64,000 nucleotides of DNA from a virus (lineage: Duplodnaviria; Caudoviricetes): IMG/VR virus record IMGVR_UViG_3300048575_000392, positions 1 to 64,000 of that record; one strand, 5' to 3'. Each line of letters opens with the position of its first letter. Positions within the stretch are counted from its first letter, which is position 1. This document shows positions 1-64,000 of this stretch, one piece after another. Under the pieces are notes generated by a model. That model was not told the origin of the DNA. It made no database searches and was given only the letters and a program-made list of their open reading frames with translations. The position numbers were made by a program, and so were the translations under genes.

Positions 1-453
1 TCATATAACAGCGCTCCCGGCCGGCGTGGCCGCGGCCTGAGGCGCGGGCTCCTTCACAACATCACCCGCGACGGTCTCGGCCACCCCCTCGACACCCTCC
101 GCCGTCACCTCACCGCCGGAGGTCTTGGAGGTCAGGAGCCCTATGACGAACTTCACGAGAGCGAGGACAAGCTGTACCAAGAGCTGATAGGCGAGCTCGA
201 CGACAGCCAAGGCGACGAGGCCTATCACGACGCCGGCCGCGAGCTTCAGGAGCGCGGAGGCCGGCACGAAGTAGTCGGCGAAGAAGCCGCCGAAGACCGA
301 GGCGACGCCGACGATGAGGCAGAAAACGCCGGAGAGCACCGGCACGAGCCAGCCCGGCAACTTGGCGTTCTTGGTCAACGCCTTAAACCACTCGAGGGCG
401 CCCGTCGCGGCCAGCGCGACGAGTGCGAGAAGAACGAAGAGCTTCGAGAACAT
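1..453 (-). CDS. Holin-like membrane protein
   Basis: 3-4 hydrophobic helices and an acidic/Ala-rich C-tail; GGAGG RBS before the ATG at 453; directly downstream of the endolysin. Confidence 0.6.
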   Translation of the reverse strand: MFSKLFVLLALVALAATGALEWFKALTKNAKLPGWLVPVLSGVFCLIVGVASVFGGFFADYFVPASALLKLAAGVVIGLVALAVVELAYQLLVQLVLALVKFVIGLLTSKTSGGEVTAEGVEGVAETVAGDVVKEPAPQAAATPAGSAVI

Positions 454-506
454 GATGACCTCCATTGCCCCGCGGGGCGAGGCGGGGTTCTCCCCGCCGT
501 AGATTC

Positions 507-1172
507 CTAGAGAATGAAGTGGACCCACTTCCGGCTCACGGAGCCCTGCTCCTTGGTGATCCGGATGAAGTCCCTGAACGGAACGATCACGTCGTTGCCG
601 CGCTGATCGCGGTAGCCGGTCCTATAGTCGCCGAAGGGGTCGTCTACGATCATGGAGACCATGAGGTCGAGGTTGATGTCGCGGGCGGTCTTCGCCTGGA
701 GGATGTCCTCCTGTGCCGACTCGAAGCCGCAGACGCAGACGACGTGGGAGATTCCCTTCTCCTCCCCCTGGGCGTTCTTGTAGGGCCAGACGCCGGACAT
801 AACGCACGCCTTCTTGGAGATGATCGAGAGGATCACGTCCTGAAGCAGGGAGACCCACGAGAACCGGTTAACCTCGCGACCGATCCAGAGGTTCGTCCCC
901 AGGGCCCGCATCGGCGCGAGCTCGTTCGGAGGGACCCCGTTCTTGAACTCGGTCGGGTAGTCGCGCTGATAGGCTTCCTTGACGCGCGGATCGGTCCTGA
1001 TAAACTCGGTGAGAACGTCCTCCTGCTGCCTGTCTCCGCAGTCCGGGAGCTCAACGCCGGAGTAGAGGAGCGCCATGACCATCGAGGTCGTCGCGCAGGT
1101 TCCCATGGGGTCGATAGCGTTGTTCCGCTGAGTGTGATAGTCCTTCCCCTCGGATATGTTGATTCTGACCAT
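507..1172 (-). CDS. Endolysin, C39/papain-like cysteine peptidase
   Basis: YHTQRNN..GTCATTS (Gln/Cys), SHVVCVCGF (His), IVDDPFG (Asp) pattern; next to the holin; RBS GGAGG before the ATG at 1172. Confidence 0.7.
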   Translation of the reverse strand: MVRINISEGKDYHTQRNNAIDPMGTCATTSMVMALLYSGVELPDCGDRQQEDVLTEFIRTDPRVKEAYQRDYPTEFKNGVPPNELAPMRALGTNLWIGREVNRFSWVSLLQDVILSIISKKACVMSGVWPYKNAQGEEKGISHVVCVCGFESAQEDILQAKTARDINLDLMVSMIVDDPFGDYRTGYRDQRGNDVIVPFRDFIRITKEQGSVSRKWVHFIL

Positions 1173-1192
1173 ATAGCCTCCCTCGGGAAGTC

Positions 1193-1972
1193 CTAGCCGA
1201 TCGTGGCGGACAGGTACTCCTCGAACTCGTTCTCCAATGCCTTGCACTCCGCCTCGGTCTTGAGCGAGACCGCCCGCGCATTCCAGAACAGGTCGGAGAG
1301 GACCTCTCGGATCTCCGGCGTGATGCGCTGGTTCTCCTTGTAGACCCGGCTCCTGTCGATGAGGCGGCCGCGGTACATGTCGTTGAGGGCGTCCGTGGCA
1401 CGCTGCATGATCTCGTCGACCTTGTTGTCGACGTAGGCCCGGAATTCCTGCTCGTCCTTCATCGCATAGTGGTTCTCACGGTACGCGACGCGAATGAAGT
1501 CGCGGAGGTCGTCGTAGATCGCCTTCACGCAGAGTTTGTACGAACGGTAGTCCTCGTGGTCGACGATGTTCCGATCCTCAAGGCGCCCCGCTGCTATCTC
1601 CTCGTCGAGGAGGTGTAGGAAGGCCTTCTGGACCATCCCACGGAGGTCGGCGCCGCGACTCTCTGCATACTTCATCTGTTCGGGCATTACGCCGTCGTGA
1701 AGGTCGTGGACGGCGTTGATCATCTCGGCTTGTTTTTTCAATACCATCACAATGTCTCTTCCGTGGACACATGCGGCGTGGGGGGTCGTTTTCTCGGTAC
1801 CGTCCTTCCCGAGGAACTCGACCCCCTCAGTTGAAACCCTCTTGAATCGCGCTTTCTTGATCAGGTACACAATAGCCAGAACGAAGGCCCAGGTGGCGGA
1901 CACGAACACGACCGCAAACCCGGCGACCTCCCAAATGCTCTTCTTCGCCAGTAGATTCCAGAGCGCTTCCAT
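1193..1972 (-). CDS. Membrane-anchored protein of the lysis module (one N-terminal TM helix)
   Basis: MEALWNLL start with RBS; hydrophobic stretch VAGFAVVFVSATWAFVLAIVYLI followed by a helical soluble domain. Confidence 0.6.
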   Translation of the reverse strand: MEALWNLLAKKSIWEVAGFAVVFVSATWAFVLAIVYLIKKARFKRVSTEGVEFLGKDGTEKTTPHAACVHGRDIVMVLKKQAEMINAVHDLHDGVMPEQMKYAESRGADLRGMVQKAFLHLLDEEIAAGRLEDRNIVDHEDYRSYKLCVKAIYDDLRDFIRVAYRENHYAMKDEQEFRAYVDNKVDEIMQRATDALNDMYRGRLIDRSRVYKENQRITPEIREVLSDLFWNARAVSLKTEAECKALENEFEEYLSATIG

Positions 1973-1998
1973 GCTCCGAACCTCCCCTTGTGAATCGC

Positions 1999-2053
1999 AA
2001 AAAGAAAAGGGCCGCACGCCCCGAAGGGTATGCGGCCCGAGTCTTTCGGCACC
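1999..2053 (-). terminator. Conserved leader plus intrinsic terminator, copy 1 (before the lysis genes)
   Basis: GGTGCCGAAAGACTC-GGGCCGCATAC-CCTTCGGGG-CGTGCGGCCC-TTTTCTTTTT on the minus strand; identical to 26587-26635. Confidence 0.85.
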
Positions 2054-2066
2054 AAAGTATGAATCC

Positions 2067-2096
2067 ACTATAGGCACAAGGAAGAACGCGCGTCAA
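2067..2096 (-). promoter_or_regulatory. sigma70-like promoter upstream of leader/terminator copy 1
   Basis: TTGACG-18 nt-TATAGT; the RT stop codon lies inside the -35 box. Confidence 0.7.
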
Positions 2097-3094
2097 CGTC
2101 TGAATCGCTCGGAGGACGCTTTCAGGCTCTCCCAGAGCATCTTTTCCACGAAGCCGTGCGAGGCCGTTCCTTTCGCATGGCCAACCCATGAACCTATCGA
2201 CTTCAGGAACTTTTCGTCCTTCATCTTCCCTTTCTTCCATGCCCGGCACTTCTTCCTCATCCGGACAAGGCTCGACTTCTTGATGAGCCGGTTTTTCGGG
2301 AAGATGCGATAGCCTACGAACTCAATTCCATCTCTCGTGGCTCCGATCTGCGTCTTCCCGTTCAGCTTGAGCGCGAGCTCCTCACCGAGAAAGTGCTCGA
2401 TTTCCTCCTGGAGCGCGCGCAGCCGCGGCGTCGACGAGTCGAGGATGATGAAGTCGTCCATGTAGCGGAGGTAGTATTTCACGCCAAGCCGAACCTTGAG
2501 ATAAAAATCCAGTTCGTGGAGGTAGACGTTCGCGAAAAGCTGCGACATGAGGTTCCCTATCGGAACACCCGAGCCTTGAGCGCTGTCGAGTATCTTGTCG
2601 ATGATTTCCAGAACGTCCTCGTCGTCGAGATACCTACGAATAATCGTTTTCAGAATTGGGATGTTGATCGACTGGAAGAACTTCGTTACGTCGCACTTGA
2701 GATAGCGGTCAGTTCCCGGCTTCCCGATGAAGTACGAAAGGCGATTCGCGGCCGCCAGAGAGCCCTTGCCCTTTCGGCAGGCGTAGGAGTCCGGAATCAT
2801 CAGGCGTTCAAAGATAGGCTCGACGATCCGCGAGACCGCGTGCTGGACGATTCTGTCACGGAACGGAAGCGCTGAAATCAACCGCTCCTTGGGCTCCCAC
2901 ACCTTAAATTGCCTATAGGGACCGACCTGGTATGTTTTCCAGATTAGTTCGTTCTGGAGCACAATCAGGTTCTCCTCCAGGTTGTACCCAAAGCTGAGAA
3001 CTTGACCACGATACCGCTTTTGTTGTCGCGCCTGAAGATAGGACTGGTACAAATTCTCATAATCATAGACGAGCGGATATAGATTGCCTGACAT
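2093..3094 (-). CDS. DGR reverse transcriptase
   Basis: RT motifs PFRDRIVQHA, YACRKGKG, LKCDVTKFF, GVPIGNLMSQLFAN (SQ form typical of DGR RTs), YLRYMDD; no maturase or endonuclease tail. Confidence 0.96.
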   Translation of the reverse strand: MSGNLYPLVYDYENLYQSYLQARQQKRYRGQVLSFGYNLEENLIVLQNELIWKTYQVGPYRQFKVWEPKERLISALPFRDRIVQHAVSRIVEPIFERLMIPDSYACRKGKGSLAAANRLSYFIGKPGTDRYLKCDVTKFFQSINIPILKTIIRRYLDDEDVLEIIDKILDSAQGSGVPIGNLMSQLFANVYLHELDFYLKVRLGVKYYLRYMDDFIILDSSTPRLRALQEEIEHFLGEELALKLNGKTQIGATRDGIEFVGYRIFPKNRLIKKSSLVRMRKKCRAWKKGKMKDEKFLKSIGSWVGHAKGTASHGFVEKMLWESLKASSERFRR

Positions 3095-3133
3095 GATGCG
3101 AATCCTTTCGCGAGATTTACAAATTGTTTTTAC

Positions 3134-3164
3134 AAAAAAGCGGAGGCCCCCGCGGGGGCTCCGC
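3134..3164 (-). terminator. Intrinsic terminator between the TR-spacer and the RT gene
   Basis: GCGGAGCCCCC-GC-GGGGGCCTCCGC followed by TTTTTT on the minus strand. Confidence 0.7.
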
Positions 3165-3368
3165 CAACGTAGTTCCGCTTCGGAGCCTATCGCATCTCGC
3201 GAAGACGATCGGTTCCTCGACTAGGGGCCTGATCTGACGAATCGACAGGGCTTATCGCCCCCTTCTCTCCCGGCCATGCCGGGCGCCCTCCCGCGCCGCC
3301 TACGGCGTCGCGTTTGGGCCGTCACTGCGCGAGCGGACCGTGATCCTCCGCGACTTATACCCGAATCC

Positions 3369-3475
3369 TCACAGGCCAGGCGGCACCCGATGTTCGTGTT
3401 CACGTTCCACGGATAGTTGTTCAAATTGACGCACCGCGGACCACAGTGCACGCCCTCGTTCCAGCCGCCGCCGGC
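3369..3475 (-). ncRNA. DGR template repeat (TR)
   Basis: 107-bp repeat of 3939-4045, rich in AAC codons; starts just after the avd stop codon. Confidence 0.95.
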
Positions 3476-3480
3476 TTCCA

Positions 3481-3879
3481 TCAGGCTCCCTTGATGAGGC
3501 CGCCTATCATGCGGCCGATCTCGGCCACGCTCTTCGCAGCTGTCTCATAGCTCCGTGGCGCGAGATATTTTCTAGTTCGCGCGTGCCGCAGGAAAAACCT
3601 CATCATCTCGAGCTGCACGTCGACCTCATACCAGCCAGCCCGCTTCGCGGACGATTTGTTGGTCTTGATGATCGTCTTCAGCATCTCATACGATAAGTTC
3701 TTCATCTGCGACACGAGCGCCAGCCTTTCCGATTTGGGGAACCGGTCCAGGATAGGAAACAGCCAATCCACGAAATCCTCGACTTTTTGGAATAGCTTGA
3801 GGGTTTCCACCCCATAGACGGCTTTGTTACTCATCGGCGCCTTCGCGGCGTTGCTATCCCCTTCCTGAACCACCGACAC
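3481..3879 (-). CDS. avd: DGR accessory variability determinant (four-helix bundle)
   Basis: LDRFPKSERLAL and C-terminal EIGRMIGGLIK motif; located between target and TR. Confidence 0.93.
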   Translation of the reverse strand: MSVVQEGDSNAAKAPMSNKAVYGVETLKLFQKVEDFVDWLFPILDRFPKSERLALVSQMKNLSYEMLKTIIKTNKSSAKRAGWYEVDVQLEMMRFFLRHARTRKYLAPRSYETAAKSVAEIGRMIGGLIKGA

Positions 3880-3923
3880 ACCCCACCTCCGGAAAGACAG
3901 ATATTCAGATCACAGAGAACAGG

Positions 3924-3938
3924 CGCGGCTACGCCGCG
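3924..3938 (-). promoter_or_regulatory. DGR target-recognition hairpin/cruciform downstream of VR
   Basis: CGCGGC-GTA-GCCGCG, a 6-bp GC stem with a GNA loop, immediately 3' of the end of TR/VR identity. Confidence 0.7.
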
Positions 3939-5122
3939 TCACAGGCCAGGCGGCACCCGACGAACGTGTACACGTTCCACGGATAGTAGCTCAAATTGAC
4001 GCACCGCGGACCACAGTGCACGCCCTCGTTCCAGCCGCCGCCGGCAATGAGCGCCGATAGACCGATGTTGTTCGGGCCGTAGAGGTCGCCCATGCCTGCG
4101 CCGAGTACATCCTGCCAGCCCCACGAGGTGGAGTCCTGCCGGATCGACATCTCGTCGAGCCAGTCGTAGACGTTGCCCACGCAGTCCACGAGGTTGTAGG
4201 CAGAGATGGCGTAGGGTTTGATACCGGAGGCCGCGTCGTAGGCGCCGGTCGAAGCGTTGACCCTCACCCCCGTGCGCGTGCGCGCGGTATTGGTCGTCTT
4301 CGTCCATCCGTAGTTGTCGGCCGCATCCTCGCCCTCCGGATTCCCGAAGGCGCCCTTGATCCACTCGGCGTAGGAAAGCATCCGCTTCGCGCTCCGGGTA
4401 GCGAGCTCGGCGAAGTTGAACCAGCAGAGGCCTTCCGTTCCGGTGACCGGGAGCTGGCCGTACTTCGACTGGAGCTTCCCCGTCGCCACGTGGAGGCCGT
4501 TCGTGCCTGACATGAACGTAACCGCCTCGGCAGCCGAGGACTGGTAGATATCGACCCAGAGCTGGCCGATCTTCACCATGCCCTCGGGGCTGCACTTCGG
4601 CCGGTTCTTGAGATCCCAGACCGAGTTCGGCACGATGCCCGTGGTGACGTTGTTCTTCCAGATCGTGGAGCCGGAACCGAACTTCGTCCCCTCGGAGTCG
4701 ACGGGAATCCAGAGACCGTCGGAGCTCACCTTGCGAATGTGTCCGTAGTGGAAGCCACCGATCTTGCGCGAGGAATCCGCCGAGTAGCCCGCGGGGAACG
4801 TCGAGTTGAGCGAGAGCTTGATGACGCCGTTCGTTCCGTCGTCGCAAAGATAGACGTAGTAGTCCGTCCCGACGGCGAAGGTTCCCGTGTCGAGGTCCGC
4901 CCCGGAGAGCTCGAGGTCGGCGTCCTTCACCACGAAAATCTTCCAGGCCGAGTTCTTCAGCGTGATGATCGTGTCCTGCTTCAGCAGGAGCTTGTTTTCC
5001 GTGTAGGCGAACGGATTCTTCTTCTCGAGGTAGTTCGCTCCCGGAGCCTTCACGTCGTGGAACTGGGCGATCGAAGCGATCGTCGCATCATCCACGGCAT
5101 CCTTGACTTTGTATACCGCCAT
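3929..5122 (-). CDS. DGR target; Mtd-like receptor-binding protein with a C-type-lectin-fold C-terminus
   Basis: GGFHYG N-domain, DCVGNVYDW and GGGWN..GxR C-terminus carrying the VR; lies after the fibre genes. Confidence 0.9.
   Translation of the reverse strand: MAVYKVKDAVDDATIASIAQFHDVKAPGANYLEKKNPFAYTENKLLLKQDTIITLKNSAWKIFVVKDADLELSGADLDTGTFAVGTDYYVYLCDDGTNGVIKLSLNSTFPAGYSADSSRKIGGFHYGHIRKVSSDGLWIPVDSEGTKFGSGSTIWKNNVTTGIVPNSVWDLKNRPKCSPEGMVKIGQLWVDIYQSSAAEAVTFMSGTNGLHVATGKLQSKYGQLPVTGTEGLCWFNFAELATRSAKRMLSYAEWIKGAFGNPEGEDAADNYGWTKTTNTARTRTGVRVNASTGAYDAASGIKPYAISAYNLVDCVGNVYDWLDEMSIRQDSTSWGWQDVLGAGMGDLYGPNNIGLSALIAGGGWNEGVHCGPRCVNLSYYPWNVYTFVGCRLACDAA
3939..4045 (-). repeat. DGR variable repeat (VR) at the 3' end of the target gene
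   Basis: Codon changes relative to TR: AAC>AGC, AAC>TAC (twice), AAC>TTC, ATC>GTC. Confidence 0.95.
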
Positions 5123-5134
5123 GCTGCCTTCTCC

Positions 5135-5404
5135 TTAAAGGTTCCCAATCATGGACGCGATCTCGTCGTCCGTGAGCCCCGAGAGAACGAAGGCGGAATT
5201 CGGGTCCGTCTTCGCCTCGAAATCGTCCGGCGTCTGCTCCTCCGCCGACTTCTTCACGCCAGCCTTGAGCACGAGCATCGTCTTCGTGGCGTTGAGGGCC
5301 TCTAGGCGGGCCTTGAGCGCCTTGCTTCCGCCGTTGTTGATCGCGTACTGATAGGCGTTCAGCCAATCCTCGCGCGTGTTCATGTTGTCCGGTATTCCTA
5401 CCAT
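5135..5404 (-). CDS. Small fibre/receptor-binding-protein accessory protein
   Basis: 89-aa ORF with RBS between fibre and DGR target; function by position only. Confidence 0.5.
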   Translation of the reverse strand: MVGIPDNMNTREDWLNAYQYAINNGGSKALKARLEALNATKTMLVLKAGVKKSAEEQTPDDFEAKTDPNSAFVLSGLTDDEIASMIGNL

Positions 5405-5405
5405 C

Positions 5406-6563
5406 CTACTCCTCCCTTCTGAAGAAAAAGTCTATTGCGATAGATTCGCTCTCGCCGTACTTGAACGCTCCCCACTTCCTGCTTCCCCATTTCACCGGCG
5501 GCGTGCCATCGATGAGCGAGCCGTCCACCTTGGAGACGTAGTATAGGTAGACGGTCATCGACGAAGTGCTCTTGTCGATCGCGACATGGTGAACGAACCG
5601 CGTGTTCGCCCCCATGAGCTGATGGTAGATCGAGTACACATCGTTGGGGATACCACGGTCAGCGAACACGATCGTTGCCGGAGAGCTCGTGAACGAGGCG
5701 CTGATGTGGTAGGTATCCGCGATAGCCGCGATCAGGTTCGCCAGGGTCTGCATGGCCGCCCGCGAGGAGGTCGCCTTCGCGATCGTGCCGTTCGGGATCG
5801 TAATATCGGTCCCGAGCGGAAGATCGTCGGCATTCACTTGGTTGGTGCCCACCCCGAAGTCGATGTGCGAATCCTTGATCGAGGCGGCATTGTGGTCGCC
5901 GGCCTCGGTGTGGTTCTGCCGGAAGGCGGTCTTCAAGACGGACAGTGCCGACAGCCGGAAGGAGGCCGCCTTGTCGGCGACCCAGCCAGAGGTCTCCTCG
6001 CCGTCATAGGTCGCGGTGCAGTTCGCAATGTTGGCCGTCACGATCTGCGTGGCGCTCGCGGGGACGGTGACCTCTGCGAATTTTACCCATCCCGTGGTCT
6101 TAGCCGGAGGGTTGCCGCTCCCCGCCACGCCTTTCTTGGCATGAACGGTGATCGAGACCTTCTGCTTCGTGTTCACGTCGACGTAGGTGAGCGTCCCCGA
6201 GGCGGGGTCCTTGAAGGCCCGCTGCTGGCTATCGTAGTCAACGTCGGTTTCCTGGATTTCGATAATGTCGATCCGGTCCTGGGTGTCGGCCGCCTCGATG
6301 GCGACCGGTCCGTACACGTCGTCGATCATGACCATCTTCCCGGTCGACCGGTTGAGCGCGAAGAAGGCGTCGATCTGCACGTTCATGGAGGGGCTCGCGA
6401 TTTGACGCACGGTCCCACCGTAGACGAGTACGTCCTTCGTCCCCCCAACAAGCCCCCCCAGGGACGAATTGAGGTTGTCCATGTCTTGGGTCTCGCCGAA
6501 GTTGAAGTCGGCGGTCTTCGCGATCTCGTTATCGGAGTACAGCGCCCTATGGAACTTTTCCAT
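5406..6563 (-). CDS. Tail fibre / baseplate fibre-anchoring protein
   Basis: DRIDII..P motif typical of fibre N-domains; follows the wedge genes. Confidence 0.6.
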   Translation of the reverse strand: MEKFHRALYSDNEIAKTADFNFGETQDMDNLNSSLGGLVGGTKDVLVYGGTVRQIASPSMNVQIDAFFALNRSTGKMVMIDDVYGPVAIEAADTQDRIDIIEIQETDVDYDSQQRAFKDPASGTLTYVDVNTKQKVSITVHAKKGVAGSGNPPAKTTGWVKFAEVTVPASATQIVTANIANCTATYDGEETSGWVADKAASFRLSALSVLKTAFRQNHTEAGDHNAASIKDSHIDFGVGTNQVNADDLPLGTDITIPNGTIAKATSSRAAMQTLANLIAAIADTYHISASFTSSPATIVFADRGIPNDVYSIYHQLMGANTRFVHHVAIDKSTSSMTVYLYYVSKVDGSLIDGTPPVKWGSRKWGAFKYGESESIAIDFFFRREE

Positions 6564-6565
6564 TT

Positions 6566-7672
6566 CTACACTCTCCTGTCTCGCTCTACGAACTCGAATA
6601 GGGCCTTCGTCCCCGAAGGCTTGATCATCTGAAGCATGTTTTCATAAATCTGCGAACTGAAGCCCGAGCGCGCCCCGCCGATAAACGACTGATCCAAGAA
6701 GCTCGCGTTCGTGTAGACCGCACCCGTCACCGGGTCGACCTCTCCGGGGAAGAAGTTCATAAAGGCGCCCGACTGGCCGCTCGAAATGATAAGCATCTTG
6801 AAGACCGGATAGGCATTCTTGAGCCCCACCTCGAGTTTGTCGAGATAGACCGTCGATGCGGCCATGGCAGCGAAGGTGATCCTCACGCTGCCGGCCGCGG
6901 GCAGGACGAAGAATAGCGAGTCCTCCGCGAAGGCCGTCCCCACCCCTCGAGCGTTCACTACCTCTGCCGCGGCCCAGGTTCCCGTCGCTTCGTTCCAGAA
7001 GTAGTTATCCGAGAGGCGCTGGACCTTGATTCCATAGGCCGCGGCGCTCGCCGCCGCCCCTCGAGCGAATAGGTTGACGAAATAGGTCCCTGCCGCGCAG
7101 GTAACGTCTTGCCACGCCGAGTCCCCGGCCGCGGTGAAGCGGAGGGAGTACTTCTTTGAGAGCGATTCCTCGGATACCCGTATGGCCCCTCCGCCAAAGT
7201 TCCACTCACCCGCCAGGTCATCCTCGAAGTCGCCGTTCACGAGGATCGAAGACTCGGCCGCGTTCTCGATCACGAAGATGCTGGAATTCGGAAAGAAGTA
7301 TCTGAACACGTCGATCATGTTCCACTTCGTCCCGAACACCATGTCGTTATTCCGGCTCACCAGGGCGAGAAATCGGTTCCTGTAGTTCGCGTCCTCCTCG
7401 TTGTAGTAGCGGCCGATTCCCGAGAAAAACTCAATGGTCTTGTCCAGAATCTTCCCAGCCTGATTTTTCACATCATCGGTCTTGGTGACGAGCTCAACGT
7501 AGGCCCGGAGATATTCGAGCTCGTTGGCGATCGCTCCAGAGTTGAAGTCGGAGCTACCCGATATCGTTGCCAGCGGGTCGCGATCAGGATCTCCGAAGAG
7601 GGCCATGTAGAATTCGTCCTCCTTGTTCACAAAGGAGGGCATCTTCTCATTGAGCGATTCAATTATTTTCAC
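6566..7672 (-). CDS. Baseplate wedge protein with carbohydrate-binding-like beta domain
   Basis: LDKTIEFFSGIGR..EEDANYRNR (gpI/gp7-like N-terminus), NGDFE beta-sandwich start; follows baseplate J. Confidence 0.6.
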   Translation of the reverse strand: MKIIESLNEKMPSFVNKEDEFYMALFGDPDRDPLATISGSSDFNSGAIANELEYLRAYVELVTKTDDVKNQAGKILDKTIEFFSGIGRYYNEEDANYRNRFLALVSRNNDMVFGTKWNMIDVFRYFFPNSSIFVIENAAESSILVNGDFEDDLAGEWNFGGGAIRVSEESLSKKYSLRFTAAGDSAWQDVTCAAGTYFVNLFARGAAASAAAYGIKVQRLSDNYFWNEATGTWAAAEVVNARGVGTAFAEDSLFFVLPAAGSVRITFAAMAASTVYLDKLEVGLKNAYPVFKMLIISSGQSGAFMNFFPGEVDPVTGAVYTNASFLDQSFIGGARSGFSSQIYENMLQMIKPSGTKALFEFVERDRRV

Positions 7673-8757
7673 GACGACACCACCGTATAGTGCGTGGTAA
7701 GCGAAGAATACCTGGCGATCTGCGAATCGCTCACCACTACATTGGCCGCAGGAAGAACGATCTGCAAGTCGACGATCCCGGTGATCTTCATCACCGACTG
7801 CGTGATGCGGCTCAAGATCACGTCCTCGCCGATCTTCAGCCCGTTGATGTAGTTCTGCATGGCCGTGATGATCTCAGCCTCGACGGCTTCCTGAGACACC
7901 GTGTCGTCGATTTTCAGGTTCAGCTCTAGAGCGATAGGCACGACCGTCGGCGCCAGGACGCGCACGTTGATTCCGACCGCCTTGTAGCCCGGATTGGAGT
8001 AGGAGCCCACCCCGGCGATGATGCTCTTGACGGCTGCGATCACATCGGCAGGGGCGTCGCCATACCCATTGTCGACGTAGACGGACGTGTTCCAGACGTT
8101 ATCGATCGGCGGAAAGTGTTCCACGATGCTCACCGAGCGCACGTTGTCCACGCTCAAGCAGGCGGTCGTGATGCCGTAGCGGTTCGTTCGGCCGAGGCCA
8201 AGGATGTACTGGCGAAACCGCGTCTTGAACTCGGTCTCCGACTCCTCGTCCTGACCGCCCGTGCACGGATTGTCATTCCTAACGCTGTCGACCCCGATCA
8301 CGGAGGAATCAATCTTGACGATGAGTCCCTGTAGGACATTTCCTGAGGCGCCTGCATCGACCGCTCGGATGGAGACCGCGTTGGACGCGAGCCCCCCCGA
8401 GGCAATCGTCGCCACAGCTGTCGTCACGAACTGGATACCGGAATTCGTCGAGATGAGGGTCCCGACATCGATGGTGACGACGGTCGTGTAGGCCTTGGAC
8501 CTACTGAAAATGACCTGTCCCACCGCCTTCACACCTGCTTTCTGCTCGAACTCGAAGATCGAGAAGGGAAGGTACTTCAAGAAGGTGTCGTAGCCGGATC
8601 GCGCCTTGATGTAGGCCATCGCAACCTCGCGCCCGACGGCCTCCATGAACGACGCGATCACCGATCCGTCGTTGAAATCCGTCACCTTGTCCTGATGCGC
8701 GAGCATCCAGTTCCGCATGTCCTCGTAGATTTGGTCGAATCGCTTTATATCCATCAA
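7669..8757 (-). CDS. Baseplate J-like wedge protein
   Basis: KAVGQVIFSR, GASGNV, GGQDEESETEFKTR, YINGLKIGEDV motifs. Confidence 0.9.
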   Translation of the reverse strand: MMDIKRFDQIYEDMRNWMLAHQDKVTDFNDGSVIASFMEAVGREVAMAYIKARSGYDTFLKYLPFSIFEFEQKAGVKAVGQVIFSRSKAYTTVVTIDVGTLISTNSGIQFVTTAVATIASGGLASNAVSIRAVDAGASGNVLQGLIVKIDSSVIGVDSVRNDNPCTGGQDEESETEFKTRFRQYILGLGRTNRYGITTACLSVDNVRSVSIVEHFPPIDNVWNTSVYVDNGYGDAPADVIAAVKSIIAGVGSYSNPGYKAVGINVRVLAPTVVPIALELNLKIDDTVSQEAVEAEIITAMQNYINGLKIGEDVILSRITQSVMKITGIVDLQIVLPAANVVVSDSQIARYSSLTTHYTVVSS

Positions 8758-10460
8758 ATTACTCCCATGAAGTGATGCCTTGTCCCGTCATTGCAGACGT
8801 AATCGAATGAAACGATGAGCTTGTCTCCGTCTCCCAAGAACGCGAGCCCTTCGACTTTTGTAATCCGCGGGTCCTGGAGAACAGTGTCCGTGATCGAGAC
8901 GGCGAGGTAGGCAGCCGCGGCCGAGGTTGGATCGCCCACGGAGGCCTTGATGCCGTAGAGATTGAGCCGCACACGGCTCCCCAAGGCCTGGGTAAGTCGC
9001 AGGATGATCGCCTGCTGCATGTTCTCGTACTCGGAAACCGTGGAGGTATCGCCATAAGCAGCGATGACGATGTTCCCGTTGGCGTCGAGCGAGATATCGA
9101 CTCCGAGGACCGTCCGGCTCTCCGGGAAGGCGAAGATGAGATTGAACTTGTTCATCGACTGGGCGCTCAAGATGGGTATCTTGAGCTGCATTCCCGGCTC
9201 GAGATCGTCGTCGCCGGAGATCCCGTTATAGACCGCCAGAAGCAAGACAAGATTCGCGTTCCCGAGATAGGCATCCGCCACGGCTTCGAGGTGGGTTTCG
9301 CTCGTCACCGCGACGGAGCGCGACCCGTAGGTCACATAGGCGACATCGTTCCCATCGCCGTCCGGAAGTATGTTGACCTCCGGAGACGAGGACGATTTCA
9401 AGGAAGCGAAAATCTCGTTGATATAATTCTCCGAGCCCTGGATCAGGGTTTCAGAATTCGCGGCGAACTCGGCCTCGTCCATGGCCAGTTTCTCGAGCAC
9501 GTCGTCTGGAACGATGGACCCATTGTCGAAGTCGTGGTATACGCCGTCGCATTGGTCGCGTATTTCCTTCACGCCGTCGACGACGGTATTCAGAAGATCG
9601 AACGGCATAACGATCTGGAGGGCCGTGTTCCAAAGGGTCTTGTAGGCATCGCGGCCGAGGGCGATGGTGCTCGAAACGGTGCTCAGGAGGTTCCCCGCCG
9701 TGCCGTTGATCAGGCTTTTATAGTACTCGAACTTTGACTTGAAGAGATTAAGGTTGTTCTGAGCCTTGTTGATCGCGTTCAGGACATTCTCGCTCCAGAC
9801 GTACATCTTCTTCAGGAACGCGAGGGCATTGTCGAGCCCCTCGAAAGCATTCTTGATCGTGTTCTCGGTGATTACGGGAGCGGTCCGAGCCGGGGCCTTG
9901 CTCTTCCCCAGCACGCGGAGGCCGATGAATTCGATCGAATAGGAGTAGAAGAACGGGCGATCCTTCCCTTGGGATATTTTGAAGTCCTTAAGGACGACCT
10001 CGTAGGAATCGGGCGATATGAGGTTCCCCGCGGAGATGTCCGTGTCCGAGGCCATCGAGAGGTTGTAGAGGTACATCCTGGCCTCGCCATAGTCGTCGGG
10101 GTGATTCTCCTTGTACCTGATGATGTTGTCTCGGAGATAGAATATTTCCTCCTTCCCGTTCAACCAGAGATCGCCCTGGCCTTTCCTGTAGACCTTCTTG
10201 ATGGCTGAATTGCCCGTGGAGCCTGAGAAGGTGATCTTGCAAGCATCGGCGCCGTAGTCGTCAATGAACATTCCGCCGAAGGTTTTCGTCTCGGAGACGC
10301 GCTGCGGGAAGGTGATCTCGACGGCCTCGGGTGGGAGCGAAAACGTGAAGACCTCGCTCCAGCCCTTGCCCTTTATCTCGAGCATGTAGGACTGCTTCCA
10401 GATGTCGGGATAGTGGAGCCAGGAGCTCTTCCCGTCGCTCATGTTCCTTGTCTTGAACAT
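8754..10460 (-). CDS. Baseplate protein: N-domain + LysM-like + gp25/W-like C-domain
   Basis: LEAVADAYLG..YNGISGDDDLEPGMQLKIP (LysM-like) and C-terminal QQAIILRL..YG..LQDPRITKV (gp25-like). Confidence 0.6.
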   Translation of the reverse strand: MFKTRNMSDGKSSWLHYPDIWKQSYMLEIKGKGWSEVFTFSLPPEAVEITFPQRVSETKTFGGMFIDDYGADACKITFSGSTGNSAIKKVYRKGQGDLWLNGKEEIFYLRDNIIRYKENHPDDYGEARMYLYNLSMASDTDISAGNLISPDSYEVVLKDFKISQGKDRPFFYSYSIEFIGLRVLGKSKAPARTAPVITENTIKNAFEGLDNALAFLKKMYVWSENVLNAINKAQNNLNLFKSKFEYYKSLINGTAGNLLSTVSSTIALGRDAYKTLWNTALQIVMPFDLLNTVVDGVKEIRDQCDGVYHDFDNGSIVPDDVLEKLAMDEAEFAANSETLIQGSENYINEIFASLKSSSSPEVNILPDGDGNDVAYVTYGSRSVAVTSETHLEAVADAYLGNANLVLLLAVYNGISGDDDLEPGMQLKIPILSAQSMNKFNLIFAFPESRTVLGVDISLDANGNIVIAAYGDTSTVSEYENMQQAIILRLTQALGSRVRLNLYGIKASVGDPTSAAAAYLAVSITDTVLQDPRITKVEGLAFLGDGDKLIVSFDYVCNDGTRHHFMGVI

Positions 10461-10467
10461 CTTGGCC

Positions 10468-10710
10468 TCAGCTTATCGTTCCAGCGCCGGTGGAGGTGGT
10501 AGCCCCCGTCTGCGCCGCGGCCGACCCGGCCGTCGACACGGGAATTCCAGACGCCACCGTGACCACCGCATTGGCGGTGATGTGCGCGATGATCTCGCCG
10601 GCGATGTCCGTCCATATTTTCTGCACTTCGGCCTTGGCCTCGGCGCTTGCTCTGCTGTCGCAAACCTTGTTCGCTATCGCGGCCCCGAGGACCGCCGCGC
10701 TCATAGCCAT
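10468..10710 (-). CDS. Small baseplate/spike-associated protein
   Basis: 80-aa Ala/Thr-rich ORF with RBS directly after the spike gene. Confidence 0.5.
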   Translation of the reverse strand: MAMSAAVLGAAIANKVCDSRASAEAKAEVQKIWTDIAGEIIAHITANAVVTVASGIPVSTAGSAAAQTGATTSTGAGTIS

Positions 10711-10719
10711 ATAGACCTC

Positions 10720-11535
10720 CTATGTCCCCGCGACCTTCGACCCTACATGTGGCGCCCCCGTGATCGGACAGAAGGGGAGCGCGCAGAACGGACCGGTACC
10801 CGTAGGCGTCGCGCTTCCGTTCACCTCGAGCGTGCCCCCGGTGATCTTTCCTTGGGCCGTCGTAATCGTCGCTCCTCCCGCGGCGAGCTCGACCTTGTTC
10901 CCATTCTTGTCCTTCACGAGGACACCCGACCCGTCCATCGTGATCTCGTTGCTGTTCTTGTCCGTGACCTTGGCTCCGTTTTCATCGATCAGGAGCTTGT
11001 TCCCATTCCAGTCCGTCAGGTCGATCTTCTTCTCGCTCTTCTTTACGATCAGGACGAAGGAGTCGTCGTCCTCCACCTGGAGGTCGCCCTTCTCCTTGTC
11101 GTAGGTCCGCTTCCACTTACCCTCGATTTCCGAGAGGGCTTCGGATTCTTTGTTCTCGGCCAAGAACTCCTTTTTGATCGCCTCCGAGGCCTTCCCCGGA
11201 AAAAAAGAACAGAGGACGAAGCCATTCTCTATGCGCCCTTCGGGGAGCACGACATAGACGTAGGCGCCAACGGGGGGCAGATCGCGCACACCGCCAACGC
11301 CACTATCGTCTTCCCACACCCATCCACGGCTCGCGACGGGAATGTGCTTTACCATGTACCCGCGCCCTGTCTCGACATCTATCGAATGATCCTCCGAATG
11401 GCGATCTTTCACGCGGGCGTACATCCCGTAGACGCCAGGCGGGTCAGTTACGCCAGCGAGCGAAACCCCCGCCTGGGCAGGAGCATGTGGAGTCCTATTC
11501 GACGTTATGACTATCCTTCGCATTTCAACCCTCAC
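10720..11535 (-). CDS. Baseplate central spike (gpV/gp45-like)
   Basis: OB-fold N-terminus with LPPVGAYV, beta-helix-like DxNGNK repeats, C-terminal CALPFCPITGAPH. Confidence 0.75.
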   Translation of the reverse strand: MRVEMRRIVITSNRTPHAPAQAGVSLAGVTDPPGVYGMYARVKDRHSEDHSIDVETGRGYMVKHIPVASRGWVWEDDSGVGGVRDLPPVGAYVYVVLPEGRIENGFVLCSFFPGKASEAIKKEFLAENKESEALSEIEGKWKRTYDKEKGDLQVEDDDSFVLIVKKSEKKIDLTDWNGNKLLIDENGAKVTDKNSNEITMDGSGVLVKDKNGNKVELAAGGATITTAQGKITGGTLEVNGSATPTGTGPFCALPFCPITGAPHVGSKVAGT

Positions 11536-12956
11536 CCTAAGGACAGGCCGCCCTTCTTGTACTTCTCACCCTCGAACTCGAGTAGCCGTTTCCCGAGATT
11601 CTTGACGGGCCCCTTGAGGCTGCCATCCGTGTCGTAGATATATCCTCGCGTCACGGTGAGCTTCGTTCTCGGGGAGTCCCCGTACTTCCAGCTTCGCTCA
11701 GTCTCCTCGATGTAGAATTCCCCTCCGATGAACGAGAGCTTGTCTCCTATCTTCGGGTATTCCATGACGGCCGTATCATCAATGCTAATCAGGGAGATGG
11801 ACCCATTCAGAAACTCGTCGTTAGCGTGATACCAGTTGTAAAGCGTCTTCGCGGCTTTTTCGAGAACCTTTTCCGTGCTCGTATCGGTCGAGGCGCGGTT
11901 GAAGAACCTGAAGGTTATCTCCATGGGTCTGAATCCATACTTGGGCCACTTGTCTTTGTCTGAGGCTCGTGTATGCTCGTAGCTGTCCAGGGCCAGGGTC
12001 TGGTTGGTGTCGAGCTCGGAGCCCGGCATTTGGCCATAATAGAAGGTCTTGACCTCGGAGTCGTCGCTTCCCATGTCGTAGTCCGTGAGCACGAGCGGAT
12101 GAACCGCCGTCGACTTCAGCGCTACCCAATCTGAGGAATCGAATGGCGCCTGCCGAGCAAAGATCACGTACTTGCCGGAATCGCAATCCCACCTCCCAAA
12201 AAGCTCATACAACGGCGGCGGGATGATCGACTGCCAAATCTGCCAGATATTGTTCTCGCCGACATGATAGAGGCCTATCGCAAGGTCGTACCAGCTTTCG
12301 ATTGAATCCGACATGCCCTTGTCTAGGTCGAGGTAGTTGTCGATGAGGACCTTTACCCCGTAGTTCATGGTTCCAGAATCCGGAACGGTCACCAGCTTGA
12401 TGAAGCTGTCATAGATCGTTTTCAGCGTGGCCTTAAGCTTCCTGCCAGCCTTGCTCTCGAGCTCAATGATGAGTTGCTTCGATGCCGTCTCGGCATCAGC
12501 GCCGTTCACCCAAAGGTGGTAGTTCATTACGAGCTGGAACGAGGCGATGAGATGCCCAAAGCCGTTCCCCGAGATGATGACGCTTCTCGATGGGCCGTCT
12601 TGGCCCATGCGGGCAGAATATCTCACCTGATGGACGACGCCGCAGTACCGGACCTTTCCGAATTCCTCAATGAATACGAGGTCCATCTTGGATATCTTGT
12701 CTAGCCAGGTGAGGCCGTTCTTATCCATCTCGGGAAGCACGGACATCGAGAAAGGCGAGTCCACACTGACGATGGACTCGGTATAGGAGTAGGAAAGGAG
12801 CGCGTCCGCCTCGGCCTCGCTCGCCTTCGCCTTCGCATCCTCCGAGACCGGCCGGGGGACAAAAGTGACGATCGTGGTCTCCTTGTAGGTAGTCGAGGTG
12901 TAGTCGGGACGAACCACCTTGATCGAGAGGGTCGGTCTCCGCTTGATGTAGTCCAT
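11532..12956 (-). CDS. Baseplate hub (gp27/gp44-like)
   Basis: Position between tape measure and spike; KIGDKL..GEFYIEETERSW C-terminal hub pattern. Confidence 0.7.
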   Translation of the reverse strand: MDYIKRRPTLSIKVVRPDYTSTTYKETTIVTFVPRPVSEDAKAKASEAEADALLSYSYTESIVSVDSPFSMSVLPEMDKNGLTWLDKISKMDLVFIEEFGKVRYCGVVHQVRYSARMGQDGPSRSVIISGNGFGHLIASFQLVMNYHLWVNGADAETASKQLIIELESKAGRKLKATLKTIYDSFIKLVTVPDSGTMNYGVKVLIDNYLDLDKGMSDSIESWYDLAIGLYHVGENNIWQIWQSIIPPPLYELFGRWDCDSGKYVIFARQAPFDSSDWVALKSTAVHPLVLTDYDMGSDDSEVKTFYYGQMPGSELDTNQTLALDSYEHTRASDKDKWPKYGFRPMEITFRFFNRASTDTSTEKVLEKAAKTLYNWYHANDEFLNGSISLISIDDTAVMEYPKIGDKLSFIGGEFYIEETERSWKYGDSPRTKLTVTRGYIYDTDGSLKGPVKNLGKRLLEFEGEKYKKGGLSLG

Positions 12957-15265
12957 TATTTCTTCGCCCCCGGTTCGGTGACCACTTCGAGGTACATGTT
13001 CTCCGCGGCCCGCTGCATCGCCTTCGAAGTCTCGCCCATGTTGGCCTGGAACTCGCTCAGGACCGCCCGAAGCATCGCCACGCCCTCGTCACGGGTAACC
13101 GCGGAGCCGCCCGGCGAGTCGGGCTTCGTTGCGGCGGAGCGTGCATCATCGAATGCCCGGAGCGCCTTGGCCCCGCCCACCGTGGCGAAGAACTCGTCCG
13201 GGCCGCCCTTGTAGCGGTTCCAGATCGAGTCCATAAGAATCTTCGCCTCTTCGTTCCCAGAGGCAGCTGCGTTCGCAATGTATTGATGAGCGTCCCCACC
13301 AGGACGAGTAACCTTCTTCCCCATGACGGTTCCGGAAGCTGAACCTTTATAGGACCAGGGGACGGCGGCCGCGAATGCAGCGCCTGCGCCCTCGTCGTCC
13401 ATGCGATCCACACTTGCCGAGTATTTTGAATATTCGGAGGCGATCGTCTTGTTTCCAAAGAGCCCTTGGAGTGTCTGTTCCAAGGCGGGGATCGACTCAA
13501 GCCCCTTCCCCTTGAACATGCCGTTCAGAACGTTGTTCTCGTCGAGGAACGACGACTGCCTCGTCGATAGCGAGCTGATCCAGCTCAGGATGCCGCCGGC
13601 GGCGTTCTGTTCGTCGGGCGTGCCCTCCTTGAAGGCCTTCTGGAGGAGCGCCACCATCGTGTCTCGGTCCGCCTTGTCCGCACTGCTCCCGGCCACCTTC
13701 TCGGTCATGCGCCCCAGGCTCGCCTTCCAGCGGTCGCCAGCCACGGCCGCGACGATGGAATTCAGCGCGCTCATCACCTCTACCTTGCCAGGGAGCACCC
13801 ACTTCCCGATGTTCGCGACGTTCGTGCGGATATCCTGTTGCAGGCTCAAGAGCTTCTGCTCGGGAGACTCAGCGCTGGCCGGTTCCTTAATCGTCGACAC
13901 GGCCCCCTTATAGGACCCGCTCAAGTAGGAATCGTACACGTCGGACGCTGCATTATAGTTGATACCGTACTGCTTCCGGATGCCTTCGATGACGCCGGGC
14001 CGGTTCTGCGTCCCCCCCGCGATCTGCGTCACGATCGTCTTCATCTGCTGCTCGAAGAGCTCGGGCGTAAGGCCGCCTTCCATGGCGCGCATGACCTCGA
14101 CATAGCTGCCCGAGCCGTACTTGGCATACTGACTCCAGGCGCCGTCCTTGTCGTCCTTGAAGCCGCGGCTCCGCGCCTTGTCGATCGTCGACCGCATCGC
14201 CTGGTAGGTGATCACGTCATACTCGCGCTCGAGGCTCGTCGCCCCGGTCACGGAGTCGCTCATCTGCCGATAGCGCTGGTATCCCTGCTCGCCCTTCCAA
14301 AGCTGGCTCCCGTTCCCGAGGGCCGCGACAAAGTTCTGGGTCCGCGTCACCTCACCAAATCCCTTCACGACGCCCTTGGAGAGCCCCTCCTCGAAGATGC
14401 GCAGGGTCGCGTTGAGGTACTCCTGGTACTGACCCTGCTGCATCCCGGACGCTTCCGTGCCGCCGAGGCCGTAGCCCAGGGCGTTCCCCGCGTTGTAGCG
14501 CCTCCCGAGCGCCTCGGCCTGCATGAGGAGGCTCCGGTCGGCGCCGGTACCTCGCTCGTACTGAAAGACGTGAGAGGCGGCGCCATAAGCGCCGTAGCTG
14601 GTCACGCCGAGCTTGGCGAGCTGCTCGACGGCCGTCATGCCTTCCTCGATCGTGAATCCGAACCTGGACGCCGACTTGGCGGCCATGTTGAACGCGAGGC
14701 TGATGGCGTCGGAGTTTTCCTGATACTTGCCCGAGAGGGCCCCCAGCGTGGCCGCGAGGCGCATCGCGGGCTGCATGACCTTCTCATACTGCTCGGAGAG
14801 CTTGTTCGCCGCCATGCCGGCGGCCACTACTGCGACACCGACGCCGGCCGCGGCCAGGGCCCCGGTCGACACTCCGCCGGCGGCGGCGGTCTCTCCTGCC
14901 TTGGCCGCATCCCCGGCGATGCCGAGCGCGGCCCCCGCGGGGTTCCCACCGCCCATGGCGCCGATATAGTTCGGAGCCCGGCTGATGACCTTCGTCGCAT
15001 TCTCGAGGACGCGAAAGAGGGGGCTCTGCTTCAAGGCGGAGACAGCGGTAGTAGTGGCCGTCTGCTCCTCGGCATCCTGCATGCCCACGGCCTTCTTGTA
15101 TTTGAGAAGGGCGCTGGCATAGTCCGTCACGCCTTTCGTGTCCCCCGCGATGGCCGCCTTCTGCATGGCCTGCCCGAGGGAGCCGAGAGCTTGAGTAAGC
15201 TGATTCGCATTCGATACGGCGTCGCCCGTTTCCAGTCTTGCACGTATCGCTATCTCATCGCTCAT
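12956..15265 (-). CDS. Tape measure protein
   Basis: 769-aa Ala/Gly-rich helical protein after the tail chaperones. Confidence 0.8.
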   Translation of the reverse strand: MSDEIAIRARLETGDAVSNANQLTQALGSLGQAMQKAAIAGDTKGVTDYASALLKYKKAVGMQDAEEQTATTTAVSALKQSPLFRVLENATKVISRAPNYIGAMGGGNPAGAALGIAGDAAKAGETAAAGGVSTGALAAAGVGVAVVAAGMAANKLSEQYEKVMQPAMRLAATLGALSGKYQENSDAISLAFNMAAKSASRFGFTIEEGMTAVEQLAKLGVTSYGAYGAASHVFQYERGTGADRSLLMQAEALGRRYNAGNALGYGLGGTEASGMQQGQYQEYLNATLRIFEEGLSKGVVKGFGEVTRTQNFVAALGNGSQLWKGEQGYQRYRQMSDSVTGATSLEREYDVITYQAMRSTIDKARSRGFKDDKDGAWSQYAKYGSGSYVEVMRAMEGGLTPELFEQQMKTIVTQIAGGTQNRPGVIEGIRKQYGINYNAASDVYDSYLSGSYKGAVSTIKEPASAESPEQKLLSLQQDIRTNVANIGKWVLPGKVEVMSALNSIVAAVAGDRWKASLGRMTEKVAGSSADKADRDTMVALLQKAFKEGTPDEQNAAGGILSWISSLSTRQSSFLDENNVLNGMFKGKGLESIPALEQTLQGLFGNKTIASEYSKYSASVDRMDDEGAGAAFAAAVPWSYKGSASGTVMGKKVTRPGGDAHQYIANAAASGNEEAKILMDSIWNRYKGGPDEFFATVGGAKALRAFDDARSAATKPDSPGGSAVTRDEGVAMLRAVLSEFQANMGETSKAMQRAAENMYLEVVTEPGAKK

Positions 15266-15534
15266 CGAAACGACCTCTTGATATCCGCTATCTCGCTCTC
15301 GGAATACCCGAGGGCCCTGAGCTCTGCCTCGTCGAACTGCGGTTTCTGCCGCCGCTCATGCCACGCCTCACGTATGGCTTTCTCGTCGTACTGCGCCCAG
15401 AAATGGAACAGAATAGACGCCTGGGCGTCACTTAGCCGGTCGAGCTTCGGGTCCGTAGGCAAGACCCGAAAATGCTCCATCACCCACAGGCGCTGAAGCA
15501 GGAGCGGGTTCGACTCGTCCAGGGATTTCGCCAA
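15262..15534 (-). CDS. Tail assembly chaperone, downstream (frameshift-extension) part
   Basis: LWVMEHFRVLPTDP motif; overlaps the upstream chaperone in the +1 frame; lacks a clear ATG. Confidence 0.65.
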   Translation of the reverse strand: MAKSLDESNPLLLQRLWVMEHFRVLPTDPKLDRLSDAQASILFHFWAQYDEKAIREAWHERRQKPQFDEAELRALGYSESEIADIKRSFR

Positions 15535-15997
15535 GTCGAGATTCTCGAATTCGCTTCTGCACGTCTCCGCGAAACGTCTCGACCAGATGATAGAGTTCGG
15601 TTACGAACTCCTCATCCGGGCACTCCTCCCAAGTCCAGTTCGGATTCTCATCCCTGGCGGACTTGAACCAGTCCGGGCCGTTGATGATAGTCACGTCGAG
15701 CGTCGACCACACCTCGTTGTTGTAAAGGGCTCCGATGTCGAAGGTCGAGGCAGGAATTCCCCCTCGCCTAAGTGCGCGGAGATGGTCGATGCGCAGCCGG
15801 TCCTTCCCTGACGGGTATCGAGCGGTAAAGACCCCGCGTCGTGTCTCGATCTTCTTCTCGATCGCCTTTCCGAGGAGGAGAACGCCGAGCACGTCGATTC
15901 CGTCCGTCTTGCCAGCGTCGACAGGGGGCGCTTTCTCGGGGGCAGCGGCCGCCTCTTTGGGCTTGTCCACTATGTCGAACTCGAGTTCGTTGGTCAT
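15428..15997 (-). CDS. Tail assembly chaperone
   Basis: Between tail tube and tape measure genes. Confidence 0.7.
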   Translation of the reverse strand: MTNELEFDIVDKPKEAAAAPEKAPPVDAGKTDGIDVLGVLLLGKAIEKKIETRRGVFTARYPSGKDRLRIDHLRALRRGGIPASTFDIGALYNNEVWSTLDVTIINGPDWFKSARDENPNWTWEECPDEEFVTELYHLVETFRGDVQKRIRESRLGEIPGRVEPAPASAPVGDGAFSGLAYGPEARPAK

Positions 15998-16079
15998 ACA
16001 TACTCCTAAGGCTTTTTATTGCCCCTCCTTCAGAGGGAGAAGGCGGCCAGGGCCCCGAGGAGTCCCGGCCGCCATGAAC

Positions 16080-16565
16080 CTACAGCGTCCGCTCGAGAGA
16101 GCGGAGCTGGATGTTCGCCTTCGCGTAGGCGTTCCCGTCGATGTTCATGCCGTCATTCGTGACGATGACGCCCGAGAAGGCCGCGAGGACCACCCCCTCT
16201 TTCTGGTTGTAGAAGTCGAGGTACTGGAACCCCTTCGGCTTACCGGCCGTCATCACGTCGGTGCGGGTCGGCAGGAGCTCGGAGAGCGTGACGTTTCCGC
16301 CGCCCTCGTACTGCTGCGACCCGGTGACGCGCTTGGCCGGGATGAAGGTGCCGATGGTGATCTCGCAGTTGTAGCCGTTCGGGTCGATCGAGACCGGGCC
16401 GAGATGGCCAATGACGACTGCATCCTGCACCTGGAAGTTCTCCGAGTAGGAGACGTTCGTCGCAAGCCCGATCACCTTCTCGGGCGTCGCGGAGTTGATG
16501 CCGACGCGGACCTGTACGTTCGCCCCGGTCGCTATGATCTGCTCTTTGATATTGGGCAGGGCCAT
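16080..16565 (-). CDS. Tail tube protein
   Basis: 161 aa, directly after the sheath; IGLATNVSYSENF beta-rich pattern. Confidence 0.85.
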   Translation of the reverse strand: MALPNIKEQIIATGANVQVRVGINSATPEKVIGLATNVSYSENFQVQDAVVIGHLGPVSIDPNGYNCEITIGTFIPAKRVTGSQQYEGGGNVTLSELLPTRTDVMTAGKPKGFQYLDFYNQKEGVVLAAFSGVIVTNDGMNIDGNAYAKANIQLRSLERTL

Positions 16566-16576
16566 TCAGTTCCTCC

Positions 16577-18310
16577 TTAGACCGAGACGGATTCGGTCGA
16601 TCCCTCGTAGACGTGCTGGTTCGCGGTGATGAAGAAGAAGTTCTTCGGCGCCGTGAGGTAGGTGTGGTACTCGATGTAGGTCGCGCTTCCGCTTCTCCTG
16701 ATCACGAGTCCCCAGGCGAGGCTTCCGTCGTCGGCCTTCACGATGAGGCCTTCCCCGTGCCAGGACTTCACCTTGGTCCAGAAAATGGCCTCCTCGGTGC
16801 CTCCGGAGGAGTCGTCGCCAGCGGAGCCGACGCTCTTCGAGATGGCCTCGCGCAGGTCCCGCGACATGTAGTTGGACTCGCGCCTCATGGAGCGCTCGCA
16901 GCGCTGGAGCTCGTTCCCCTGATAGGTCGTGAGCGAGCGAATCGTCGCCAGGCGGTTGTCCTGGCTCTTTCCGCCCGCGGTGACGCCGGCCTGGATGAGC
17001 TTCACGAGGTCGCCCTTCTTGAGGTCTGCCTCCCACGAGAGGATGTCCACGCTTTTATTGGTCATCGGCTCGTTGATGGCGAGGGCCACCTCCTGGCCGA
17101 TGAGCTTCGCTGCGTACATAGCCGGGCTGTACGTCTTCTTGACCGAGTAGTCGCTGAAGTCGTAGTGGACGAATCCGGGGTACGCGAGGGAGCCAGTGTC
17201 TGTGGCGAGGTTTTTTGCCCGCATGATGGCCTGATCGACCGTCTCGCCGGCGGCTCCTCCGACAAGGAACATGCGCTCCTTGCGGCCTTCTACGGACGAC
17301 ATGTTGATGCAGTGGTTCCTGATGAGGATGTGCACGGCCTCGTCGGTAGCCGAGCTTCCGATGATCTGCACGTCCTCGTTCTCGAGGGCGCTCAGGGACG
17401 CGGTGTACTCGGTCACCGTGCAGGCGCCGTGCGATCCGCCAGAGAAGTACACCCAATCGGTGTCCACGTCGGGAACGACGCGCGTCGGGGCCGCGTCCAC
17501 GAAGACCGCGGAGTAGACGTAGGGGTTCTTGGCGATCGCTTCGATGACGGCCTGGAGGTTCGAGTAGGCCACATAGGACGCGGCCTTGATGGCCTGCCCG
17601 GTCACGCCGTCGAGGTGGGCCGACTTCTGGGTCAGGTCGCCCGTCTTGGCCACGCAGGTGTAAGCCGAGTGGTCGTTGATGTAGCTCACGAGGTCCTCTA
17701 TCGTCGGGAAAGAGGCGAAGTCGACGTTCAGGCTATCGTCGGCTCCCGTGACCGTCGTGGTAAGGCTCGTCTTCGAGATCGACATGGTGGCCGCGGAGCC
17801 CGCTCCTACGTACTGAATCTCGATCGAGGGGCGCACGATGTTGTCGATCGCCGACTCGCTTCCGAGGAAGGAGAGGGTGACCTTCTTCGACCCGGCCGCG
17901 GTTCCGGCCTCGAGCTTCATCTTGAGCTGGTTCGTGTGGAGGCCCCAGTCCCAGGCCTTGACCAGGATGACATCCGTCGTGCTGGCCTTAAGGGCCCGGC
18001 TCGACTGGGTTCCGGGGTTGGTGCGCATCGCACCGACCATCTGGGGAACCAGGTCGCCGCCGGGAGAGAAGGCGCAGAGAACGGCCTCGAGGAGAGGGCC
18101 GCTCCTGAGCGTGTCTATCGCCTCGGAGGGCGAGTAGAACCAGTAGAACGTGTTGGGCTTGCCGCCCTTCGACTCTCCGATGAACACGGCGCGATTCGCC
18201 GAGACCCCGCCACCCGCGCTCTTCACGTAATTCGTGCGAGAGTATGCGCCGGGGATATAATGCTCCGTCCGCTGTCCGGCCGACTGGAACGGTACGCTGT
18301 CGACACCCAT
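16577..18310 (-). CDS. Tail sheath protein
   Basis: HYIPGAYSR N-terminus, FIGESKGGKP, LIQAGV..RSLTTY C-terminal sheath motifs. Confidence 0.92.
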   Translation of the reverse strand: MGVDSVPFQSAGQRTEHYIPGAYSRTNYVKSAGGGVSANRAVFIGESKGGKPNTFYWFYSPSEAIDTLRSGPLLEAVLCAFSPGGDLVPQMVGAMRTNPGTQSSRALKASTTDVILVKAWDWGLHTNQLKMKLEAGTAAGSKKVTLSFLGSESAIDNIVRPSIEIQYVGAGSAATMSISKTSLTTTVTGADDSLNVDFASFPTIEDLVSYINDHSAYTCVAKTGDLTQKSAHLDGVTGQAIKAASYVAYSNLQAVIEAIAKNPYVYSAVFVDAAPTRVVPDVDTDWVYFSGGSHGACTVTEYTASLSALENEDVQIIGSSATDEAVHILIRNHCINMSSVEGRKERMFLVGGAAGETVDQAIMRAKNLATDTGSLAYPGFVHYDFSDYSVKKTYSPAMYAAKLIGQEVALAINEPMTNKSVDILSWEADLKKGDLVKLIQAGVTAGGKSQDNRLATIRSLTTYQGNELQRCERSMRRESNYMSRDLREAISKSVGSAGDDSSGGTEEAIFWTKVKSWHGEGLIVKADDGSLAWGLVIRRSGSATYIEYHTYLTAPKNFFFITANQHVYEGSTESVSV

Positions 18311-18328
18311 GAATTACCTCCTTGCTTC

Positions 18329-18532
18329 CTAGAAGACCCTGCGGTTGATGACCGATTCGATTTCAGTTTTCCAATCGGCCTCGGTCTTGATCTTGCCCCG
18401 ATACATGACCTTGAGCATGTCGCCGATGCTCTTGTCTTTCGGGTTCTTCACCAAGTAGCGGTTGATGTCCATGACGGGAACCGCTACCTCTTCCGTGGTG
18501 GTGTTGTCACCATCGCCGCTACTCTTAGCCAT
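18329..18532 (-). CDS. Small conserved neck/tail-region protein
   Basis: 67-aa ORF overlapping the upstream stop codon. Confidence 0.55.
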   Translation of the reverse strand: MAKSSGDGDNTTTEEVAVPVMDINRYLVKNPKDKSIGDMLKVMYRGKIKTEADWKTEIESVINRRVF

Positions 18533-19226
18533 TCAATACCTCCGCCCATACGGATTCGTTGAGCTCTTGAAGATTGGAATCGAGTATTGTCTGCTCGATC
18601 CAGTAATCGGCCTCGAACGAGACCTGTCCCCCGTAGAGAATCTGCCCAAAGTCGAGGTTGTAGTTCCCGCTTCGCTGCCCCCTGATCGTGTCGTCGAAGA
18701 CCGTGATGCCCTGCTTTTTGCTCAGCTCCACGCGCCTCGGCCCGCAGAAGAAGAGCTCGACGAGGTTGTAGAGCTCGTTCTTGAGCTGGATGTTCTCGCT
18801 CCAAATCTCGACCGTCACACGGTCCCGCCTCGGCCCGAAGCCTGTTACCCCGTAGAGCGCGGAATGGCTGGCGAAATAGGTCTTGAGCCAGGCCAGGGCC
18901 CCCGTGGAGATCTGGTACCCGGCGCCGACGATCTGATCCACATCGGCGGATACAAGGGTGCAGCTCTTCCACTCGTGGACCTCGGCGAGCTGGGGCACCT
19001 TCTCATCGCTTCCGGAGACGACCGTGATCGAGGGGAAGAGCTGCCCGTCGTAGATGGTCCCGTTCGACTTCTGGTTCAGAAGCTGAGCGAACGGATGCTC
19101 GTTGGAGACCCGGACGCTTCCGATCACGGGGTACAGCTCATCAAAGCGAACGTCGGCGAGATACTTCTTGAGCTCTTCGATGAGCACGTCCTCTATGAGG
19201 GCGCCCTTGTTCATGATGACTATCAT
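18525..19226 (-). CDS. Tail completion/terminator-like protein
   Basis: Position immediately before the sheath; FPSITVVSGSD. Confidence 0.55.
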   Translation of the reverse strand: MIVIMNKGALIEDVLIEELKKYLADVRFDELYPVIGSVRVSNEHPFAQLLNQKSNGTIYDGQLFPSITVVSGSDEKVPQLAEVHEWKSCTLVSADVDQIVGAGYQISTGALAWLKTYFASHSALYGVTGFGPRRDRVTVEIWSENIQLKNELYNLVELFFCGPRRVELSKKQGITVFDDTIRGQRSGNYNLDFGQILYGGQVSFEADYWIEQTILDSNLQELNESVWAEVLNG

Positions 19227-20074
19227 GCCAACCCCAAATCGGTCTTGAGCGCGTCCTCGACCATTTCAGAGATGATGTCGCGCGAGTTCTCGGCGACGTG
19301 CTTTGCGACGTTCCGCGCCGGCGTCGCGGGGCGTATCCAGGACCCCTCGGGCGAATCCGCGGAGATGACCCGGAAGGTGAAATAGGTCGAACCGGACTTC
19401 TTCGCGGAGTCGGCATCCATTACCGAGAGCCCCTCGATGTCTCCGCCTACCCCGCGCAGCATGGAGCCCCAGTCGGGCCGCCCGTTCTCCCCCTGATAGT
19501 TCGCGCGCTGGACCGCCTCGCCCCAGAAGTTCGGCTCGACATGAGTCTCCTCAGCGACCTGCGTGCGGATGAAGGACCCGGCCTTGATCTGCGTCCGGAG
19601 CATTGCGTAAATCTGCTCCGGGATGATGTTCCGGAAGTGCCCGCTCGAGGCCCCCGGCGTCCCCCAGCGGAAGGGGACGATGAGATAGGGGACCCAGCGC
19701 GGGTTGGTTCGAGTTCCCTTGTTCGCCACGCGTCCCTTGTTTCCGTAGGGGTGGGTCTGCTTCATGTCGAGCTGAGGGGTCCCGTTTTCGATGCCCGCGG
19801 CCACCTTCGAGTCGTTGTAGACCGTGTAGTCGAAGGGCCCCGACTGCTTCACCTTGACCCCGGCGGCATATCCCCCCGTCGGATTCTTTACGCGGTAGGA
19901 GGTTCCGGGGATCGGGGCTCCCATCGCATAGGACTTCCAAGTCGCCTCCACGATCTTCACGCCGGCCTTGAATGCCTCCTCGGTCGCGGGCATCGCGCCC
20001 GCCCCGATCGTGCTCATGCGCGCCTGAAGCGCTGCGAGGTAGCTGTTTTTCGGCACTACGGAGAGTTGGATCAT
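19223..20074 (-). CDS. Neck / head-tail joining protein
   Basis: IENGTPQLDMK, YLIVPFR, TFRVIS..W.RP pattern seen in large-myovirus neck regions. Confidence 0.6.
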   Translation of the reverse strand: MIQLSVVPKNSYLAALQARMSTIGAGAMPATEEAFKAGVKIVEATWKSYAMGAPIPGTSYRVKNPTGGYAAGVKVKQSGPFDYTVYNDSKVAAGIENGTPQLDMKQTHPYGNKGRVANKGTRTNPRWVPYLIVPFRWGTPGASSGHFRNIIPEQIYAMLRTQIKAGSFIRTQVAEETHVEPNFWGEAVQRANYQGENGRPDWGSMLRGVGGDIEGLSVMDADSAKKSGSTYFTFRVISADSPEGSWIRPATPARNVAKHVAENSRDIISEMVEDALKTDLGLA

Positions 20075-21216
20075 ATCGCCTTCCTCTCCGCATACGTCGA
20101 GAGAAGCTTCAGCGCGACACGGCGCGGAAGGTTCTGGTTCTCTCCCGATCGAACGTTCGGGAATTCCTTCACGACCCGGTAGGTCGGATTGAACTCATAG
20201 AACACGAAGTACGCGGCCCCGGCGGCCGGGCGGTTGCTCCCCAGCCAGCGTATCTTGTTCGCCCCCCAGAGCATGTAGTCCACGTTCGGCAGGTAGATCG
20301 CGCTTCCGCTCTCGATTGCCGGAATGGAACCAATGTAGAACTCGGGGAGCGCGTCGATGTCGCTAGACCCCCGCGAGATGATGCGCTTTCCGACCTGGGT
20401 CGCGGCGAGGAGCGTCACGATGTCGCCCTCGCCGACCTTGTAGCTCTCCGGGAAGGACATGCTGGCGTCGCCCTGCGCCATTTCCAGGAACCGGGCGTCT
20501 GACTCACGGTATTGCTGCCCGGTGACAACGAAGAAGGCCGGCTCGATGTACTCAACATCGGTTGCGGCCAGGACATCCCCAGTCGCGGGTGCGGCGGCGA
20601 CGACCGCGAAGGCGAGGTTCCTTCTCGTCGTGGACACCGCGTACTCGATGGCCTGCGTCTCGTTCTTGAGCGACCCAATGGATACGATGTCCGCATTCGT
20701 CTCCTTGTCCGAAGCGACGCCGGCTGCTCCCGCGATCGAGAGCCCGTCGAGCGAGAAACAGCCGTTCCCCAGGTAGGTAGCGATGGCCCGGTCGAGCTTC
20801 TTGACGAGGGGCTTCATGACCGTCAGGTCGAAGCGTTCGCCCTTCGCCGGAGTTCTCGCGCCGGCGAGACGGACGAATCGGCCGTATCGGCCAACCTCTT
20901 TGAACAGCCCGCCCTTGTAATCGTGAGCCTCGAGCACCGAGGCGCCCGAATATGACTCCGGAAGCTCGACGACAAAACCATCCGCGACCACAAGGGAAAG
21001 CGTCTCCTCGATGGTCTTCTGGAATCGATACTGCCATCCCTCGCCGCCACAGAGACGGCACTGGATGTCGGGGCGGCCGTTCTTGAGTGTGCAGGAGCAC
21101 CGGATAGCCTGGAGCCATCGAACCCACTGCCCGTGGCGCTCGATGAGGGCCTCGTAGTTGTCCTTCCCAAGGCTGAGGTGGACCGGGGAATTCTTGCCGA
21201 GCCCCTGGTTCTTCAT
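20071..21216 (-). CDS. Neck / head-closure protein with CxC...CxxC site
   Basis: AIRCSC..CRLCGGEGW; position in the neck module. Confidence 0.6.
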   Translation of the reverse strand: MKNQGLGKNSPVHLSLGKDNYEALIERHGQWVRWLQAIRCSCTLKNGRPDIQCRLCGGEGWQYRFQKTIEETLSLVVADGFVVELPESYSGASVLEAHDYKGGLFKEVGRYGRFVRLAGARTPAKGERFDLTVMKPLVKKLDRAIATYLGNGCFSLDGLSIAGAAGVASDKETNADIVSIGSLKNETQAIEYAVSTTRRNLAFAVVAAAPATGDVLAATDVEYIEPAFFVVTGQQYRESDARFLEMAQGDASMSFPESYKVGEGDIVTLLAATQVGKRIISRGSSDIDALPEFYIGSIPAIESGSAIYLPNVDYMLWGANKIRWLGSNRPAAGAAYFVFYEFNPTYRVVKEFPNVRSGENQNLPRRVALKLLSTYAERKAI

Positions 21217-21833
21217 ACCGAGAGCTCCTCGTAGAAATGCGGTTGGGCCGTGCTTCCGGTTCGGACCACAGGGAAGCCGCGGCGGGAGAATCCGTCGACG
21301 ACACCCTCGTGCTGCCCGACGCGCACGCGGGACCCCTTCTTGAGCTGGAGCATGGCCGTCTTCCGGTTGTTCAGCATCGCCACGGCCTTGTCGGTCTTCT
21401 CGTGATATTCCCGCTGGTAGTCGGCGGCGTTCTGGGGATGGTCCTTCATCATCTTGAGGTACCAGGCCGTCTGGTAGTCGACCTCGATGTCCTTCTCCTT
21501 CGTGTCCCGGTCGAATTGGTAGTTCTTGTACTTCGCCTCGATGCGCTTCGCGAGCTCGGGATCGTAGGCCGCCACATGGCCGACGAGGGGCTTGATCTGG
21601 TAGTCCTCCGCCACGCGGTCGAGGTGGTCGAAGTAGCCGCGGTCGCCGTTCTTGGACGGCCCGCCGGCGGCGGTCCCCGTGAAGAGGTTCGCCTGTCCCT
21701 TTAGATGCCCTTCGTTCCGGTCTTCAGGAGAGACCCAGTAGGTCATAGAGCGCCCGTCGGCGCGGGTGATCTTCTCGGGCACGAGCCGACCGTACTCCTT
21801 CGATTTGGCCATCATGGGGATGCACAGCGTCAT
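21213..21833 (-). CDS. Small probable internal head protein with capsid-targeting-like N-terminal motif and SH3/KOW-like C-terminus
   Basis: N-terminus IPMMAKS..RLV..I..ADG...YWVSP..QANLF is shared with the giant internal proteins. Confidence 0.6.
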   Translation of the reverse strand: MTLCIPMMAKSKEYGRLVPEKITRADGRSMTYWVSPEDRNEGHLKGQANLFTGTAAGGPSKNGDRGYFDHLDRVAEDYQIKPLVGHVAAYDPELAKRIEAKYKNYQFDRDTKEKDIEVDYQTAWYLKMMKDHPQNAADYQREYHEKTDKAVAMLNNRKTAMLQLKKGSRVRVGQHEGVVDGFSRRGFPVVRTGSTAQPHFYEELSV

Positions 21834-21834
21834 G

Positions 21835-22950
21835 CTAGATGCTCCCCATAACCGTGTATCCGAACTTGTTGCGGTTTTCCTTGAGGTAGGTTTCGATGTC
21901 CTTCAGATAGACCTGGATACGCGCCCCGAAGTAGGCGTTGGTCGCGCTCTGGGTCGAACTGAACGATTCCGAAACGCCATCCATGGACAGTGAAGATGAG
22001 GAGAACCCAGCAATTAGCCCGTCTCCGATGATGTTGAGCAACTTACAGGCCGCCACTTTCCCGATCACGTCCCGTAGATCATTGGGAATCAGGCCGGCGT
22101 GCCCAAAACCTGCGGTATAGTCAACTTTGTAGCCGTGTGGGTAGTCGCCGTTCATCCAGCTCAGTCCCATGGTCATGGCGGCCGGAGCGATCCTGAATTG
22201 CCCATTCTCCCCCGCCTTGGGGTAGAAGCTCACGACGCCCTTACGGTGATCGAGGCGAGCCCAGGAGAACAGGTCGAGGACTTTCTGGTCGGCGATTCCA
22301 AAGAGTTCGAAGCGGTCAAGGGAGAGCACGGGTCGCCGTCGAAGCACAATGCGCCCCGTTCTGTTCCAGAGGTCGTGCCGATAGGTATAGGGGTCTTCAG
22401 CTTCATCATAGTCGCTCCCCAGCGCGAGTTCTGCACCAGGCTGGCACTTGATCCGCGTCTTGAGCAAGGTAACCTTGAGCGCCCGCTCCATTTCAGCGAC
22501 CGCCGAGCGAATTTTTGCCCTCACCTGAGCATCGGAAAAGGTATCTCCGTTCGATGCTCGGAAGTCGACGCCCCAAAGATACGTGTACCGAAGATCGTCC
22601 GCAGTCAGAATCTCACCAAAGAGGCCATCGGGCGGGGCGTAATTCTCGAAGGTCCAGCCGACACGGCCGGACCCGATTTTCACCCAGTCCGAGGAGGCGT
22701 AATCGGAAAGCGTCCCTGTGTCGATGGCGTAGCGGTACTGGTAGATGCCGTTGGCTACGTCGTAGTCGGTGAAGCGATTCGTCTTGATGGGAGAATATCC
22801 GGAGGTGGAGAAGGCGGCGCCGTCCCAGGTGAGCCACGCCCCATCTTCGCGCTTGCGCTCCACTCTGTAGCCGGCGAAGCCAGCCACGCCTGAAGCGTTC
22901 TCGAGCGTGAGGATGATGTCGTTGTTGCTGGAGACGGCGCGAATTTCCAT
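21835..22950 (-). CDS. Head-tail adaptor / neck protein with N-terminal Ig/Fn3-like domain
   Basis: YKVDYTAGF, SSSLSMDGVSESFSSTQSA..YFGARI C-terminus. Confidence 0.7.
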   Translation of the reverse strand: MEIRAVSSNNDIILTLENASGVAGFAGYRVERKREDGAWLTWDGAAFSTSGYSPIKTNRFTDYDVANGIYQYRYAIDTGTLSDYASSDWVKIGSGRVGWTFENYAPPDGLFGEILTADDLRYTYLWGVDFRASNGDTFSDAQVRAKIRSAVAEMERALKVTLLKTRIKCQPGAELALGSDYDEAEDPYTYRHDLWNRTGRIVLRRRPVLSLDRFELFGIADQKVLDLFSWARLDHRKGVVSFYPKAGENGQFRIAPAAMTMGLSWMNGDYPHGYKVDYTAGFGHAGLIPNDLRDVIGKVAACKLLNIIGDGLIAGFSSSSLSMDGVSESFSSTQSATNAYFGARIQVYLKDIETYLKENRNKFGYTVMGSI

Positions 22951-22953
22951 GTC

Positions 22954-23391
22954 CTATGCCTTCTCGTAGCCGGGGACCTGGGCGAGGTAGTCGAAGTCGG
23001 CCCCCTCTACGGAGGCCACCCCCTTCTCGTCGAAGTCGATCGGCTGGCCGCTGGCCGCGAAGACGCGCTGGCCGGCCATGGCCTTGTTCTTGATCTTCCC
23101 GCTCGAGGCCTTCTTGGCGGCCGCGGGGGTCGTCTGGTCGGTGGCCGGCGTGGTGGCGGCGGCCTGGTCGTTCTGAACGGCAGCCTGAGCCTCTCCGCTC
23201 GCCGGGGCGCCGGTATCGGCCGCCTGATCCTGCCCCTCCGCGGGGGTCGTCTGGTCGGTGGCCGGCGTGGTGGCGGCGGCCTGGTCGTTCTGAACGGCAG
23301 CCTGAGCCTCTCCGCTCGCCGGGGCGCCGGTATCGGCCGCCTGATCCTGCCCCTCCGCGGGGGTCGTCTGGTCGGTGGTTCCGCGTGCCAT
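22954..23391 (-). CDS. Head-region protein with 39-aa tandem repeats
   Basis: A/Q/T/D-rich repeated N-terminus and a small globular C-terminus. Confidence 0.7.
   Translation of the reverse strand: MARGTTDQTTPAEGQDQAADTGAPASGEAQAAVQNDQAAATTPATDQTTPAEGQDQAADTGAPASGEAQAAVQNDQAAATTPATDQTTPAAAKKASSGKIKNKAMAGQRVFAASGQPIDFDEKGVASVEGADFDYLAQVPGYEKA
23121..23378. repeat. 117-bp perfect tandem repeat, 2.2 copies
   Basis: Unit starts at 23121, 23238 and 23355 (partial); in frame (39 codons). Confidence 0.95.
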
Positions 23392-23400
23392 GCGCGCCTC

Positions 23401-23595
23401 CTACAGCTTGTCCACCGCGGGGCTTGTCACCACGTTCGTGGCGTCGGCAGCGGTATGGGTTCCGGTCCCCATCGCGCAGTGCGCGTTGTGGTCCGTCTTC
23501 AGCTCGTTGACGAGGGTTATCGTCGCGTCCAGCCTCGTCGAGAGCGCTTTGAGAGCCGGGCAGGCCCGGCACATCTTGTCCTTCAGTTCGGGCAT
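23401..23595 (-). CDS. Small head protein (possible decoration/cement)
   Basis: 64-aa ORF with RBS directly after the MCP. Confidence 0.55.
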   Translation of the reverse strand: MPELKDKMCRACPALKALSTRLDATITLVNELKTDHNAHCAMGTGTHTAADATNVVTSPAVDKL

Positions 23596-23652
23596 CCTTC
23601 TTCTCCTTGCCTTGAGGGAAGCCCGGCCCGCCGAAGCGGACCGGGCCGTAGG

Positions 23653-25068
23653 TCAGTTGTAGAAGCCGTCGTTCGTGTAGCCGACGTTCTTCACGACGCC
23701 GTGGTACCACGGCACCTTCACATCCGGCGTGCCGAAGAGCACGAGGAGGAAGGGCGTGACCGCCGCGCGGGTCGGGTAGAGGTCGAACTTCATGAGCGGG
23801 AGGAACTGGTCGAACTGGACGCTCGGCTCCAGCGCGTCGTGGCTGAGGTACAGAATCTCGCCGGTACCCGGCAGGTCCTCGTTCTGGTCGAGCACGACAG
23901 TGGTCGCGGCGCCCGAGTCGCCGACGCGAACCATCTCCCGCACGTCGGTGCCGCTTCCGGCGTCCTTCTTCGAGCGGCAGATGATGTAGCCGGTTCCCTT
24001 CTTGGTACCGGGGGTGATCGTGATCTTCGCTTCCTTTCCGGCAGCGAGGGCGAGGGACGCGGCGGCCGCTCCCGCGGAGACGCCGTACTCGTTGATCGCG
24101 AAGACCTGGTAGTAGTAGGTCCCGGCCGACGTGGAGTCGAAGCCGCGGCCACCGCCGGCGGTGAGGTCCTGGGCCGCGAGGGCGAAGGTGGGGGCGTTGG
24201 GGCGCTTGGTGGCGTCGCCGGAGGCCGCGATCTTGCCCTTCACGTAGAACATCTTGTCGGGGCCCGCCTCCTTGCCGGCGATCTTGATGTCGCTGGAGAA
24301 GGTGGTCGGGTACTCCATCACGACCTGCGCGCCGCGGCGGTCGTCCGGGTTGAAGCGGAGCCTGTCCTTGGCGAGCTTCTGGAAGTCCTGGGCGATCATC
24401 GAGGGCATGAAGGCGTGGGAGAGGCTTCCTCCGTTCTCGAAGACCTGGCGGGAAATCTCCGTGATGGAGTCCTCGCCGGCGGCGTCGGACATCTTGGCGC
24501 CGCGGAGGTCCACGAGGTTGCGGCGACTCGCGTTCGCCTTGATCTGCTTGCTCACGGAGTCGAACTGGACGGGTACGACCGCGCTGTCGGCCTGGAACAG
24601 GCCGTACTCGCAGCCCTTGAGGACGGTGAGCGTGCCGGCGACCTTCTCGGAGGCCATGGCGTCCTCGAGGGTCTTGGCGACCTGCATCTGGAGCGTGACC
24701 TCGCGGTAGGTCTGCATGTACTTCATGGGCCGGGTCACGCGCTCGAGGGCCTGACTGGAGTCCCCGGCGTCGCCGCCCTCGCTCGTGAAGATGTTCATGA
24801 ACTCGCCGGCGTCGTTCCGGCGGGTGTACTCGTGGACGGTGGAGCCGACCTTGGGCTTCGAGAGGAGGTTCATGAGCTTGAAATCCTCCTGCTTGGCCGC
24901 GAGGGCGTTGACCATGGTCATCTCGATGTCCTGCGGAATGAGAGCGCGGCCGCCAGTCATGGCCGCAGAGTCGGTGCCGTATCCCGCGGAGAGCGCCTTC
25001 TGGAGCTCGCCCTCGGTGACGGAGCCGAACATGTACTCGCTGGCATTGGTGGGTTCGAGGAAGTTCAT
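23653..25068 (-). CDS. Major capsid protein (large-myovirus type with inserted Ig-like domain)
   Basis: LQKALSAGYGTD..GGRALIPQDIE N-terminus resembling processed SPO1/Twort-type capsid proteins; QFDQFLPLMK C-terminus. Confidence 0.93.
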   Translation of the reverse strand: MNFLEPTNASEYMFGSVTEGELQKALSAGYGTDSAAMTGGRALIPQDIEMTMVNALAAKQEDFKLMNLLSKPKVGSTVHEYTRRNDAGEFMNIFTSEGGDAGDSSQALERVTRPMKYMQTYREVTLQMQVAKTLEDAMASEKVAGTLTVLKGCEYGLFQADSAVVPVQFDSVSKQIKANASRRNLVDLRGAKMSDAAGEDSITEISRQVFENGGSLSHAFMPSMIAQDFQKLAKDRLRFNPDDRRGAQVVMEYPTTFSSDIKIAGKEAGPDKMFYVKGKIAASGDATKRPNAPTFALAAQDLTAGGGRGFDSTSAGTYYYQVFAINEYGVSAGAAAASLALAAGKEAKITITPGTKKGTGYIICRSKKDAGSGTDVREMVRVGDSGAATTVVLDQNEDLPGTGEILYLSHDALEPSVQFDQFLPLMKFDLYPTRAAVTPFLLVLFGTPDVKVPWYHGVVKNVGYTNDGFYN

Positions 25069-25083
25069 TTCGTTCTTCCCTCC

Positions 25084-26562
25084 TTACATGGACTTGATGA
25101 GACGGAGCGTGCCGTCGTTGAGGGGCATGCCCTTGTTGAGCCGCTCCTCGATGATGGCTGCGTCCTGCGCCGTCATCTTGCCGCTCTGGACGGCCTGCAT
25201 GGACTTCTGGATGATCTCCTGACGGGTCATCGAGGTCTGCTTGCCGTCGGAGCCCACGAAACTGCGCTCCTGCTTGTTGACGACCGCCTGGCGGGGGGCC
25301 GGGGCATCGGCGAGGCTCTTCACGAGCTTGCCGGTGTTGACGAGGGCGCCTCCCATGGACTTCTGAAAGGCGACCATATCGCCCACGGACTTCTCGAGGG
25401 CGGACATCCGCCTGGAGATGCCCTTCGTGAGGTTGTCGAGGTACGGCGTCACGTCGAGGAAGTCGGCGGACGACTCCCGCATCTCGTCGTACAGGGACTT
25501 CTGCATCCCCTTCTTGGGAGCCTTCGCGGGGGCCCTGGCAGGCTCCTCGTGGGTCTCCTCCTCGCCCTCGCCGTCGAGGTCGTCCTTGTCGTCGTTGGCT
25601 TCGACGGCCTCTTCCGGGGGAAGCTCGGGGAAGCCATTGTCGGTCTCCTCCTCGCCCTCGGCCTCAGCCTTGCCCTTCTTGGGCGGATTCTTCATGGACT
25701 TTTCGAGAGTCGCGATGGACTCGTCGAATGCCTTCTCGAGTTCGGGGTCTTTCATAAGAACCTCCTCCTTGAACTTGTCTTTCTTGGAAAGTACGTCGCT
25801 CAGAATTGCCTTCGCCTCTTCGGGCGAGCATCCACGGTTCTTCAAGAGCTGTTCGGCTTCGTCTTCATCGCTCACGTCTCCGTAGGCCATGGCCATGACA
25901 ACGGCGTAAACATCGGGCTTGCGCCGCTTGCCGCCGTCCAAGTCGGACGGGATCATGGCCCGGCCTCCGGTCATCGCGGAGGAATCGGTTCCGAATCCCG
26001 CCTGAAGGGATTTCACGAACGCGGCGCTCGAGAGCGCCACGGGTTCGAGCGTTTGGTTGACCGGCTTGAAGGTGATCGCGAGCTCGTCCCACAGGACCTT
26101 CACGACCTTCTCGATCGCCTGGCCGATGCGAGAATCCCAGCCCGAGACCACCTCGGGCCGCTTGCCACCTACGGAGGTCTTCAGCCTCGTCGAGCCGTCC
26201 TTGAGCTTTTTCACGATCTCGCGGGCGATCGAGTTCGACTTGTAGAGCTTCGCCTTGACGAAAGTCCGGTCGCCCTCCGACCACACGTCGATGGGCTCTC
26301 CGATGATGTACTTTTCCGGGGACCAGTTCGGGTCCTCAGGGTCGGGGCGGAGGTGGCGATGGTCATAGGAGATGACGCCGTTCGCGAGGAAGTATTCCTT
26401 CGAGCCGAGAAGTGCACGCTGAAGCACGACCTGACCGTCGAAGTCCAGGTTCTCGTTCGACGCTTCGGCTTCGATGATCCAGTTGCCGTGTTCGTCGGTT
26501 TCGATGGCCTTCGACAGACTCAGTTCGAGGTAGACACGCTCTCCGAGCTCGATGTCGTCCAT
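25084..26562 (-). CDS. Prohead protease-scaffold fusion
   Basis: IIEAEASNENLDFDGQ, ISYDH, YIIGEP, TSVGG, LAIT..PVN protease motifs, then an acidic coiled-coil scaffold with repeated hydrophobic-x-KS; ATG at 26562 has an RBS. Confidence 0.88.
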   Translation of the reverse strand: MDDIELGERVYLELSLSKAIETDEHGNWIIEAEASNENLDFDGQVVLQRALLGSKEYFLANGVISYDHRHLRPDPEDPNWSPEKYIIGEPIDVWSEGDRTFVKAKLYKSNSIAREIVKKLKDGSTRLKTSVGGKRPEVVSGWDSRIGQAIEKVVKVLWDELAITFKPVNQTLEPVALSSAAFVKSLQAGFGTDSSAMTGGRAMIPSDLDGGKRRKPDVYAVVMAMAYGDVSDEDEAEQLLKNRGCSPEEAKAILSDVLSKKDKFKEEVLMKDPELEKAFDESIATLEKSMKNPPKKGKAEAEGEEETDNGFPELPPEEAVEANDDKDDLDGEGEEETHEEPARAPAKAPKKGMQKSLYDEMRESSADFLDVTPYLDNLTKGISRRMSALEKSVGDMVAFQKSMGGALVNTGKLVKSLADAPAPRQAVVNKQERSFVGSDGKQTSMTRQEIIQKSMQAVQSGKMTAQDAAIIEERLNKGMPLNDGTLRLIKSM

Positions 26563-26580
26563 GCGTCTCCATGGCGCGGA

Positions 26581-26635
26581 AAAACAAAAAGGGCCGCACG
26601 CCCCGAAGGGTATGCGGCCCGAGTCTTTCGGCACC
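26581..26635 (-). terminator. Conserved leader plus intrinsic terminator, copy 2 (before the head/tail operon)
   Basis: 49 bp identical to copy 1; U-tract TTTTTGTTTT. Confidence 0.85.
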
Positions 26636-26648
26636 TACTACTGCTCTA

Positions 26649-26690
26649 AAATTACCGTATCAGAATGCTCCACGCAAGTGGGAAAGTCAA
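26649..26690 (-). promoter_or_regulatory. sigma70-like promoter(s) upstream of copy 2
   Basis: TTGACT-17-CATTCT and overlapping TTGCGT-17-TAATTT; AT-rich intergenic region. Confidence 0.55.
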
Positions 26691-26911
26691 GCCACCGTTT
26701 TCCTTCCTCGTAACAGGGCCATGTAGGCGGCCTCCGCAGCCACGTTCCCTCCCTGGGCCTTCCGCCTCAGGATCTCCACGTTCGCCTGGTTGTCGTCGAA
26801 GACCTCCCCCGTGGCGGCCTCGATCTCCTTCCCCTTCGCCTCGGCTTCGGCTCGGCGCCGTCCGATGCGCGCAAGGAGCCCGTATAGCTCCTCCCTCCTG
26901 TCCTGCTTCAT
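26687..26911 (-). CDS. Small helical hypothetical protein
   Basis: ATGA overlap with the upstream ORF; 74 aa. Confidence 0.55.
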   Translation of the reverse strand: MKQDRREELYGLLARIGRRRAEAEAKGKEIEAATGEVFDDNQANVEILRRKAQGGNVAAEAAYMALLRGRKTVA

Positions 26912-27210
26912 GCTTCCCTCCATTCGCCATGCTCGAGCCAGCCGTGCCAGGTGTGTTTCGCGGTCCACTCCGGCGGTGAATTCGGATAGCCACCACGGCC
27001 CCAGAAGATCGAGGGGCTAACCGTGATCGTGCCGTCTTCATGTTCGGTAACGCTCCACGTCGAGACATCGGCGGTCAAAAGGAAGCCGTCGTCGTCACGC
27101 GGCACTGGGGCGGCGACCTGCCAATGGCCGTCCTTGTCCTTCCAATAGTTTCCGGGTTCAACGGGCGAGCTGGTGATATTTCCCGGATTCTCTATGCGTC
27201 GCCCCTTCAT
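26908..27210 (-). CDS. Small protein, DUF6527-like
   Basis: WSVTEHEDGTITVSPSI...WHGWLEHGEW pattern; ATGA overlaps at both ends. Confidence 0.5.
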   Translation of the reverse strand: MKGRRIENPGNITSSPVEPGNYWKDKDGHWQVAAPVPRDDDGFLLTADVSTWSVTEHEDGTITVSPSIFWGRGGYPNSPPEWTAKHTWHGWLEHGEWREA

Positions 27211-30200
27211 GCGGCCTTCTCCTTGTCGATCCCCTGATTGTAACGGTCCTGCCGAACGGCCGCGATCGTCGCCGCGAGGCCCGTGTCGTCGAGTACGCCG
27301 GGGTCCTCCTCGAAGATGCTCCCGATGGCTTTCTTGCGCTGGATGCGCTCCCACTTCTTCTTCTCGTGTTCCGTGTCGGACACGATGTCGTGGTACTCGA
27401 TCTCCTTGTGAGCCTGACCCATGCGGTCGATGCGGCCTTCGCGCTGTTGCTTCACCCACGAGGTCTGAGGCAGGTCGAAGTTCATGAGGTAGGCCGCGTT
27501 CTGAAGGTTGAGGCCCGTCGCGCCGGCATCCGAGCACAGGATGATGTCGTAGATTCGGTCTTTCGGGTTCGGGGGGTTGAACCCTACCTTGACCTTCTCC
27601 TTCTCGGCTCCGTTCATGCTGCCCTGGATGATCCCGACCCGGCATCCCTTCGCTTCGAGGGCGGCCCGGAGATTCTCCACGGTCTGGATGTTGTGGGCAA
27701 AGATGACACCGGGCTTCCGGTCGCCCGCTTGGCTTGCCGTCTTCGGGTTGGCCTCCTCGTAGACCTTCTTCTCGATGATGTCGACCGCCCGGCTGATCTT
27801 AGCGTTCTTCTTCCAGTCGAACTGGTTCACGACGCGGTTGAGCGCCTCCTCCTTGATCGTCCCGGAGGACTCCTGGAGGCGTCGCGCGATCTCCTCATGC
27901 TTCGCCTCGGGCTGATTCCTGAACGAGCTCGGGGAGAGCGCCCTCATGGCCTCCACGTCGACGGTGCCCGAGCGCTGCGCCTTGCTCGCGCGCTGGAACA
28001 TCGTCTCGACGTTGGCGTACTCGGCCGCCTGCTCCCCGGTGAGGGGGACGATTTCCTTCTTGGAGACCTTCTTGACCCCAGTCACGGTGGGACTCGCATA
28101 GTTGTAGCGCGAGATGAGCCGCTGTAGGGACCGGCGAGCGAAGTCCGAATCGACCCCGTACCGCTTGATGAACTCGTTCCGGTCGTTGAATCGGTCCGGA
28201 GCTACCTTGTGGAGCATGTCGAAGGCCTCTGAAATGTCGTTCTTGACCGGCGTGGCGGTCTGGTTCATGAAGTACGTGACATTCTGGTTCAGAGCATCGA
28301 TGACGTTCGAGAGCGTCGTGTCCTCTTTCCCCTTCCGGTTCGTCGTGTAGTGGGCCTCGTCCACGGTGAGCATGTCGAAGGCAATGCCCTCCTTCTTCAA
28401 TGCCTCGCCAAGCAGGCGTTGACGCTCCTCGGGCGACTGGGCATTGAAGTGAGCCTTCATCGCCTCCGGGTCCTTGTCGTTGTGCTTGGCCATAAGGTGC
28501 ACCATATCGTCCCGGAGGGACTGGTGCGTGAAGACCACCATATCGAGCTTTCCGTCCTTCATGGCCTGGATGCGATCGTCTCGGGAGAGCGAGGGGTCCG
28601 ACTTCACACGGTACTTTCCCGGCTCGCAGAAGACGTTCACCTCATTGCCGAACTGCGAAAGAACGACCGAGGGAACCGCGAAGATCGCACGTTTCGCCTT
28701 TCCCTTCGACTTCAGCTCCGTGAAGGCGCCGATCGAGATGATCGTCTTCCCTTTTCCGGTCCCGAAGGTGAGGTTCATCCTCTTCGTCGCCTCGAACATC
28801 TTGATGGCGCGCTGGCGCTCGCCCTTCGCCTGCATCGTGGACACGGCGTATCGCTGCCCGCGGAGCTGATTCCTAGACAGGTCGGGGATCATGGATGCGA
28901 GCTGGGTCTCCGCGCGCCTCCCGATCGAGAGAATCTCGGTTCCGTCGTCCTGCTTGAGGTCATCCCCGCCGAACATGTCGCCCTGGGCGGCCTCGGCGCG
29001 CTTCTTCTCCTCGATGTACTCCCCGAGCTTGTCTTTCCACGAGCCCGAGGCGAAGCGGCCGTTGGCCCGGTTCGCTAGCTCGCCTCCGGCCTCGCCCATC
29101 TCGCGCTTGAAGCGATCGGTGTAGGAGTCCCGGACATCCTTGTGGAGCATCCCGAGCACGTGATCCTGGGCGTTCCTGATCTTCTCGACCTTCGTGGCGA
29201 GCTTCTTCCCCGTCACCCTGCCGTAGTTTTTGATGAAGCGCTCTGTGAAATCCCCGCGGATGCGGTCGATGATGGCGGCCTGGGCCCGGTCGGTGTCTCC
29301 GTGCATCCGGGCATACTCACCCCAGGGACTCTTCTCCTGGCGGCTCTCTCCCGCGTTGAATTCCTCCTCGGTATGCCCGGACATCCACTTTAGGTAGTGG
29401 TCCTTCATCTGGCTCTGGTAGAGCTCTTCCAGCTTCCCAGGGAGCTCTCCCTCGAGCTTCTTCACCTCGCGCTCGGCCGCGGCCGCGTCCGTGACCATGG
29501 ACGGGTCGCGCAGGTCGTCGATCGCGTCGAAGAGCTCACGGGCTCCGTCCACATTCGCCCGATACGTCGCCCAGTTGCCGGGTACGACTCGAGCCAGAGG
29601 GGGGATGTCCTTCTCGCCGAACATGTCTTCCGTCGAGTGGTTCTCGATGAGGTCCTGACGGATCGCCGCGAAGGCTGCCTCCTCGCTTCCCCCGTTCTCC
29701 CCCTTGAGGAACTTCGCCCAAGCCCCCTGCCGGGACGCCGCCTTGCCCGTCGCGAGGTTCTGCCCTGACGTGGCCTCGGCCATGCTCCCCTTGTAGATGT
29801 TCCGCTCCCAGTACCGTCGGAGGTCGGTCTGATCCTGCGGGGTAAGGTCTTCCAGGAGCTTGAAGGCAAAGGCCCCTTCGGGCATCTCGCCGAGAGTCCG
29901 GTGAACGGCCTCCTCGGTCTTGTGGATCGCCTCCGCGTCGTCCCCGAGGCTCTGGTTGTCCACGTCTCCTGCCGGGGTTTCGGTGTCGGGGCCGGGGTCG
30001 TCGAAGCTCTCGGCGTCGCGACGGACGAGGCCCGCCGGCAGCCAGTTCTCCTCGTCGCGCTCCCCGGCCTTGATGGCGTCGACTTCCTCCTCGATCTGGA
30101 GCTCCTCGGCGTCGACCGGGTGGATGAGCTTGTCGGGGGTCTTGATCGTCACCACCTTGCTTCCGCCGACCGAATCGATGGCATAGTCGTCTTTCGACAG

Positions 30201-32174
30201 CCCGAGGGCGTGCATCCTGACGATCGCGTCCTCGTTCGAGATATCCCCGAGGTTGACCTCCAGGCTTTCCGGGTCTTTCGAGCCCTTGAGCTCCACAACC
30301 ATAGCCGCGGAGGCTTCGAGGCTCCCAAGGGCCTGGCCGATGATGCGATTCGCCTCATCGAGGTAGGAAAGCCGTGACTCGTTGAGCTCGGCCGCGGCCG
30401 CGAGGTCGGCGGGGTTGGCCGCGATCTCTTCCTTGATCGATTCGGCTCGCGCGAGGAGGTCCTTTCCCCTCTCGATGGCCTCGGAGGCGATGGTCTCGTT
30501 GACGGCTTCGTGGTAGCGCGCCATGCCCTCCGCGAAGGTCTTGTAGTCCTCCGTGGACATCGATCGGCGAGCCATCATCGCTAGGAGCTTCGAACTCGCC
30601 CCGACCCCGAGAAGGTCGACAGCATCGCGGTCGAGGCCTTCCGTCTTCATGGCTGCCAGGGCGATAGAGTTGAAACCGGAGTAGTTGCCGTTGGCTATCC
30701 ACTTCTCGGCGCCGCCGGGGTTCTTCGCGATCGCGTCGAGAAGGGAGGAGTGAACGGTCGCCTGGCGCTCCGTCTTGATTCTCTCAGCCTCGCTCTCGAG
30801 GTCGGCGTCCAGGAGCTCGTGGAAGTCCAGCGTGACGCCCTTGCCGTAGGCGAGGTCCTCGACTGAATCGGCGGCTTCGTCGGCCGTCCCGTCGAGCTTG
30901 ATTTGGGTCCCGCCGTCCTTCTTCTTGTCGAGCTCGGCGAGCTTCTTCTTCATCTCCAGATAGTGCTTCAGGACCTCCGTCTTCTTGTCCACCTCGGCTA
31001 TTGGGGCGCGGGGCGTCTCCTCGCGCTCGTACATGTCGTTCTTGACGCCGTTGATCCGCCGGTTCGTCTCAATGCCGCGGGTGATCATGAAGGCCAGACT
31101 GGGGTTATCCTTTGCGATCTCGGCCATGCGCTCGGAGAACATCTCGTCCTTCTCCTGCTTCAAGGCCTCCTCGTCCAGACCGCCCTTCTTTTCGGCGCTC
31201 TCCCGGTATCCGGCCACGAAGCCCTTGCCGTGCCCGGAATTCTCCTTTTTGAGCACTTCCCCGGCGCCGGTGTCTCCGCCAAGGCCGGCCTCCACCTGCG
31301 CCCGCAGGTCCGCGTCGCCGATGAGCTCGCGCTGTATCTGCCTCACGGCATCCTTAGCTGAGGACATGAAGTTCGCCCTCTGGCTCTTGACGGCGCGCTC
31401 CTCGGCCTTCTTGTTGACTTCGAGCTCCTTCTCCAGCCGCTTCACGGCCACCTTGTCCCCGTCCTCCTCGGCCTGCGTCATCTCTTCGAGGAGGGCCTTC
31501 CGCGGCTGGGCGAAGTCTTCCTCGATCGGGGACGGGTCCCACCCCATGAGGTCGGCCATGTAGGAGGTGAAACCCTCTTCGGCCTCAGCTCGGGCCTTCT
31601 TTTCTTCCGCCACGGCCTGTTTTTGCAGATCCTTGGCTGCCTTCTTCTGGGACTTGTACTCCTTCCGCTCGTCGGCGCCCATGCGGGAGACTTCCTCTTG
31701 CTCTCGGAGCTTCTCCTCGAGCTGCTTCCGCTTCTTGTCTTCCTTCCGCTGCTCCATCGCCTGGGCGTACTCGTCCTTGCTCTTGATCTTGTTCAGCTTG
31801 AGCCCGTTGAGCTTGCCGCCGGCGCCGGCGATGACGTGGGCCGTCCCGCTGCCGGTATCCTGGATTAGGACCGGAGTCCCGTCTTCTGCCCCATTTGGAT
31901 GGACCGTGATCCACCGCGCACCCCGCGGAAGAGCCGCCTTCGCCTTCGGGGCGGCAGCCTGGCGCTCTCCTCCGGTTCCGGCGCCGATGGACTCGGCCTT
32001 CTGGAGGCGGATGTACTCCCGCGCCACGCGGAGCGACTTCTGCATGGTGAAATACTCGCGGATCGAGAGTTCGGTATACCCGTCGGGCTCTACGTCCAGG
32101 ACGCCGGACTTCCGAAGCTGTTCGAGCCCCTCGGGCCTGTATGCGTAGCTTTCGATTCTGTAGAACATGCTCAC
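27207..32174 (-). CDS. Giant (1655 aa) probable head-packaged protein with C-terminal SNF2/SF2 helicase-like domain
   Basis: FGTGKGKT, DEAH, TATPVKN, SDAGATGLNLQ, QREGRIDRMGQ; N-terminal WITVHPNG..PVLI..GAGGKLNG motif. Confidence 0.85.
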   Translation of the reverse strand: MSMFYRIESYAYRPEGLEQLRKSGVLDVEPDGYTELSIREYFTMQKSLRVAREYIRLQKAESIGAGTGGERQAAAPKAKAALPRGARWITVHPNGAEDGTPVLIQDTGSGTAHVIAGAGGKLNGLKLNKIKSKDEYAQAMEQRKEDKKRKQLEEKLREQEEVSRMGADERKEYKSQKKAAKDLQKQAVAEEKKARAEAEEGFTSYMADLMGWDPSPIEEDFAQPRKALLEEMTQAEEDGDKVAVKRLEKELEVNKKAEERAVKSQRANFMSSAKDAVRQIQRELIGDADLRAQVEAGLGGDTGAGEVLKKENSGHGKGFVAGYRESAEKKGGLDEEALKQEKDEMFSERMAEIAKDNPSLAFMITRGIETNRRINGVKNDMYEREETPRAPIAEVDKKTEVLKHYLEMKKKLAELDKKKDGGTQIKLDGTADEAADSVEDLAYGKGVTLDFHELLDADLESEAERIKTERQATVHSSLLDAIAKNPGGAEKWIANGNYSGFNSIALAAMKTEGLDRDAVDLLGVGASSKLLAMMARRSMSTEDYKTFAEGMARYHEAVNETIASEAIERGKDLLARAESIKEEIAANPADLAAAAELNESRLSYLDEANRIIGQALGSLEASAAMVVELKGSKDPESLEVNLGDISNEDAIVRMHALGLSKDDYAIDSVGGSKVVTIKTPDKLIHPVDAEELQIEEEVDAIKAGERDEENWLPAGLVRRDAESFDDPGPDTETPAGDVDNQSLGDDAEAIHKTEEAVHRTLGEMPEGAFAFKLLEDLTPQDQTDLRRYWERNIYKGSMAEATSGQNLATGKAASRQGAWAKFLKGENGGSEEAAFAAIRQDLIENHSTEDMFGEKDIPPLARVVPGNWATYRANVDGARELFDAIDDLRDPSMVTDAAAAEREVKKLEGELPGKLEELYQSQMKDHYLKWMSGHTEEEFNAGESRQEKSPWGEYARMHGDTDRAQAAIIDRIRGDFTERFIKNYGRVTGKKLATKVEKIRNAQDHVLGMLHKDVRDSYTDRFKREMGEAGGELANRANGRFASGSWKDKLGEYIEEKKRAEAAQGDMFGGDDLKQDDGTEILSIGRRAETQLASMIPDLSRNQLRGQRYAVSTMQAKGERQRAIKMFEATKRMNLTFGTGKGKTIISIGAFTELKSKGKAKRAIFAVPSVVLSQFGNEVNVFCEPGKYRVKSDPSLSRDDRIQAMKDGKLDMVVFTHQSLRDDMVHLMAKHNDKDPEAMKAHFNAQSPEERQRLLGEALKKEGIAFDMLTVDEAHYTTNRKGKEDTTLSNVIDALNQNVTYFMNQTATPVKNDISEAFDMLHKVAPDRFNDRNEFIKRYGVDSDFARRSLQRLISRYNYASPTVTGVKKVSKKEIVPLTGEQAAEYANVETMFQRASKAQRSGTVDVEAMRALSPSSFRNQPEAKHEEIARRLQESSGTIKEEALNRVVNQFDWKKNAKISRAVDIIEKKVYEEANPKTASQAGDRKPGVIFAHNIQTVENLRAALEAKGCRVGIIQGSMNGAEKEKVKVGFNPPNPKDRIYDIILCSDAGATGLNLQNAAYLMNFDLPQTSWVKQQREGRIDRMGQAHKEIEYHDIVSDTEHEKKKWERIQRKKAIGSIFEEDPGVLDDTGLAATIAAVRQDRYNQGIDKEKAA

Positions 32175-35100
32175 CTCACGATCAGCTTTTTGCCGTGATT
32201 CGCCTTCTTGAAGGCCTCTTCCTTGAACGCCTCGATGCTCGTCTCATCCATCCGGCCGAAGAATCCGGGCCGGTCATACTGTTTCAAGTAGGCCGCCTTG
32301 GCCTCCTCGGGGCCGTCGAAGCCGAACATGATCTTGTCCTCGTCGTAGTCCCCGGTCACCGGGTCGTTCTGATGGACCACGAAGACCTTCTCCGACTCGG
32401 TATCGGGGCCGATGTAGCAGTCGAGGTGGTCCTTATCCTTCCCGACGGTCCCTCGGATGTACCCGTAGTCGAAGTGCATCTTCGTTTCCCACTCGTGGCC
32501 GTCCTTGTCGACGCCGCGGCGGACGCTGCCCTTCCGGTTCTCGATGCTGATGTCCATGCCCTGGAGCGTCGTCCTGCCCTGGAGCTTATGCCCGCTCCAG
32601 GTCTCGGCCTTCTCTAGGCGGAGAGCCTTGAGGAGCTCGTCGTCCTCAACGAAGAAACGCTCGACGAGGGGGAGGACCTTCGCCTCGTAGACCTCCTGCT
32701 TGGGATGATTCCCGCGCTTGTTCCAGGTTTCCTGGTATTCGGCCTGGGCTTCGCGCTTCGTGGCGAAGAACTGCTCGAGCGCGCGGGCGAAGCACTCGCA
32801 GGTACGGTTCTGGTAATCCGAGGTCTGGGCCGTGGCCATGTTCGAGCGGAACGTCCGCGCGATCTGGCCGGGGAGCGAGGACCAATCGTCCGAGGCGTAA
32901 AAGTGGCGCCCTCCCCGCGTGCCGAGGTAGTTGTCCATGAAGTGCGCCCACTCGTGCGCGAGCGTGAACCCGAAGCCGGTTTCGCCGTTCTGCATGGTGA
33001 CGCCGATCGCATGATGGGCAGGAAAGTAGACGCCGGCCGCGTTCCGGGCGTGCATGAGCACCTTCCCGGAGTGGCTCACCTTGAGGCCGAAGCCTTTGGC
33101 CATGGAGGAGCGGTTCCCATAGATGCTGTATACCGCGTCCAGGGCGGTCTTGATGTCCTGGATCTCCTTCGTGTTGATCGCGTCGCCATTCTGGCGCTTC
33201 ACGAGCACGCCGTACTCGTCCAGGAGGTCCTTCCTCGTCCCCTTGTCGCCGTAGGCCGTCTCCTGCCCCTTGGCATAGGCGGAATAGTTCTCCTCGATCT
33301 GGATGTTCATGTCGGAGAGCTTCTGCTTCATGTCGACGACGGCCTCTCGGATAGGCTTCCACCTCGCCGAGCCCTGCACGTCGAGAAGGGCGGAGGCCAT
33401 GGAAAGCGTCGTCCTCATGGCCTTGTTCTCTCCGAGCATCCTCACGGAGGTCTTCTTGAGCCTCATGCCGGAATAGAGCTTCGCCTGCTTTTCGTCGTAC
33501 TCCTTCGCTCGGACCTTCGCCCGCTTCAGGTAGTAGTCCTGCATCGCAGCCAGGACATCGACCCCGACTCGGGCGTAAAGCACGCCCAAGGAAGCCTTCC
33601 CGTCGCCAAGGCGCACCATGTAGTCGCCGTCGCCGAGCTTCACGGCCTCGACGCGGTTCCCCGAGCTGTCGAAGTACCTGTCGTCGATTCGGGGTATCCA
33701 GCCAGGCGCGGGCTTCCCCAGAATATCCTTCTCGGAGGCGAGGCTGATCTTGACGGGGATCGCATCCCGGAAGTCGAGGTACTCCACCTTGTCGCCCTTC
33801 ACGCGCCGCGGCTCGAAGGTGTAGGGCTCCGGAGGCCGCTCCTCCAGCTTCGCGCCGAAGAGCTGGGCCTCGGTGGCGGCCCGCGTCTCGGGCGAGGCCT
33901 TGGCCATGAGGGCGGCCACTTTGTCGGGTTCCCTCTCAGGGATAATCTCCTTGATGTCCTCGGGCTTCACGGCGAGCATCTCCCTGTCCGCGAGGACGTG
34001 GGACACGCCGCCGGCGAAGTAGCTGATCTTCCCGATGGCCTTCTTACCGTTCTTCCCCTTGAACGACACCTTGGCGCCGTTCTTGAGCTGGGCGAGGAGC
34101 TTCTGGCGCCAGAGGGCCTCCTCGACCTCCGCCTCGGCGAACATGTCGAACTGCACCCCGAGGGGGGTGTCTTTCTTGGCCTCCGCGGGAAGGACCCACA
34201 CGGTCGTCTCGAAGCGCGTCCCGTCCCTCGTCACGAAGACCTTCTTCGGTACCAGCTTCGGGTTCCTGCGCGATTTCTCCAGCATGGGGATGATGAAAAG
34301 GGCCTTCCTGAGCGACTCCGACTCTTGCAAGTCGCTATTAGCGGCGGTATACTCTGAGGTGGAGGGTCTGGAAATGCCTAACATCGAATCCAAAGACATG
34401 GACTTCTTCGAGCGCGAGGACGTGCCCTTCGCCCGCGACAACGCCTCCCGGAAGTGCTTCCGCGTCTTCTCCGACAGCTCCTTGAAGGAATCCCCGATCA
34501 CCCTCGCCGACTTGATGGTGAACGGCCGCGCGATCTCGAAGGACGAGGCCCTGCGGTTGGCGAAAGCCTCCGGAGACTGACTCGCCGCCCACGCTTCCTG
34601 ATACAGCGCTATCTGTGCGCCCCCGACCAATCGAGTGATCTTGTCGTTCTTCGGCTCATCCTTCAGCTCCCGCCACACCTCATAGAACACGTGCCCTTCG
34701 CTCTTGGCCTCGGCCATCGCCTTCGTGGTGAGCTGGACCTCGGATATCATCCCATTCGGTAGCTTCACGTTCATGTTGATGTCACGGTACCCGACCGGCG
34801 AAGGCGTGGCGAAGTTGTTCTTCAGTCTCATCACCCGCGGGTCCGCCATGAAGAACTCCACGGCGGCCGCCATGGATTCCAGCCCGTCGAATATCAGGGT
34901 ATGGCCGTCGAAGTCGTAGACCTGGGAGGCGTCGGGGGCGCAGTCCTCGCGCATCTTCTCCTCAACGCGGCCGCGGTCCTTCAGCTTGTCCCGAGACTGC
35001 ACTTCGAGGGCCCCGAGCTTCTTCGCGGCCTCTTCGACGGAGGCCTTGAACCCCGCCCTGGCGTCCTCCGCGAGGCGGTAGAGCTCCTCGATATCCTTGG

Positions 35101-36016
35101 AGGGCTGCACGAGGTTCTTCTTGTCGATTCTCTTCTGGTAGTCCGGGTCGAGAAGATGCTCCACCTGTTCCGATGAATGCCGAGGGGAGGAGGCCTCTTC
35201 GCCCGCCGGCCGCCGCGGGGTGGCCTCCTCGTCTCCAGGGCGGACGTAGCGCATCTGCTTGACGATGGCCCCGTCCTTTCGATGCACGTCGACGGCCCGC
35301 CGGACCAAGCGGGAGAGGTCACGCGCTTTCGCGAGGATAGGAACCGCGAGGAGCGCCGACATCGCCTTCTTGAGTCCGAGCCTCTTCGCCGATTCGATGG
35401 CCGCCGGCTCGTCAACCAGGCCAGCCTCGATGAGCTTCTTGTAGTAGTCGGGATCTTCCTTGAGGTGGTCCTCGGCGATCTTGCGGGCCTCCGCGCGGCC
35501 TTCGTGGTGCTCCATCTCGACCTTGATACCCACAGCCAGCTCGGGGTTATGGGTTTCGGCTACACCGAGGAGCTCCTTTTCCGTCAAAAGGCCCGCCGAG
35601 GATACTGCCTTCCACACGGGGCTCGATTTCTGAATGACGAGCTTCTTCGCGACTTCCCTGCGCTCCGTCCTGGCCTGGGGCCGAACCTCGTCGAACTTGG
35701 AAATGATCGCGAGCTTCCCGTCCTTGAGCCCTACGCCGAGGACTACTCCGCGCTGCCAGTCGCCACCGGCCTCGAAGTAGGCGATGTCCTTCCCGTAGCG
35801 GATAAGCTCGCAGTTCTCGAGGTCGAGCCCCTGAGGGAATCCATCCAGGTCTTTCAGCTTGCTCTTGTTGCCGTAGATGTCGATCTTCCCATCTTCCCCC
35901 GCGAACAGCTTCATGAAGGCCGCGTAGAATCGGCTATCCAGTCCTCCCTCGGGGATCGATTTCGCTACGAGGCTCTCCTCGTTGTCGGTGTTCTTCCTGA
36001 TATACAATCCGGGCAT
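32171..36016 (-). CDS. Polyvalent protein: DUF5661-like + RelA/SpoT-like nucleotidyltransferase + KOW-like + zincin/LPD1-like + inorganic-pyrophosphatase-like domains
   Basis: EMEH..ARKIAEDHLKEDPDYYKKL; KDRGRVEEK/DFDG/GYRDIN/EVQLTT; AHEWAH and ECFARALEQ; ISIENRKGS..DYGYIRGT.GKDKDHLD..DEDK. Confidence 0.82.
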   Translation of the reverse strand: MPGLYIRKNTDNEESLVAKSIPEGGLDSRFYAAFMKLFAGEDGKIDIYGNKSKLKDLDGFPQGLDLENCELIRYGKDIAYFEAGGDWQRGVVLGVGLKDGKLAIISKFDEVRPQARTERREVAKKLVIQKSSPVWKAVSSAGLLTEKELLGVAETHNPELAVGIKVEMEHHEGRAEARKIAEDHLKEDPDYYKKLIEAGLVDEPAAIESAKRLGLKKAMSALLAVPILAKARDLSRLVRRAVDVHRKDGAIVKQMRYVRPGDEEATPRRPAGEEASSPRHSSEQVEHLLDPDYQKRIDKKNLVQPSKDIEELYRLAEDARAGFKASVEEAAKKLGALEVQSRDKLKDRGRVEEKMREDCAPDASQVYDFDGHTLIFDGLESMAAAVEFFMADPRVMRLKNNFATPSPVGYRDINMNVKLPNGMISEVQLTTKAMAEAKSEGHVFYEVWRELKDEPKNDKITRLVGGAQIALYQEAWAASQSPEAFANRRASSFEIARPFTIKSARVIGDSFKELSEKTRKHFREALSRAKGTSSRSKKSMSLDSMLGISRPSTSEYTAANSDLQESESLRKALFIIPMLEKSRRNPKLVPKKVFVTRDGTRFETTVWVLPAEAKKDTPLGVQFDMFAEAEVEEALWRQKLLAQLKNGAKVSFKGKNGKKAIGKISYFAGGVSHVLADREMLAVKPEDIKEIIPEREPDKVAALMAKASPETRAATEAQLFGAKLEERPPEPYTFEPRRVKGDKVEYLDFRDAIPVKISLASEKDILGKPAPGWIPRIDDRYFDSSGNRVEAVKLGDGDYMVRLGDGKASLGVLYARVGVDVLAAMQDYYLKRAKVRAKEYDEKQAKLYSGMRLKKTSVRMLGENKAMRTTLSMASALLDVQGSARWKPIREAVVDMKQKLSDMNIQIEENYSAYAKGQETAYGDKGTRKDLLDEYGVLVKRQNGDAINTKEIQDIKTALDAVYSIYGNRSSMAKGFGLKVSHSGKVLMHARNAAGVYFPAHHAIGVTMQNGETGFGFTLAHEWAHFMDNYLGTRGGRHFYASDDWSSLPGQIARTFRSNMATAQTSDYQNRTCECFARALEQFFATKREAQAEYQETWNKRGNHPKQEVYEAKVLPLVERFFVEDDELLKALRLEKAETWSGHKLQGRTTLQGMDISIENRKGSVRRGVDKDGHEWETKMHFDYGYIRGTVGKDKDHLDCYIGPDTESEKVFVVHQNDPVTGDYDEDKIMFGFDGPEEAKAAYLKQYDRPGFFGRMDETSIEAFKEEAFKKANHGKKLIVR
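34325..34353 (+). promoter_or_regulatory. Near-consensus sigma70 promoter antisense to the polyvalent gene
   Basis: TTGCAA (34325-30) - 17 nt - TATACT (34348-53); GGAGG at 34361-65, 8 nt before the ATG. Confidence 0.8.
34374..34580 (+). CDS. 68-aa gene nested antisense within the polyvalent gene; candidate immunity protein for the adjacent RelA/SpoT-like domain
   Basis: Promoter + RBS + ATG; normal acidic composition (MPNIESKDMDFFEREDVPFARD...KDEALRLAKASGD) while the host frame becomes Ser/Arg-rich over exactly this interval. Confidence 0.75.
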   Translation: MPNIESKDMDFFEREDVPFARDNASRKCFRVFSDSSLKESPITLADLMVNGRAISKDEALRLAKASGD

Positions 36017-36086
36017 ATTGGCCTCCGTGCACGTTCGGTAATAGGTTTTTTCTATGGCTCGGGCGCCCCAGCGGCGCCCGGCCTAT

Positions 36087-36470
36087 TCAGAATCCCGCGT
36101 TCTCGTCGAAAAGCGTATAGGAATGGTCGACCCCCTCAGGATCGGTCCAGGAATGGTCGCTGACGTAGGCCTCTTGGCGGCCGTGGTAGTAGACCCCGGC
36201 CAGTACCGACCTGAAGAGGTCGCCGTGCCAGGCCCGCTCCTTCATGAGCTCATCGCTGTAGGGGCCCATGAACCACGCCGACTTGTCGGGGTAGAACTGC
36301 CGTAGTGCATCCTTCACGGCCCACCAGTAGACCCCGAAGCTCTTGTAGATGCGGCGGTTCTTCTTCAGCATGTCCCCGATGCTGAGGGCGATCTGCTTCA
36401 GGTACTCGTCACCGCCCGGAACGCGGAGCTTGTTGACGAGGCCATCCACGAATTCATTGTCGTAGAACAT
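36087..36470 (-). CDS. P1 Ulx-like small protein
   Basis: KKNRRIYKSFGVYWWAVKDAL resembles my recollection of P1 Ulx (LKNPRLYRSYGPYWPEIKKLL); adjacent to the DarB-like gene. Confidence 0.55.
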   Translation of the reverse strand: MFYDNEFVDGLVNKLRVPGGDEYLKQIALSIGDMLKKNRRIYKSFGVYWWAVKDALRQFYPDKSAWFMGPYSDELMKERAWHGDLFRSVLAGVYYHGRQEAYVSDHSWTDPEGVDHSYTLFDENAGF

Positions 36471-36473
36471 GCT

Positions 36474-39400
36474 TCAGCCCTCCTTTCTCATTATACCCAG
36501 TCGCGGACCATTCCGGTAGATCATGCGCATCGACTTCTCGACCTGCGGGCGCTTCCTGAACGCATAGCCCGCCCTTCCGCCGTAGGCGCGGTTGTACTCG
36601 ACCTCGTAGTCCGGGTTCATCTCGATGATGTCGTGGAGCTCATAGGCCGAGGCCCCGCGGACCCCGCGGCGCTTCATACGCTCCACGATGTCTTCCACGG
36701 GCTTCCAATAGGTCGAGGCCATGGAGTCGATATACTCGGCCTCCTTGTGGGCCCGGTAGGCCTTCATGGCCGGCTCCTTGAGCGCCTCGGCGATGCCTGT
36801 CTGCTCGAAGACCGGATCGTTGATCGCGCCGCCATCCGCCTCAGCCTCGCCCGAGCGCACGGCCGCGACGATCCGCGCCCGGTCCTCAGCGACATAGGGG
36901 TTGAGCGCCTCCTTGATGTCTTTCTCGGAGAAGGACCATCCCTTCGAGGCGATCTCAACCTTCCCCTCGGCGTTGACCTTGCAGTACCGGGTCTCCCGGT
37001 CGGGCGAGAGCCGGAGCATATCCCGATAGCGGTCCCGCTTGAAGGCTTCCGCCTGGCCGGCGAAGTCCGCCGGGGCATAGAGAGACTTGAGGCCGGACAG
37101 GTCTTCCTTTGTCGGGCTCGCTACGTGCGTCCAGTGCTCCCCGCCGCCCTGCTTCCACTCGACCCAATCGGAAGTCCACCCGCTCCCCTCCTGGGAAGCG
37201 GGCTTCAGGAGCATCGTCTGCTTCTTGTGGTTGATGGTCATGGCGACGAAGGGGCCGCTCCTCATCATGAACACGTCGCCCGGCTTGTAGACCCGACGCT
37301 CCGCCTTGTCGTAGATGAAGTCGGGCGGGTTGTCCTTGAGGAGCTCGAGATTCTGAAATTCCGGGTTGCCTCTGAGGGCCTCTTCCATGTTGTAGAGCTT
37401 CCGGAGGCGGTTCTGGTACTGGACGGTGCCCTTGTCCCCCTCGAAGCCGCGGATCGAGCCCCGCATGAGGCTGAGGGCCGCGAGCGTCTCGTGGACCTTC
37501 TGGGCGTTCGCCTCCTTGATCTTGCCGGTCTTGATCTTCTCCATCTCCGCGCGCCGCTCGTTGGCCTTCTCCTTGTCGCCCCACTCTTCGGTGAGGGCGA
37601 GGAGGAGCTCGTCGGGATCTACGAAGGAGTCGTCGTTCGGGTTGGTGAAGACGTTGGACTTGGTGCGGAGAAGCTGGTCGATCCAGTTCGCCTTGTTCTG
37701 TACGAGGTTGACGGAGTAATTGTCGATCGTCCCCGCGGTGAGGTAGGTGTTGAGCGCCACGGATGCCTGCCTGTTCCCCTGGCGGTCGATACGGCCGTTC
37801 CTCTGGATGAAGTCCGACGGGCGGTAGGGGATGTCGAAGTGGTGAAGGGCAGCGCTGTTGTCCTGGAGGTTCACACCCTCGCCGAGGGTCGGCGTCGTCC
37901 CTATGATTACCTTGTACTTCCCCGCGTTGAAGCCATCGATCGCCGCCGACACCTCCTTCTCGAGCGCCGTGTCGCTCTTCTTCCCGCCGGCCTTCGTGAT
38001 GCCGTTCACCACGACGATCTCGGAGTCCTTGAATCCCTGTGCGACGAGGGCGGCCTTGATCTTGTCGTGCATGTTGAAAGAGCCGTCGCCTGAGAGGACG
38101 CGGTCGCAGAATACGACCTGCCCGCCTCCCGTCGCCTTGAAGCTCTCCATGGCGTTCTCAGCGAGCTTCGACAGCTTCGGGTTCTTCCACCCAGCGTACT
38201 TCGAGGGGTTGTAGAGCTCGAGGTCGAGCGAGGCCGTCCGCATCCGCGAGTAGAAGGTGAGGAAGCTCTGGCCGGGGTACTTCTCGGCCTTTTCGTCGTT
38301 CCCCAGGGCCTTGAATTCCTCGAGCTGGGCCGAGAGATCGCGAAGCACGCCCGTCTGGTCTTCCTGCATGGGGATGACGTTCGGGTTGTTGTTGGCCTTC
38401 GGCTTCGGGAGGCCGATCTTCGTGGGATCGTTCTGGAGGTCGGTGTACTTGAAGAACATGTCCTGGAGGGTCCGCAGGTTCTTGAATCCCTTGAGTACCT
38501 TCGCGTCTATGGTCTTGCCCGTGCCCCAGTCGCACTTCGGCTGCACCTCTATATCGGCGAAATTCCGGATGAAGTCGTCGATCGTCCTTATGTTCAGGCG
38601 GTCGAGCTCCTCCGGCGCGACGTGCATGAGCATGTTGTAGTATTCGAGCGGGCTGTTCGTGAGCGGCGTGGCGGTGAGAAGGAAGACGTTCTTGCCGTCA
38701 TGCCCCCGCCGGATGAACTCGCTCTTCTTGAACAGGCTCATGGCGCGGTCCGAGCGCCGACCGTCGTTCATCCCCGTATCGCGGGAGAGGCTCGAGCTGA
38801 AGAGGTTCTTGTAGTTGTGGGCCTCGTCCACGAACAGGGCATCGCAACCGAAGTCCTCGAAGTTGATGGTCTGGTTCGTCTTCCCGGCTTCGAGCTTCCC
38901 GCGAGCCGTCTCCTTGGCCTGCTCGATCTTTCGGGAGCTCTTCGCGGCCGCCTTGTCCATGATCTGGCCGGCTACGATGTCGTCGGTGATGCGCTGGTCC
39001 TCCTCGGGCCTAAGCTGTATCTCGGAGGCCGCGGACTCGGGAAGGACGATCACGTCGAAGTCCCCGTTCGCGAGCTCCTGGTACATCTTGTAGCGCTTCA
39101 CCTGGTTCGAGTATCCCTCCGTCTCGGGGTCCACGGCGCCCACCTTGAGGCCGGGCATGGCCTTGGCGATCTCCTTGATCCAGTCCTTCACCTTGTTGTT
39201 CGGGACCTGGACCATGGGCCGCTTGATCTTCCCCTCCTGCCGGAGGAGCCCGATCAGGCCGATCGCGGCAAGGGTCTTCCCGAAGCCCGTCCCGAGCGCC
39301 GTGATGCCCTTCCCGGCCCGGTAGAGGTGGTGGATGGACTGCCATTGATGCCCGCCCAGGACGATCTTGGGGCTCCATCCGTCGATTCTCACGGCGTAGG

Positions 39401-42254
39401 TCTTCGTCGGAGCCCCGATCTCCGCGTTGAACTTCCGGTTGTAGAGCTCTTCGAGCTGCTTCCGGACCTCGGGGTTGTTCGACACCCAGTTCTTGAAGTT
39501 GTCCTCGGCGTTCCGGTTGAAGGTCTCGGTGTCGATCCGGCTCGAGCGCTGCTTCTGCATGTTGAGGAAGTAGACGAGCTCGTGGTTGTAGTCCTGCCAG
39601 TCCCCGGCCGCGATGGTATGCCCCGCCTCGCGCCAGTTCTTTCCTCGGACGTACTTGTCCTCGTCGTAGACGACGCCCCACTTCCCCTCCTCATTCCTCG
39701 CGAGGTGGAACTCACCGAAGGCGTACCCGAAGTCCATGCCGTTGCCGTCGCGGGCCCACTGGTCGATGAGCTCCTCAGGAATCCACGAGGACTGGGGCGT
39801 GAACTCCGCTTCCTCGATCGGGACCCATCCGACAGCCTTCTCCAGCTCGTCCACGCCATGCTGCCACTTCTCCCGCGCGGCCGCGAACTTCTCGCCGGGG
39901 TGCTTATCTATCGCCTTGCGGAGGGCGTCAACCTTGTCCCAGGCGTTCCCCGCGATGAAGTCTTCCCGAAGCTGCCAGGCCCCCTCGGGCGTCAGAAAGG
40001 CATCGGCGCACTCCTGAAGGGAGGCCTTGAGCCCCTCGAAGTCATTCGGGAAGTAGGCGCGGAGCTGCTTCGGCGTGGCCTCGATCATGTTCCTCTGGAG
40101 GGTGAGGAGGGCCGTGACCGCCGGATTGTGCCCGTCGACGATCTCGATCTCCTTCGCATAGACGTTCTGCTTCGTGAGGAGGTCGTCGTCTATACCCACG
40201 AGGCCCTCGTAAACGCCCGCCAGAGCCGCATTGGCGTTGAGGACCTTCCGGATATCCTTGTCTTCCCGCGGCGCCACGCCATAGGCCTCCTCGTAGGCCT
40301 GGAGGAGGCGCCGGGCCTCTCTCTGGAGATCGTCGACGGGTTCGTCGGCCCTCATGGCGTCCCGGATGCCTTTGACGGCCTCGGCTATCGCCTTGACGCG
40401 CTCGAGCTTCTCGGCCGCCACCTCGTCGGCGCCCTTCACGCGCTCCCATCGATGGTTCGCGTTCAGGCGGTAGACCCGGCCGTCCTCGCTCTTCGTCGCC
40501 CCCACGGTCAGGGTCTTGGCCGCGACGGCCTCCGCCTCTCCCTCCGTGAGCGCGAGCTCGTCGCCTTTCTTCTTTGGCGCCGCCGCGCCGCCCTTCGTCA
40601 TGGAGCGCAGCCTGTCGAGGTCCTCCACCGTCATGTCCGCCTCGGGCTCGAAGCGGGACGCGGCCGCGTCCATGTCGGCGAGCGAGAGCTCCCCCTCTAC
40701 CACGTCCCGGCCCCAGTTTCCGGCGCCCTCCGCGAGTGCGCCAAGGATGTGCTCGGGCTTCACTTTGTAGTAGGAGCCCTCGACCCATGCCTCATTCCAG
40801 AACCCGGCGGCCTTGAGACCTTTCTCGTCGAGCTGGGCGAGGCGCTGGCGCGTCTCCTCGGGGTACTTCCGGAAAAAGATGATATCCGGCTGTACGCCGG
40901 TCTGCGTATGCTTGAAGGAGCCGTTCGGGAGCCTCGCGGCGCCCATGAACTGCCCCTTCTTGAGCATCTCGGCCCGCCAGTCCCGGTTCCCCTTGCCATC
41001 CATCACGCCGGGATGGACGATCAGCGCCATGGACCCGCCGTCGGCAAGTGCGTCCAGGGAGCGGGAGAGGAAGTAGCGGTCGAGACTCTTCTCCTCGGGC
41101 ATGTCCATGAAGGAGGTGAGGACCGACCGATCGCCGAACGGGGCATTCCCGACCACGCGCGAGAACTGGCGCTCGTTGTAGAGGTTGAACTGCTCGAAGC
41201 TCCCGGAATGGATCGCTGCGCCCTCCTGGAGGATCGAGGCGGCCGCGGCCGTCCTCTTGTCGAGCTCCACGCCGTGAAGATCCAGCCCTTCCGGGGCGAC
41301 CTCGAAGAAAACGCCTGTCCCGCACGAGGGTTCAAGGACCGACTCGCCGGCCGCGATCGGGGCTATCTTGTCGAGCATCTTCCACGTCATCTTCGCCACT
41401 GGAGGGGAGGTGAAGAAGTCGTAGAGGACTCCGCGCTCGTCGTCCGCCTTCACGCCGCCGAAGCCCGAGTACCTCCGGACCTTCTCGACATCCTCGGCCG
41501 AAAGCTCATCGCGCGGCTTAAGGAGGAGCTCGGCGACCTCCTGATTGAGCTTCGCCCTCGCCGCGGGGTTTAGGTGCTTTCCCTTATTTCCCCATGATCC
41601 GTAGTCCCTGAACGGGGTCTCCTTGATGGAGAGCGACAGGTCACGCCGCTTCGTGTCCTCCGGGGAGGCTTCCTTTTCAGCCTTCTTGCGCTCCACGAGG
41701 TCCCCGAGCTTCCGCGCGAGGGAGTCAACGCGGGCCTGCTTCTTATCCCCCGCGGCTTTCCGCTCCTTCAGCTTCGTCTCGCCAGCGGTCCCCGTGATGG
41801 CGTAGAAGGTCGCCCGTCCGTTGTTCCAGGCGAAGGCCTCGCCGGCGGCTACCTTGGCCTCCATGTAGCGCTTGGCCGCCGGCCCGCTTGTCTCGAAGCA
41901 CTTCGTCACATCGGCCGAACTGAGTACGAGGTCCCCGTGGTCCTTCTTCCACTCCTGGAACTTGCCGTCCAGCTTGGAGCTCGCCGCCTTGACTGCCGGC
42001 GTCGGAGTCTTGGGCTTCTCGATGCCGAGCTTCGGCTCCTCCGCCGCGGGGGCGCCGCCATCGAAGAGGTCGAACTGGGCCGCCCGAGGCTTCTCCGCCT
42101 TGGCCTCGCTGGGGAGGACCCATACGCGCTTTCGGTAGGTGGTCCCGTCCTTGTTCGTGAGCGTGATGTCTCTCTGTACGAGGCGGGCGCTTCTCCTCGC
42201 CTTCTCGAGCGCGTCCTGCGCCGGTATCAGGATGAATCGCTGAAAAATGTTCAT
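36474..42254 (-). CDS. DarB-like N6-methyltransferase + SNF2 helicase, probably head-packaged
   Basis: FFTSP, LEPSCGTG, GVELD, GNAPF; LGTGFGKT, VDEAHNYKN, LTATPLTN, GEGVNLQ, QRNGRIDRQGN; real start at 42254 (ATGA overlap with MuF). Confidence 0.88.
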   Translation of the reverse strand: MNIFQRFILIPAQDALEKARRSARLVQRDITLTNKDGTTYRKRVWVLPSEAKAEKPRAAQFDLFDGGAPAAEEPKLGIEKPKTPTPAVKAASSKLDGKFQEWKKDHGDLVLSSADVTKCFETSGPAAKRYMEAKVAAGEAFAWNNGRATFYAITGTAGETKLKERKAAGDKKQARVDSLARKLGDLVERKKAEKEASPEDTKRRDLSLSIKETPFRDYGSWGNKGKHLNPAARAKLNQEVAELLLKPRDELSAEDVEKVRRYSGFGGVKADDERGVLYDFFTSPPVAKMTWKMLDKIAPIAAGESVLEPSCGTGVFFEVAPEGLDLHGVELDKRTAAAASILQEGAAIHSGSFEQFNLYNERQFSRVVGNAPFGDRSVLTSFMDMPEEKSLDRYFLSRSLDALADGGSMALIVHPGVMDGKGNRDWRAEMLKKGQFMGAARLPNGSFKHTQTGVQPDIIFFRKYPEETRQRLAQLDEKGLKAAGFWNEAWVEGSYYKVKPEHILGALAEGAGNWGRDVVEGELSLADMDAAASRFEPEADMTVEDLDRLRSMTKGGAAAPKKKGDELALTEGEAEAVAAKTLTVGATKSEDGRVYRLNANHRWERVKGADEVAAEKLERVKAIAEAVKGIRDAMRADEPVDDLQREARRLLQAYEEAYGVAPREDKDIRKVLNANAALAGVYEGLVGIDDDLLTKQNVYAKEIEIVDGHNPAVTALLTLQRNMIEATPKQLRAYFPNDFEGLKASLQECADAFLTPEGAWQLREDFIAGNAWDKVDALRKAIDKHPGEKFAAAREKWQHGVDELEKAVGWVPIEEAEFTPQSSWIPEELIDQWARDGNGMDFGYAFGEFHLARNEEGKWGVVYDEDKYVRGKNWREAGHTIAAGDWQDYNHELVYFLNMQKQRSSRIDTETFNRNAEDNFKNWVSNNPEVRKQLEELYNRKFNAEIGAPTKTYAVRIDGWSPKIVLGGHQWQSIHHLYRAGKGITALGTGFGKTLAAIGLIGLLRQEGKIKRPMVQVPNNKVKDWIKEIAKAMPGLKVGAVDPETEGYSNQVKRYKMYQELANGDFDVIVLPESAASEIQLRPEEDQRITDDIVAGQIMDKAAAKSSRKIEQAKETARGKLEAGKTNQTINFEDFGCDALFVDEAHNYKNLFSSSLSRDTGMNDGRRSDRAMSLFKKSEFIRRGHDGKNVFLLTATPLTNSPLEYYNMLMHVAPEELDRLNIRTIDDFIRNFADIEVQPKCDWGTGKTIDAKVLKGFKNLRTLQDMFFKYTDLQNDPTKIGLPKPKANNNPNVIPMQEDQTGVLRDLSAQLEEFKALGNDEKAEKYPGQSFLTFYSRMRTASLDLELYNPSKYAGWKNPKLSKLAENAMESFKATGGGQVVFCDRVLSGDGSFNMHDKIKAALVAQGFKDSEIVVVNGITKAGGKKSDTALEKEVSAAIDGFNAGKYKVIIGTTPTLGEGVNLQDNSAALHHFDIPYRPSDFIQRNGRIDRQGNRQASVALNTYLTAGTIDNYSVNLVQNKANWIDQLLRTKSNVFTNPNDDSFVDPDELLLALTEEWGDKEKANERRAEMEKIKTGKIKEANAQKVHETLAALSLMRGSIRGFEGDKGTVQYQNRLRKLYNMEEALRGNPEFQNLELLKDNPPDFIYDKAERRVYKPGDVFMMRSGPFVAMTINHKKQTMLLKPASQEGSGWTSDWVEWKQGGGEHWTHVASPTKEDLSGLKSLYAPADFAGQAEAFKRDRYRDMLRLSPDRETRYCKVNAEGKVEIASKGWSFSEKDIKEALNPYVAEDRARIVAAVRSGEAEADGGAINDPVFEQTGIAEALKEPAMKAYRAHKEAEYIDSMASTYWKPVEDIVERMKRRGVRGASAYELHDIIEMNPDYEVEYNRAYGGRAGYAFRKRPQVEKSMRMIYRNGPRLGIMRKEG

Positions 42255-43534
42255 AGCCCGCCCTCCGTCGTGCCCTTGTAAATCTCGTTGATGCGATCGA
42301 GGTAGCCCGGCGTTGAGTCGTCGAGGCGCTTGACGCCCTTGGCCTCGAACTCGGCCCGAGCCTTCGCCACCGCCGCGCCCCACGCCTCCTGCCGGCCTTT
42401 CAGCTTAGCCATGGCGGCATCGTACATGCTCTTCGCGTCCTTCACCGCCGGGGCCAGCCAGCGGGCCCACGATCCGCGGCACCATGGATGCTGAGAACCG
42501 GCCGCTACCCAGTCGTCGGAGGCGCGCTTCCCGACCCGCGTCTTCCCCTCCCAGATAGCCACCTTCGCGTAGGGGTCGTCGATCTTCTCGTCACCGAGGG
42601 CCTCGTCGGACCAGAGGACCACCATCCCCCGGATGCGCTGGCAATGGGCGCACGTCGCCTCGTCGTGCATCTCGATCCTTTGGAAGTAGAGCTTCTCTCC
42701 CGCCTTTGCATCCGAACGTTCGGATAGGAGGAAGGCGGTGTTCATGTTCTCGTTGATCTCCGTCTCGACTATCCGCTGCCAGTCCCGGTTCAGCCCGCCG
42801 AAGCGGTCGAAGAGGTCCTGAGCCACCTCGCTCTTGGACTTCCGCTCCCTCACGCCCGAGATGAAGCTCTGCGTGATCGCGCTCTTGGTCTTCTGGTCTA
42901 TGTCGCGGATGTACTGCGCGCACGCCGTCTCCGCTACCTTGATCCTATCGGCCTCGAAGTCGCCCACGCCGAACATGCGTTTGAAATTAACGGGATCGGA
43001 CATGTACTCGAAGTTGTGTCTCCAGTACTCGATTTCAGCGAGGCGCTTCGCCTCCACGGCCTCCCATGAGTTGTACTTGAGCATCCGATCAAGGACCTTC
43101 CCGAGGGCGGCCGAGTCGAGGACGATGCGCTCCTCGCCCCCCCACAGCCCCCGGTTCAAGAAGCGCTCGATCGCCCGGGTGAACTCGCCCCACTGCCTCA
43201 TGGACATGGGCCGCCCCGTCTCGGGCGAGTAGATGACCTTCCCCTTGTAGACGAGCGGGTCCGTGTCGGCCGCCTTACTGAAGATCGTTATCCGGGGTAG
43301 GTCGAAGGCATGGCACGCAGCCTCGTAGATGCGGTCTAGGAGTCCCGCATACATGAAGGTCCATTTCTGCACGAGGTCCTCGTAGGACCGGTACGGGAAG
43401 GCCTCCTGATGCTCCGACTTCGGCTTGAGGGTGACGGGGACCTTCATCGCCTTGGCTAGTGAATCGACCGCCGTCAGGTACTTCTCTTTCCGATTCTCCT
43501 CGTCCACATCCCGGACGATCAGCTTGTACTCCAT
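42251..43534 (-). CDS. Head morphogenesis protein (MuF/SPP1 gp7-like)
   Basis: RDWQRIVETE, TCAHC, HPWCRG; directly after the portal. Confidence 0.8.
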   Translation of the reverse strand: MEYKLIVRDVDEENRKEKYLTAVDSLAKAMKVPVTLKPKSEHQEAFPYRSYEDLVQKWTFMYAGLLDRIYEAACHAFDLPRITIFSKAADTDPLVYKGKVIYSPETGRPMSMRQWGEFTRAIERFLNRGLWGGEERIVLDSAALGKVLDRMLKYNSWEAVEAKRLAEIEYWRHNFEYMSDPVNFKRMFGVGDFEADRIKVAETACAQYIRDIDQKTKSAITQSFISGVRERKSKSEVAQDLFDRFGGLNRDWQRIVETEINENMNTAFLLSERSDAKAGEKLYFQRIEMHDEATCAHCQRIRGMVVLWSDEALGDEKIDDPYAKVAIWEGKTRVGKRASDDWVAAGSQHPWCRGSWARWLAPAVKDAKSMYDAAMAKLKGRQEAWGAAVAKARAEFEAKGVKRLDDSTPGYLDRINEIYKGTTEGGL

Positions 43535-43544
43535 GCCCGGCCCC

Positions 43545-45287
43545 TTAGACGATGATCTCTATCACGTCGTCCGAGATGGACTTCCCCATCTCGTCGAAAA
43601 TGCTCCGCTTGCCGCCAGCCTCCGGGCCCGCGCTCCGCCCCCCGCTCCCCCGCGGCCGGGACTGCGCCGACGCCTCCCGGTCGCCGACCTGAGGCTTCCC
43701 GGAGCCCGCCTCGGGGCCCTCCTGCCCGCCGTCACCCATAAGGAGCTTCTTGTAGGCAGCCATGGCGTCCTCGGAGTCGCCCTTGCCCTCCTCGTCGCCT
43801 CCGTCGTACTCCTCGGCCCCCGGAGGCGTGGGCGCCTCGCCGGCGCCGTCCTGCCCGCCCTGAGCCTGCCCCTGGGCCGCCATGACCATCTGCACGACGT
43901 AGGGATTGAGGGGAATCTTGGACCACGGCTGATTGAAGGGCTTCTGGTCCCTCTCCGCCAATAGTTGGTCGATCGACTTGATGGACCGGAGCTCCGCCTC
44001 CATGGTCGTGTTCTTCAGGCCCGGATCGTCCTTCTCGTAGCCGATGAACTCGAAGTCGAAGCGCGGGTCCAGGCGGTCAAGGATCTTCTGATAGTGGGAC
44101 TCCAGGAAGGACAGGACCGCCGCGAGGCCGCGGGATTTCGAGGCTTCGAGCCGGGGCGCCGGGTTCTCGGGGATGACCGATGTACTCTTCGAGGTCCGGA
44201 TGCCGAGTTCCTCAAGGTCGATCCCGAACAGGGCCGCTACGCTCGACCATAGGAACTCCGTCCACTGGGTGAATTCCATGTCCTTGTTCGAGCCCTGAAG
44301 GGACACCCACTCGAACTTCCTGCCCTCGCTTCCGTTGCCCGTGCTCCCCGCAGGGATGATCGGCACGCGCCACTTCGACATGGGCCCGCCGGACATGATG
44401 TTGACGAGGTAGTCCTCGATCATCTCGACCTCTTCCATATCCGCGTCGCCCTGTAGAAGGAGCATTCCGCGGGGGAGGCGGTCCTCGGTGAAGAAGCCCA
44501 TGTTGTACATGAAGGAGTTGATCATGCCCGTTATTAGGTCGATCGCCTGCTCGACCACGGAATAGCCGTAGCCCGCGTGTTCGATGTCCGTCCTCGGGTT
44601 CTGGTAGTCGAAAATCATGTCGTTCCGGGTGTAGTAGGCCGTCACCTGGAGGTCGACCTCCTGCACGAAGCGGATGCGGTCGTCCCCGTTGTAGCCCTCC
44701 TCGGAGCACTTGAAGACCGTCGCCGGGTCCACCGCCCAGAAGGCATAGAGCTTGCCCGCCTGCGTCCGCTGAAGCTCCGTGGTCACCTGGTCGAGGGTGA
44801 GGAGGTCCCGGATTACCTTGGCCGAGAAGTTCGTAAGGTCATCCTCGCGGTCCGGATCGCTTCCAAAGCCGGTCCTAAGGAAGAAGTCCGTGTAGCCCTT
44901 CATGAGCTCCTTCTCGCGCGCCGAAGGGGCCCTCTCGCCGTCCTTCAAGCGAATCTGGAAGCCACGGATGTTGTTGTCGGTCGATGGCTTCAAGAAGGGA
45001 CGGGCCTGGTTGATCTGGTGCCCGATAATGGCGTTGATGATCCACGCCCGCTCGGCCACGACGCGGAGGATGCGGTAGTCCAGCTTCCTGTTCGGCTCAA
45101 TGACGTTCCGCGTCCCCTTGTACATGAGGCGGCTGTAGGGGTTCAGCATGACCGACCGGATCGGCTCAATGGCCCGATCCGGGGAGGCCGCGGGCTTGGC
45201 CGGCACTAGGGCCTTGGCCTCCGGCTTCACGACGCGCGACTTAGCAAGGAAGCTAAGAATTTCATCCTGAGATATGCGGTTCATCAT
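43545..45287 (-). CDS. Portal protein
   Basis: RDLLTLDQ, GYGYSVVE, PRGML, KDMEF..W, ALFGIDLEELG; follows terL. Confidence 0.9.
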   Translation of the reverse strand: MMNRISQDEILSFLAKSRVVKPEAKALVPAKPAASPDRAIEPIRSVMLNPYSRLMYKGTRNVIEPNRKLDYRILRVVAERAWIINAIIGHQINQARPFLKPSTDNNIRGFQIRLKDGERAPSAREKELMKGYTDFFLRTGFGSDPDREDDLTNFSAKVIRDLLTLDQVTTELQRTQAGKLYAFWAVDPATVFKCSEEGYNGDDRIRFVQEVDLQVTAYYTRNDMIFDYQNPRTDIEHAGYGYSVVEQAIDLITGMINSFMYNMGFFTEDRLPRGMLLLQGDADMEEVEMIEDYLVNIMSGGPMSKWRVPIIPAGSTGNGSEGRKFEWVSLQGSNKDMEFTQWTEFLWSSVAALFGIDLEELGIRTSKSTSVIPENPAPRLEASKSRGLAAVLSFLESHYQKILDRLDPRFDFEFIGYEKDDPGLKNTTMEAELRSIKSIDQLLAERDQKPFNQPWSKIPLNPYVVQMVMAAQGQAQGGQDGAGEAPTPPGAEEYDGGDEEGKGDSEDAMAAYKKLLMGDGGQEGPEAGSGKPQVGDREASAQSRPRGSGGRSAGPEAGGKRSIFDEMGKSISDDVIEIIV

Positions 45288-46861
45288 CGTATCCTCCCGA
45301 GTCTCGCCAGCACGCCAGGAGCGACATATCTCTTCGTCGTCGACTTCACGGGCTTGCCCTGCTTTTCTGCGTACTGTTTATAGAAACCGCCATTCCCGGC
45401 CGCCTTCGCGGTGTCGGTGATGGCGAAATTCGCCAGAGCCCACGCCCAGAAGCTGTCGGCGTGGCCTTGTTCGTCCCTCTGGGCGTCATAGCGAAATCGG
45501 CCCGCCAAGGTCGTCATTCGCTTTATGGAGTGGATCTGCTTGTGGAACTTCGGGTCGTTCTGGAGAAGGAACTCGCGCTTCTCGAGCCCTGCCCTGACGC
45601 CTATGGCGAGGGTTTCCTTGGACTCGGGGCTGAAGATGACCCCCTCGATCTTCGCGGCGCCGAACTCGTCCTGGAGTTTCTCGCAGAGCGGCTCTCCCTG
45701 GCCTGTCTGGTCCATGCAGCCGCGGACCACAGGCAGGTTCTTCATGATCTTCCGGATCACGTCGAGCTGGAACTCGAACTTCGTGTTCGTCATCTCGATC
45801 TCGGCCACGCTGCGCTTCTTCCCGTCTTTCGTGACCCCGATAACGAAGACGACGGCCGCGTCTCGGCGGCGCGCCACGTCGTAACCAAGGTATATCCGGC
45901 CATGGACCTCCGGATCGTAGCCGAGAAGGAGGGAGTCCGCGTCCTTGAAGACGTGAACCTCGATGTCCGCTTCCTCGTCCTCGTCCCGGAGCTCCTCCGT
46001 GCGGTCTTCGGGCCTCATCCCCGGCGTATTGGCATGGATCAGGTCCAAGGTGATGTAGCTGCTCGCGCTATCGACGAAGGAGCACTCGAATTCCTGCTGG
46101 AAATCCTCCAGGAACATGGAATTGAAGATGCTCTTGATGGATGCCGAGCCGAAGATGTTGACCCGCTCCTCCGTCTCCATGTGCGGGCAGAGCTTCACAG
46201 CCTCCTCTACGTTCGTGCAGAGAGAGGTCGCAAACCACCACGGGACCACAAATCGGGCGTACTCGGGGTATTTCTGCTTGTCCGTGCAGATTTCGTAGAA
46301 GGTTCCGACCTTCCCGAGCGGCGAGCTCCCCGCCTCGACGCATCCGCCGCGGGCGATCACCGGGAGGCCGGCCGTGTAGATGATCCGCGCCTTGTTGGAC
46401 GGGTAGATGCCCATCTCGTCGAAGGAGATGTCGCCTCCCTTGCCCCGCGGCGGCCGACAGGCGATGGATATCAGGCGGCTTGTCGTCTTCCCGCCGGCAT
46501 CCAGGAACTCGAGCTGGGTCTTTGTGTCCGAGACGATCTTCTTTTTGTACTTCTTGGGGATGCTGTTATAGAATTCCTTGACGTAGTTGATCTTCTCCTT
46601 CGCGTCGTCCTCGTTGTAGGAGACGAACTGCTTCACGTACTTGATCCTGGCCGGGTCCATGGCCTTCACGAAGCCCTTAAGGCCCGTGGCGAAGGAAAAG
46701 CCGGTACGGCGCGACTTCAGGATGCAGGAGTACTTGTAGTTGGCTTTGACGAACTTCTCCTGCCAGAAATCGAGGTCGATATCCTTCCCGTCCACCTTGA
46801 TGAAGGCGTCTATGTAGTTGAGGCGCTCCTCGGGCGTCCAGAGCTTGCCGGTTACCGCCAT
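45284..46861 (-). CDS. terL: Terminase large subunit
   Basis: ILKSRRTGFS (Walker A), FDEMG (Walker B), FQQEFEC, LGYDVAR and HADSFW nuclease motifs. Confidence 0.95.
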   Translation of the reverse strand: MAVTGKLWTPEERLNYIDAFIKVDGKDIDLDFWQEKFVKANYKYSCILKSRRTGFSFATGLKGFVKAMDPARIKYVKQFVSYNEDDAKEKINYVKEFYNSIPKKYKKKIVSDTKTQLEFLDAGGKTTSRLISIACRPPRGKGGDISFDEMGIYPSNKARIIYTAGLPVIARGGCVEAGSSPLGKVGTFYEICTDKQKYPEYARFVVPWWFATSLCTNVEEAVKLCPHMETEERVNIFGSASIKSIFNSMFLEDFQQEFECSFVDSASSYITLDLIHANTPGMRPEDRTEELRDEDEEADIEVHVFKDADSLLLGYDPEVHGRIYLGYDVARRRDAAVVFVIGVTKDGKKRSVAEIEMTNTKFEFQLDVIRKIMKNLPVVRGCMDQTGQGEPLCEKLQDEFGAAKIEGVIFSPESKETLAIGVRAGLEKREFLLQNDPKFHKQIHSIKRMTTLAGRFRYDAQRDEQGHADSFWAWALANFAITDTAKAAGNGGFYKQYAEKQGKPVKSTTKRYVAPGVLARLGRIR

Positions 46862-46893
46862 TTCAGCCTCAAAGTGTATGCTTTTGTATTCAC

Positions 46894-47661
46894 CTACTCT
46901 TCCTCCGGGAGGCTTCTGGAGGCCTCAAGGAAGTCAGCCGCAGCCTCGGCGGTCAGGTCCTTCTTCTTCCGCACGGTCGTCTTGACCGAGAGCTTGTCCT
47001 TGATGATTTCGGCCGTGGTCTCTACATCAAAGCCGTCATCGCCCTTGTCGCCGAAGGTCTTCTGGAACATGGAAACGAGGTCGTCCATGCTCTTCTCGCG
47101 ATTGGCCATGATGTAGACCTTGAGGCCGCGCTGGGAGCGATAGTCGACCGAATCGATGGCCTGGCGCTGTTCGTCCGAGAGCTCGTCTAGGTCCTTGAGG
47201 ACCTCCTTCTGGTATTGCTGCTTCGTGTCCGGGTCGGTGACCGTAACCTTCTTGAAATAGTCCTTGATGTCGTAGTGGACCCGGCGCCTCTTCAGCTCCA
47301 GAATGCGGTGGTACTCCTCTTCCAGGTCGGCTTTGACGGTGTTCTCGACCACCCGGCGAATCACCTTGGCTACTTCGGGGTCATGGCGGAGCTTGTAGCC
47401 CATCTGGCGGCTCTGCCCCTTGGAGTACCCCGCCTTCACCGCCGACTCCGAGGACCGCATGTAGGACGAGCTTCCGGGGTAGGTGTACCAGAAGATAAAG
47501 CGCTTCCGCATGGCCGTCAGCTTTGCGTCACCCCAGTCAATGGAGTCCAGGTCGAGGACCTCCCCGTCTGGGAGGGCGTTCTCCTGTTTCCCCTTCCCGC
47601 GGCCCCCAGCCCCCCGCGCGGCCTCGGCGCTGGCGGGGTCAGCCTTCTTCTTTCTGGGCAT
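46894..47661 (-). CDS. terS: Terminase small subunit
   Basis: RFIFWY..SAVKAGYS..GYKL HTH pattern; immediately upstream of terL. Confidence 0.85.
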   Translation of the reverse strand: MPRKKKADPASAEAARGAGGRGKGKQENALPDGEVLDLDSIDWGDAKLTAMRKRFIFWYTYPGSSSYMRSSESAVKAGYSKGQSRQMGYKLRHDPEVAKVIRRVVENTVKADLEEEYHRILELKRRRVHYDIKDYFKKVTVTDPDTKQQYQKEVLKDLDELSDEQRQAIDSVDYRSQRGLKVYIMANREKSMDDLVSMFQKTFGDKGDDGFDVETTAEIIKDKLSVKTTVRKKKDLTAEAAADFLEASRSLPEEE

Positions 47662-47815
47662 CGGCCCCGTCCTTGCATTGATGGCGAAGATATCCCCGAG
47701 CCTGGCGCCCGGTGTTGGTGATGATGGTCACGAGGGTGTCGTCGACGATGATGATGTCGTCGGAGACGGCGCTATTGATGTACTTCACCTTCTCCCCGCA
47801 CTTCTTGCAGACCAT
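47639..47815 (-). CDS. 58-aa Zn-finger-like protein (CxxC...HxC)
   Basis: MVCKKCGEK...IITNTGRQARGYLRHQC; below the ORF-track cutoff; paralog at 48161-48346. Confidence 0.6.
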   Translation of the reverse strand: MVCKKCGEKVKYINSAVSDDIIIVDDTLVTIITNTGRQARGYLRHQCKDGADAQKEEG

Positions 47816-47835
47816 CCAGCCACCCCTCGCAAATG

Positions 47836-47893
47836 AAAAAGGCCGACACCGCCGCTACTAGGAGCGTGGTGTCGGCCCGAGTCTTTCAGCACC
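47836..47893 (-). terminator. Conserved leader plus intrinsic terminator, copy 3 (before the packaging operon)
   Basis: GGTGCTGAAAGACTCGGGCCG leader; different hairpin (GGCCGACACC/GGTGTCGGCC) followed by TTTTT. Confidence 0.82.
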
Positions 47894-47911
47894 GACTTAC
47901 ATATCGGAAAA

Positions 47912-47941
47912 ACTATAGAACCTTCAAGAATAGACGGTCAA
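47912..47941 (-). promoter_or_regulatory. sigma70-like promoter upstream of copy 3
   Basis: TTGACC-18 nt-TATAGT. Confidence 0.72.
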
Positions 47942-48213
47942 CCGTTGCCGGCCTTGCCTGTCTCCTCTTGCGGCGATGGTTCCGCCGGCCTTCGCACGAT
48001 CACAAGGCGCCGCCGGGGCGAGGCCTCGCTCTCGGGCAGGATCGACCGGATGTCGGCGAGGCGGAGGGAGAACTTCTGTTCGATACCCTCGATGACCCCC
48101 CGTTCGATCTTGATCGAGAGCGTGCCGTAGAACTCGTTCCGGCATATCTCGTCGATGTAGTCATGAACTTCCTTGGTTGCCGGGGCTCCCATCATCGCTC
48201 CTTGGACAGACAT
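47938..48213 (-). CDS. Small DUF2292/YezD-like protein
   Basis: FYGTLSIKIERGVIEGIEQKFSLRL resembles the YGS.T+.I.DG.V..IE DUF2292 pattern; Arg-rich tail; stop codon lies in the promoter -35. Confidence 0.55.
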   Translation of the reverse strand: MSVQGAMMGAPATKEVHDYIDEICRNEFYGTLSIKIERGVIEGIEQKFSLRLADIRSILPESEASPRRRLVIVRRPAEPSPQEETGKAGNG

Positions 48214-48346
48214 GCGGTCGCGCCCCTCGTGCGCTCCGCCCGCTGGCCGTGATTATCTCGATTTCCTCTTTCTCGACCATCATGGGCTCGCCCAAGGTCG
48301 TGACCCAACGGATCAGGGCGCCGCAGTGGGGGCACTTGGCGGTCAT
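48161..48346 (-). CDS. 61-aa Zn-finger-like protein, paralog of 47639-47815
   Basis: KCPHCG...IITASGRSARGARPHVC. Confidence 0.6.
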   Translation of the reverse strand: MTAKCPHCGALIRWVTTLGEPMMVEKEEIEIITASGRSARGARPHVCPRSDDGSPGNQGSS

Positions 48347-48744
48347 GGCGCAACGGCACCCCCCGCCAAGCTCTCCCCCGCATCCATGGAGACGGCTCCG
48401 GGAATGAGCCCCTCGGCTGGCGCCTGTCCGGCCTCCAGGCTCGCCACGAGGCCGGCAATGTACTGGGCGACGACGTGCTGATGGGTCCCCGGCATGGCGT
48501 CGACTAGCCCGAGCGCTCGGAGGGATTTCTCGACCGCTCCCATGTCCTGAGCCTCCACGGGCGCCGCGGTGAGCGCGGGGGCCGTGCCGAGGAAGGCGCC
48601 AATCTCGCGATGAACGAGGGCGAGCGCCAAGATGAGGTCTCGGGGATACTTGGAATCGGTATCGATCTGGGCCTTCATGAGGCCCTCCACTTCGTTCTTG
48701 ATGCTCTTCAGGGTCCAGTTCACCGATGCGCCGGCGTGCGACAT
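48343..48744 (-). CDS. Hypothetical protein
   Basis: ORF overlapping both neighbours. Confidence 0.55.
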   Translation of the reverse strand: MSHAGASVNWTLKSIKNEVEGLMKAQIDTDSKYPRDLILALALVHREIGAFLGTAPALTAAPVEAQDMGAVEKSLRALGLVDAMPGTHQHVVAQYIAGLVASLEAGQAPAEGLIPGAVSMDAGESLAGGAVAP

Positions 48745-49037
48745 GCGCCATCCTCCTTTTCTGATTCACCATAGACGAGATATTCGTGAGCGTATTGAAG
48801 GCGGGCCTCCAGGGCCCTCCTGGCGACGCCCTCCGTAACCATATCGTAGAGTTCGGGAAACCCGAGGGTGACGGCGCAATGGCGTTCCGGCGCTGCGCGA
48901 TTCTCGGGGATGGCGATGATGTCCGCGACGATCGCATTCAGGTGACTCTCGTGCCGGAGCTGAACGATGTACTCGGGATGATCGAGAGTGAACTTCAGGA
49001 TCACGCTGTCAATCTCGGGCATCATCGGGTTGTCCAT
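48720..49037 (-). CDS. Hypothetical protein
   Basis: GGAGG RBS; first gene after the promoter at 49.07 kb. Confidence 0.6.
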   Translation of the reverse strand: MDNPMMPEIDSVILKFTLDHPEYIVQLRHESHLNAIVADIIAIPENRAAPERHCAVTLGFPELYDMVTEGVARRALEARLQYAHEYLVYGESEKEDGACRTPAHR

Positions 49038-49067
49038 TTTCCCTCCATTTTTGCCTTCAAAAACTGC

Positions 49068-49101
49068 CTGATATTATATCAGAATAATGATTTACCCACA
49101 A
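49068..49101 (-). promoter_or_regulatory. sigma70 promoter with a palindromic operator over the -10
   Basis: TTGTGG-17-TATAAT with TGn extension; CTGATAT-T-ATATCAG palindrome at 49068-49082. Confidence 0.7.
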
Positions 49102-49117
49102 TCAATTCAACGTTCAA

Positions 49118-49408
49118 TTACGGATTCATCGCCTCTTTCGCGAGCCTCTCCCATTCCGCCGGCTCGATCTTCTCGAAGACCTCCTCCTTCGAGAACAAGA
49201 TGAGCTTGTGCCCCTTCGGGCATGTGAGCTCGATGCGGCATATCTTGTCGATTCCCCAAAGCGCAGTCAGGATCGTCCTTCCATCCTCAAGCCGATTCAG
49301 CATCGTCAAGCGGCCGCATACCGGGCAGACATACCAGAGATCCCGCTGCTTCGAGAACCCCGGCTCCGTCTTCGGGGCTCGCCGAACCTCCAGCCCAAAC
49401 AGTTTCAT
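49118..49408 (-). CDS. Zn-ribbon hypothetical protein
   Basis: CPVC...CPKGH. Confidence 0.55.
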   Translation of the reverse strand: MKLFGLEVRRAPKTEPGFSKQRDLWYVCPVCGRLTMLNRLEDGRTILTALWGIDKICRIELTCPKGHKLILFSKEEVFEKIEPAEWERLAKEAMNP

Positions 49409-49731
49409 CCTCGCCCTCCCTTCGCAATCCAGGCTCGCACATCACAGAGGTCGAGTACCGGGATACCCATCCCCCGCGCGAACTCCGCCTCCACCCGCGC
49501 CCCGCGGCTGGCCATCGAGCCAGGCAGCGAGACGAGAGCGTCGGCTCCGCGAAGCGCCCGCAGGTCGATGAGCATCCAGTCCGCCCAGTTCCAGCCGTCC
49601 TCCCCGGCGAAGGTTGAGGGGTCGATGATCTCGACTTCATCCCCGAGGTGTCCGAGATACCCCGCGGCCTGGGAGAACTTCTCCTTGTAGTCCGGCACGC
49701 CCGTGATGGGTCCTGAGATGTAGAGCTTCAT
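49405..49731 (-). CDS. DUF4406 / nucleoside 2-deoxyribosyltransferase-like protein
   Basis: MKLYISGPITG..KF..AA, W.D.M..DL..L..ADAL..LPG...SRGAR.E. Confidence 0.75.
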   Translation of the reverse strand: MKLYISGPITGVPDYKEKFSQAAGYLGHLGDEVEIIDPSTFAGEDGWNWADWMLIDLRALRGADALVSLPGSMASRGARVEAEFARGMGIPVLDLCDVRAWIAKGGRG

Positions 49732-50378
49732 GGCCGCGCCTCGTCGAAGAGCTGGGCCTCCGGCTCGTGCTCAAGACGCCAGCCGTCCCGGCGGATCACG
49801 TCCGCGTCGTTGTCGAGCCATCGAATGACAGGCGCGCTCCTCGTTGGCGCGTCTCGGTGCTCCCAGACATACCATGCCCACGTGATCATGCCCGTGTGGT
49901 ACTTCCCGTCCGCCCGTACCCCGTCCTCGAGCATAGCCCGGCGGACGAAGACGTTGAACGAGACGAGCGGCCACTCGTCTACCACGTCGAAGACCTCCCG
50001 GAAGCGGGCCGACCCGTGGAGGTAGTCAATCGGCAGGAGAAGAGCGAACCGGCGACGCGCGACAGCCTTGCACTTCTTAATGAAGTCCAGGGCGAGGGAG
50101 AAGGGCGGATTCGTGATGATCGTCTCCGCCTTCCGGTCCTCGAGAAGGAAGTCGATTCCGTCCTTGATGTCGTAAGCCATGATCCGAGCGCCGGGGTAGC
50201 GCCGCTCGAGCACCTGCACGATCGCCCCTCCGCCGCAAGCCGGCTCCATGACCGGGAAATCGGCCGCCTCCAGGGGCATGAGCTCAAGGAGCCGCTCTGT
50301 CATCGAGAGGGGCGTCTGGTAGAAGTCGTTGGCCTTCCTCTGGCCCAAGTTGTTACGCGAGAAGTTTTTTCGTCCCAT
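49728..50378 (-). CDS. Small DNA N6-adenine methyltransferase-like protein
   Basis: DFYQTP, EPACGGGAI, IITNPPFS. Confidence 0.8.
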   Translation of the reverse strand: MGRKNFSRNNLGQRKANDFYQTPLSMTERLLELMPLEAADFPVMEPACGGGAIVQVLERRYPGARIMAYDIKDGIDFLLEDRKAETIITNPPFSLALDFIKKCKAVARRRFALLLPIDYLHGSARFREVFDVVDEWPLVSFNVFVRRAMLEDGVRADGKYHTGMITWAWYVWEHRDAPTRSAPVIRWLDNDADVIRRDGWRLEHEPEAQLFDEARP

Positions 50379-50381
50379 GCC

Positions 50382-50633
50382 TTACTTCCCCGCCTTCCCA
50401 ATCTCCCGGAGGCCTCGGAGGATGCTTTTCGCGTTCGCTACTACATGCGTGTCGATCCGTACCTTTGTCGTTTCGAGACCAGGCCCCGAGCAGCCTATTT
50501 CCACGGGGCCGACTTTCCCAAGGTTTATGATCGCCTGGATCGCCTTCTTCGCCTCAGGAACCTGGAGCCCCGTCTTCTGGATATAGTCCAGGGCCCTTAT
50601 CCTATCCATTCTCAAATCGTTCTTTTCGTTCAT
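50382..50633 (-). CDS. Hypothetical protein
   Basis: ATGA overlap start. Confidence 0.5.
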   Translation of the reverse strand: MNEKNDLRMDRIRALDYIQKTGLQVPEAKKAIQAIINLGKVGPVEIGCSGPGLETTKVRIDTHVVANAKSILRGLREIGKAGK

Positions 50634-50887
50634 ATCTTCCTCGTTCCTATGGTGGCGCGCGCCCATGCGTCGCAGATCCCAAGAGGGGAAATGAAACCGG
50701 TGGACCACCTCCTATGTGGATTCGCCTTCGAGCATTCGTCGGCGTCTTCGATTGATATCCCAGCCCTGTAGCCTTCACAATTCGCGCAGCACGGGCTCTC
50801 GGATATCCGGTAATGATGCCTTTTGAGGTACCGCTCGGCCTGGCGCTCAGTTCTCATGAGGTCATCGTACTCGGGATCGTCGCTCAT
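50630..50887 (-). CDS. Cys-rich hypothetical protein
   Basis: CCANC..C..CDAW. Confidence 0.5.
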   Translation of the reverse strand: MSDDPEYDDLMRTERQAERYLKRHHYRISESPCCANCEGYRAGISIEDADECSKANPHRRWSTGFISPLGICDAWARATIGTRKI

Positions 50888-51444
50888 GATTCCTCCCCGG
50901 ACAGCGCCTCTTCAGTGCTCGCATCGATGCTCACGCTCGCCCGTAGCCCGTCGGACAGGCTCTTCGTATAGGCCCGGATCGCGATATGCGGGCCGTCCTT
51001 CACCTCCAGGCGCCTCATAACCGACAGGAGGAGCGCTATCTCAGCGTCTCGACGGCAGGGGAATTCTCCGGAGACCCTCGTCGCCGTCACGCGGCCCGTG
51101 TCTCCGACTTCTAGAAGCCCCCAGCCCGCGGGCAGTCGATCGGCCGGAAGGAGCCCCGCGGGGGCGAGGAAGAAGCGGAGGACTCCAATGCCGTCCTCGG
51201 GGATCTGACGGAATGGCTTCGCGGCGTCGGCTCGGAAGTCCGAGATGGAGGTCTTACACTCGATAAGGATGGACCGCCCCTTCGAGACATCCCAGCCAAG
51301 CACATCGGGAATCTCCCCGGTGTAGTTCCACGTGTTCAGCTCCGTGAGGACCACGGCGCAAGCGGAATGCCCCTCGCGAGCCGCGTTCCGCCACGGCCGG
51401 AGGAGCCAGCGGCGACCAACCTCGACGAGCTCATCATGCGTCAC
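50884..51444 (-). CDS. PD-(D/E)xK nuclease-fold (MmcB-like) protein
   Basis: EIPDVLGW..ILIECKTSISDFRAD..K, GVLRFFLAP; GTG start. Confidence 0.65.
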   Translation of the reverse strand: MTHDELVEVGRRWLLRPWRNAAREGHSACAVVLTELNTWNYTGEIPDVLGWDVSKGRSILIECKTSISDFRADAAKPFRQIPEDGIGVLRFFLAPAGLLPADRLPAGWGLLEVGDTGRVTATRVSGEFPCRRDAEIALLLSVMRRLEVKDGPHIAIRAYTKSLSDGLRASVSIDASTEEALSGEES

Positions 51445-51925
51445 GGCCAACCATCTCCCGGAGCTTCGCGAGCGTCGCCAGGAGGTCCTTGTCGTTGTCC
51501 TGGACGGCCTGCTTCTCGTAGAGCTCAAGCTTAACTATGGCCTCGCCGATCGCCTCCTTTGCAGACTGGAGGGCGGCCGGATACCCTTCCCCATGAGCGC
51601 GATACTCCATGCACGCACGGCCGAGGGCCCGGAAGGTGTCGCTGTAGCCGCCCGGCGCTGCTCCCCCGTCGATGTTCAGAAGCTGAATTCCGTCGTTCAC
51701 GGCCGCATGGACGCCGTGGAAAAGGAAGCAGAGCGCATGGTGCTCGCAGGTGAAGCAGGAGCGTTCCGCCTCGCCCTTCATCGTCTCGGCCAGGGCCTTC
51801 ACCCCAATGTAGCCGACGTTCATCGCGAGCGGATGGTCATTTTCGTCCCGGAAATCCGACTTCTCGACCTGCTCGACGAGGAGCCCCATCGCCGCCTTGA
51901 TCGCTTCATGTGTCGTTTCTTTCAT
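51434..51925 (-). CDS. Hypothetical protein
   Basis: ORF with a CxxC..HxxC segment. Confidence 0.5.
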   Translation of the reverse strand: MKETTHEAIKAAMGLLVEQVEKSDFRDENDHPLAMNVGYIGVKALAETMKGEAERSCFTCEHHALCFLFHGVHAAVNDGIQLLNIDGGAAPGGYSDTFRALGRACMEYRAHGEGYPAALQSAKEAIGEAIVKLELYEKQAVQDNDKDLLATLAKLREMVGRDA

Positions 51926-51939
51926 GATTTTCCCACTCC

Positions 51940-52227
51940 CTACCGGTACATCATGTCGCTGGGGCTGCGAAGCTCCCGAACCAGCTGCTGAAATCGCACA
52001 CCGTCCGGCTTGTTCTCGGTCCATTGCCACTGCCACTCGTACCACCTATCTCCGTCCAGGTGCATGATCATCGTGCGGGTGAACTTCGTAGTTTTAAGGT
52101 CGAGCCCATGAACTGCCTTGAGATGCTCCAGCATCTCTTTGTGCTCAAACTCAGGGAGATCGGCGCACGATTGGCAGATGCAGATATTGCAGGGCTTCGT
52201 TTTTCCGCTCTCGTCTCTCTTGCTCAT
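51940..52227 (-). CDS. Hypothetical protein with Cys/His cluster
   Basis: CQSC..H...H. Confidence 0.5.
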   Translation of the reverse strand: MSKRDESGKTKPCNICICQSCADLPEFEHKEMLEHLKAVHGLDLKTTKFTRTMIMHLDGDRWYEWQWQWTENKPDGVRFQQLVRELRSPSDMMYR

Positions 52228-52895
52228 ACGCTCTCCTTTCCTTCACTTGGCATGTTGGGCGGTTCAGGAGCAGGCATCCAGAACGAGGCCCTTGTCCCGC
52301 GACTCGGGAAAGAGAACTCGTGGTCTATCCAGCCATCGCTGAACTGGTACCGATGGTAGTGGCCCTTCTGCACCGATCCCGCGTAGTCTTCGTCTCCAGC
52401 CTCGACGACGAATATGACTTCTTGCCCGTTCTCGGGGTATCGATCTTTCACGCTTATCCAGCCGCCCATGCCAGGAAGCGCAAGCAGGATTCGCATCTCG
52501 CCTACAACCGCCTCGGCCGAACCGCCGGCGCGGACCAGATCATCGAGGGCCCGAGTTAACCGGTCGAACCTTCCATCCAGCGCGGGGGCGGGCACGACCT
52601 GGCCCGAGGCGCTGATCGCGCATCCGCTCAGGTCAGTCTTTCCCTCCCGATCAGCACGAGCACGTTCCTGAAAAAAGGTCGCATAGGCCGTCTGCTTCAG
52701 GTCGAAGTTGGCAAGTCCCCTCTCCCCAGCCTCGGCCACGGCAGCCATGAGCGATTGCCTTGCTCCCTTGTCGCGCGTGTAGACCCGCGCGTGCCATTCC
52801 TCGGCGGCATTGATGCATCGGCTCACGACCTCCATGCGAAGGTCGCTTATCGCCAGCATGAGGCCCAGGGCTTCGACGCTTTCATCGCTTTTCAT
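52224..52895 (-). CDS. Hypothetical protein with C-terminal DUF551-like domain
   Basis: WISVKDRYPE.GQEV...FWMPAPEPP. Confidence 0.6.
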   Translation of the reverse strand: MKSDESVEALGLMLAISDLRMEVVSRCINAAEEWHARVYTRDKGARQSLMAAVAEAGERGLANFDLKQTAYATFFQERARADREGKTDLSGCAISASGQVVPAPALDGRFDRLTRALDDLVRAGGSAEAVVGEMRILLALPGMGGWISVKDRYPENGQEVIFVVEAGDEDYAGSVQKGHYHRYQFSDGWIDHEFSFPSRGTRASFWMPAPEPPNMPSEGKESV

Positions 52896-53476
52896 GCCTC
52901 TATCCTCCTAATCCCGAGAACCCATACCCAGGGATTCGTGCCCCATCCGAAGCCGCGGTCTGAATTGATCGAGTCCCAGAGCTTCCGGAACCGCTCACGG
53001 CAATAACCTGGAATGCTCGCGTTCGTCCTATCGACACCCTCACGCTCCGCGTCCGCGTCGGTGATATCCTGCACCTGTTCTACGCGCTCCTCCTCGATTT
53101 CGAGGAGGATTCGCGACAGCTTGCGCGGCATGTAAATCGAGGGGCGCCAGGACCACGCGAAATCCCCCGGCCCCATTCCGTCGAACATCGGGTCGGCTCG
53201 GTATATCGGCTCCCCTTCCTTGGTGGTGACGAACGTCTCGCGAACCCAAAGCCGACCACCGACTCGGCCGTATGGGCAGTGTTCCAGGATATCGGACCTG
53301 TCGGGGTAGAAGCGGAGCGCGTACAACCCGCCGCGCCACGAGTAGGAAGTCCTTCGCCCGTCGTCGCCGAGCGGCTTCGGTTGGGGCGTTATGACCCGCC
53401 TAGTCATCGTCTTCCGACCTTCTTGTATCTCCCGGATCATGCTTCCACAGAACAGGATGGGATGTTCTAGCTTCAT
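52892..53476 (-). CDS. ASCH/PUA-like domain protein
   Basis: PILF...MIR.I..GRKTMTRR, CPYG.VG.RLWVRET, WRPSIYMPR, NPWVWV. Confidence 0.75.
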   Translation of the reverse strand: MKLEHPILFCGSMIREIQEGRKTMTRRVITPQPKPLGDDGRRTSYSWRGGLYALRFYPDRSDILEHCPYGRVGGRLWVRETFVTTKEGEPIYRADPMFDGMGPGDFAWSWRPSIYMPRKLSRILLEIEEERVEQVQDITDADAEREGVDRTNASIPGYCRERFRKLWDSINSDRGFGWGTNPWVWVLGIRRIEA

Positions 53477-54033
53477 TCTACGCGCCCTCCGCACCCGCCG
53501 TGCCGCTCGTCGTGCGTCTCCTCGAAGGTGACTTCCTCCGCGGGGACCTCCTTATCGCAGGTGGGGCAGTACCACGTCCGCCGCGGCGCCTTCGGAATCT
53601 CCCGCCAGAAGAGCACGTCGAGGCTGTCGCCGAAGCCATTCCGCCAAGAAAAGCCGTTGAAGGCCGCCGTGCCCGGCATGGCCCAGCCCTGGGCGAGCGC
53701 GAGATAGACGGCCGCCACGTCCTCCGTGGGCGGGTCTTTCTTGGCGTCCTTCCAGCCGAAGAGCGCGTGCGCCTCCTTGAGGATCTGCGCGACATCGGCG
53801 CGAGCGTCCTGATACCCATCAGCCCACTCGTCCTCGTCGTCGTCCGACAAGCGCTCGCCGTGGAGCCACGAGTAGAAGCACCCGAACTCAACCTTGAGCG
53901 CCTCGAGCTTCGACGCAACGGCAGCCAGAGCCCACTCCGTCGTCTCGGGATCGGGCACGAACCCCTCCGAGCCGATCTTCTTGGCGTACTCGAGCGCCTC
54001 CCAGTAACGCATGATCCCCTTCGCCTCAGCCAT
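53473..54033 (-). CDS. Hypothetical protein with C-terminal Zn-finger-like motif
   Basis: WYCPTC...H..CGG. Confidence 0.5.
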   Translation of the reverse strand: MAEAKGIMRYWEALEYAKKIGSEGFVPDPETTEWALAAVASKLEALKVEFGCFYSWLHGERLSDDDEDEWADGYQDARADVAQILKEAHALFGWKDAKKDPPTEDVAAVYLALAQGWAMPGTAAFNGFSWRNGFGDSLDVLFWREIPKAPRRTWYCPTCDKEVPAEEVTFEETHDERHGGCGGRVE

Positions 54034-54182
54034 GGTAGGCCCCCAATCGATGCTTGATGTACCCCGGCCCAAGAAGGGGCGGGTTGACCGGCCGCTGTGG
54101 GGCCGGGACGTTCTTCTGCTTATTTCCGGCCTTCTCCGGGTTGATCTTCGGTGATTCCTTTTCCATCTTCACGCTTCCATTC

Positions 54183-54572
54183 TCAAACGATAGGCTCGGG
54201 GAGCACCCCGGCCGGATATACGAAAAGCCAGTAGACGTTGACGAGATCGACGAGTTTCGACTCCTGCGGGAAGTACTGGACCGCAACGGCTTCTTCCCCG
54301 AACACCTCGTTCTTGATTCGCTGAAGGTCCTTCCAGAACACGTCACGGCCGGTGTTGTGCGCCGAGATGTAGGCCTGGATCACGGGCCCCTTCGTCGACC
54401 GGGCGGCGTCGTTCACCATGACTGTATAGCGGTTGTTCTGGTAAACCCGCGTCGCAAAGGCCGGCCAGGGCACGCCCTTCTCCCCACGGACGATCGCCCG
54501 CATGGGCTCCCAGCCTGACTTCGCCATGCTCCGCGCGATTGCCTTTCGGACGGCCTTGTCGCGCGCCATCAT
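54183..54572 (-). CDS. Conserved phage protein
   Basis: WKDLQRIKNEVFGEEAVAVQYFP..S.LVD..NVYWL motif common in phage early regions. Confidence 0.6.
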   Translation of the reverse strand: MMARDKAVRKAIARSMAKSGWEPMRAIVRGEKGVPWPAFATRVYQNNRYTVMVNDAARSTKGPVIQAYISAHNTGRDVFWKDLQRIKNEVFGEEAVAVQYFPQESKLVDLVNVYWLFVYPAGVLPEPIV

Positions 54573-54700
54573 CGGCCTCCCTTCCATCCCAGGATGACAG
54601 ACGCCGCAATCATAGCTAACGAGACGACCAGGAGGAGCACACCCAGGGTCACGCTGATCTCGGTCCCTCCAACCCGAAACCGAAGCCAGATATTCGCCAT
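54569..54700 (-). CDS. 43-aa single-TM protein
   Basis: Hydrophobic VTLGVLLLVVSLAMIAASVILG; overlapping stop/start codons. Confidence 0.45.
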   Translation of the reverse strand: MANIWLRFRVGGTEISVTLGVLLLVVSLAMIAASVILGWKGGR

Positions 54701-55035
54701 TACCGCCCTCCCGCCGCTGCAAGGCGGTCGATCCGCTCCACGAGTTGGGCAACGCAGGCTCCTAGCTGAACAGCTTCCTCTCGGACGGCCGCAAGATCGT
54801 CGGATGCGAACGTCTCCCAGAATTCCTCGGCGCAGATGTCGAAGTAGGTCAGGGCTCCGGCGGCCACATGCTTCCGGCAGCGCTCCTTGGCCTGCATCTC
54901 GTGGGCGCAGAAGCTTCGGGCGTTCCCAATGGGATGATTCTGCTCTCCCCAAAGCTCATTCTGACGCGCCCGCTCCGCGCAGAATTCTTCAAGGACTGCC
55001 CTCGTTCTTTTTTCGTCGAATGTTGCCTTCTCCAT
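54700..55035 (-). CDS. MazG-like nucleotide pyrophosphohydrolase
   Basis: ERARQ..LWGEQNH, EEFWE, REEAVQLGA..QLVE. Confidence 0.6.
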   Translation of the reverse strand: MEKATFDEKRTRAVLEEFCAERARQNELWGEQNHPIGNARSFCAHEMQAKERCRKHVAAGALTYFDICAEEFWETFASDDLAAVREEAVQLGACVAQLVERIDRLAAAGGR

Positions 55036-55044
55036 GGTTGCCTC

Positions 55045-55515
55045 TCAGAACGGGATGTCGTCGGTAAATTGCTGATCCACGTTGTCCGGAGCGTCGGGTA
55101 CATGCCCCTCGCCGCCGGCGGAGCCCTGCCGCTGCGCCTGCCCCGAGGAGGGCCTCGGCGATCCTCCGGCGGCTCCTTCCTGTCGCTCTCCCCCGCCGAG
55201 GAGCTGCACGCTCGCCGCGTTGACTTCGACCTTCGATCGAGCCTTTCCGTCCTGTTCCCAGCGGTCCTGCTCGAGCTCCCCCTGGATGGCGACTTGCTTC
55301 CCCTTCTTGAGGTACTGGTTTAGCGTTTCGCCCTGCTTGCCCCAGAGCACGATATCGAAGAACCGGGCCACGTCGGTCCATCCATCACCGGACTTCTTCC
55401 GCTTATTGTTCGCGATCGAGAACCGGCACACGGCCATTCCCGAGTTGGTATACTTGAGCTCCGCGTCGCGGGTCAGTCGCCCGACGAGCACTACGATGTT
55501 CGTGTCGTTTGCCAT
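55045..55515 (-). CDS. ssb: Single-stranded DNA-binding protein
   Basis: VVLVGRLTRDAELKYT, YLKKGKQVAIQGEL, C-terminal DDIPF. Confidence 0.97.
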   Translation of the reverse strand: MANDTNIVVLVGRLTRDAELKYTNSGMAVCRFSIANNKRKKSGDGWTDVARFFDIVLWGKQGETLNQYLKKGKQVAIQGELEQDRWEQDGKARSKVEVNAASVQLLGGGERQEGAAGGSPRPSSGQAQRQGSAGGEGHVPDAPDNVDQQFTDDIPF

Positions 55516-55877
55516 TTCCCTTTCCTCAGCTTGTCCAAAAAATCTGAAAGTATACTCACGCCGGCGGAGCGCTCCTCATCGGAGATTGGAGCCTCGGGCA
55601 GCGCCTTCGGCTGCGGCCGGTACCCGATCATGAGCCTATCTCCGCCCACCTTGTTCTTGAGCTCCTCGTTGATGTCCTGGACGGCCTTGTCGATGATCGC
55701 GATGTCGGGCGCGAACCGAAACTGGCCGGAGTAGGTCAGCGTGAGCCGGTCGAATATCTTCGAGAGCTCCTCCTCGTTGTAGTCCTTGATGTACGTTTGA
55801 ACGAGCGCACGGCGGAGGGGCAGCTCGTACCTCCCGTAGTACCCCTCGACGTTGCGGATGAACTCGTCGCAATTCAT
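55491..55877 (-). CDS. Replication accessory protein (helicase loader/inhibitor-like)
   Basis: Position after the initiator; FRFAPDIA.I motif. Confidence 0.45.
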   Translation of the reverse strand: MNCDEFIRNVEGYYGRYELPLRRALVQTYIKDYNEEELSKIFDRLTLTYSGQFRFAPDIAIIDKAVQDINEELKNKVGGDRLMIGYRPQPKALPEAPISDEERSAGVSILSDFLDKLRKGKWQTTRTS

Positions 55878-56839
55878 TTCCGAGACGCCCCAATAGCCGA
55901 AATAGCGGCTGCTACCGTGGACTCGTCTAGCCCTTCGACCTTTCCCTCGGCCTTCTCAAGTTCCTTCTTGACCCGAGGCCAGATGCCGCCCGAGGCCAGA
56001 ACCGAGGGAATGAAGGGCTGTCCGGACCAATACCGGTCCTGCGACTCGGTGAGGTTCTTGAAAACGACGAGCATCCGGCGGATGAATTCCTTCGGGTCGG
56101 TGGGGGAGTCCCGCGCAGCGAAGCTCACGATCCGCTTGATCGCGGGGCCCTCGCGCCGGTAGTCCGCGAACGGACCGCCAACGCCCTCGAATGAGTCCTG
56201 GATGAGATGGTAGAGCTCCTTCTCGCCCTCGCTCATTTCGGCCTTGTCTTTTCCCTTATGGCGCGGGAGCGCCGCCGAAGGCGTGGCCGGGGTTGCCCCT
56301 ATTATTATTCTCTTCTCTTCCTTTCCTTTCTCTTCTCTTCCTTTCCTTTCAGGATGAGGCCTCAGTGAGTCCTCAGTGAATAGTTCAGGCTCATTCACTG
56401 TATGTTCATTGAATGGATAGTCGGGGACATGCTTCTCTCGCGTCCCGTCGCCCTTCTTTTCGTAGGTGGTGAAGGTCTGGCGCCAGGCCTCGATGTAGTC
56501 GGGGAACCGCTCCACGATCTTCCGCGGCGGCCGCACGAGCTTGGTCTTCGAGGGGCGGTTGAGAACCTGATGCTTGTACCACGACGGGATGAAGCCGTAG
56601 CTTCCGTATAGGATCACCATCCCCTGGGCCACGACCTCCCCAAAGGCCGCTTGGATCTTCTCGGGGGAGAGCTCGCGCCGGGCGAACTCGTAGAACCAGC
56701 CCTCCGCGTCGGGCTCGATGATGCCTTCGTCGTCGGCCATGGTGATGCAGCCGATCCAGACGATGAAAGCTGCATCGCTAATCCGGACAACCTTTTTATC
56801 TCGCCAAATCTCCGGGGAGATCATTCGTTTTCTAGCCAT
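55874..56839 (-). CDS. Phage replication initiator protein
   Basis: MARKRMISPEIW.D, DDEG, W.KHQ.LNRPS; internal KE-rich linker with DNA repeats. Confidence 0.75.
   Translation of the reverse strand: MARKRMISPEIWRDKKVVRISDAAFIVWIGCITMADDEGIIEPDAEGWFYEFARRELSPEKIQAAFGEVVAQGMVILYGSYGFIPSWYKHQVLNRPSKTKLVRPPRKIVERFPDYIEAWRQTFTTYEKKGDGTREKHVPDYPFNEHTVNEPELFTEDSLRPHPERKGREEKGKEEKRIIIGATPATPSAALPRHKGKDKAEMSEGEKELYHLIQDSFEGVGGPFADYRREGPAIKRIVSFAARDSPTDPKEFIRRMLVVFKNLTESQDRYWSGQPFIPSVLASGGIWPRVKKELEKAEGKVEGLDESTVAAAISAIGASRK
56301..56416. other. Candidate replication origin within the initiator gene
   Basis: 20-bp tandem pyrimidine repeat (56311-56350) beside short CAGTGA/CAATGA repeats in both orientations. 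Confidence 0.45.
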
Positions 56840-56885
56840 GATGCCTTTCCTTCTACTTCTATCCGAACGTTCGGATGGAACCCAA

Positions 56886-57689
56886 TTACCTTGTTCCGTA
56901 GCGATTTGCCGCGAGCTCTCTCGCCCGTTTTACCCTACCTTCGAGATGGGGGTACTTCTCCAAGAAGGCCGCCCACCCATTCTGATGCTGCAAGAACCGA
57001 TGCTCCTCGGGGAGAAGCGCAAGCCAGTTCCATGGTTCGTCAATGTCCGTCGAGTCGGCGCCGCGGCTCACGATGTGGGCCTTCTCGATCGCGCCGCCTA
57101 TGCCCGAGGCGTCGGAGACCATGTGGCTCGCTCGCCATTCCCCCTCGTCGGCGGCCTTGTCGGTCTCCTCGTCGTAATCCAGAGGGTCGCGCTCGAGGCC
57201 GCCGCGCCACCGATGCCACTCCCAGAAGAGCGTCCGCACATCCGCTTGCAGGTCCATGCCCAGGTCGCAGTAGTCGCGGATGATGTCGAAACAAGCCTGG
57301 ATGAGCTTCGCGGCGTGAACGGTGTCGCTCTCCGAGATATGGATGGGCCTCAGGCGGTGGGTGAAGCGAGTGGGCACCCTGTCGGCGTACTCCTCCAGGA
57401 TGTCGAGGTACAACTCCTGCTTCTCCTCCGCCGTCGGCTTCTTCCCGTTCATCGAGACGAAGATGATGGTGATCAGCGCCCAGAGCGTGTTGTTCTGCTT
57501 GAAGGTCCGCCCCTCAGTGGGAAGGTCGAGGGTCACGACGGGAAGAATCTTCTTCTCGAACCGCTCTTCCTTCTTCGCCTTCGTGGAGAAGAACCTCATG
57601 AAGACCTGGAGGTCGGCGGGATTCGGCTTGAGCCAGACCACACCTTTCTGAGGAATCATGACAGCTTCGCACGCTCCGGACACTTTCAT
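56886..57689 (-). CDS. NinB/DUF1367-like + DUF968-like recombination-associated protein
   Basis: RTFKQNNTLWALI; AHIVSRGA..NWLAL..EEH..QHQ.GW. Confidence 0.55.
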   Translation of the reverse strand: MKVSGACEAVMIPQKGVVWLKPNPADLQVFMRFFSTKAKKEERFEKKILPVVTLDLPTEGRTFKQNNTLWALITIIFVSMNGKKPTAEEKQELYLDILEEYADRVPTRFTHRLRPIHISESDTVHAAKLIQACFDIIRDYCDLGMDLQADVRTLFWEWHRWRGGLERDPLDYDEETDKAADEGEWRASHMVSDASGIGGAIEKAHIVSRGADSTDIDEPWNWLALLPEEHRFLQHQNGWAAFLEKYPHLEGRVKRARELAANRYGTR

Positions 57690-57701
57690 CTTCCACCTCG
57701 C

Positions 57702-58709
57702 CTACGAGAAAAGACTGGCCTTGGCCGGGGATGCCGTCGGCCGCGCCGCGGCGGCTACCGACTCGGGCGCCCGCTCCTCCTGGGCCGCCGGGGCTGACTC
57801 GGCCGGCGCCGCCTCCGCGGACGGCTGATCGGCGATCTGGGCCGGGGCCTCTTCCTCATCAGCGGGCGTAGGCTCCTCCGGGGGCTCCGGCAGGGCAGTG
57901 GCGTCGAGGTCGAAGCCGGGCGTCACGTTCCGCATGTCGGCGCGGTCCTCGCGGCTCACGGCCTCCAGGGCCTCCACGCTCATCGGGCAGAGCTTCAGCG
58001 TCTTGATGATGACCGTCTTTAGGGCCATCTCGTCGAAGTTCTTATTCCAGATGTTGTCCTGATCGTCCGCGTTTTGCTGGAACCCCTTCGAGTAAAGGTC
58101 GCGGTGCTTGATCACGTCCTTCATGGTCATGACGCCGAACTGCGTCCCGCCGTTCTCGAGCTCGACGAGGCAATAGTAGGCGATCGGGTCCCCGCGCTCT
58201 TCGCGGATGTCCAGCTGGTGGGTGAGACGCCGCCCCATGCCGAGCTCGACCTCGAACTTGTCGTGATCGTAGACGACCTCCGCGGAGATGGTCTTGATCG
58301 TCTTAGAGCGCCGGGCGAGCATGACGATGCCCTTGTACCCGAGTTGGAAGTGGCAGGTCATCACCTTTTCGGTCGACCCGTTGGCCATCTTCCGCTTCTC
58401 GTTGTAGGGGATAAGCCAGGCCTGCCCGAGGAGGGCCCCGACCTCCAGACCGTAGCGTGCGGCCTGCCCGAGCGATATCGCGATCGACTGGCGATCGCAC
58501 TGCATGAGCTTCGGGGAATTCGCGATCTCGATCGCCGCCGCGGCGATGAACCTGTCTATGTCGATGGTCCCCTTGGGGAGGGCCGCCTCGAACCGGGTCT
58601 TGTTGTCGTTGAGCCAGTCGCGCAGCGTCCGCTGCTTGGGCTTCTCCTGGGTGGCCACGCCAGTGGCCGCCGGAAGCCGCGCCCCGGCGTCCTGTCCATT
58701 CGCTTTCAT
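57702..58709 (-). CDS. recT: RecT-family single-strand annealing protein
   Basis: YGLEVG.LLGQAWLIPY, FQLGYKG, W..NFDEMALKTVI. Confidence 0.92.
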   Translation of the reverse strand: MKANGQDAGARLPAATGVATQEKPKQRTLRDWLNDNKTRFEAALPKGTIDIDRFIAAAAIEIANSPKLMQCDRQSIAISLGQAARYGLEVGALLGQAWLIPYNEKRKMANGSTEKVMTCHFQLGYKGIVMLARRSKTIKTISAEVVYDHDKFEVELGMGRRLTHQLDIREERGDPIAYYCLVELENGGTQFGVMTMKDVIKHRDLYSKGFQQNADDQDNIWNKNFDEMALKTVIIKTLKLCPMSVEALEAVSREDRADMRNVTPGFDLDATALPEPPEEPTPADEEEAPAQIADQPSAEAAPAESAPAAQEERAPESVAAAARPTASPAKASLFS

Positions 58710-58921
58710 GCTTTCCTCCATTCGTGCTTGTTGCACCAAGCCATCTTCTTCACCGCAAACTTGCCGAGGGAGCACCGGAGGTTCTTCTCCACCGGGTACT
58801 CGCTCGTCCCATCCCAACCGGTCCGCTTCTGGATATCGCTCGTGAAGTTCTTGCAGTTTCCGCAGCGAGGCCCCTCCTCGCGGAAGCCGAGCATCTTCTT
58901 CGTCTCTTCGAGCTTCGTCAC
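58706..58921 (-). CDS. Small Cys-containing hypothetical protein
   Basis: CGNCKNF..C..C..H; GTG start. Confidence 0.5.
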   Translation of the reverse strand: MTKLEETKKMLGFREEGPRCGNCKNFTSDIQKRTGWDGTSEYPVEKNLRCSLGKFAVKKMAWCNKHEWRKA

Positions 58922-58923
58922 GC

Positions 58924-59493
58924 CTACACCCTCGCTCTCTCGCGAAGCCTGAGCGCGAGCTCGCGGGTCATTTCGATGTCCGCGAGGGCGTTGTGGGCGT
59001 CCGGGAAGGGCACGCCATAGTGCGCAGCCAGCGTTTCGAGGTTCCGACGGTCGGGCGCCGTGGCGAGGCCGGCCCACTCCATGAAGGGGTGGACCTTGAA
59101 CACGTCGACCGGGAAGTGGTTCACCCACGAGTAGAAGTACCGGTCCCCCGACTCCAGCCAGAGCTCCTCCAGGAAGCCGAGGTCGAAGTCGACGTTGTAG
59201 CCCGCGGCCGTGAACTTGTCGGCCTTGTCGAACTTCTCCACGTACTGGGCCAGGAAGTTCTCGATATCCTTCTTGACCGAGAGCGAGGGCGGGAAGGAGG
59301 CGAGGTCCGCCTCCGAGAGGCCGTGAACGGCCATTGCCTGGGGGTCGAGGACCTTCCCGATGGGGTTCATCTTGAAGTCCCGCTTCTCCTTCACCTGCCC
59401 GTCGATCTCGACGATGAAGGCGGCCTGGATGATGCCGTTCTTGATCGGATCGAGGCCTGTCGTTTCGAGGTCGAGCCAGAGGATCTTCGTCAT
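58924..59493 (-). CDS. DnaQ-like (DEDDh) 3'-5' exonuclease
   Basis: WLDLETTG, GYNVDFD, HNALADI. Confidence 0.9.
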   Translation of the reverse strand: MTKILWLDLETTGLDPIKNGIIQAAFIVEIDGQVKEKRDFKMNPIGKVLDPQAMAVHGLSEADLASFPPSLSVKKDIENFLAQYVEKFDKADKFTAAGYNVDFDLGFLEELWLESGDRYFYSWVNHFPVDVFKVHPFMEWAGLATAPDRRNLETLAAHYGVPFPDAHNALADIEMTRELALRLRERARV

Positions 59494-60776
59494 GCCTGGC
59501 CTCCCGCGCGCTCGGCTACGAGCTGGCCGGCGATCTCCTTCGTGGAGAGGATTTCCCCCTCCTCGATCCAGACGACGCCATCGTCGGTTCCCTCATAGGA
59601 GTCGTCTACGATTTCCATGATGACCTGGAAGTCTTCCGCCTCCGCGAAGTCCTTCACCTTGGCGAGGCTGGCCGCGTCGAGGGCCTCCCCGCGCTTGATG
59701 TAGACGGCGCGGAGTTCGCCCGAGAACGCCACGGCGAGCATGAGGGCGATCTTGAGGGCTTCGGAGTCGCTCCAGTTCTCGTCGCTCACGCCGTTGTGCG
59801 AGAGGCCGGTCTCGGTGATCTGGAGCCCCTCGACGGGGAGCTTCGCAGCCTTCACCATGTCGATGCGCTCCTGCCGGAGGTCGTCTACGCGCTTCCCGAG
59901 CTCCTCGTATTCGCGCTTCTTGGCCTCCTTCTGGTCCCGCTTCGCGATGTACTCGGTGTACTTTCTGGCCTTCTCGTTCGTCGCCTCGGCGTTCGCGATC
60001 TTCCCCTCGACCTCCGAGAAGTCGCGCTTCTCCTGCGGCATGACGATGGTCATGTCCACGAGGCGCTTCTTGTGCTCAGCCTTGGCCGCATCGAGGGCCT
60101 CGGAGAGCCCCTTGATGGAGTCCTTCCCATCGAAGCACCGCAGCATGGCCGCCTTGGCGTCCTGGACGATCCTCGCGAGGGCCGCGGCCGCATTGTCCTG
60201 CCGCGAATTCCAGTCGGCAAGCTCCTTCCGCTTGGCCATGAGGTCCGTCAGCGACACCGCCTCGCAGGGCGACACCGGCGCCGGGTCGCCCAAGGCCTTG
60301 AGCTCGCGGCCGCACACGAGCCGATCCTGCTCCGCCTGGGCGATCTTCGCGTCGATCGCGGTGAAGTCGATCCCGACGTACCCCATGAGCACGGAGCGCT
60401 TCTCGGTTCCCGGCAGCTTCGCGAACCACTCCGGGTCGAGGAACTGCCCGGAGATCGAGTCCAGAAACTCCTGGGGCCGGGCGACCTTTCCCCCCTCGCG
60501 CTCCACGGAGAGCGCGCTCCGGCCGTCGGCCTTGATGGTCCTCCTGACGATGTAGTCGTCGAGCTTCCCCAAAAGGACCGATTCATCGACTCCCTGCGTC
60601 ACCACGCCGCCGGGGATGTCGCGCGTCCCCTTAAGAAGAAAGCGGATCGCGTCGAGGACGGTGCTCTTGCCCGCGCCATTCGCGCCTCGCACCTGTACGA
60701 GATGCTTCCCGTTGAAATCGAGCTCGGCCGCCTTGATCTTCCGGAGGCCCTCGATGGATAGCCCTATCAGTTTCAC
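59490..60776 (-). CDS. SMC/RecN-like ATPase with coiled coil
   Basis: GANGAGKST, central coiled coil, degenerate signature WSDSE, IKRGEALD. Confidence 0.8.
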   Translation of the reverse strand: MKLIGLSIEGLRKIKAAELDFNGKHLVQVRGANGAGKSTVLDAIRFLLKGTRDIPGGVVTQGVDESVLLGKLDDYIVRRTIKADGRSALSVEREGGKVARPQEFLDSISGQFLDPEWFAKLPGTEKRSVLMGYVGIDFTAIDAKIAQAEQDRLVCGRELKALGDPAPVSPCEAVSLTDLMAKRKELADWNSRQDNAAAALARIVQDAKAAMLRCFDGKDSIKGLSEALDAAKAEHKKRLVDMTIVMPQEKRDFSEVEGKIANAEATNEKARKYTEYIAKRDQKEAKKREYEELGKRVDDLRQERIDMVKAAKLPVEGLQITETGLSHNGVSDENWSDSEALKIALMLAVAFSGELRAVYIKRGEALDAASLAKVKDFAEAEDFQVIMEIVDDSYEGTDDGVVWIEEGEILSTKEIAGQLVAERAGGQA

Positions 60777-60788
60777 GTTCTCTCCTTT

Positions 60789-61817
60789 TCAGCTCACCGT
60801 GAGCCGCGACGAGGGCTTGGCCTCGCAGAATTGGTCGTAGACGCCGGGGAAGGCTTTGTCGAACTTCTCCCGGTTGAACGACGCCCTCTCGAAACGGCTC
60901 CAGGTGATCTTGTGGCCGCCAGCTACGCCGACCTTGGCGTTGCCGAGGCGGACCTTGAAATTGGCCTGTAGCCGTTTCTTCTCGTCCTCGAGCTCCTTCA
61001 GATCGCCATTGATCTGGACGTAGCGCTCCGTGTCCGCCGCGAGCTCGGGGGCCTGAACCACGGCCACGTCGTCCTGCTCGCCATAGAGGGTTATGAGGTA
61101 GCTATCCTCGTCCTCGAGCCCCGAGGGGGCCGGGATCGCCTTCGCGACGATGTTGTCGTTCCAGAAAGAGGCCTCGGCCGCTATGAGCTTCGCTATGAAC
61201 TCATCGTTCCTCGGGATGATCCGATAATCGAAGTGGTTCCCGATGAGAACGGGGAGCATGAACCACTTGAGACCGAGGACGGCCATGTAATGCTGAACCT
61301 GGGCATAGTAGGAATCCGGAACACTGTCGTCGTCCCACTCTTTCGCCATGAGCCAGTGGGCCGTCTTGATTTCGAGACCGCCCATGCCTTCAAGATGCAA
61401 GAGCCCATCCGGCGTGGTGTACCCGCCCTCGGGCAGTACGACGAGACCGTCGATGTTTGCGATCATGAAGGGATGCTCGACGGACTGGTAGAAGAACGGA
61501 GACTCGAAGACGCCGATCGGCATCCCGGTCTTCTCGCTGAAGAGGAGCGGGAACTCGCGACGCAGTACGGGCTCCATGCGCTTCCCGTGCTTGATGGCGT
61601 CGTTTTCCTCCATCTCGGGGGCCAGCCCCAGCTTGTCGAGGTAAACCATGAAAGCGCTCTTATAGTGGTTGAGTCCCAGGATGGCTCCGGCGTCCGATCC
61701 GCCAAGGCCACGATGGCGCTCGACCCTCCAATCCGCCTCGGTCATAGAGGAGTTGTCGGAAAGAACGACGCAGGACGGATTTTCGACCTTCAGCCTGTCG
61801 ATGACGGTGATATTCAC
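60789..61817 (-). CDS. YqaJ-like viral recombinase exonuclease
   Basis: GLGGSDAGAILG, HGKRMEP, ANIDG, LEIKT, YYAQVQHYM. Confidence 0.93.
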   Translation of the reverse strand: MNITVIDRLKVENPSCVVLSDNSSMTEADWRVERHRGLGGSDAGAILGLNHYKSAFMVYLDKLGLAPEMEENDAIKHGKRMEPVLRREFPLLFSEKTGMPIGVFESPFFYQSVEHPFMIANIDGLVVLPEGGYTTPDGLLHLEGMGGLEIKTAHWLMAKEWDDDSVPDSYYAQVQHYMAVLGLKWFMLPVLIGNHFDYRIIPRNDEFIAKLIAAEASFWNDNIVAKAIPAPSGLEDEDSYLITLYGEQDDVAVVQAPELAADTERYVQINGDLKELEDEKKRLQANFKVRLGNAKVGVAGGHKITWSRFERASFNREKFDKAFPGVYDQFCEAKPSSRLTVS

Positions 61818-62212
61818 GCAGCTACCCTCCTGGCAGCGGCCGCCGGGACGAGGTATCCCACGGGCTCTCCGTCGTCTACGACCTTGAGGCCGTAGTAGTT
61901 GATGAAGTCCTCAAAGGACACCTGCGTGAACGAATCGGGATCGGCCCCATCGGGGAAAATAGAGGCCTCGAGGCGGTCCCCGATCCAGACAATGCCCCAG
62001 TGGTCGTGTTCGGTCAGCCAGGCCCAGGCCAGATGTACGCTGACCATCCCGTAAACGATGCTGGCGCGGGTGGCGCTCATGACGCGGAGGAAATCCAGCT
62101 TCGGGAATCGCTTCCTCCAGTCGACCGACCCCTTGCCGAGCTCGGGCGCGGGCTTGATTTCGATGGAGACAGACGCTGCTTGCTCGCGCTCGTCTCCGGC
62201 TTGTATACTCAA
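61814..62212 (-). CDS. Hypothetical protein
   Basis: RBS AGGAG; GTGA overlap with yqaJ. Confidence 0.5.
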   Translation of the reverse strand: MSIQAGDEREQAASVSIEIKPAPELGKGSVDWRKRFPKLDFLRVMSATRASIVYGMVSVHLAWAWLTEHDHWGIVWIGDRLEASIFPDGADPDSFTQVSFEDFINYYGLKVVDDGEPVGYLVPAAAARRVAA

Positions 62213-62267
62213 AGTAGGCTCCTTATCCGGATTGCGGTTTCCAGGCCTTTGGTCCGGGTGGGAATCT

Positions 62268-62287
62268 GGCCCCTCGAAAGAGGGGCC
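62268..62287. promoter_or_regulatory. 8-bp GC hairpin (GAAA/TTTC loop) downstream of the second VR-like end
   Basis: GGCCCCTC-GAAA-GAGGGGCC; could be a DGR cruciform or a plus-strand terminator (T-tract follows on +). Confidence 0.5.
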
Positions 62288-62324
62288 TTTCTTTTCAGAT
62301 CCACAGATATGCAGATGGTCAGAT

Positions 62325-63287
62325 TCACAGGAGAAAAGCGGGGCGAAGGCCGATGAAGCTGCTCACGAGCGACCGGCGGTCGCTCAGGTTCAGAGCCGCG
62401 AGCCCATCGAGCGCGCCACTGCTCCAGCTGCCACCCCGGAGCGGAAGCCGCTCGCCGTAGTTGCGAACGAACAGGCCTCCGGACATCTCCGAGAACATCG
62501 ACTTCGCCGCGGGCTCGATCATCATCCTCGCCATCCTCTCGCGGGTGGCCTGGTCGAGCTTCCTATACGAGTCCGAGAGCTCCAGGTCCTCGATATCGCC
62601 GACGTAGGCATAGCCATCGTCGCGGTCATCCGCGGCGCCTTTGGGGTTCGGCTCGGAGAAATTGGTCACCTCAGCCGAGAGAACCGGATCGTCTCCGTCC
62701 GCGTCGAAGCAGGCGCCCTGGAACGGCCAGTTGGCCTCGGGAAGCGCGTAGTCGTTACCGTTCGGGAAGAACAACTTCCCATCCACGATCTTCAGACCGT
62801 CGACCCACTCCCACCAGCCAGAGCGATCGAAGTACTTCTGAAGGCCGTGCTTCGTGACGTAGTAGGCCGCGGCCGCCCAGTCCCAACCGCTCGTGAGGTG
62901 CCAGCCCTTGCCCTTGGCGATGCAGGCAGCGCGCGAGTCGTCGAAATCGATGTCATACTGCGGCTTCTCGTCGGGCAGCGAGTACGCGCGGCCGCTTTTC
63001 ACCATGGCCTGGCAGTGGCCGATGAACAGCTCGCTCTTCTCCTGGCCGTCCACGATGAAGGCCGGGAAGGTCCCCGTGCCCAGGGCGGGATCGATCTCCT
63101 CGCACTGGAACTTCGGGATTACCAGCATGTGGGACGGGTTGTCCCGATCGTCCCGTAGCACCGTCACGTGGCCGTCCGTCTCCTTCTCGACCCGCTCCCG
63201 CAGAGCGTCGCGAACCAGAACCGTCGGGGCCTCTTTCTTGTCTTCTTTCATCGCTCTCTCCTTCCCAGTTTTTTGTACGCATCCCAA
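62325..63287 (-). CDS. Second C-type-lectin-fold (FGE-sulfatase-like) protein with a VR-like C-terminus
   Basis: GKGWHLTS, EWVDG, ERLPLRGGSW..G..G.AALNL..RS..S..IGLRPAF; NNC codons at variable positions. Confidence 0.85.
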   Translation of the reverse strand: MGCVQKTGKERAMKEDKKEAPTVLVRDALRERVEKETDGHVTVLRDDRDNPSHMLVIPKFQCEEIDPALGTGTFPAFIVDGQEKSELFIGHCQAMVKSGRAYSLPDEKPQYDIDFDDSRAACIAKGKGWHLTSGWDWAAAAYYVTKHGLQKYFDRSGWWEWVDGLKIVDGKLFFPNGNDYALPEANWPFQGACFDADGDDPVLSAEVTNFSEPNPKGAADDRDDGYAYVGDIEDLELSDSYRKLDQATRERMARMMIEPAAKSMFSEMSGGLFVRNYGERLPLRGGSWSSGALDGLAALNLSDRRSLVSSFIGLRPAFLL

Positions 63288-63302
63288 CAGATGCGCATGT
63301 TC

Positions 63303-63545
63303 TTAGTCCGTTACGGCGTCCTTCGCCTTGTCCATGATCGCGTCTATGGCTTCGGGCGCCAGAAGCTCGTAGATCGACTTCCCATTGAGGAGGATGTCGG
63401 AGTCCTCGAAGTAGCCGCCGTCAGACGGGTCTCCGGGATCTCCGTGCCGGTTGTACATAGTCCCCGGCGTCGGCGGCTCCCAGTCGCCCGAGACCTCGAA
63501 ATCGAAGCCCTCGTGCGTGACGGTGACCGTCTTCTTCACTGTCAC
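63303..63545 (-). CDS. Hypothetical acidic protein
   Basis: GTGA overlap start; G.PGDP..G motif. Confidence 0.5.
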   Translation of the reverse strand: MTVKKTVTVTHEGFDFEVSGDWEPPTPGTMYNRHGDPGDPSDGGYFEDSDILLNGKSIYELLAPEAIDAIMDKAKDAVTD

Positions 63546-64000
63546 GCCAGAACTCCTTCGGCGGCCCAGCGCTTCACCTGGGGCACTACGCGCGTCCTCC
63601 AGGTCTCGAGCTGGGAGACGAGGACGACCGCCTGTTTCCTCACGGTCCCGTCCGGGCACTTGGTCTCGCGGAGGGCGAGATACCCGGCGTCGATAGCGTC
63701 CTGAGAAGGCATGTCGTCCTTCGTGAGGTACTCGCGATCCCTGAGGTACGGGAAGACGTGGGTCTTGGGATGAAGCCCGAAATGCTTGGCGGCATCCGTG
63801 ATGCTCATGGTCTGCTCCGAGCGCATGAGGGCGTTGAAGCCCTCGATCTTCGGACCGGCCGCCGTCAGTTCGGCGCGCAGGCGCTCGGCCTCGGCCTTGT
63901 GGTAGGCGAGGACCTTGATCGTCATTTCCTCGATATCGAGAGCACTGAGGGCCGAATCAACCTTACTTTTCAAAGTAAGGTCACGAGGGACAAGTGATTT
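63542..64000 (-). CDS. Antirepressor, KilAC (ANT) C-terminal domain; 5'-truncated by the window
   Basis: PKIEGFNALM..MSITDAAK..YLRD..YL..PSQDAID.GY; frame open to the window edge. Confidence 0.75.
   Translation of the reverse strand, partial: KSLVPRDLTLKSKVDSALSALDIEEMTIKVLAYHKAEAERLRAELTAAGPKIEGFNALMRSEQTMSITDAAKHFGLHPKTHVFPYLRDREYLTKDDMPSQDAIDAGYLALRETKCPDGTVRKQAVVLVSQLETWRTRVVPQVKRWAAEGVLA

Follow-up and report, generated by a model that had tools for sequence, protein, structure and literature searches.

Genomic context of the cassettes

The window analyzed here (G+C ~0.61) covers the opening 64 kb of G000, an IMG/VR provirus record of 76 kb, and nearly all of its genes lie on the minus strand, which is the coding strand. 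Three similar cassettes, each composed of a promoter, a short leader, a GC hairpin and a U-tract, are situated ahead of three gene blocks. Cassette 3 is followed by a 58-aa zinc-ribbon-like ORF, TerS, TerL, the portal, a MuF-like protein and three giant polyvalent proteins, and cassette 2 by the protease/scaffold and then the major head protein. A complete DGR (Mtd-like target, bAvd and reverse transcriptase, RT) precedes cassette 1; behind it lie three ORFs without a family match, two of which contain membrane-spanning segments. The first-pass annotation had placed this architecture directly before the lysis, head/tail and packaging genes. It was recovered at all three places. The genes behind cassette 1 gave no match in Pfam or PHROG, and their "lysis" label is a guess from position and membrane-spanning segments only.

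The window phage is temperate, as G000 encodes an integrase at its far end (Pfam) and IMG/VR classes the record as a provirus. Its early region encodes RecT, YqaJ, an exonuclease, SSB, RtcB and a KilAC antirepressor. Searches with TerL and the head protein retrieved related viral contigs together with prophages in MAGs labelled Rectinemataceae, Spirochaetes and Spirochaetales, which identifies the host as a spirochaete.

Several further features of the surroundings were recorded. The giant proteins (1655, 1281 and 1969 aa) occupy positions 27207-42383 (minus strand), flanked by the MuF-like gene on one side and the head genes on the other. Their domains are of the SNF2/helicase, N6-methylase, RelA/SpoT-like and pyrophosphatase kinds, and from this content we take them to be polyvalent proteins. 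Paralogous small zinc-ribbon-like ORFs (CxxC ... HxC) lie at 47639-47815 and ~48161-48350 (minus strand), on both sides of a 91-aa gene, and the pair of 91-aa gene and zinc-ribbon ORF is also found upstream of TerS in two unrelated metagenomic contigs (L148 and L149). Beyond the window, the early region of G000 carries genes for an RtcB RNA ligase, a radical-SAM protein and a DUF5131 protein at 64390-67458, and a GIY-YIG-like (T5orf172/MUG113) ORF lies just past this stretch at 67594-68109. The stretch separating the DGR template repeat from the start codon of the RT contains a strong hairpin with a U6 tract at 3132-3164 (minus strand); this hairpin is kept in three related phages (the window phage, G002 at 18913-18942 and G009 at 67119-67146) and looks like an intrinsic terminator or a 3' structure of the DGR RNA. 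In the related phage G005, the corresponding stretch upstream of the RT gene (L063, 2640-2792) matched Rfam RT-14 with 53 bits, above the gathering score.

Architecture of the three cassettes

The features of the three cassettes and of the adjoining genes are listed below; all are on the minus strand.

1999-2096: cassette 1 overall, exact span, bounded by the -35 box and the last base of the U-tract
2067-2096: cassette 1 promoter, sigma70-like TTGACG-18-TATAGT; the TGA of the RT gene (2093-2095) lies inside the -35 box
2037-2053: cassette 1 leader, GGUG plus hairpin 1 CCGA-AAGAC-UCGG (2049-2037); the 21-mer extends to 2033
1999-2038: cassette 1 terminator, stem-loop 2038-2009 and U-tract 2008-1999; G2038 and G2037 are common to hairpin 1
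1972: ATG of the gene behind cassette 1, preceded by GGGGAGG
26662-26690: cassette 2 promoter, TTGACT-17-CATTCT; the TGA (26687-26689) of a 93-aa ORF (26687-26968) lies inside the -35 box
26619-26635: cassette 2 leader, GGUG plus hairpin 1 (26631-26619)
26581-26620: cassette 2 terminator, stem-loop 26620-26591 and U-tract 26590-26581
26572 or 26562: ATG of the protease/scaffold gene behind cassette 2
47912-47941: cassette 3 promoter, TTGACC-18-TATAGT; its -35 box contains the TGA (47938-47940) of the 91-aa ORF
47877-47893: cassette 3 leader, GGUG plus hairpin 1 CUGA-AAGAC-UCGG (47889-47877); after the C-to-U change the position still pairs, as U-G
47831-47877: cassette 3 terminator, a different stem-loop (47877-47841) and U-tract 47840-47831
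47815: ATG of the 58-aa zinc-ribbon-like ORF behind cassette 3
47938-48213: gene of the 91-aa small protein, adjoining cassette 3; remote DUF2292-like core and basic C-terminal tail RRRLVIVRR

The 21-mer GGTGCYGAAAGACTCGGGCCG marks the three copies (2053-2033, 26635-26615 and 47893-47873), which match the degenerate 21-mer with 0 mismatches; 0.01 copies were expected, and none of 100 shuffles reached three matches. No further copy was found in the rest of the 76-kb record. The order on the coding strand is the same throughout: the stop codon of the upstream ORF within a TTGAC box, the promoter, 13-26 nt, the 21-mer, the GC hairpin and 8-10 U residues, followed 15-26 nt past the U-tract by an RBS and a start codon. 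Since only an RBS lies between U-tract and start codon, leaving no room for a promoter, read-through is the sole route by which the downstream genes can be transcribed.

Cassettes 1 and 2 are identical across ~50 nt, and the hairpin of cassette 3 differs from theirs but is fully paired. Folding of the cassettes gave -32 to -33 kcal/mol (z -3.2 to -4.4 against shuffles), with terminator stems of -17 to -26 kcal/mol. On the coding strand of the 76-kb record, compact strong terminators were found only in the three cassettes and once inside the DGR. By eye, the three promoters have the hexamers alone in common. The promoters quoted in the first-pass annotation were thus all found in place, as was its third copy, which retains the leader (C to U, with a G-U pair kept) and carries a different, fully paired hairpin. 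The upstream TGA likewise lies inside a TTGAC box in every copy, a coincidence that is partly trivial because TTGAC itself contains TGA.

Cassettes in related phages

A covariance model, R1, was built from nine copies of the cassette. Its search of the relatives, a check proposed together with the original claim, returned 24 strong matches from ~12 related phages and prophages of spirochaetes. All of these matches have the coding orientation, they lie at conserved late-operon junctions, and a genome usually contains two or three of them. A cassette is located upstream of the protease/head protein in every cassette-bearing genome, directly behind the DGR RT in seven genomes, and ahead of the zinc-ribbon ORF and TerS in four. 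Extra cassettes were detected ahead of the DGR module in G005 and G014 and upstream of the tail genes in G018. G002 is without the terminase-side cassette, and its two flanking genes overlap there by ATGA; the absence of a cassette 3 equivalent indicates that the whole 125-bp unit is gained or lost as a module. In two host MAGs of ~4.6 Mb, R1 matches were confined to their ~3 prophage copies, and so the cassette is a phage element rather than a kind of terminator in general use by the host.

The promoters are retained along with the RNA element. A promoter score of at least 9 out of 12 within 95 nt upstream was found for 76% of cassettes, compared with 5.9% of random windows from the same loci. 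In an alignment upstream of the protease gene, at positions homologous to the cassette 2 promoter, the promoter is kept in place and is often nearer to consensus than that of the window (TTGACA or TTGCAT, 17 nt, TATAAT). The distance from the -10 box to the GGYG motif that opens the leader varies between ~8 and 30 nt, with one case of 65 nt.

The more distant relative G006 is R1-negative, yet it carries two analogous promoter-leader-terminator cassettes before its head and tail genes (29384-29337 and 21228-21181, minus strand), which have a common leader, GCACCGAAAAGGGCAGC, with a GAAAA loop. Since R1 does not recognize this leader, the design extends beyond the one sequence family. The relatives also contain plain terminators with a promoter behind them. 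One such arrangement is located between polyvalent-protein genes of G002 (52245-52268), where a plain terminator after a stop codon is followed by an extended -10 promoter, and a similar terminator occupies the matching place in G009 (32140-32165). G008, a relative without cassettes, contains three units on its minus strand at ~52.3, 46.9 and 36.7 kb with common promoter text (ttcgattgtggTATAAT/TATAGT/TACAGT) and a terminator ~50 nt later; they are antisense to late genes and may encode small antisense RNAs.

A degenerate pattern scan of IMG/VR yielded only one new contig with real cassettes. An exact 17-mer gave 10 matches in IMG/VR, about the chance number, in coding-like contexts that had neither hairpin nor U-tract, and these were discarded. 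The phage GenBank collection contained no DNA match, and in JGI metagenomes the 21-mer produced one chance match (GC-rich and coding-like) and one CRISPR spacer. Rfam gave no match at the gathering score over the 64 kb and chance-level hits only in E-value mode on six cassette loci, and we found no description in the literature of such cassettes in spirochaete phages.

RNA structure of the conserved leader

The first-pass annotation had described a conserved 21-nt leader. A conserved transcribed element is indeed present; it is composed not of a linear box but of GGYG, a hairpin of 4-6 bp (hairpin 1) and the first bases of the terminator stem. GGYG forms the 5' flank of hairpin 1 in nearly all copies. 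The arms of the hairpin covary in the alignment upstream of the protease gene (CCGA/UCGG, CGAAU/AUUCG, CUUAUU/AAUAAG and CCGAUU/AAUUGG) around a loop of GGAG or GAAG, and the window phage has a form shorter by 3 nt with the loop AAGAC. The head cassette of G009 keeps hairpin 1 with an AAU loop, which indicates that the loop sequence is not universally required.

In the alignment of 24 sequences, 92% of cells pair, against 37-46% when the partners are slid, although these pairing counts are somewhat inflated because the alignment was fitted to the model. Double-sided changes occur in 12 of the 17 pairs, four of them among the six pairs of hairpin 1 alone, and the covariation score was reached by 0 of 500 shuffles. 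An independent MAFFT alignment of nine copies gave the same structural picture. The stems contain ~10 G-U cells and recurrent tandem G-A mismatches, features to be expected only of coding-strand RNA, and these argue against a DNA operator. Taken together, the compensatory changes support a cassette signal acting at the RNA level and, with no Rfam family matched, bear out the earlier reading of a signal of unrecognized type.

Hairpin 1 and the terminator are tightly coupled. The spacer between them is always 0 nt, and the final one or two G residues of hairpin 1 have a second possible partner in the 3' arm of the terminator, namely the C (or U) after CGGCC. A variable distance to the promoter combined with a fixed distance to the terminator suggests that the decision is taken at this terminator rather than through a DNA site of the lambda Q type. 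The minimum free energy fold of all 24 cassettes is without hairpin 1, the terminator stem taking up those G residues; the purine loop of most copies is then paired to the U-tract, in the manner of an ordinary A-tract. Forcing hairpin 1 to form costs 0.3-9 kcal/mol, shortens the base of the terminator stem and leaves an unpaired C before the U-tract. A separate idea, that GGYG pairs with the 3' strand of the terminator, was dropped, as only 4 bp could be formed by hand.

The type of hairpin 1 is specific to the genome. All three copies in G000 and G016 are of the short AAGAC form, even the one whose terminator differs. The longer GGAG/GAAG forms occur in G001 and G017, while two copies have UAGAA in G018 and two have GAAG in G002. 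Such variants fit a common phage-encoded reader, and the identity of copies within one genome could instead stem from gene conversion.

Proposed mechanism and alternative explanations

Considering the architecture and its covariation, we hypothesize that the cassettes are promoter-proximal attenuators that gate the late operons and are opened by a phage factor reading hairpin 1, an explanation that we judge, on balance, to be probable. Most likely, the cassettes keep the packaging genes, the head genes and the last gene block silent until such a factor allows read-through. Of the attenuated late-operon gate as originally proposed, the architecture, the RNA signal and the dependence on read-through were recovered, and we infer the antiterminator and its action.

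According to this model, a host RNA polymerase of the sigma70 type would start at the cassette promoter, as its consensus and conservation suggest. It would transcribe 5-30 nt and then GGYG with the small purine-loop hairpin, an RNA structure backed by covariation. As the strong intrinsic terminator starts at the very next base, unaided polymerase is predicted to release an RNA of ~60-75 nt, and the genes behind, which have only an RBS between U-tract and start codon, can be made via read-through alone. A phage-encoded factor most likely recognizes GGYG and hairpin 1 on the nascent RNA and thereby switches read-through on. Intrinsic terminator stems must reach close to the U-tract, and hairpin 1 holds the G at the base of the stem; a reader clamping the hairpin could thus leave the stem short, with an unpaired C before the U-tract, and weaken termination locally. 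Alternatively, the factor might be handed from hairpin 1 to the polymerase, as N is from boxB. The overlap of hairpin 1 and terminator, just 1-2 nt and far below that of the known RAT or ANTAR switches, speaks against the model.

The main rival to this explanation, which we regard as unlikely, is that the cassettes work without a factor, as attenuators or insulators whose leaky terminators set the ratio of a strong constitutive or early promoter to the genes behind it and block transcription from the upstream operon. Hairpin 1 would then be a structural accessory, for example a 5' stabilizer of the read-through mRNA or a helper in terminator folding. In line with this, Pfam scans of ~70 proteins of the record, which could miss very divergent Q proteins, detected no Q, sigma, ArpU-type regulator or other known antiterminator family; the minimum free energy folds lacking hairpin 1, the A-tract-like pairing of the purine loop with the U-tract and the plain terminators followed by promoters in relatives point in the same direction. 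However, in a temperate phage a constitutive leak from near-consensus promoters into head and probable lysis genes would be costly, and stems of -17 to -26 kcal/mol with 8-10 U are strong. Moreover, a mere spacer would need neither the covariation of hairpin 1 nor the retention of its 5' GGYG sequence, and the genome-specific hairpin variants also speak against this explanation.

It is also conceivable, with a probability that we place lower still, that the short terminated RNAs are themselves the product, the genome carrying two or three gene copies of a trans-acting phage sRNA of ~60-75 nt. GGYG and the hairpin would serve as a seed or a protein-binding part, the position ahead of late genes would be secondary, and such a function could coexist with a gate. 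A strong promoter, a short RNA and a terminator with a U-tail are the typical layout of an sRNA gene, and several near-identical copies are present per genome. StxS, from pR' of Stx phages, and IsrK of Gifsy-1 offer a precedent: these short RNAs from prematurely terminated prophage late transcripts can act as regulators (PMC7547250, PMC4825925), and the predicted cassette RNAs would resemble them in being pR'-type terminated RNAs. However, every copy stands directly ahead of an otherwise promoterless late gene at junctions kept across genomes, a position that an sRNA gene would not require.

Very improbable is a DNA-level site, in which the inverted repeat (CCGA..TCGG and its variants) would be bound, as an operator or roadblock, by a dimeric phage repressor, so that in lysogens polymerase coming from the cassette promoter is stopped during elongation, as at the stoperators of mycobacteriophage L5; the palindromic core, the several oriented copies in intergenic gaps between promoter and genes and the genome-specific variants, reminiscent of immunity specificity, would suit it, but the stem sequence changes freely with pairing kept where a protein half-site would keep sequence rather than complementarity, the G-U pairs and tandem G-A mismatches fit only coding-strand RNA, and the conserved GGYG lies on one side only.

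A candidate reader of hairpin 1

For the phage factor of the preferred attenuator model, the best lead is the 91-aa small protein encoded next to cassette 3, although it is a weak candidate for reading hairpin 1 and a lead rather than a finding. Its alleles follow the hairpin type. Type A, in G000 and G016, is 70% identical between the two, and type B, in G001 and G017, shares 28-36% identity with type A. The surroundings of the gene are 77-93% identical between G000 and G001; in the DNA, one block of ~245 bp cannot be aligned between them, and most of the 91-aa gene falls into it together with the promoter of cassette 3 and hairpin 1 up to the end of its 5' half. At distances of 21 and 46 kb, the head and post-RT cassettes nevertheless carry the hairpin variant that matches the 91-aa allele of their own genome.

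One copy of the family is present in each of the ten fully examined genomes, always ahead of the terminase genes. The basic tail (KKVLIVRR-like) was found in eight phages with R1-type cassettes and is absent in three relatives without them; since the carriers form one clade, this co-occurrence amounts to a single observation. Phyletic profiling likewise returned 93-aa, 127-aa and 1655-aa proteins as co-occurring with R1-type cassettes within that one clade and thus does not discriminate the partner protein.

The assignment of the 91-aa protein to a known family is remote. Pfam gave no match to the protein itself even at E 10, and DUF2292 (PF10055) was matched by four of its 68 HMMER relatives, with a best E-value of 1.3e-6; a protein atlas returned the same weak lead. 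Some family members are fused to helix-turn-helix domains. AlphaFold modeling predicted a core of helix, beta-hairpin and helix with a disordered tail at moderate confidence (mean pLDDT 67). A Foldseek search of the PDB with this model gave nothing below E 1, a profile search of PDB sequences returned nothing, and a word-based homolog search retrieved only the protein itself.

We consider it doubtful that the cassettes and the DUF2292-like, basic-tailed protein form a new portable antitermination system in which the protein clamps GGYG and hairpin 1 against the base of the terminator. If so, one phage-specific protein would open all cassette-gated late operons together, and the specificities of protein and hairpin would co-evolve, like those of N and boxB. 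The proposed mechanism would also provide a concrete, testable candidate function for a small phage protein family that is always located ahead of the terminase genes.

Comparison with known regulatory systems

Control of late genes by antitermination is textbook knowledge for lambdoid coliphages; to our knowledge, it is essentially undescribed for spirochaete phages. The closest parallel in logic is the lambdoid pR'-6S RNA-tR' unit with Q (lambda, 82, 21 and the Stx phages), where transcripts from a constitutive sigma70 promoter meet an intrinsic terminator within ~60-200 nt, directly ahead of the late genes. A short terminated RNA is made there in lysogens and the late genes need read-through, as we infer for the cassettes. 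Loading of Q, however, requires a DNA site within the promoter or close to it as well as a sigma-dependent pause, whereas the conserved, putative signal of the cassettes is a transcribed, covarying hairpin fixed to the terminator, their promoters being alike, by eye, in the hexamers only. In addition, no Q homolog was detected by Pfam, and there are two or three gates per genome instead of one.

The lambda N/nut system also relies on a small purine-loop hairpin in the nascent RNA, a resemblance of form only. The loops of lambda boxB are GAAAA/GAAGA, those of the cassettes GGAG, GAAG and AAGAC, and those of the G006 cassettes GAAAA. Phage-specific specificity, and a small basic protein as a conceivable reader, would be further points in common. 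Unlike nut, the cassettes have no boxA (CGCUCUUA-like) upstream of the hairpin and carry the GGYG flank instead. In place of an N-like protein, the only candidate is the 91-aa protein with its basic tail. Nut sites lie near early promoters, not against a terminator, and N is processive over many terminators, whereas each cassette is one gate per operon with a hairpin that has bases in common with the terminator.

The put elements of HK022 are likewise cis-acting RNA just past the promoter that lets polymerase pass terminators. They are ~65-70 nt long, form two stem-loops and act constitutively without a phage protein, whereas the cassettes have one hairpin of 13-17 nt; constitutive action of the put kind would render the adjacent terminator pointless, and in this the cassettes differ from put. 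In the BglG/SacY-RAT and ANTAR (EutV, NasR) systems, a protein-stabilized hairpin competes with the 5' side of an adjacent terminator in a local decision, and the cassettes may operate in a similar manner. The overlap in those systems is several nucleotides, with two hexaloop hairpins in the case of ANTAR, compared with 1-2 nt and one hairpin here; no CAT or ANTAR domain was found by Pfam, and the genes controlled are sugar and nitrogen operons there and phage late genes here.

What is new, then, is the RNA motif and its reiterated modular layout, the logic being known from lambdoid pR'/tR'. The late-gate logic is here compact, reiterated, specified by RNA and packed into a unit of ~125 bp that the junction of two genes can acquire or lose. 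If the proposed mechanism is true, the cassettes would provide a new RNA motif by which phage annotation could recognize where late operons start in this group, a minimal system in which to study how termination is decided by a small hairpin lying against a terminator, and a portable genetic switch.

Traces of the cassettes in public sequence data

The public sequencing runs found to contain the phage, four of which were compared with the window, consist solely of contigs that are probably from DNA; no RNA run with the phage was found. The contigs break within the cassette, at positions corresponding to 26587 and 26616 of the window, and one of them runs from cassette 2 straight into sequence from behind cassette 1. 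Both are explained by the 50-nt repeat, which disrupts short-read assembly of these phages.

The CRISPR spacer retrieved from JGI metagenomes belongs to an array of 37 repeats on metagenome contig Ga0272446_1032901 (L164), whose repeat, GTCGCGCCCCGCGCGGGCGCGTGGATTGAAAC, we take to be type I-C-like. None of the other spacers of this array matched the ten phage genomes. Spacer 23 is identical over 31 nt to cassette 1 (2054-2024) and over 30 nt to cassette 2 (26635-26606), and it matches the leader of cassette 3 over 21 nt with one mismatch, which indicates that some host has targeted this conserved multi-copy element.

Follow-up and report, generated by a model that had tools for sequence, protein, structure and literature searches.

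A Tas1/Apk-like toxin domain in a polyvalent protein of a phage head module, with an antisense candidate immunity gene nested in its reading frame

The head region of the provirus analysed here (the window, positions 1 to 64,000 of IMG/VR record IMGVR_UViG_3300048575_000392) encodes a polyvalent protein of which one module, on the evidence of sequence comparison and a structural model, is a RelA/SpoT-fold pyrophosphokinase of the Tas1/Apk clade with its catalytic residues intact. Comparison of related loci further indicates that an open reading frame on the opposite strand (34374-34580, plus strand), lying wholly inside the toxin-bearing gene, is a real gene, preceded by a promoter and a ribosome-binding site of its own, both conserved. 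Phage polyvalent proteins with RelA/SpoT domains have already been published; what is novel is the candidate immunity gene, antisense and dual-coded.

The locus is the head module of a myovirus-like provirus or prophage. On one strand, the genes for TerS, TerL, portal, MuF, a DarB-like protein, a Ulx-like protein, the polyvalent protein, a giant helicase, a protease-scaffold fusion, the MCP and the sheath follow in this order, and the Pfam and PHROG matches of its neighbours place the polyvalent ORF between MuF/DarB-like and protease/MCP. The features of this region, by window position, are:

32171-36016, minus strand: polyvalent protein gene (P0001), 1281 aa, one uninterrupted open frame
35627-35959, minus strand: N-terminal module (aa 20-130), after a short propeptide ending LVAK↓S (arrow, presumed cleavage position)
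35429-35542, minus strand: DUF5661 domain (aa 159-196; Pfam PF18905, 4e-08, 33.9 bits, above cut-off)
34547-35119, minus strand: Tas1/Apk-like RelA/SpoT synthetase domain (aa ~300-490; Pfam, PDB phmmer, family profile, AF2 and Foldseek)
32624-33778, minus strand: phrog_22901 region (aa 747-1131; PHROG, 1.2e-71)
32219-32581, minus strand: polyvalent-type inorganic pyrophosphatase, InPase (aa 1146-1266; Pfam PF18823, 2e-44)
36087-36470, minus strand: Ulx-like small protein, directly upstream of the polyvalent gene (phrog_1629, 8e-13)
36474-42383, minus strand: DarB-like methylase-helicase giant protein (Pfam N6_Mtase, SNF2 and Helicase_C; PHROG DarB-like)
42251-43534, minus strand: MuF, a separate gene
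25084-26634, minus strand: prohead protease-scaffold fusion, the presumed processing enzyme (phrog_1028 head maturation protease, 1.7e-16)

The minus-strand frame of 1281 aa that a sequence-only reading of the window had delimited was confirmed, and the same in-frame architecture was found in the full-length relatives P0003, P0153, P0004 and P0154. DUF5661, RelA/SpoT, an HExxH-bearing region and InPase lie together in this one ORF beside virion genes, which is the arrangement that characterises polyvalent proteins. The pyrophosphatase, a domain that the sequence-only reading named as typical of polyvalent proteins, is present, and it also matches the InPase part of the solved phage portal 9b41 (1.2e-19). 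A zincin-type HExxH motif, HEWAH (aa 1021-1025, window positions 32942-32956), lies within the phrog_22901 region, for which no Pfam family or peptidase match was obtained. The N-terminal module matched no family in Pfam or PHROG; it behaves as a movable cassette, since in the relative P0155 it is joined to the C-terminus of InPase through an ‘IRK↓S’ junction. The toxin lies within the head/cargo gene block, behind the DarB-like and Ulx-like genes, in the window and in L002, L004, L005, L006 and L018, and the last of these keeps the gene order but encodes the toxin (371 aa) and the InPase protein (846 aa) in two distinct genes. The Ulx-like gene precedes the toxin gene in every related locus and, elsewhere, its family comes after DarB-like proteins where the toxin is absent.

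The alarmone-synthetase-like domain had originally been proposed from four motifs, all of which are present (KDRGRVEEK, aa 346-354; YDFDGHT, 367-373; GYRDIN, 409-414; EVQLTT, 426-431; together spanning window positions 34724-34981), and the domain proved to have a RelA/SpoT fold of the toxin type in a polyvalent protein among head genes. Pfam RelA_SpoT (PF04607) matches aa 345-441 marginally, with 24.8 bits for the whole protein (below the 27-bit cut-off) and 28.1 bits for the excised domain (above it), and matches 18 of the 43 homologues, the best at 1.4e-10. By phmmer against PDB sequences the toxin domain matches Tas1 (3.6e-5), and when a profile of the family was compared with sequences of solved structures Tas1/Apk1 was found at 8e-25, followed by YwaC (2e-10), RelSeq (1e-9) and SaEAS (1e-8). 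Fold prediction, on which the sequence-only reading had staked the domain, returned the RelA/SpoT fold: the AF2 model has a pLDDT of 95.5 and a pTM of 0.89, and Foldseek gave 75 PDB matches at E <= 0.001, with SAS1/SAS2, Tas1, RelQ, Rel, RelA, SaEAS and CapRel at the top of those listed and with alarmone synthetases or toxSAS accounting for every match at E <= 1e-5. Since no PAAR or MuF domain was found in the polyvalent protein (Pfam, PHROG) and MuF is a separate gene, the protein is strictly neither an Apk1 nor an Apk2.

Judged by its residues, the toxin domain is apparently active. D368 (the catalytic Asp of syn2), E426 (the Glu of syn4), K344/K346/R350/K354 (the basic residues of syn1) and Y410 (the acceptor-stacking Tyr of syn3) align with counterparts in Tas1 and YwaC that are ATP-binding, Mg-binding or catalytic, and K346, K354, D368, Y410 and E426 are at least 90% conserved among the 43 homologues. 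The Arg of the usual DxxGxR motif is indeed replaced, by a Thr (T373) that is invariant in the closest relatives (DGHT in all five, bar one with DGAT), and the replacement, from which the sequence-only reading had suggested that specificity or activity may differ, is a signature of the Tas1/Apk clade (PMC12226406) and not a defect. Compared with (p)ppGpp makers, Thr stands for the syn2 Arg, Asn stands for the syn3 His and syn4 is without Arg, as in Apk2 and Tas1; the signature residues are GHT, DIN and LT here, RNT, GVN and VN in Tas1, and RYT, GxN and YH in Apk2 (PMC12226406). Position 4 of syn2 is Gly here and Arg in most of the family, in Tas1 and in Apk2.

The features of the nested gene, which lies opposite the tail of the toxin module, are:

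34374-34580, plus strand: antisense gene nested entirely within the polyvalent gene; its 68-aa product (P0231) is a candidate Tis1-like immunity protein
34376-34582, minus strand: sense-strand tail of the toxin module (aa 479-547), the mirror of the nested gene
34325-34353, plus strand: sigma-70-like promoter (TTGCAA-17-TATACT), after which come a GGAGG and the nested gene’s ATG

This promoter is the sole promoter-like site on either strand between 32171 and 36100. Its -35 box, 17-nt spacer and -10 box, together with the GGAGG, are kept upstream of the nested ORF in L004, L002, L003, L005, L006 and L021, the promoter having been checked in seven of the nine lineages in which the nested ORF is open and overlaps the toxin gene; the ATG is conserved in most of them. 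The nested frame contains no stop codon, against four to eight per 180 codons in the same frame of the catalytic domain. The substitution pattern also favours the antisense frame at the nested gene: over the tail stretch it is the better conserved frame in 13 of 15 lineage pairs, whereas over the catalytic domain the pattern is reversed and the sense frame is the better conserved in all 15. A free-standing homologue (P0233, 55% identical) occurs in at least 24 contigs of other prophages with the toxin not nearby, and there the nested gene’s own frame is intact while the mirror frame has decayed, with stop codons of which four fall inside the gene itself. To our knowledge, opposite-strand overlap of protein-coding genes has rarely been demonstrable in bacteria or phages, and because the free-standing copy with its decayed mirror frame serves as a natural control, the locus is among the cleaner candidates for antisense dual coding. 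Separately, the two frames share their third codon positions, so that similarity in one frame mirrors similarity in the other, and, given an immunity protein, the sense frame would be open by chance with a probability of 0.3-1.0 per lineage.

In structural modelling the nested protein looks like a candidate antidote, or immunity protein, for the toxin. Its AF2 model (pLDDT 86.3, pTM 0.73, from only eight sequences) had as its top Foldseek match among 350,542 chains 6ox6_B, which is Tis1 (prob 0.97, E 0.09, TM 0.49/0.45), the next matches having a prob of 0.2 or less. Since the best of 350,542 chains is thus the cognate inhibitor of the toxin’s closest solved relative, the match is unlikely to have arisen by chance. 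Tis1 blocks the acceptor site of Tas1. VIA-align superposed the model on Tis1 over 61 of 76 residues with an rmsd of 4.0 and a Z of 4.9, which is below the level that proves common ancestry and in a range where unrelated small beta-rich folds can match; Tis1 ranked second of 48,161 chains, tied with a fragmentary match, and was the sole full-length match. Sequence searches gave less: the window’s nested protein was not detected by Pfam Tis1_ImmP (PF24154), against which one relative reached E = 0.21 (12.2 bits, cut-off 27), and 6ox6_B was not retrieved in the A5 profile search of PDB sequences.

The sequence-only reading had noticed two copies of a leader motif flanking the toxin domain, and these are real, since they align with two more copies in the phage and with those of relatives. 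Three of the four are:

35231-35353, minus strand: leader copy 1 (aa 222-262; leader HMM E = 1.5e-18)
34181-34300, minus strand: leader copy 2 (aa 573-612), MLEK↓S (leader HMM E = 1.7e-21)
21213-21833, minus strand: 206-aa protein starting with a leader copy, MMAK↓S (leader HMM E = 3.1e-17)

The fourth lies near the N-terminus of the DarB-like giant protein (leader HMM E = 6.8e-18). Copy 1 has the pattern hydrophobic-P-x-x-x-K↓A, then a basic ‘LV..V.V.R.DG......V.P’ stretch, and can be aligned with the phage’s three other copies and, at their N-termini, with stand-alone relatives, while copy 2 is equally placed in the relatives P0003, P0153 and P0004. This leader of about 45 aa with its K↓[S/A] site begins stand-alone cargo genes in relatives (toxin, zeta-toxin, InPase and DarB-like) and recurs at internal junctions of the fused forms, the cassettes being shuffled at K↓S junctions among relatives. 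The remaining borders of the polyprotein carry a bare hydrophobic-x-Lys↓Ser/Ala site only. The protease-scaffold fusion itself contains 12 h-x-K-[SA] sites in 516 aa, and the recurrence of the motif is about 2-fold (loose pattern) to 5-fold (strict) above a rough estimate; our guess at the specificity of the protease, h-x-K-[SA], is made from this recurrence.

As a whole, we consider it reasonably probable that the gene encodes a head cargo polyprotein with a Tas1/Apk-type toxin, which is packaged under the guidance of its leader, cleaved, injected and countered by the nested inhibitor. The polyprotein joins five cassettes (the N-terminal module, DUF5661, the toxin module, the zincin-like region and InPase), its junctions at aa 222-262 and 573-612 bearing the leader with which the phage’s other presumed internal proteins begin. 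The leader would take the polyprotein into the prohead, where the prohead protease would cut after Lys, and cuts past K231 and K582 would free a toxin piece of about 350 aa, which is the size of the stand-alone toxins in relatives. Injected with the DNA, this piece would turn ATP (and ADP) into (p)ppApp in the new cell, so that ATP would be drained and purine synthesis blocked. Host polymerase would transcribe the nested gene, both in lysogens and from incoming DNA, and the inhibitor would protect lysogens and end the toxic pulse. We infer from context that the toxin is cut loose inside the head and injected when a cell is infected, namely from its place between MuF and the prohead protease, a leader in common with DarB-like cargo, the size match with stand-alone toxins and the orphan immunity genes in other prophages. 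The presence of orphan inhibitor copies in the early regions of other prophages suggests that toxins arriving in virions exert a genuine selective pressure, which would support the idea that such toxins act in the cell being infected.

The nested antisense immunity-like gene bears directly on the idea, raised in the sequence-only reading, that the toxin kills non-lysogens. It may also be observed that, by draining the ATP of its new host, a phage would seem to work against itself unless it delivers little toxin or makes the antidote quickly. One doubtful but specific extension is a self-limiting weapon, in which a few injected copies of the (p)ppApp synthetase would drain ATP within seconds and bring defences that need ATP to a standstill, for example type I restriction, which is also the target of the DarB-like and Ulx-like cargo. 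The antidote, on the opposite strand and with a host-type promoter, would be among the first products of the incoming genome and would switch the toxin off, so that infection proceeds; the same antidote would protect lysogens, and other prophages would have captured an orphan copy to shield their hosts. Toxin and antidote would be inseparable by recombination, since they are written in the same nucleotides.

As to the product, sequence comparison makes (p)ppApp the most likely, because a stand-alone homologue with 54% identity sits near a homologue of the (p)ppApp hydrolase Aph1: two genes upstream of it lies an HD protein that matches Aph1 (7smg) at 6e-35 and ppGpp hydrolases at 2e-8. Hydrolases of the Aph1 type have been reported not to cleave (p)ppGpp (PMC10083569). 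None was found in the 76-kb provirus record (estimated to be 87% complete), and in the literature Aph1 is variably present in Apk2 loci. That the toxin domain instead imposes a stringent-response-like shut-off on the newly infected cell appears unlikely. Clade membership alone cannot give the product, because the Apk1-like clade includes SaEAS, which makes both products and is among the Foldseek matches here, as well as VpEAS and AaEAS, which make only (p)ppGpp (PMC12691689); nor do motifs alone fix it, because swaps of the Apk2 syn motifs left specificity unswitched (PMC12226406). Against the shut-off reading stand the family profile, which is far nearer Tas1 than SaEAS, the link of a close relative to an Aph1-type hydrolase and the Asn-for-His and Thr-for-Arg signatures, which are those of A-specific enzymes. 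Far less probable still is a tRNA 3'-end pyrophosphokinase like CapRel, FaRel2 and PhRel2, which would halt translation without an ATP drain: CapRel is among the fold matches (TM 0.63-0.65 normalised to the query) and some phages encode a PhRel2-type toxSAS (PMC11782079), but sequence profiles group the domain with Tas1 and not with tRNA modifiers, an Aph1-like hydrolase is linked to a relative, and the associated small protein is Tis1-like and no pseudo-Zn-finger antitoxin, Tis1-type inhibitors being paired with makers of (pp)pApp and with nucleotide acceptors, and not with tRNA modifiers (PMC11782079).

Injection of the toxin and inhibition by the nested protein each have a competitor. The toxin might act where it is made, as a prophage addiction or abortive-infection module, or attack neighbours after release at lysis, in which case its place among the head genes would be incidental. 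A close homologue with a nested gene, an Aph1-like hydrolase and a Ulx-like gene lies, together with a type I R-M system next to it, in a spirochaete island where no head genes were seen, and the role of the MuF-fused Apk2 toxins is still unknown (PMC10083569); yet we think this improbable, since the toxin lies within the cargo block in the window and the five further loci named above, bears the leader common to cargo proteins, which the island copy retains, and is fused in frame to an InPase of a type also fused to portals (PMC5512222). Somewhat less likely again is that the plus-strand ORF is real but encodes something other than a toxin inhibitor (a regulator or superinfection-exclusion factor), or that its openness is a mere by-product of the sense strand. 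The failure of sequence searches to place the protein in Tis1_ImmP, a structural Z in the range of chance matches between small beta-rich folds, the coincident third codon positions and the readiness with which the sense frame would stay open by chance all lean that way. The by-product half is excluded by the free-standing homologue and by the conserved promoter and SD, and a protein with another function would have to explain why Tis1 is the best Foldseek match and why the nested gene accompanies the toxin in nine lineages.

Among known systems, the locus we read as head cargo with a nested inhibitor is nearest to Tas1/Apk1 with Tis1, the type VI secretion (T6SS) effector and immunity pair of Pseudomonas aeruginosa (PDB 6OX6). 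Its toxin domain finds its best sequence and profile match in Tas1, has the same fold and likewise carries Thr in syn2, Asn in syn3 and a residue other than Arg in syn4, while Tis1 is the best full-length structural match of the nested protein. Identity is low (about 22% for the toxin in the Foldseek alignment, 17-18% for the immunity protein), the PAAR domain and T6SS are absent, the presumed vehicle being the phage head, and the immunity gene lies antisense inside the toxin ORF and not downstream on the same strand. In operons of pore-forming colicins, an immunity gene of opposite orientation stands between the colicin and lysis genes and has its own constitutive promoter. There as here, immunity is transcribed against the toxin operon and can be expressed while that operon is silent; however, theirs is intergenic, whereas here the toxin frame crosses the reverse complement of the immunity gene and both strands are coding. 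Apk2 toxins, the (p)ppApp synthetases that temperate phages carry fused to MuF and for which IapK/Tis1-like and Aph1 proteins give immunity (PMC10083569, PMC12226406), appear on sequence and modelling to share with this locus a head-gene-associated (p)ppApp-type toxin with a Tis1-like inhibitor, and a relative of the window’s toxin has an Aph1-like hydrolase as Apk2 loci do. Here, by contrast, MuF has a gene of its own, the toxin sits as a cassette inside a five-module polyprotein and not at a C-terminus as an extension, Aph1 is absent from the provirus record and the immunity gene is nested and antisense.

The gene resembles the polyvalent proteins of Iyer et al. 2017 (PMC5512222) in being a multidomain effector beside virion genes; that paper names RelA/SpoT, InPase and a zincin-type peptidase among the typical domains, RelA/SpoT being reported in spirochaete and epsilonproteobacterial (pro)phages. 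Searching it by terms gave neither a shared N-terminal K↓[S/A] leader where cassettes meet nor any immunity gene to go with the RelA/SpoT domain. The signalling that Iyer et al. proposed was (p)ppGpp-like (PMC5512222), whereas the present evidence speaks for the (p)ppApp clade of Tas1/Apk. With the Dar system of phage P1 (DarB, Ulx), whose internal proteins are thought to be co-ejected with DNA against type I restriction (PMC12810830, PMC11437467), the locus shares a DarB-like methylase-helicase followed by a Ulx-like gene in the head region; P1 is without alarmone-synthetase cargo, and its proteins are not known to share the present leader.

Toxic (p)ppApp synthetases have become known only recently (Tas1 in 2019, Apk2 in 2023), and the literature openly calls their role in phages unknown (PMC10083569). 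The locus offers three testable handles: a tagged toxin cassette with probable cleavage sites, a relative whose neighbouring Aph1-type hydrolase ties the clade to (p)ppApp, and an antisense inhibitor-like gene inside the toxin frame with a promoter of its own. The shared leader, for its part, may be a practical marker for head-packaged cargo proteins in uncultured phages.

The provirus record is 76 kb long and the window covers its first 64 kb. The polyvalent gene and its listed neighbours in the window share one strand, and an additional open reading frame, preceded by a predicted promoter, is nested within the polyvalent gene on the opposite strand:

46894-42251, minus strand, small terminase, large terminase, portal and MuF-like protein
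36474-42383, minus strand, DarB-like methylase-helicase, 1969 aa
36087-36470, minus strand, Ulx-like protein, 127 aa
32171-36016, minus strand, polyvalent protein ORF, 1281 aa
34374-34580, plus strand, nested ORF, opposite the toxin strand
34325-34353, plus strand, promoter TTGCAA-17-TATACT, then GGAGG and the ATG of the nested gene
27207-32174, minus strand, SF2 helicase, 1655 aa
25084-26634, minus strand, protease-scaffold fusion
23653-25068, minus strand, major capsid protein
farther along, past the major capsid protein, minus strand, tail sheath
21213-21833, 206-aa protein beginning with the leader motif

Its neighbours, from the terminase to the tail sheath, place the polyvalent gene among the head or cargo genes of a myovirus-like prophage. 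A DNA search with the gene against deposited phage genomes returned one short and irrelevant match, and an NCBIfam search returned nothing useful. The relatives derive from Spirochaetota and Hydrogenedentes MAGs; L022, a related prophage on the same Hydrogenedentes contig as locus L002, has a capsid protein 58% identical to that of the window, which hints at the hosts that phages of this group may infect.

The sequence-only reading had placed four RelA/SpoT motifs in the polyvalent protein, and we located all of them, at aa 346-354, 367-373, 409-414 and 426-431. The Pfam RelA_SpoT model matches aa 345-441 marginally (cut-off 27 bits; the full-length protein scores 24.8 bits, the excised domain 28.1 bits), and the protein also contains an InPase domain (aa 1146-1266, 2e-44), DUF5661 (aa 159-196) and a HEWAH motif (aa 1021-1025) within a stretch that has a match at 1e-71 to a PHROG of unknown function. 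With aa 290-490 as query, a full HMMER scan over 1.84 billion representative proteins yielded 1762 relatives at E <= 0.001, carried by proteins that include small ones and giants of 2000-4600 aa, and a profile built from 43 relatives matched the Pseudomonas aeruginosa toxin Tas1 (6OX6) at 8e-25, far ahead of YwaC (2e-10), RelSeq (1e-9) and SaEAS (1e-8). The RelA/SpoT fold, which the earlier reading had made its test, is predicted: the AlphaFold model of the domain is very confident (pLDDT 95.5), and Foldseek pairs it with small alarmone synthetases, Tas1, Rel/RelA, SaEAS and CapRel. By alignment, the domain retains its predicted ATP-phosphate binders (K344, K346, R350 and K354) as well as D368 for Mg binding, Y410 for base stacking and E426 for catalysis, and K346, K354, D368, Y410 and E426 are each at least 90% conserved within the family. 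The same reading had also pointed to an altered DxxGxR motif (DFDGHT) that might affect specificity or activity; the Arg is indeed replaced, but not as a sign of decay, as DGHT is invariant in the closest relatives (one has DGAT) and Tas1 has Thr at the position of this syn2 Arg. The domain further has Asn for the syn3 His and lacks Arg in syn4, and this is the pattern by which Apk2 and Tas1, both specific for adenosine, differ from (p)ppGpp synthetases (PMC12226406). Overall, the head-region polyprotein of the window includes a synthetase cassette of the Tas1 type that is intact.

The promoter in front of the nested ORF is the sole promoter-like site on either strand within 32171-36100. With a profile of the nested product, we found it antisense to the toxin in loci L004, L005, L002, L003 (counted together with its near-identical copies L008-L013), L006, L018, L019 and L021, and toxin identity across the loci with the nested ORF falls from ~85% to 39%. 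The ORF starts with MP... in L018 and the first five loci inspected, and with ATG and a different second residue in L021; L019 has no nearby ATG. The -35/17-nt/-10 promoter and Shine-Dalgarno sequence were confirmed in L004, L005, L002, L003, L006 and L021, and L018 has only a -10-like box and a Shine-Dalgarno sequence upstream. Because the third codon positions of both frames coincide, sequence similarity cannot tell which frame is selected, and the catalytic domain was therefore run as a control. There, the sense frame had the higher BLOSUM score per site in 15/15 lineage pairs and the equivalent antisense frame contained 4-8 stops per ~180 codons. In the overlapped tail, the antisense frame scored higher in 13 of the 15 lineage pairs and contained zero stops in every lineage.

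The decisive result for the nested gene comes from a natural control, P0233, a free-standing gene whose 71-aa product is 55% identical to the nested protein (L023:5001-5216; loci L023-L025). This type, present on at least 24 contigs, lies in the early/lysogeny region of other, unrelated prophages, adjoining a cI-like repressor and near an integrase, with no toxin domain in the P0233 locus. On the strand opposite P0233, text resembling the toxin tail is recognisable but broken by stops, four of them within the gene itself. The small protein's frame is thus the one kept by selection, and the toxin 'tail' is largely its mirror image. In the fused proteins the overlapped stretch is dual-coding, because both frames must stay open there. 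When codons were resampled with the immunity protein fixed, the sense frame stayed open by chance at a rate of 0.3-1.0 per lineage, and therefore synonymous-site choice alone is no proof of selection on the sense tail. Judged by these comparisons, the nested ORF is a real antisense gene with its own promoter. On the viral contig L005 (10579-10980) two tandem immunity-like antisense ORFs lie past the toxin domain, the domain-proximal one interrupted by a stop and the distal one intact and divergent (40% identical), as if the immunity allele had been replaced or duplicated; the 1695-aa protein encoded there, P0004, also has a LAGLIDADG_3 match, possibly an intein or homing-endonuclease insertion.

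The fold predicted for the nested protein (pLDDT 86.3, pTM 0.73, from just eight sequences) had as its top Foldseek match among 350,542 PDB chains 6ox6_B, which is Tis1, the immunity protein of Tas1, at a probability of 0.97, the next match being at <=0.2. In a search independent of Foldseek, VIA-align ranked Tis1 second of 48,161 representatives, tied with a fragmentary match (Z 4.9, 61/76 residues aligned). The Pfam model Tis1_ImmP, run on the nested protein and its relatives as well as on three genomes, gave one weak match only, the nested-protein profile gave chance-level matches only against PDB sequences, and the ESM Atlas held no usable match to the nested protein. As modelled, its fold is most like that of the Tas1 inhibitor, and membership of Tis1 is unsupported by sequence models.

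The Ulx-like protein, whose gene precedes the toxin gene in every related locus, was our first idea for an inhibitor or chaperone of the toxin, and we largely rejected it because this family normally follows DarB-like genes without a toxin, in phages and in T4SS conjugative elements; the same order of DarB-like and Ulx-like genes occurs in P1 and Thermus Lalka phages (PMC11437467). Conjugative elements on three metagenome contigs (L014, L015 and L016) likewise have a Ulx-like gene after one for a DarB-like methylase-helicase or a polyvalent protein, with the genes for the T4SS coupling protein and VirB immediately downstream, which shows that DarB and Ulx also pair up outside phages. A mobile island in spirochaete MAG and metagenome contigs L008-L013 (~1200-9050) encodes a DUF5906 replication protein, a complete type I restriction-modification system (HsdM, HsdS, HsdR), an Aph1-like (p)ppApp hydrolase, a Ulx-like protein and a leader-bearing toxin that stands alone and contains the nested gene, then transposases, and may be a phage satellite borrowing capsids. 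Here the Ulx-like gene lies beside the toxin and the type I system without DarB. In locus L020, a toxin with 41% identity is followed on its own strand by a 76-aa ORF, which was considered as a conventional immunity gene and set aside, as it has no demonstrable similarity to the nested protein.

Clade membership is insufficient to call the product of the toxin domain, because certain Apk1-like exported enzymes produce (p)ppGpp (PMC12691689). A stand-alone toxin homologue, 54% identical, from Rectinema/Treponema MAGs is clustered with a Ulx-like protein and an HD protein, and the latter matches Aph1 (7smg), a (p)ppApp-specific hydrolase (PMC10083569), over its full length at 6e-35 and (p)ppGpp hydrolases only at 2e-8. 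Tis1-type inhibitors are reported to pair with (pp)pApp makers, and tRNA-modifying toxSAS use pseudo-zinc-finger antitoxins (PMC11782079). Because of the Aph1-like HD protein beside this homologue and the Tis1 likeness of the nested protein, we consider (p)ppApp the probable product; an Aph1-type hydrolase is absent from this 76-kb provirus record. Production of (p)ppGpp, or of both, has the Apk1-like enzymes as its precedent and the adenosine-type residue pattern against it, and is rather unlikely. Action on tRNA, as by the toxSAS with their different class of antitoxin, is very improbable, and the small share that is left falls to a domain that uses another acceptor or is inactive.

The sequence-only reading had placed the toxin domain between two copies of a leader motif, and both (aa 222-262 and 573-612) can be aligned to the beginning of the 206-aa protein as well as to the DarB-like N-terminus. 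In 8/8 aligned copies of this ~45-aa tag, a possible marker of head cargo, Lys followed by Ala or Ser occupies one column, ahead of a basic 'LV..V.V.R.(D/G)G......WV.P' stretch. In relatives the leader forms the N-terminus of separate genes, among them toxins (349-441 aa), a zeta-toxin protein, InPase and DarB-like proteins, and in fused giants it recurs at internal junctions. Locus L018 has the gene order of the window, yet its toxin (371 aa) and InPase protein (846 aa) are separate genes, and in the related protein P0155 the InPase C-terminus is joined to the N-module of the window protein through an 'IRK↓S' junction. The 1281-aa protein is therefore a fusion of cassettes, its two internal leader copies marking the joins of once-separate cargo genes. 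Two predicted cuts, one behind K231 and one behind K582, would release ~350 aa, as much as the separately encoded toxins contain; other candidate sites follow K19, K706 and K1136. Close to the N-terminus of the major capsid protein stands 'ELQK↓ALSAGYGTDS', its mature end being predicted after K25, and the protease-scaffold protein repeats a similar motif, with 12 h-x-K-[SA] sites; prohead protease cleavage after Lys and leader-driven capsid targeting are reasonable inferences. The capsid N-terminus ('ELQK↓ALSAGYGTDSAAMTGGRA') is almost duplicated within the protease-scaffold protein ('AFVK↓SLQAGFGTDSSAMTGGRA'), whose scaffold part is rich in h-x-K-S sites, which suggests a recognition element for the maturation protease shared by both. 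For the DarB-like ORF, the true start probably lies downstream of the listed GTG: the leader starts ~45 codons in, just past an internal Met (MNIFQRF...), and this Met as start would place it at the true N-terminus, matching other cargo proteins.

A 2017 study described phage-type polyvalent proteins with RelA/SpoT and InPase domains from spirochaete and epsilonproteobacterial (pro)phages (PMC5512222), and MuF-fused Apk2 toxins with Tis1-like and Aph1 immunity have been characterised (PMC10083569, PMC12226406). According to our literature searches, three features are new relative to these three papers: the cassette leader with its K↓S/A site, an inhibitor-like gene that is antisense, fully overlapped and has its own promoter, and orphan copies of that gene. 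Unlike Apk1, the window's toxin protein lacks PAAR, and in contrast to Apk2, MuF is a separate gene. In pore-forming colicin operons the immunity gene is oppositely oriented, without overlap. It may be the nearest analogy for the orientation of the nested gene, which in the window is overlapped.

We propose that the polyprotein would be packaged in the head via its leader, cleaved after Lys and the toxin co-injected with the phage DNA; in the recipient cell it would turn ATP into (p)ppApp. The nested protein would neutralise the toxin, being made from its host-type promoter in lysogens and probably also early from incoming DNA. That other prophages hold orphan inhibitor genes is as expected if the toxin arrives with incoming virions. 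Because the toxin gene adjoins DarB-like and Ulx-like anti-restriction cargo, one may speculate from its placement that briefly draining ATP helps against defences that depend on ATP.

In L017 (7411-8748), a related head-cargo block, a leader-bearing zeta-toxin kinase replaces the alarmone synthetase after the Ulx-like gene, and the protein P0008 has both a toxin domain of this family and zeta-toxin/AAA_33 matches. Toxin cassettes seem to be swapped at the position after the Ulx-like gene, a shared slot taken by either an alarmone synthetase or a zeta-toxin kinase in related cargo blocks.

Follow-up and report, generated by a model that had tools for sequence, protein, structure and literature searches.

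A candidate Tis1-like immunity gene nested antisense within the reading frame of a phage polyvalent virion protein that carries a Tas1-like toxin domain

How does a phage tolerate a lethal alarmone-synthetase domain in one of its polyvalent virion proteins if the annotation shows no matching immunity gene? The question is raised by a locus in the window, i.e., the whole 64,000-nt stretch of phage DNA that was analyzed, in which a 1281-aa minus-strand open reading frame (ORF) contains a domain of this type and a 68-codon ORF lies antisense within it, opposite host residues 479-548. We assign a probability of roughly 0.65 to the reading that the plus-strand ORF is a genuine gene with its own promoter and encodes an immunity protein of the Tis1 type, cognate to the adjoining Tas1-like (p)ppApp-synthetase-type toxin domain; this candidate, if true, would explain the presence of such a domain in a virion protein. 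The features of the locus are as follows.

32171-36016, minus strand: host polyvalent virion-protein gene, 1281 aa, with DUF5661, the Tas1-like domain, a zincin-like region and InPase (Pfam and PHROG matches)
34583-35149, minus strand: Tas1-like RelA/SpoT (toxSAS-type) domain, host residues 290-478 (phmmer, Pfam, AF2)
34373-34582, minus strand: host-frame stretch read through the nested gene, residues 479-548, Ser/Arg-rich and basic (composition)
34325-34330, plus strand: -35 hexamer TTGCAA of a sigma-70-like promoter of the nested gene (sequence)
34348-34353, plus strand: -10 hexamer TATACT, following the -35 after a 17-nt spacer (sequence)
34361-34365, plus strand: Shine-Dalgarno sequence GGAGG, 8 nt 5' of the ATG (sequence)
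34374-34580, plus strand: nested gene of 68 codons, ATG at 34374 and TGA at 34578-34580, candidate Tis1-like immunity protein

The host gene is located in the head module, between a MuF-like gene with a DarB-like gene and a gene for an SNF2 giant protein, and the MuF-like gene lies 6 kb upstream. The genome had been described in a first-pass annotation as otherwise all-minus; this holds for the part that was checked, 23-47 kb, in which every Pfam-supported gene is on the minus strand. The best PDB sequence match of the host domain is Tas1 (6OX6_A; phmmer, E = 1e-6), followed by the SAS YwaC at 4e-3, and the Pfam family RelA_SpoT matches host residues 345-441 with 24.8 bits, which is under the 27-bit cut-off. 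AF2 models the domain with a pLDDT of 85-95, and nine relatives have the GYRDINMN and E-x-Q motifs without variation. By sequence, the domain is a member of the RelA/SpoT synthetase fold and is closest to Tas1. In the window clade, however, the Arg of the DxxGxR/DxxRxT motif is replaced by Gly (DFDGHT; DVLGGS in L019), whereas distant relatives read D-x-x-R-x-T/S. With this Arg missing, the toxin activity of the domain is putative. In two more distant Tas1-like toxin genes (L020 and L021), a same-strand ORF of 72-75 aa occupies the canonical immunity position with a 4-nt overlap. A same-strand ORF in this position was not found in the window clade, and an hhalign comparison of the nested-protein family with the small downstream ORFs of L020 and L021 gave no significant match.

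The plus-strand elements reported earlier, namely TTGCAA, the 17-nt spacing to TATACT, GGAGG, the ATG at 34374 and the TGA ending at 34580, were all confirmed. The 68-aa ORF itself is present, but its ATG is internal to a longer stretch of 181 aa that is already open from 34035. Transcription starting near 34360 would give a leader of only ~13 nt, and a search of the plus strand from 34580 to 35554 found no terminator-like site, as expected from the first-pass annotation; this missing terminator is the one observation in favor of the additional antisense-RNA protection that was proposed there. The contrast in composition between the two frames was also borne out: Ser and Arg make up 31% of host residues 479-548 as opposed to 12% of the rest of the protein, the Ser+Arg maximum of the host protein falls in this interval, and the host stretch has a pI of 11, while the product of the nested ORF is acidic with a pI of 5.0. 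The proposal that the antidote is fully embedded in the toxin's own ORF needs a correction of place. The nested gene is inside the same ORF, but not inside the coding sequence of the toxin domain; the Tas1 alignment extends to about host residue 458, and the nested ORF is opposite the Ser/Arg-rich stretch directly behind the domain. The possibility of two separate minus-strand genes in the window was ruled out, as the host frame has no stop, and the indels of 39, 18 and 198 nt found in relatives leave it in register.

Judged from the window by itself, the promoter and the open frame are both within chance expectation. A promoter scan returned one promoter-like match in 10 kb, with 1.2 +/- 1.1 expected, and the frame antisense to host genes in the register of the nested ORF is stop-poor (~3% stops per codon) in all host genes examined. 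Furthermore, the GC content of the window is 62%, and other plus-strand open frames of 550 and 983 aa are present. The significance of the nested ORF therefore comes only from comparison with other loci. Taken by themselves, these values would suit a shadow ORF, a mere by-product of a GC-rich gene that has no meaning as plus-strand coding sequence; this reading is nevertheless close to untenable, as it is already contradicted by the homologues of the nested ORF.

Homologues of the 68-aa product are found as free-standing genes in other mobile elements, including proteins that are 87% (P0003) and 55% (P0004) identical to it, and an HMM search delineated a family of ~13 cluster representatives; long LRR and NACHT proteins in the same search were rejected as spurious. 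The free-standing homologues are annotated as genes in unrelated surroundings, where no gene overlaps them from the other strand; L003, L013, L025, L031 and L032 are not pieces of polyvalent genes that were miscalled. Between the window and L013, the closest free-standing copy, the DNA homology is confined to 34374-34583, i.e., it is bounded by the start and stop codons. The reverse frame contains five stops in L003 and one in L025; thus, the plus frame is the coding frame of the family. The family HMM also matches the antisense ORF of a relative with 40% GC (E = 1.2e-6), and AF2, using an alignment of 17 sequences, models the nested protein with a pLDDT of 94 and a pTM of 0.82. Each of these observations stands against a shadow ORF. 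No Pfam or PHROG match was found for the nested protein, a search for longer, fused forms of the family found none, and no named proteins of similar length matching the family were returned. The family tree is without resolution, and the number of transitions between embedded and free-standing forms is not derivable from it. Relatives of the whole locus were not found in the phage GenBank collection (blastn) or in GTDB genome contigs, and relatives with 93-95% identity were present in contigs, probably of DNA origin, from four wastewater runs labeled as metagenomic RNA-Seq.

The first-pass annotation had proposed a search of homologous toxin loci for a conserved antisense ORF and promoter, and both are kept in the window and five others. 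In all six loci (the window, L001, L002, L019, L027 and L028), the antisense ORF is at the same place, directly behind the Tas1-like domain and wholly inside the opposite-strand ORF. These loci differ in their other modules, their GC contents span 0.40-0.62 (40-58% in the five loci other than the window), and their toxin regions diverge down to ~30-35% protein identity. Both frames are open in the relatives: the host-frame stretch is open in every embedded locus, and its indels are all multiples of 3. All six loci keep a -35/17-nt/-10 promoter, GGAGG at 6-8 nt before the start, and the start codon, which are predicted to serve as the nested gene's own signals for transcription and translation. 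The -35 position in L001, L002, L027, L028 and L019 reads TTGCA(A/T) or TTGTCA/TTGACA, always 17 nt from the -10, and in L001, L002 and L028 it matches at only 3/6 (TTGCAT), which is under the threshold of the promoter scan. The -10 is TATACT in the window, L001, L002, L027 and L028, and TATGCT in L019; the spacer sequence between the two hexamers is not conserved. Host residues diverge where the signals of the nested gene are kept. Across the -10, only [E/K]-Y is kept in the host frame, but all five loci encode the Tyr by TAT and have G in the third position of the codon before it, indicating that synonymous sites are fixed.

Three relatives are informative as to the history of the cassette. 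In L002, a 198-nt in-frame insertion restores a family member of full length (73 aa) with sequence from a divergent allele, and the displaced old 3' part has gained a stop in the plus frame. In L027, the toxin ORF passes through the cassette as far as the -35, within which it terminates, and it overlaps the next gene by ATGA. L029 is a prophage remnant in which the toxin core is deleted and the toxin tail contains stops, and the small gene is intact. The small gene is thus tightly linked to a Tas1/FaRel-type toxin domain in the six loci, and in L029 it lies beside a decayed toxin tail.

Selection on the two frames was another check proposed earlier. In diverged embedded pairs, replacements are more conservative in the plus frame than in the host frame (BLOSUM per site, 1.98 vs 1.09), and this is also the case when the alignment is built from the host frame (1.28 vs 1.09). 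The same pattern is seen in the free-standing genes, in which the plus frame scores 1.86 and the reverse frame 0.68. Among close relatives (the window, L001 and L013), 23 changes are synonymous in both frames, 4 are synonymous in the plus frame only, 5 are synonymous in the host frame only and 3 are non-synonymous in both, and with 4 vs 5 discordant changes this site-class test is underpowered and does not tell selection on one frame from selection on the other. Both frames have their third codon positions at the same nucleotides, which means that conservation in one largely imposes conservation on the other. Absence of stops excepted, conservation of the host stretch is no higher than the by-product level of the free-standing copies.

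This coincidence of wobble positions is one argument for an alternative in which the immunity cassette was captured but has fallen silent in the prophage and is intact only because the host frame must stay open and is constrained, since selection on the host frame would then preserve the plus-frame protein. The general scarcity of stops in the antisense frame and the chance-level promoter match in the window fit such a silent cassette, as do the helices that AF2 predicts for the host stretch (pLDDT 62-82, about residues 479-530, with disorder after). However, the -10, the 17-nt spacing, the Shine-Dalgarno sequence and the start codon are kept where host residues differ and synonymous sites are fixed, an intact plus-strand ORF was restored in L002 after the insertion, the ORF outlives the toxin in L029, and the plus frame accepts the more conservative replacements. 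We therefore regard a silent cassette as very unlikely. Taken together, these data demonstrate that the nested ORF belongs to a real protein family, that its signals are conserved, and that it has a predicted fold and is linked to the toxin; the expression, binding, timing and origin of the 68-aa protein, as described below, we infer.

As to function, the best structural match of the nested protein among 48,161 PDB chains is Tis1 (6OX6_B, 76 aa), with a Z of 5.3, an rmsd of 3.9 A and 61 of 68 residues aligned; three unrelated chains are within 1 Z unit, and the Z is below 8. Tis1 also ranks first in Foldseek's shortlist, and a Foldseek search against viral models returned only unnamed proteins with E > 0.05. 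A search of all PDB sequences with the 17-sequence profile (hmmsearch, E <= 10) did not recover 6OX6_B and gave no meaningful match. The Tis1 match of the nested protein and the Tas1 match of its neighbor are to two chains of one toxin-immunity crystal, 6OX6, which makes a chance result unlikely.

These matches need to be weighed against the possibility that the nested ORF is expressed and does not inhibit the adjoining toxin, e.g., as a small regulator, a superinfection-exclusion or anti-defense factor, or a moron lodged in a tolerant linker. The free-standing homologues adjoin repressor-like HTH genes, integrases, ParA, and restriction-modification or defense genes, and no recognizable toxin was found in the flanks examined, so a toxin-independent function is possible. 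Consistent with this, the match to Tis1 reaches only a Z of 5.3 and is not accompanied by sequence similarity, and neither fused forms nor source names provide a function. Against this, the gene occupies the same place behind the same Tas1-like domain in six loci with differing other modules, it persists in the remnant beside a decayed toxin tail, Tis1 is the first of all PDB chains compared while the best match of the neighbor is Tas1, and the free-standing copies are equally explained as orphan immunity genes on mobile elements. A role other than inhibition of the toxin is, in our judgment, unlikely. The toxin-immunity pair put forward in the first-pass annotation is supported by the free-standing family, the signals conserved in six diverged loci, the confidently predicted fold, and the paired Tis1 and Tas1 matches.

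If the nested gene is an immunity gene, its origin and action may be pictured as follows. The ancestral layout would have been convergent, with a toxin gene, an opposite-strand immunity gene with its own promoter, and the next head-module gene, as in pore-forming colicin operons. Once the toxin stop codon was lost, ribosomes would have continued across the antisense of the cassette, joining toxin and downstream modules in a single polyvalent protein, and L027 may represent a retained intermediate state. In the lysogen, the late minus-strand operon would be silent, and the sigma-70-type promoter would make the 68-aa protein, which would bind to the toxin domain and, if it acts like Tis1, do so at the pyrophosphate-acceptor site. 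The lysogen would be guarded in this way against toxin from the virions of superinfecting kin and the producing cell during late expression, and the toxin would leave its inhibitor behind on packaging and ejection.

An extended form of this model is more speculative, and we consider it rather doubtful. In this form, the 207-bp stretch would be under protein-level selection on both strands, with the plus strand encoding a folded immunity protein and the minus strand a functional, helical and basic tail of the toxin module (e.g., a spacer, a cleavage segment, or a contact with the immunity protein). The cassette would move as a unit between embedded and free-standing states, orphan copies would confer acquired immunity to toxins injected from virions, and toxin expression would in addition be controlled at the RNA level through convergent transcription.

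If the immunity-gene reading is true, the locus would be among the best-supported prokaryotic or viral cases of protein coding on both strands, and the evidence for it would be evolutionary and not from expression, namely the existence of free-standing homologues, the conservation of the signals, and a partner whose biochemistry fits. Gene callers would systematically miss such antidotes because nested antisense genes are forbidden. The locus also suggests that polyvalent proteins can arise by read-through across a convergent cassette, and it defines an unannotated family of small proteins that are maybe orphan immunity genes on mobile elements.

No description of an antisense immunity gene nested in a toxin ORF was found in the literature searched, in agreement with the earlier statement that the arrangement had not been described; several known systems share parts of it. 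The closest is Tas1 (Apk1)-Tis1 of Pseudomonas aeruginosa, a T6SS (p)ppApp-synthetase effector and its immunity protein (PDB 6OX6). Tis1 and the candidate are both single-domain proteins of ~70 aa that are genetically tied to a toxin; however, the toxin here is a module of a phage virion polyvalent protein and not a T6SS effector, the immunity gene is antisense inside the toxin ORF and not beside it, sequence similarity to Tis1 is not detectable, and the window clade is without the DxxRxT/DxxGxR Arg. Tis1-like domains are known inhibitors of (pp)pApp-making toxSAS (PMC11782079), and in the toxSAS modules FaRel and AT2faRel, a small structured Tis1-like domain likewise neutralizes a (pp)pApp-producing RelA/SpoT-type toxin, as is predicted here; those modules are bi- or tricistronic same-strand chromosomal operons, the antitoxin is often multidomain, and none is nested (PMC11782079, PMC7229694).

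Temperate phages also encode the MuF polymorphic toxin Apk2 with iapK and aph1, in which a head-module, virion-associated (p)ppApp-synthetase-type toxin is paired with a small protein inhibitor that acts by occlusion (PMC12226406, PMC5576092), as the candidate inhibitor would be here. Apk2 forms the C-terminal domain of MuF, and its immunity genes come after it on the same strand, whereas the toxin here is an inner module of a separate polyvalent protein and has a candidate immunity gene nested in antisense orientation. Pore-forming colicin operons have the immunity gene between the genes for the colicin and for lysis, on the opposite strand and under a separate promoter (PMC4436062). The two arrangements share an immunity gene that is convergent to the toxin gene and constitutively and separately promoted (a prediction in the present case), and toxin-strand expression must cross the antisense of that gene in both. 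The toxin and immunity families are unrelated, and the colicin immunity genes lie between coding sequences; in the present case, translation of the toxin ORF passes through the nested gene, and the DNA is predicted to be protein-coding on both strands. Finally, antisense overlapping genes of bacteria, such as ano, pop and others in E. coli O157 and olg1/olg2 in P. aeruginosa, are likewise protein-coding ORFs fully embedded antisense in an annotated gene and skipped by standard annotation (PMC5960689, PMC7103648, PMC8850804, PMC7457138). Genes of that type are mostly young, lineage-restricted, without an assigned function, and supported by expression data, whereas the nested gene described here is predicted from sequence and modeled structure, and it differs from them in having a free-standing family, very diverged hosts, and a specific candidate functional partner encoded next to it.

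The first-pass annotation had described a candidate plus-strand gene with its own promoter within a minus-strand gene, directly behind a RelA/SpoT-like domain, and each of these elements was found in the window.

34325-34330, plus strand: -35 element TTGCAA, with a 17-nt spacer to the -10 element
34348-34353, plus strand: -10 element TATACT
34361-34365, plus strand: GGAGG
34374 (ATG) to 34578-34580 (TGA), plus strand: nested ORF of 68 codons
32171-36016, minus strand: host ORF of 1281 aa, enclosing the nested ORF
about 34898-34915, minus strand: DFDGHT motif (host residues about 368-373), with Gly where distant relatives have Arg

The nested ORF lies opposite residues 479-548 of the host protein, directly behind the RelA/SpoT-like domain. 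Ser and Arg make up 31% of these residues, the maximum of the whole protein, compared to 12% elsewhere, and their pI is 11, compared to 5.0 for the nested product; the earlier description of Ser/Arg-rich text facing an acidic protein is thus accurate. Likewise, no terminator-like site was detected on the plus strand for approximately 1 kb downstream of the nested ORF. The host protein contains DUF5661, a weak RelA_SpoT match (residues 345-441), which at 24.8 bits stays below the cut-off of 27, and a zincin-like region with a match to phrog_22901, and it has an InPase domain at its C terminus; this is the domain make-up of a phage "polyvalent protein" (PMC5512222). The IMG/VR record is a provirus of 76 kb, and the host gene is encoded within its head module, with these genes on the minus strand: terminase, portal, MuF-like gene, DarB-like methylase-helicase, host gene, SNF2 giant protein, and capsid protein. 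A recurring motif, K-L-V-x-K-x-V-x-V-T-R-x-G-x-x-F/Y-x-x-x-x-W-V, opens successive modules of the polyvalent protein and its relatives, with extra tblastn matches at 34139-34312 (minus strand) of the window and at 3422-3526, 2369-2490, and 1355-1444 of the related locus L028; this is consistent with a leader or targeting motif that is repeated. In two studies, wastewater metagenome runs contain contigs 93-95% identical to window positions 33000-36000, and close prophage relatives therefore occur in wastewater.

By itself, the window proves nothing about the nested gene. The 68 codons form the last part of an open stretch of 181 codons, and the promoter was matched once in 10 kb, with 1.2 +/- 1.1 matches expected by chance. 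The third codon positions of both strands coincide in this antisense frame, so protein conservation on one strand largely forces it on the other; moreover, stops amount to only about 3% of codons in this frame in every host gene examined, and therefore 70-80 open codons are common. Other plus-strand open frames opposite big minus-strand genes, at 32705-34357 (550 aa), 38622-41573 (983 aa), and 23455-26649 (1064 aa), are regarded as ordinary shadow ORFs in a genome of 62% GC.

IMG/VR (L001 and L002) and metagenomes (L019) supplied relatives of the host region, and two proteins found as members of the nested family, P0006 (L026/L027) and P0008 (L028), are likewise embedded, on the opposite strand of genes homologous to this toxin region. 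The embedding genes vary in GC content from 0.40 to 0.62, with protein identity down to about 30-35%. The antisense ORF is at the same place in all six loci, including the window, and ends 2-13 codons past the C-terminal helix of the family; in L019 (40% GC), the family HMM matches it with an E-value of 1.2e-6. The -35 elements are TTGCAA, TTGCAT, TTGCAT, TTGTCA, TTGCAT, and TTGACA, and the spacer is exactly 17 nt in all six loci, its sequence not being conserved. Five loci share the -10 element TATACT, whereas L019 has TATGCT with a TG upstream, GGAGG is positioned 6-8 nt upstream of every start, and the start codon is ATG except in L019 (TTG). A promoter scan independently recovered the L027 site (the sole match, 0.1 expected) and the L019 site; the L001, L002, and L028 sites fell below threshold because a TTGCAT -35 scores only 3/6. 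In the host frame, the -10 element encodes only [E/K]-Y-x; nevertheless, all five lineages use TAT for the Tyr and a codon with a final G before it, and the nucleotides at these synonymous sites are therefore invariant. Both the antisense ORF and the promoter, whose conservation in homologous loci bears directly on the original proposal, are kept in these six diverged loci, and, judged from their sequences, the nesting is shared by toxin genes that have diverged widely. That the ORF is an unexpressed relic or a shadow, as the chance levels within the window would permit, is very unlikely beside this conservation, even with both possibilities taken together.

A search of the 68-aa product against 5.8 billion proteins recovered two called genes, P0003 (68 aa, 87% identical) and P0004 (71 aa, 55% identical, on 24 contigs), neither of which lies inside another gene. 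P0003 is encoded in a phage, flanked by a small Sigma70_r4 gene and a Bro-N gene, with HicAB adjoining, and P0004 in a small-gene operon adjoining a repressor-like HTH gene, an integrase, and SNF2/DUF1156 genes. At the DNA level, the window resembles the P0003 locus only over 34374-34583, precisely from ATG to stop, with 82% identity. The reverse frame is broken by five stops in the P0004 gene and by one in that of another member, P0005; therefore, the plus frame is the coding frame of the family. A profile search of 1.84 billion representatives revealed a small family of 13 proteins of 66-89 aa and one, P0015 (181 aa), with two tandem copies of the domain. The family pattern is roughly FFE-x-ED-VPFA ... 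FRV-x-SD ... G-R-x-ISK-x-EAL-K/R-LA, with no Pfam match, PHROG match, or source name. Further members are found on integrative elements with a type I restriction system alongside, next to ParA, or in bacterial chromosomes.

Selection on both frames had also been named as a check. Of 35 differences between close relatives, 23 are silent in both frames and just 3 alter both proteins, a class for which 66% would be expected; this shows strong purifying selection. The discordant site classes (4 vs 5) do not assign it to one frame. In diverged pairs, replacements are more conservative in the plus frame than in the host frame: BLOSUM62 per site between embedded copies was 1.98 (plus) and 1.09 (host) in the plus-frame alignment, and 1.28 and 1.09 in the host-frame alignment. 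Between free-standing copies the values were 1.86 (plus) and 0.68 (reverse), and 1.45 and 0.76, respectively; therefore, the embedded copies behave like free genes, and their host frame is under at most modest extra constraint beyond staying open. Reverse-frame "conservation" (IARPF, LSEKTR, and SKNS) is a by-product, because it is present in free-standing copies, where it is untranslated. AlphaFold2 (AF2) modeled the toxin domain of the host frame confidently (pLDDT 85-95), followed by helices at about residues 479-530 (34425-34582, minus strand; pLDDT 62-82) and then disorder, and part of this tail may have a structural role, such that both strands may encode a structured polypeptide.

An AF2 model of the small protein, built on a 17-sequence alignment (pLDDT 94, pTM 0.82), predicts four short strands, a helix, a strand, and a C-terminal helix. 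Foldseek returned nothing significant, the highest-probability PDB row being 6ox6_B, and VIA-align ranked 6ox6_B first in its shortlist and again when all 48,161 representative chains were scanned. The alignment takes in 61 of 68 residues and almost all of the 76-aa chain at an rmsd of 3.9 A, with a Z of 5.3, weak evidence by itself, and the next rows have Z 5.1 (46 residues of an LRR protein), 4.7, and 4.6. Chain B is Tis1, which confers immunity to the T6SS (p)ppApp synthetase Tas1, and the best PDB sequence match of host residues 290-478 is Tas1 itself (6ox6_A, E 1e-6; the small alarmone synthetase YwaC, 4e-3). The argument rests on both halves of one toxin-immunity crystal topping the searches for neighbouring, overlapping genes. 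Tis1-like domains inhibit (pp)pApp-producing toxSAS via acceptor-site occlusion (PMC11782079).

Three variant loci are informative. In L002 (3474-3860, locus minus strand), a 198-nt insertion preserves the host frame and on the plus strand is a divergent copy of the C-terminal two-thirds of the family, with EALRLA and then a stop at the usual place; joined to the first 19 codons of the original gene, it restores the ORF, now a chimera, to a full-length member of 73 aa. The displaced old 3' part sits downstream, now with a plus-frame stop, and the locus looks like an allele replacement by recombination inside an overlapping gene. In L027 (255-345, and L026), the host frame stays open across the small gene until a TGA within the -35 element, which forms an ATGA overlap with the start codon of the following minus-strand gene; thus, the unit is toxin domain plus antisense cassette. 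The polyvalent fusion is downstream of this unit, the window's polyvalent protein being split exactly there. In L029 (475-1080), where a 91-kb bacterial contig ends in a prophage remnant, the toxin core has been lost and two stops interrupt what is left of the toxin tail, but the 71-aa small gene (P0007) is intact, the pattern that would be expected of an orphan immunity gene. The more distant Tas1-like genes of L020 and L021 end right behind the toxin domain and are followed on the same strand, with a 4-nt overlap, by ORFs of 75 aa (L020:632-859) and 72 aa (L021:2604-2822), in the canonical immunity position, with no detectable homology to the nested family. The window clade has no same-strand gene of this type, and the nested gene would fill the functional slot of the missing downstream gene.

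Altogether, we favour, with a probability of about 0.65, a Tas1-like toxin module with a nested Tis1-like immunity gene. The proposed pairing of toxin and immunity protein in one ORF draws on the conserved nested family and the Tas1/Tis1 matches; however, the Tis1 match is structural only and modest, no toxin is in view beside the free-standing relatives, and the toxin domain of the window clade lacks the Arg of the DxxGxR/DxxRxT motif. This position (D-x-x-R-x-T/S in distant relatives) is Gly in the clade with the nested gene, the GYRDINMN and E-x-Q motifs being invariant there as elsewhere, and the substrate or activity of its toxin may differ from Tas1. A real nested gene with a function other than immunity is unlikely. 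In the favoured reading, an immunity gene convergent to the toxin, with its own promoter, would now be read through by the toxin's ORF; the immunity protein, expressed in the lysogen from a host-type promoter, would protect against kin virions and during late expression, and the toxin would part from its inhibitor on packaging or ejection. An antisense-RNA layer of protection is proposed solely from the absence of a terminator.

The first-pass annotation knew of no description of this arrangement, and a literature search likewise found none of an immunity gene nested antisense within its toxin's ORF. Polyvalent proteins with RelA/SpoT domains are known (PMC5512222, where the terms "antisense" and "opposite strand" are absent), as are Tas1-Tis1, Apk2-IapK, and toxSAS antitoxins, and for E. 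coli and Pseudomonas there are published cases of antisense overlapping genes (PMC5960689, PMC7103648, PMC8850804). In phage MuF-Apk2, the gene for the comparable inhibitor IapK follows the toxin gene, on its strand (PMC12226406). Among known layouts, pore-forming colicin operons come nearest, with the immunity gene on the opposite strand (PMC4436062), whereas here the overlap reaches the coding sequence itself.
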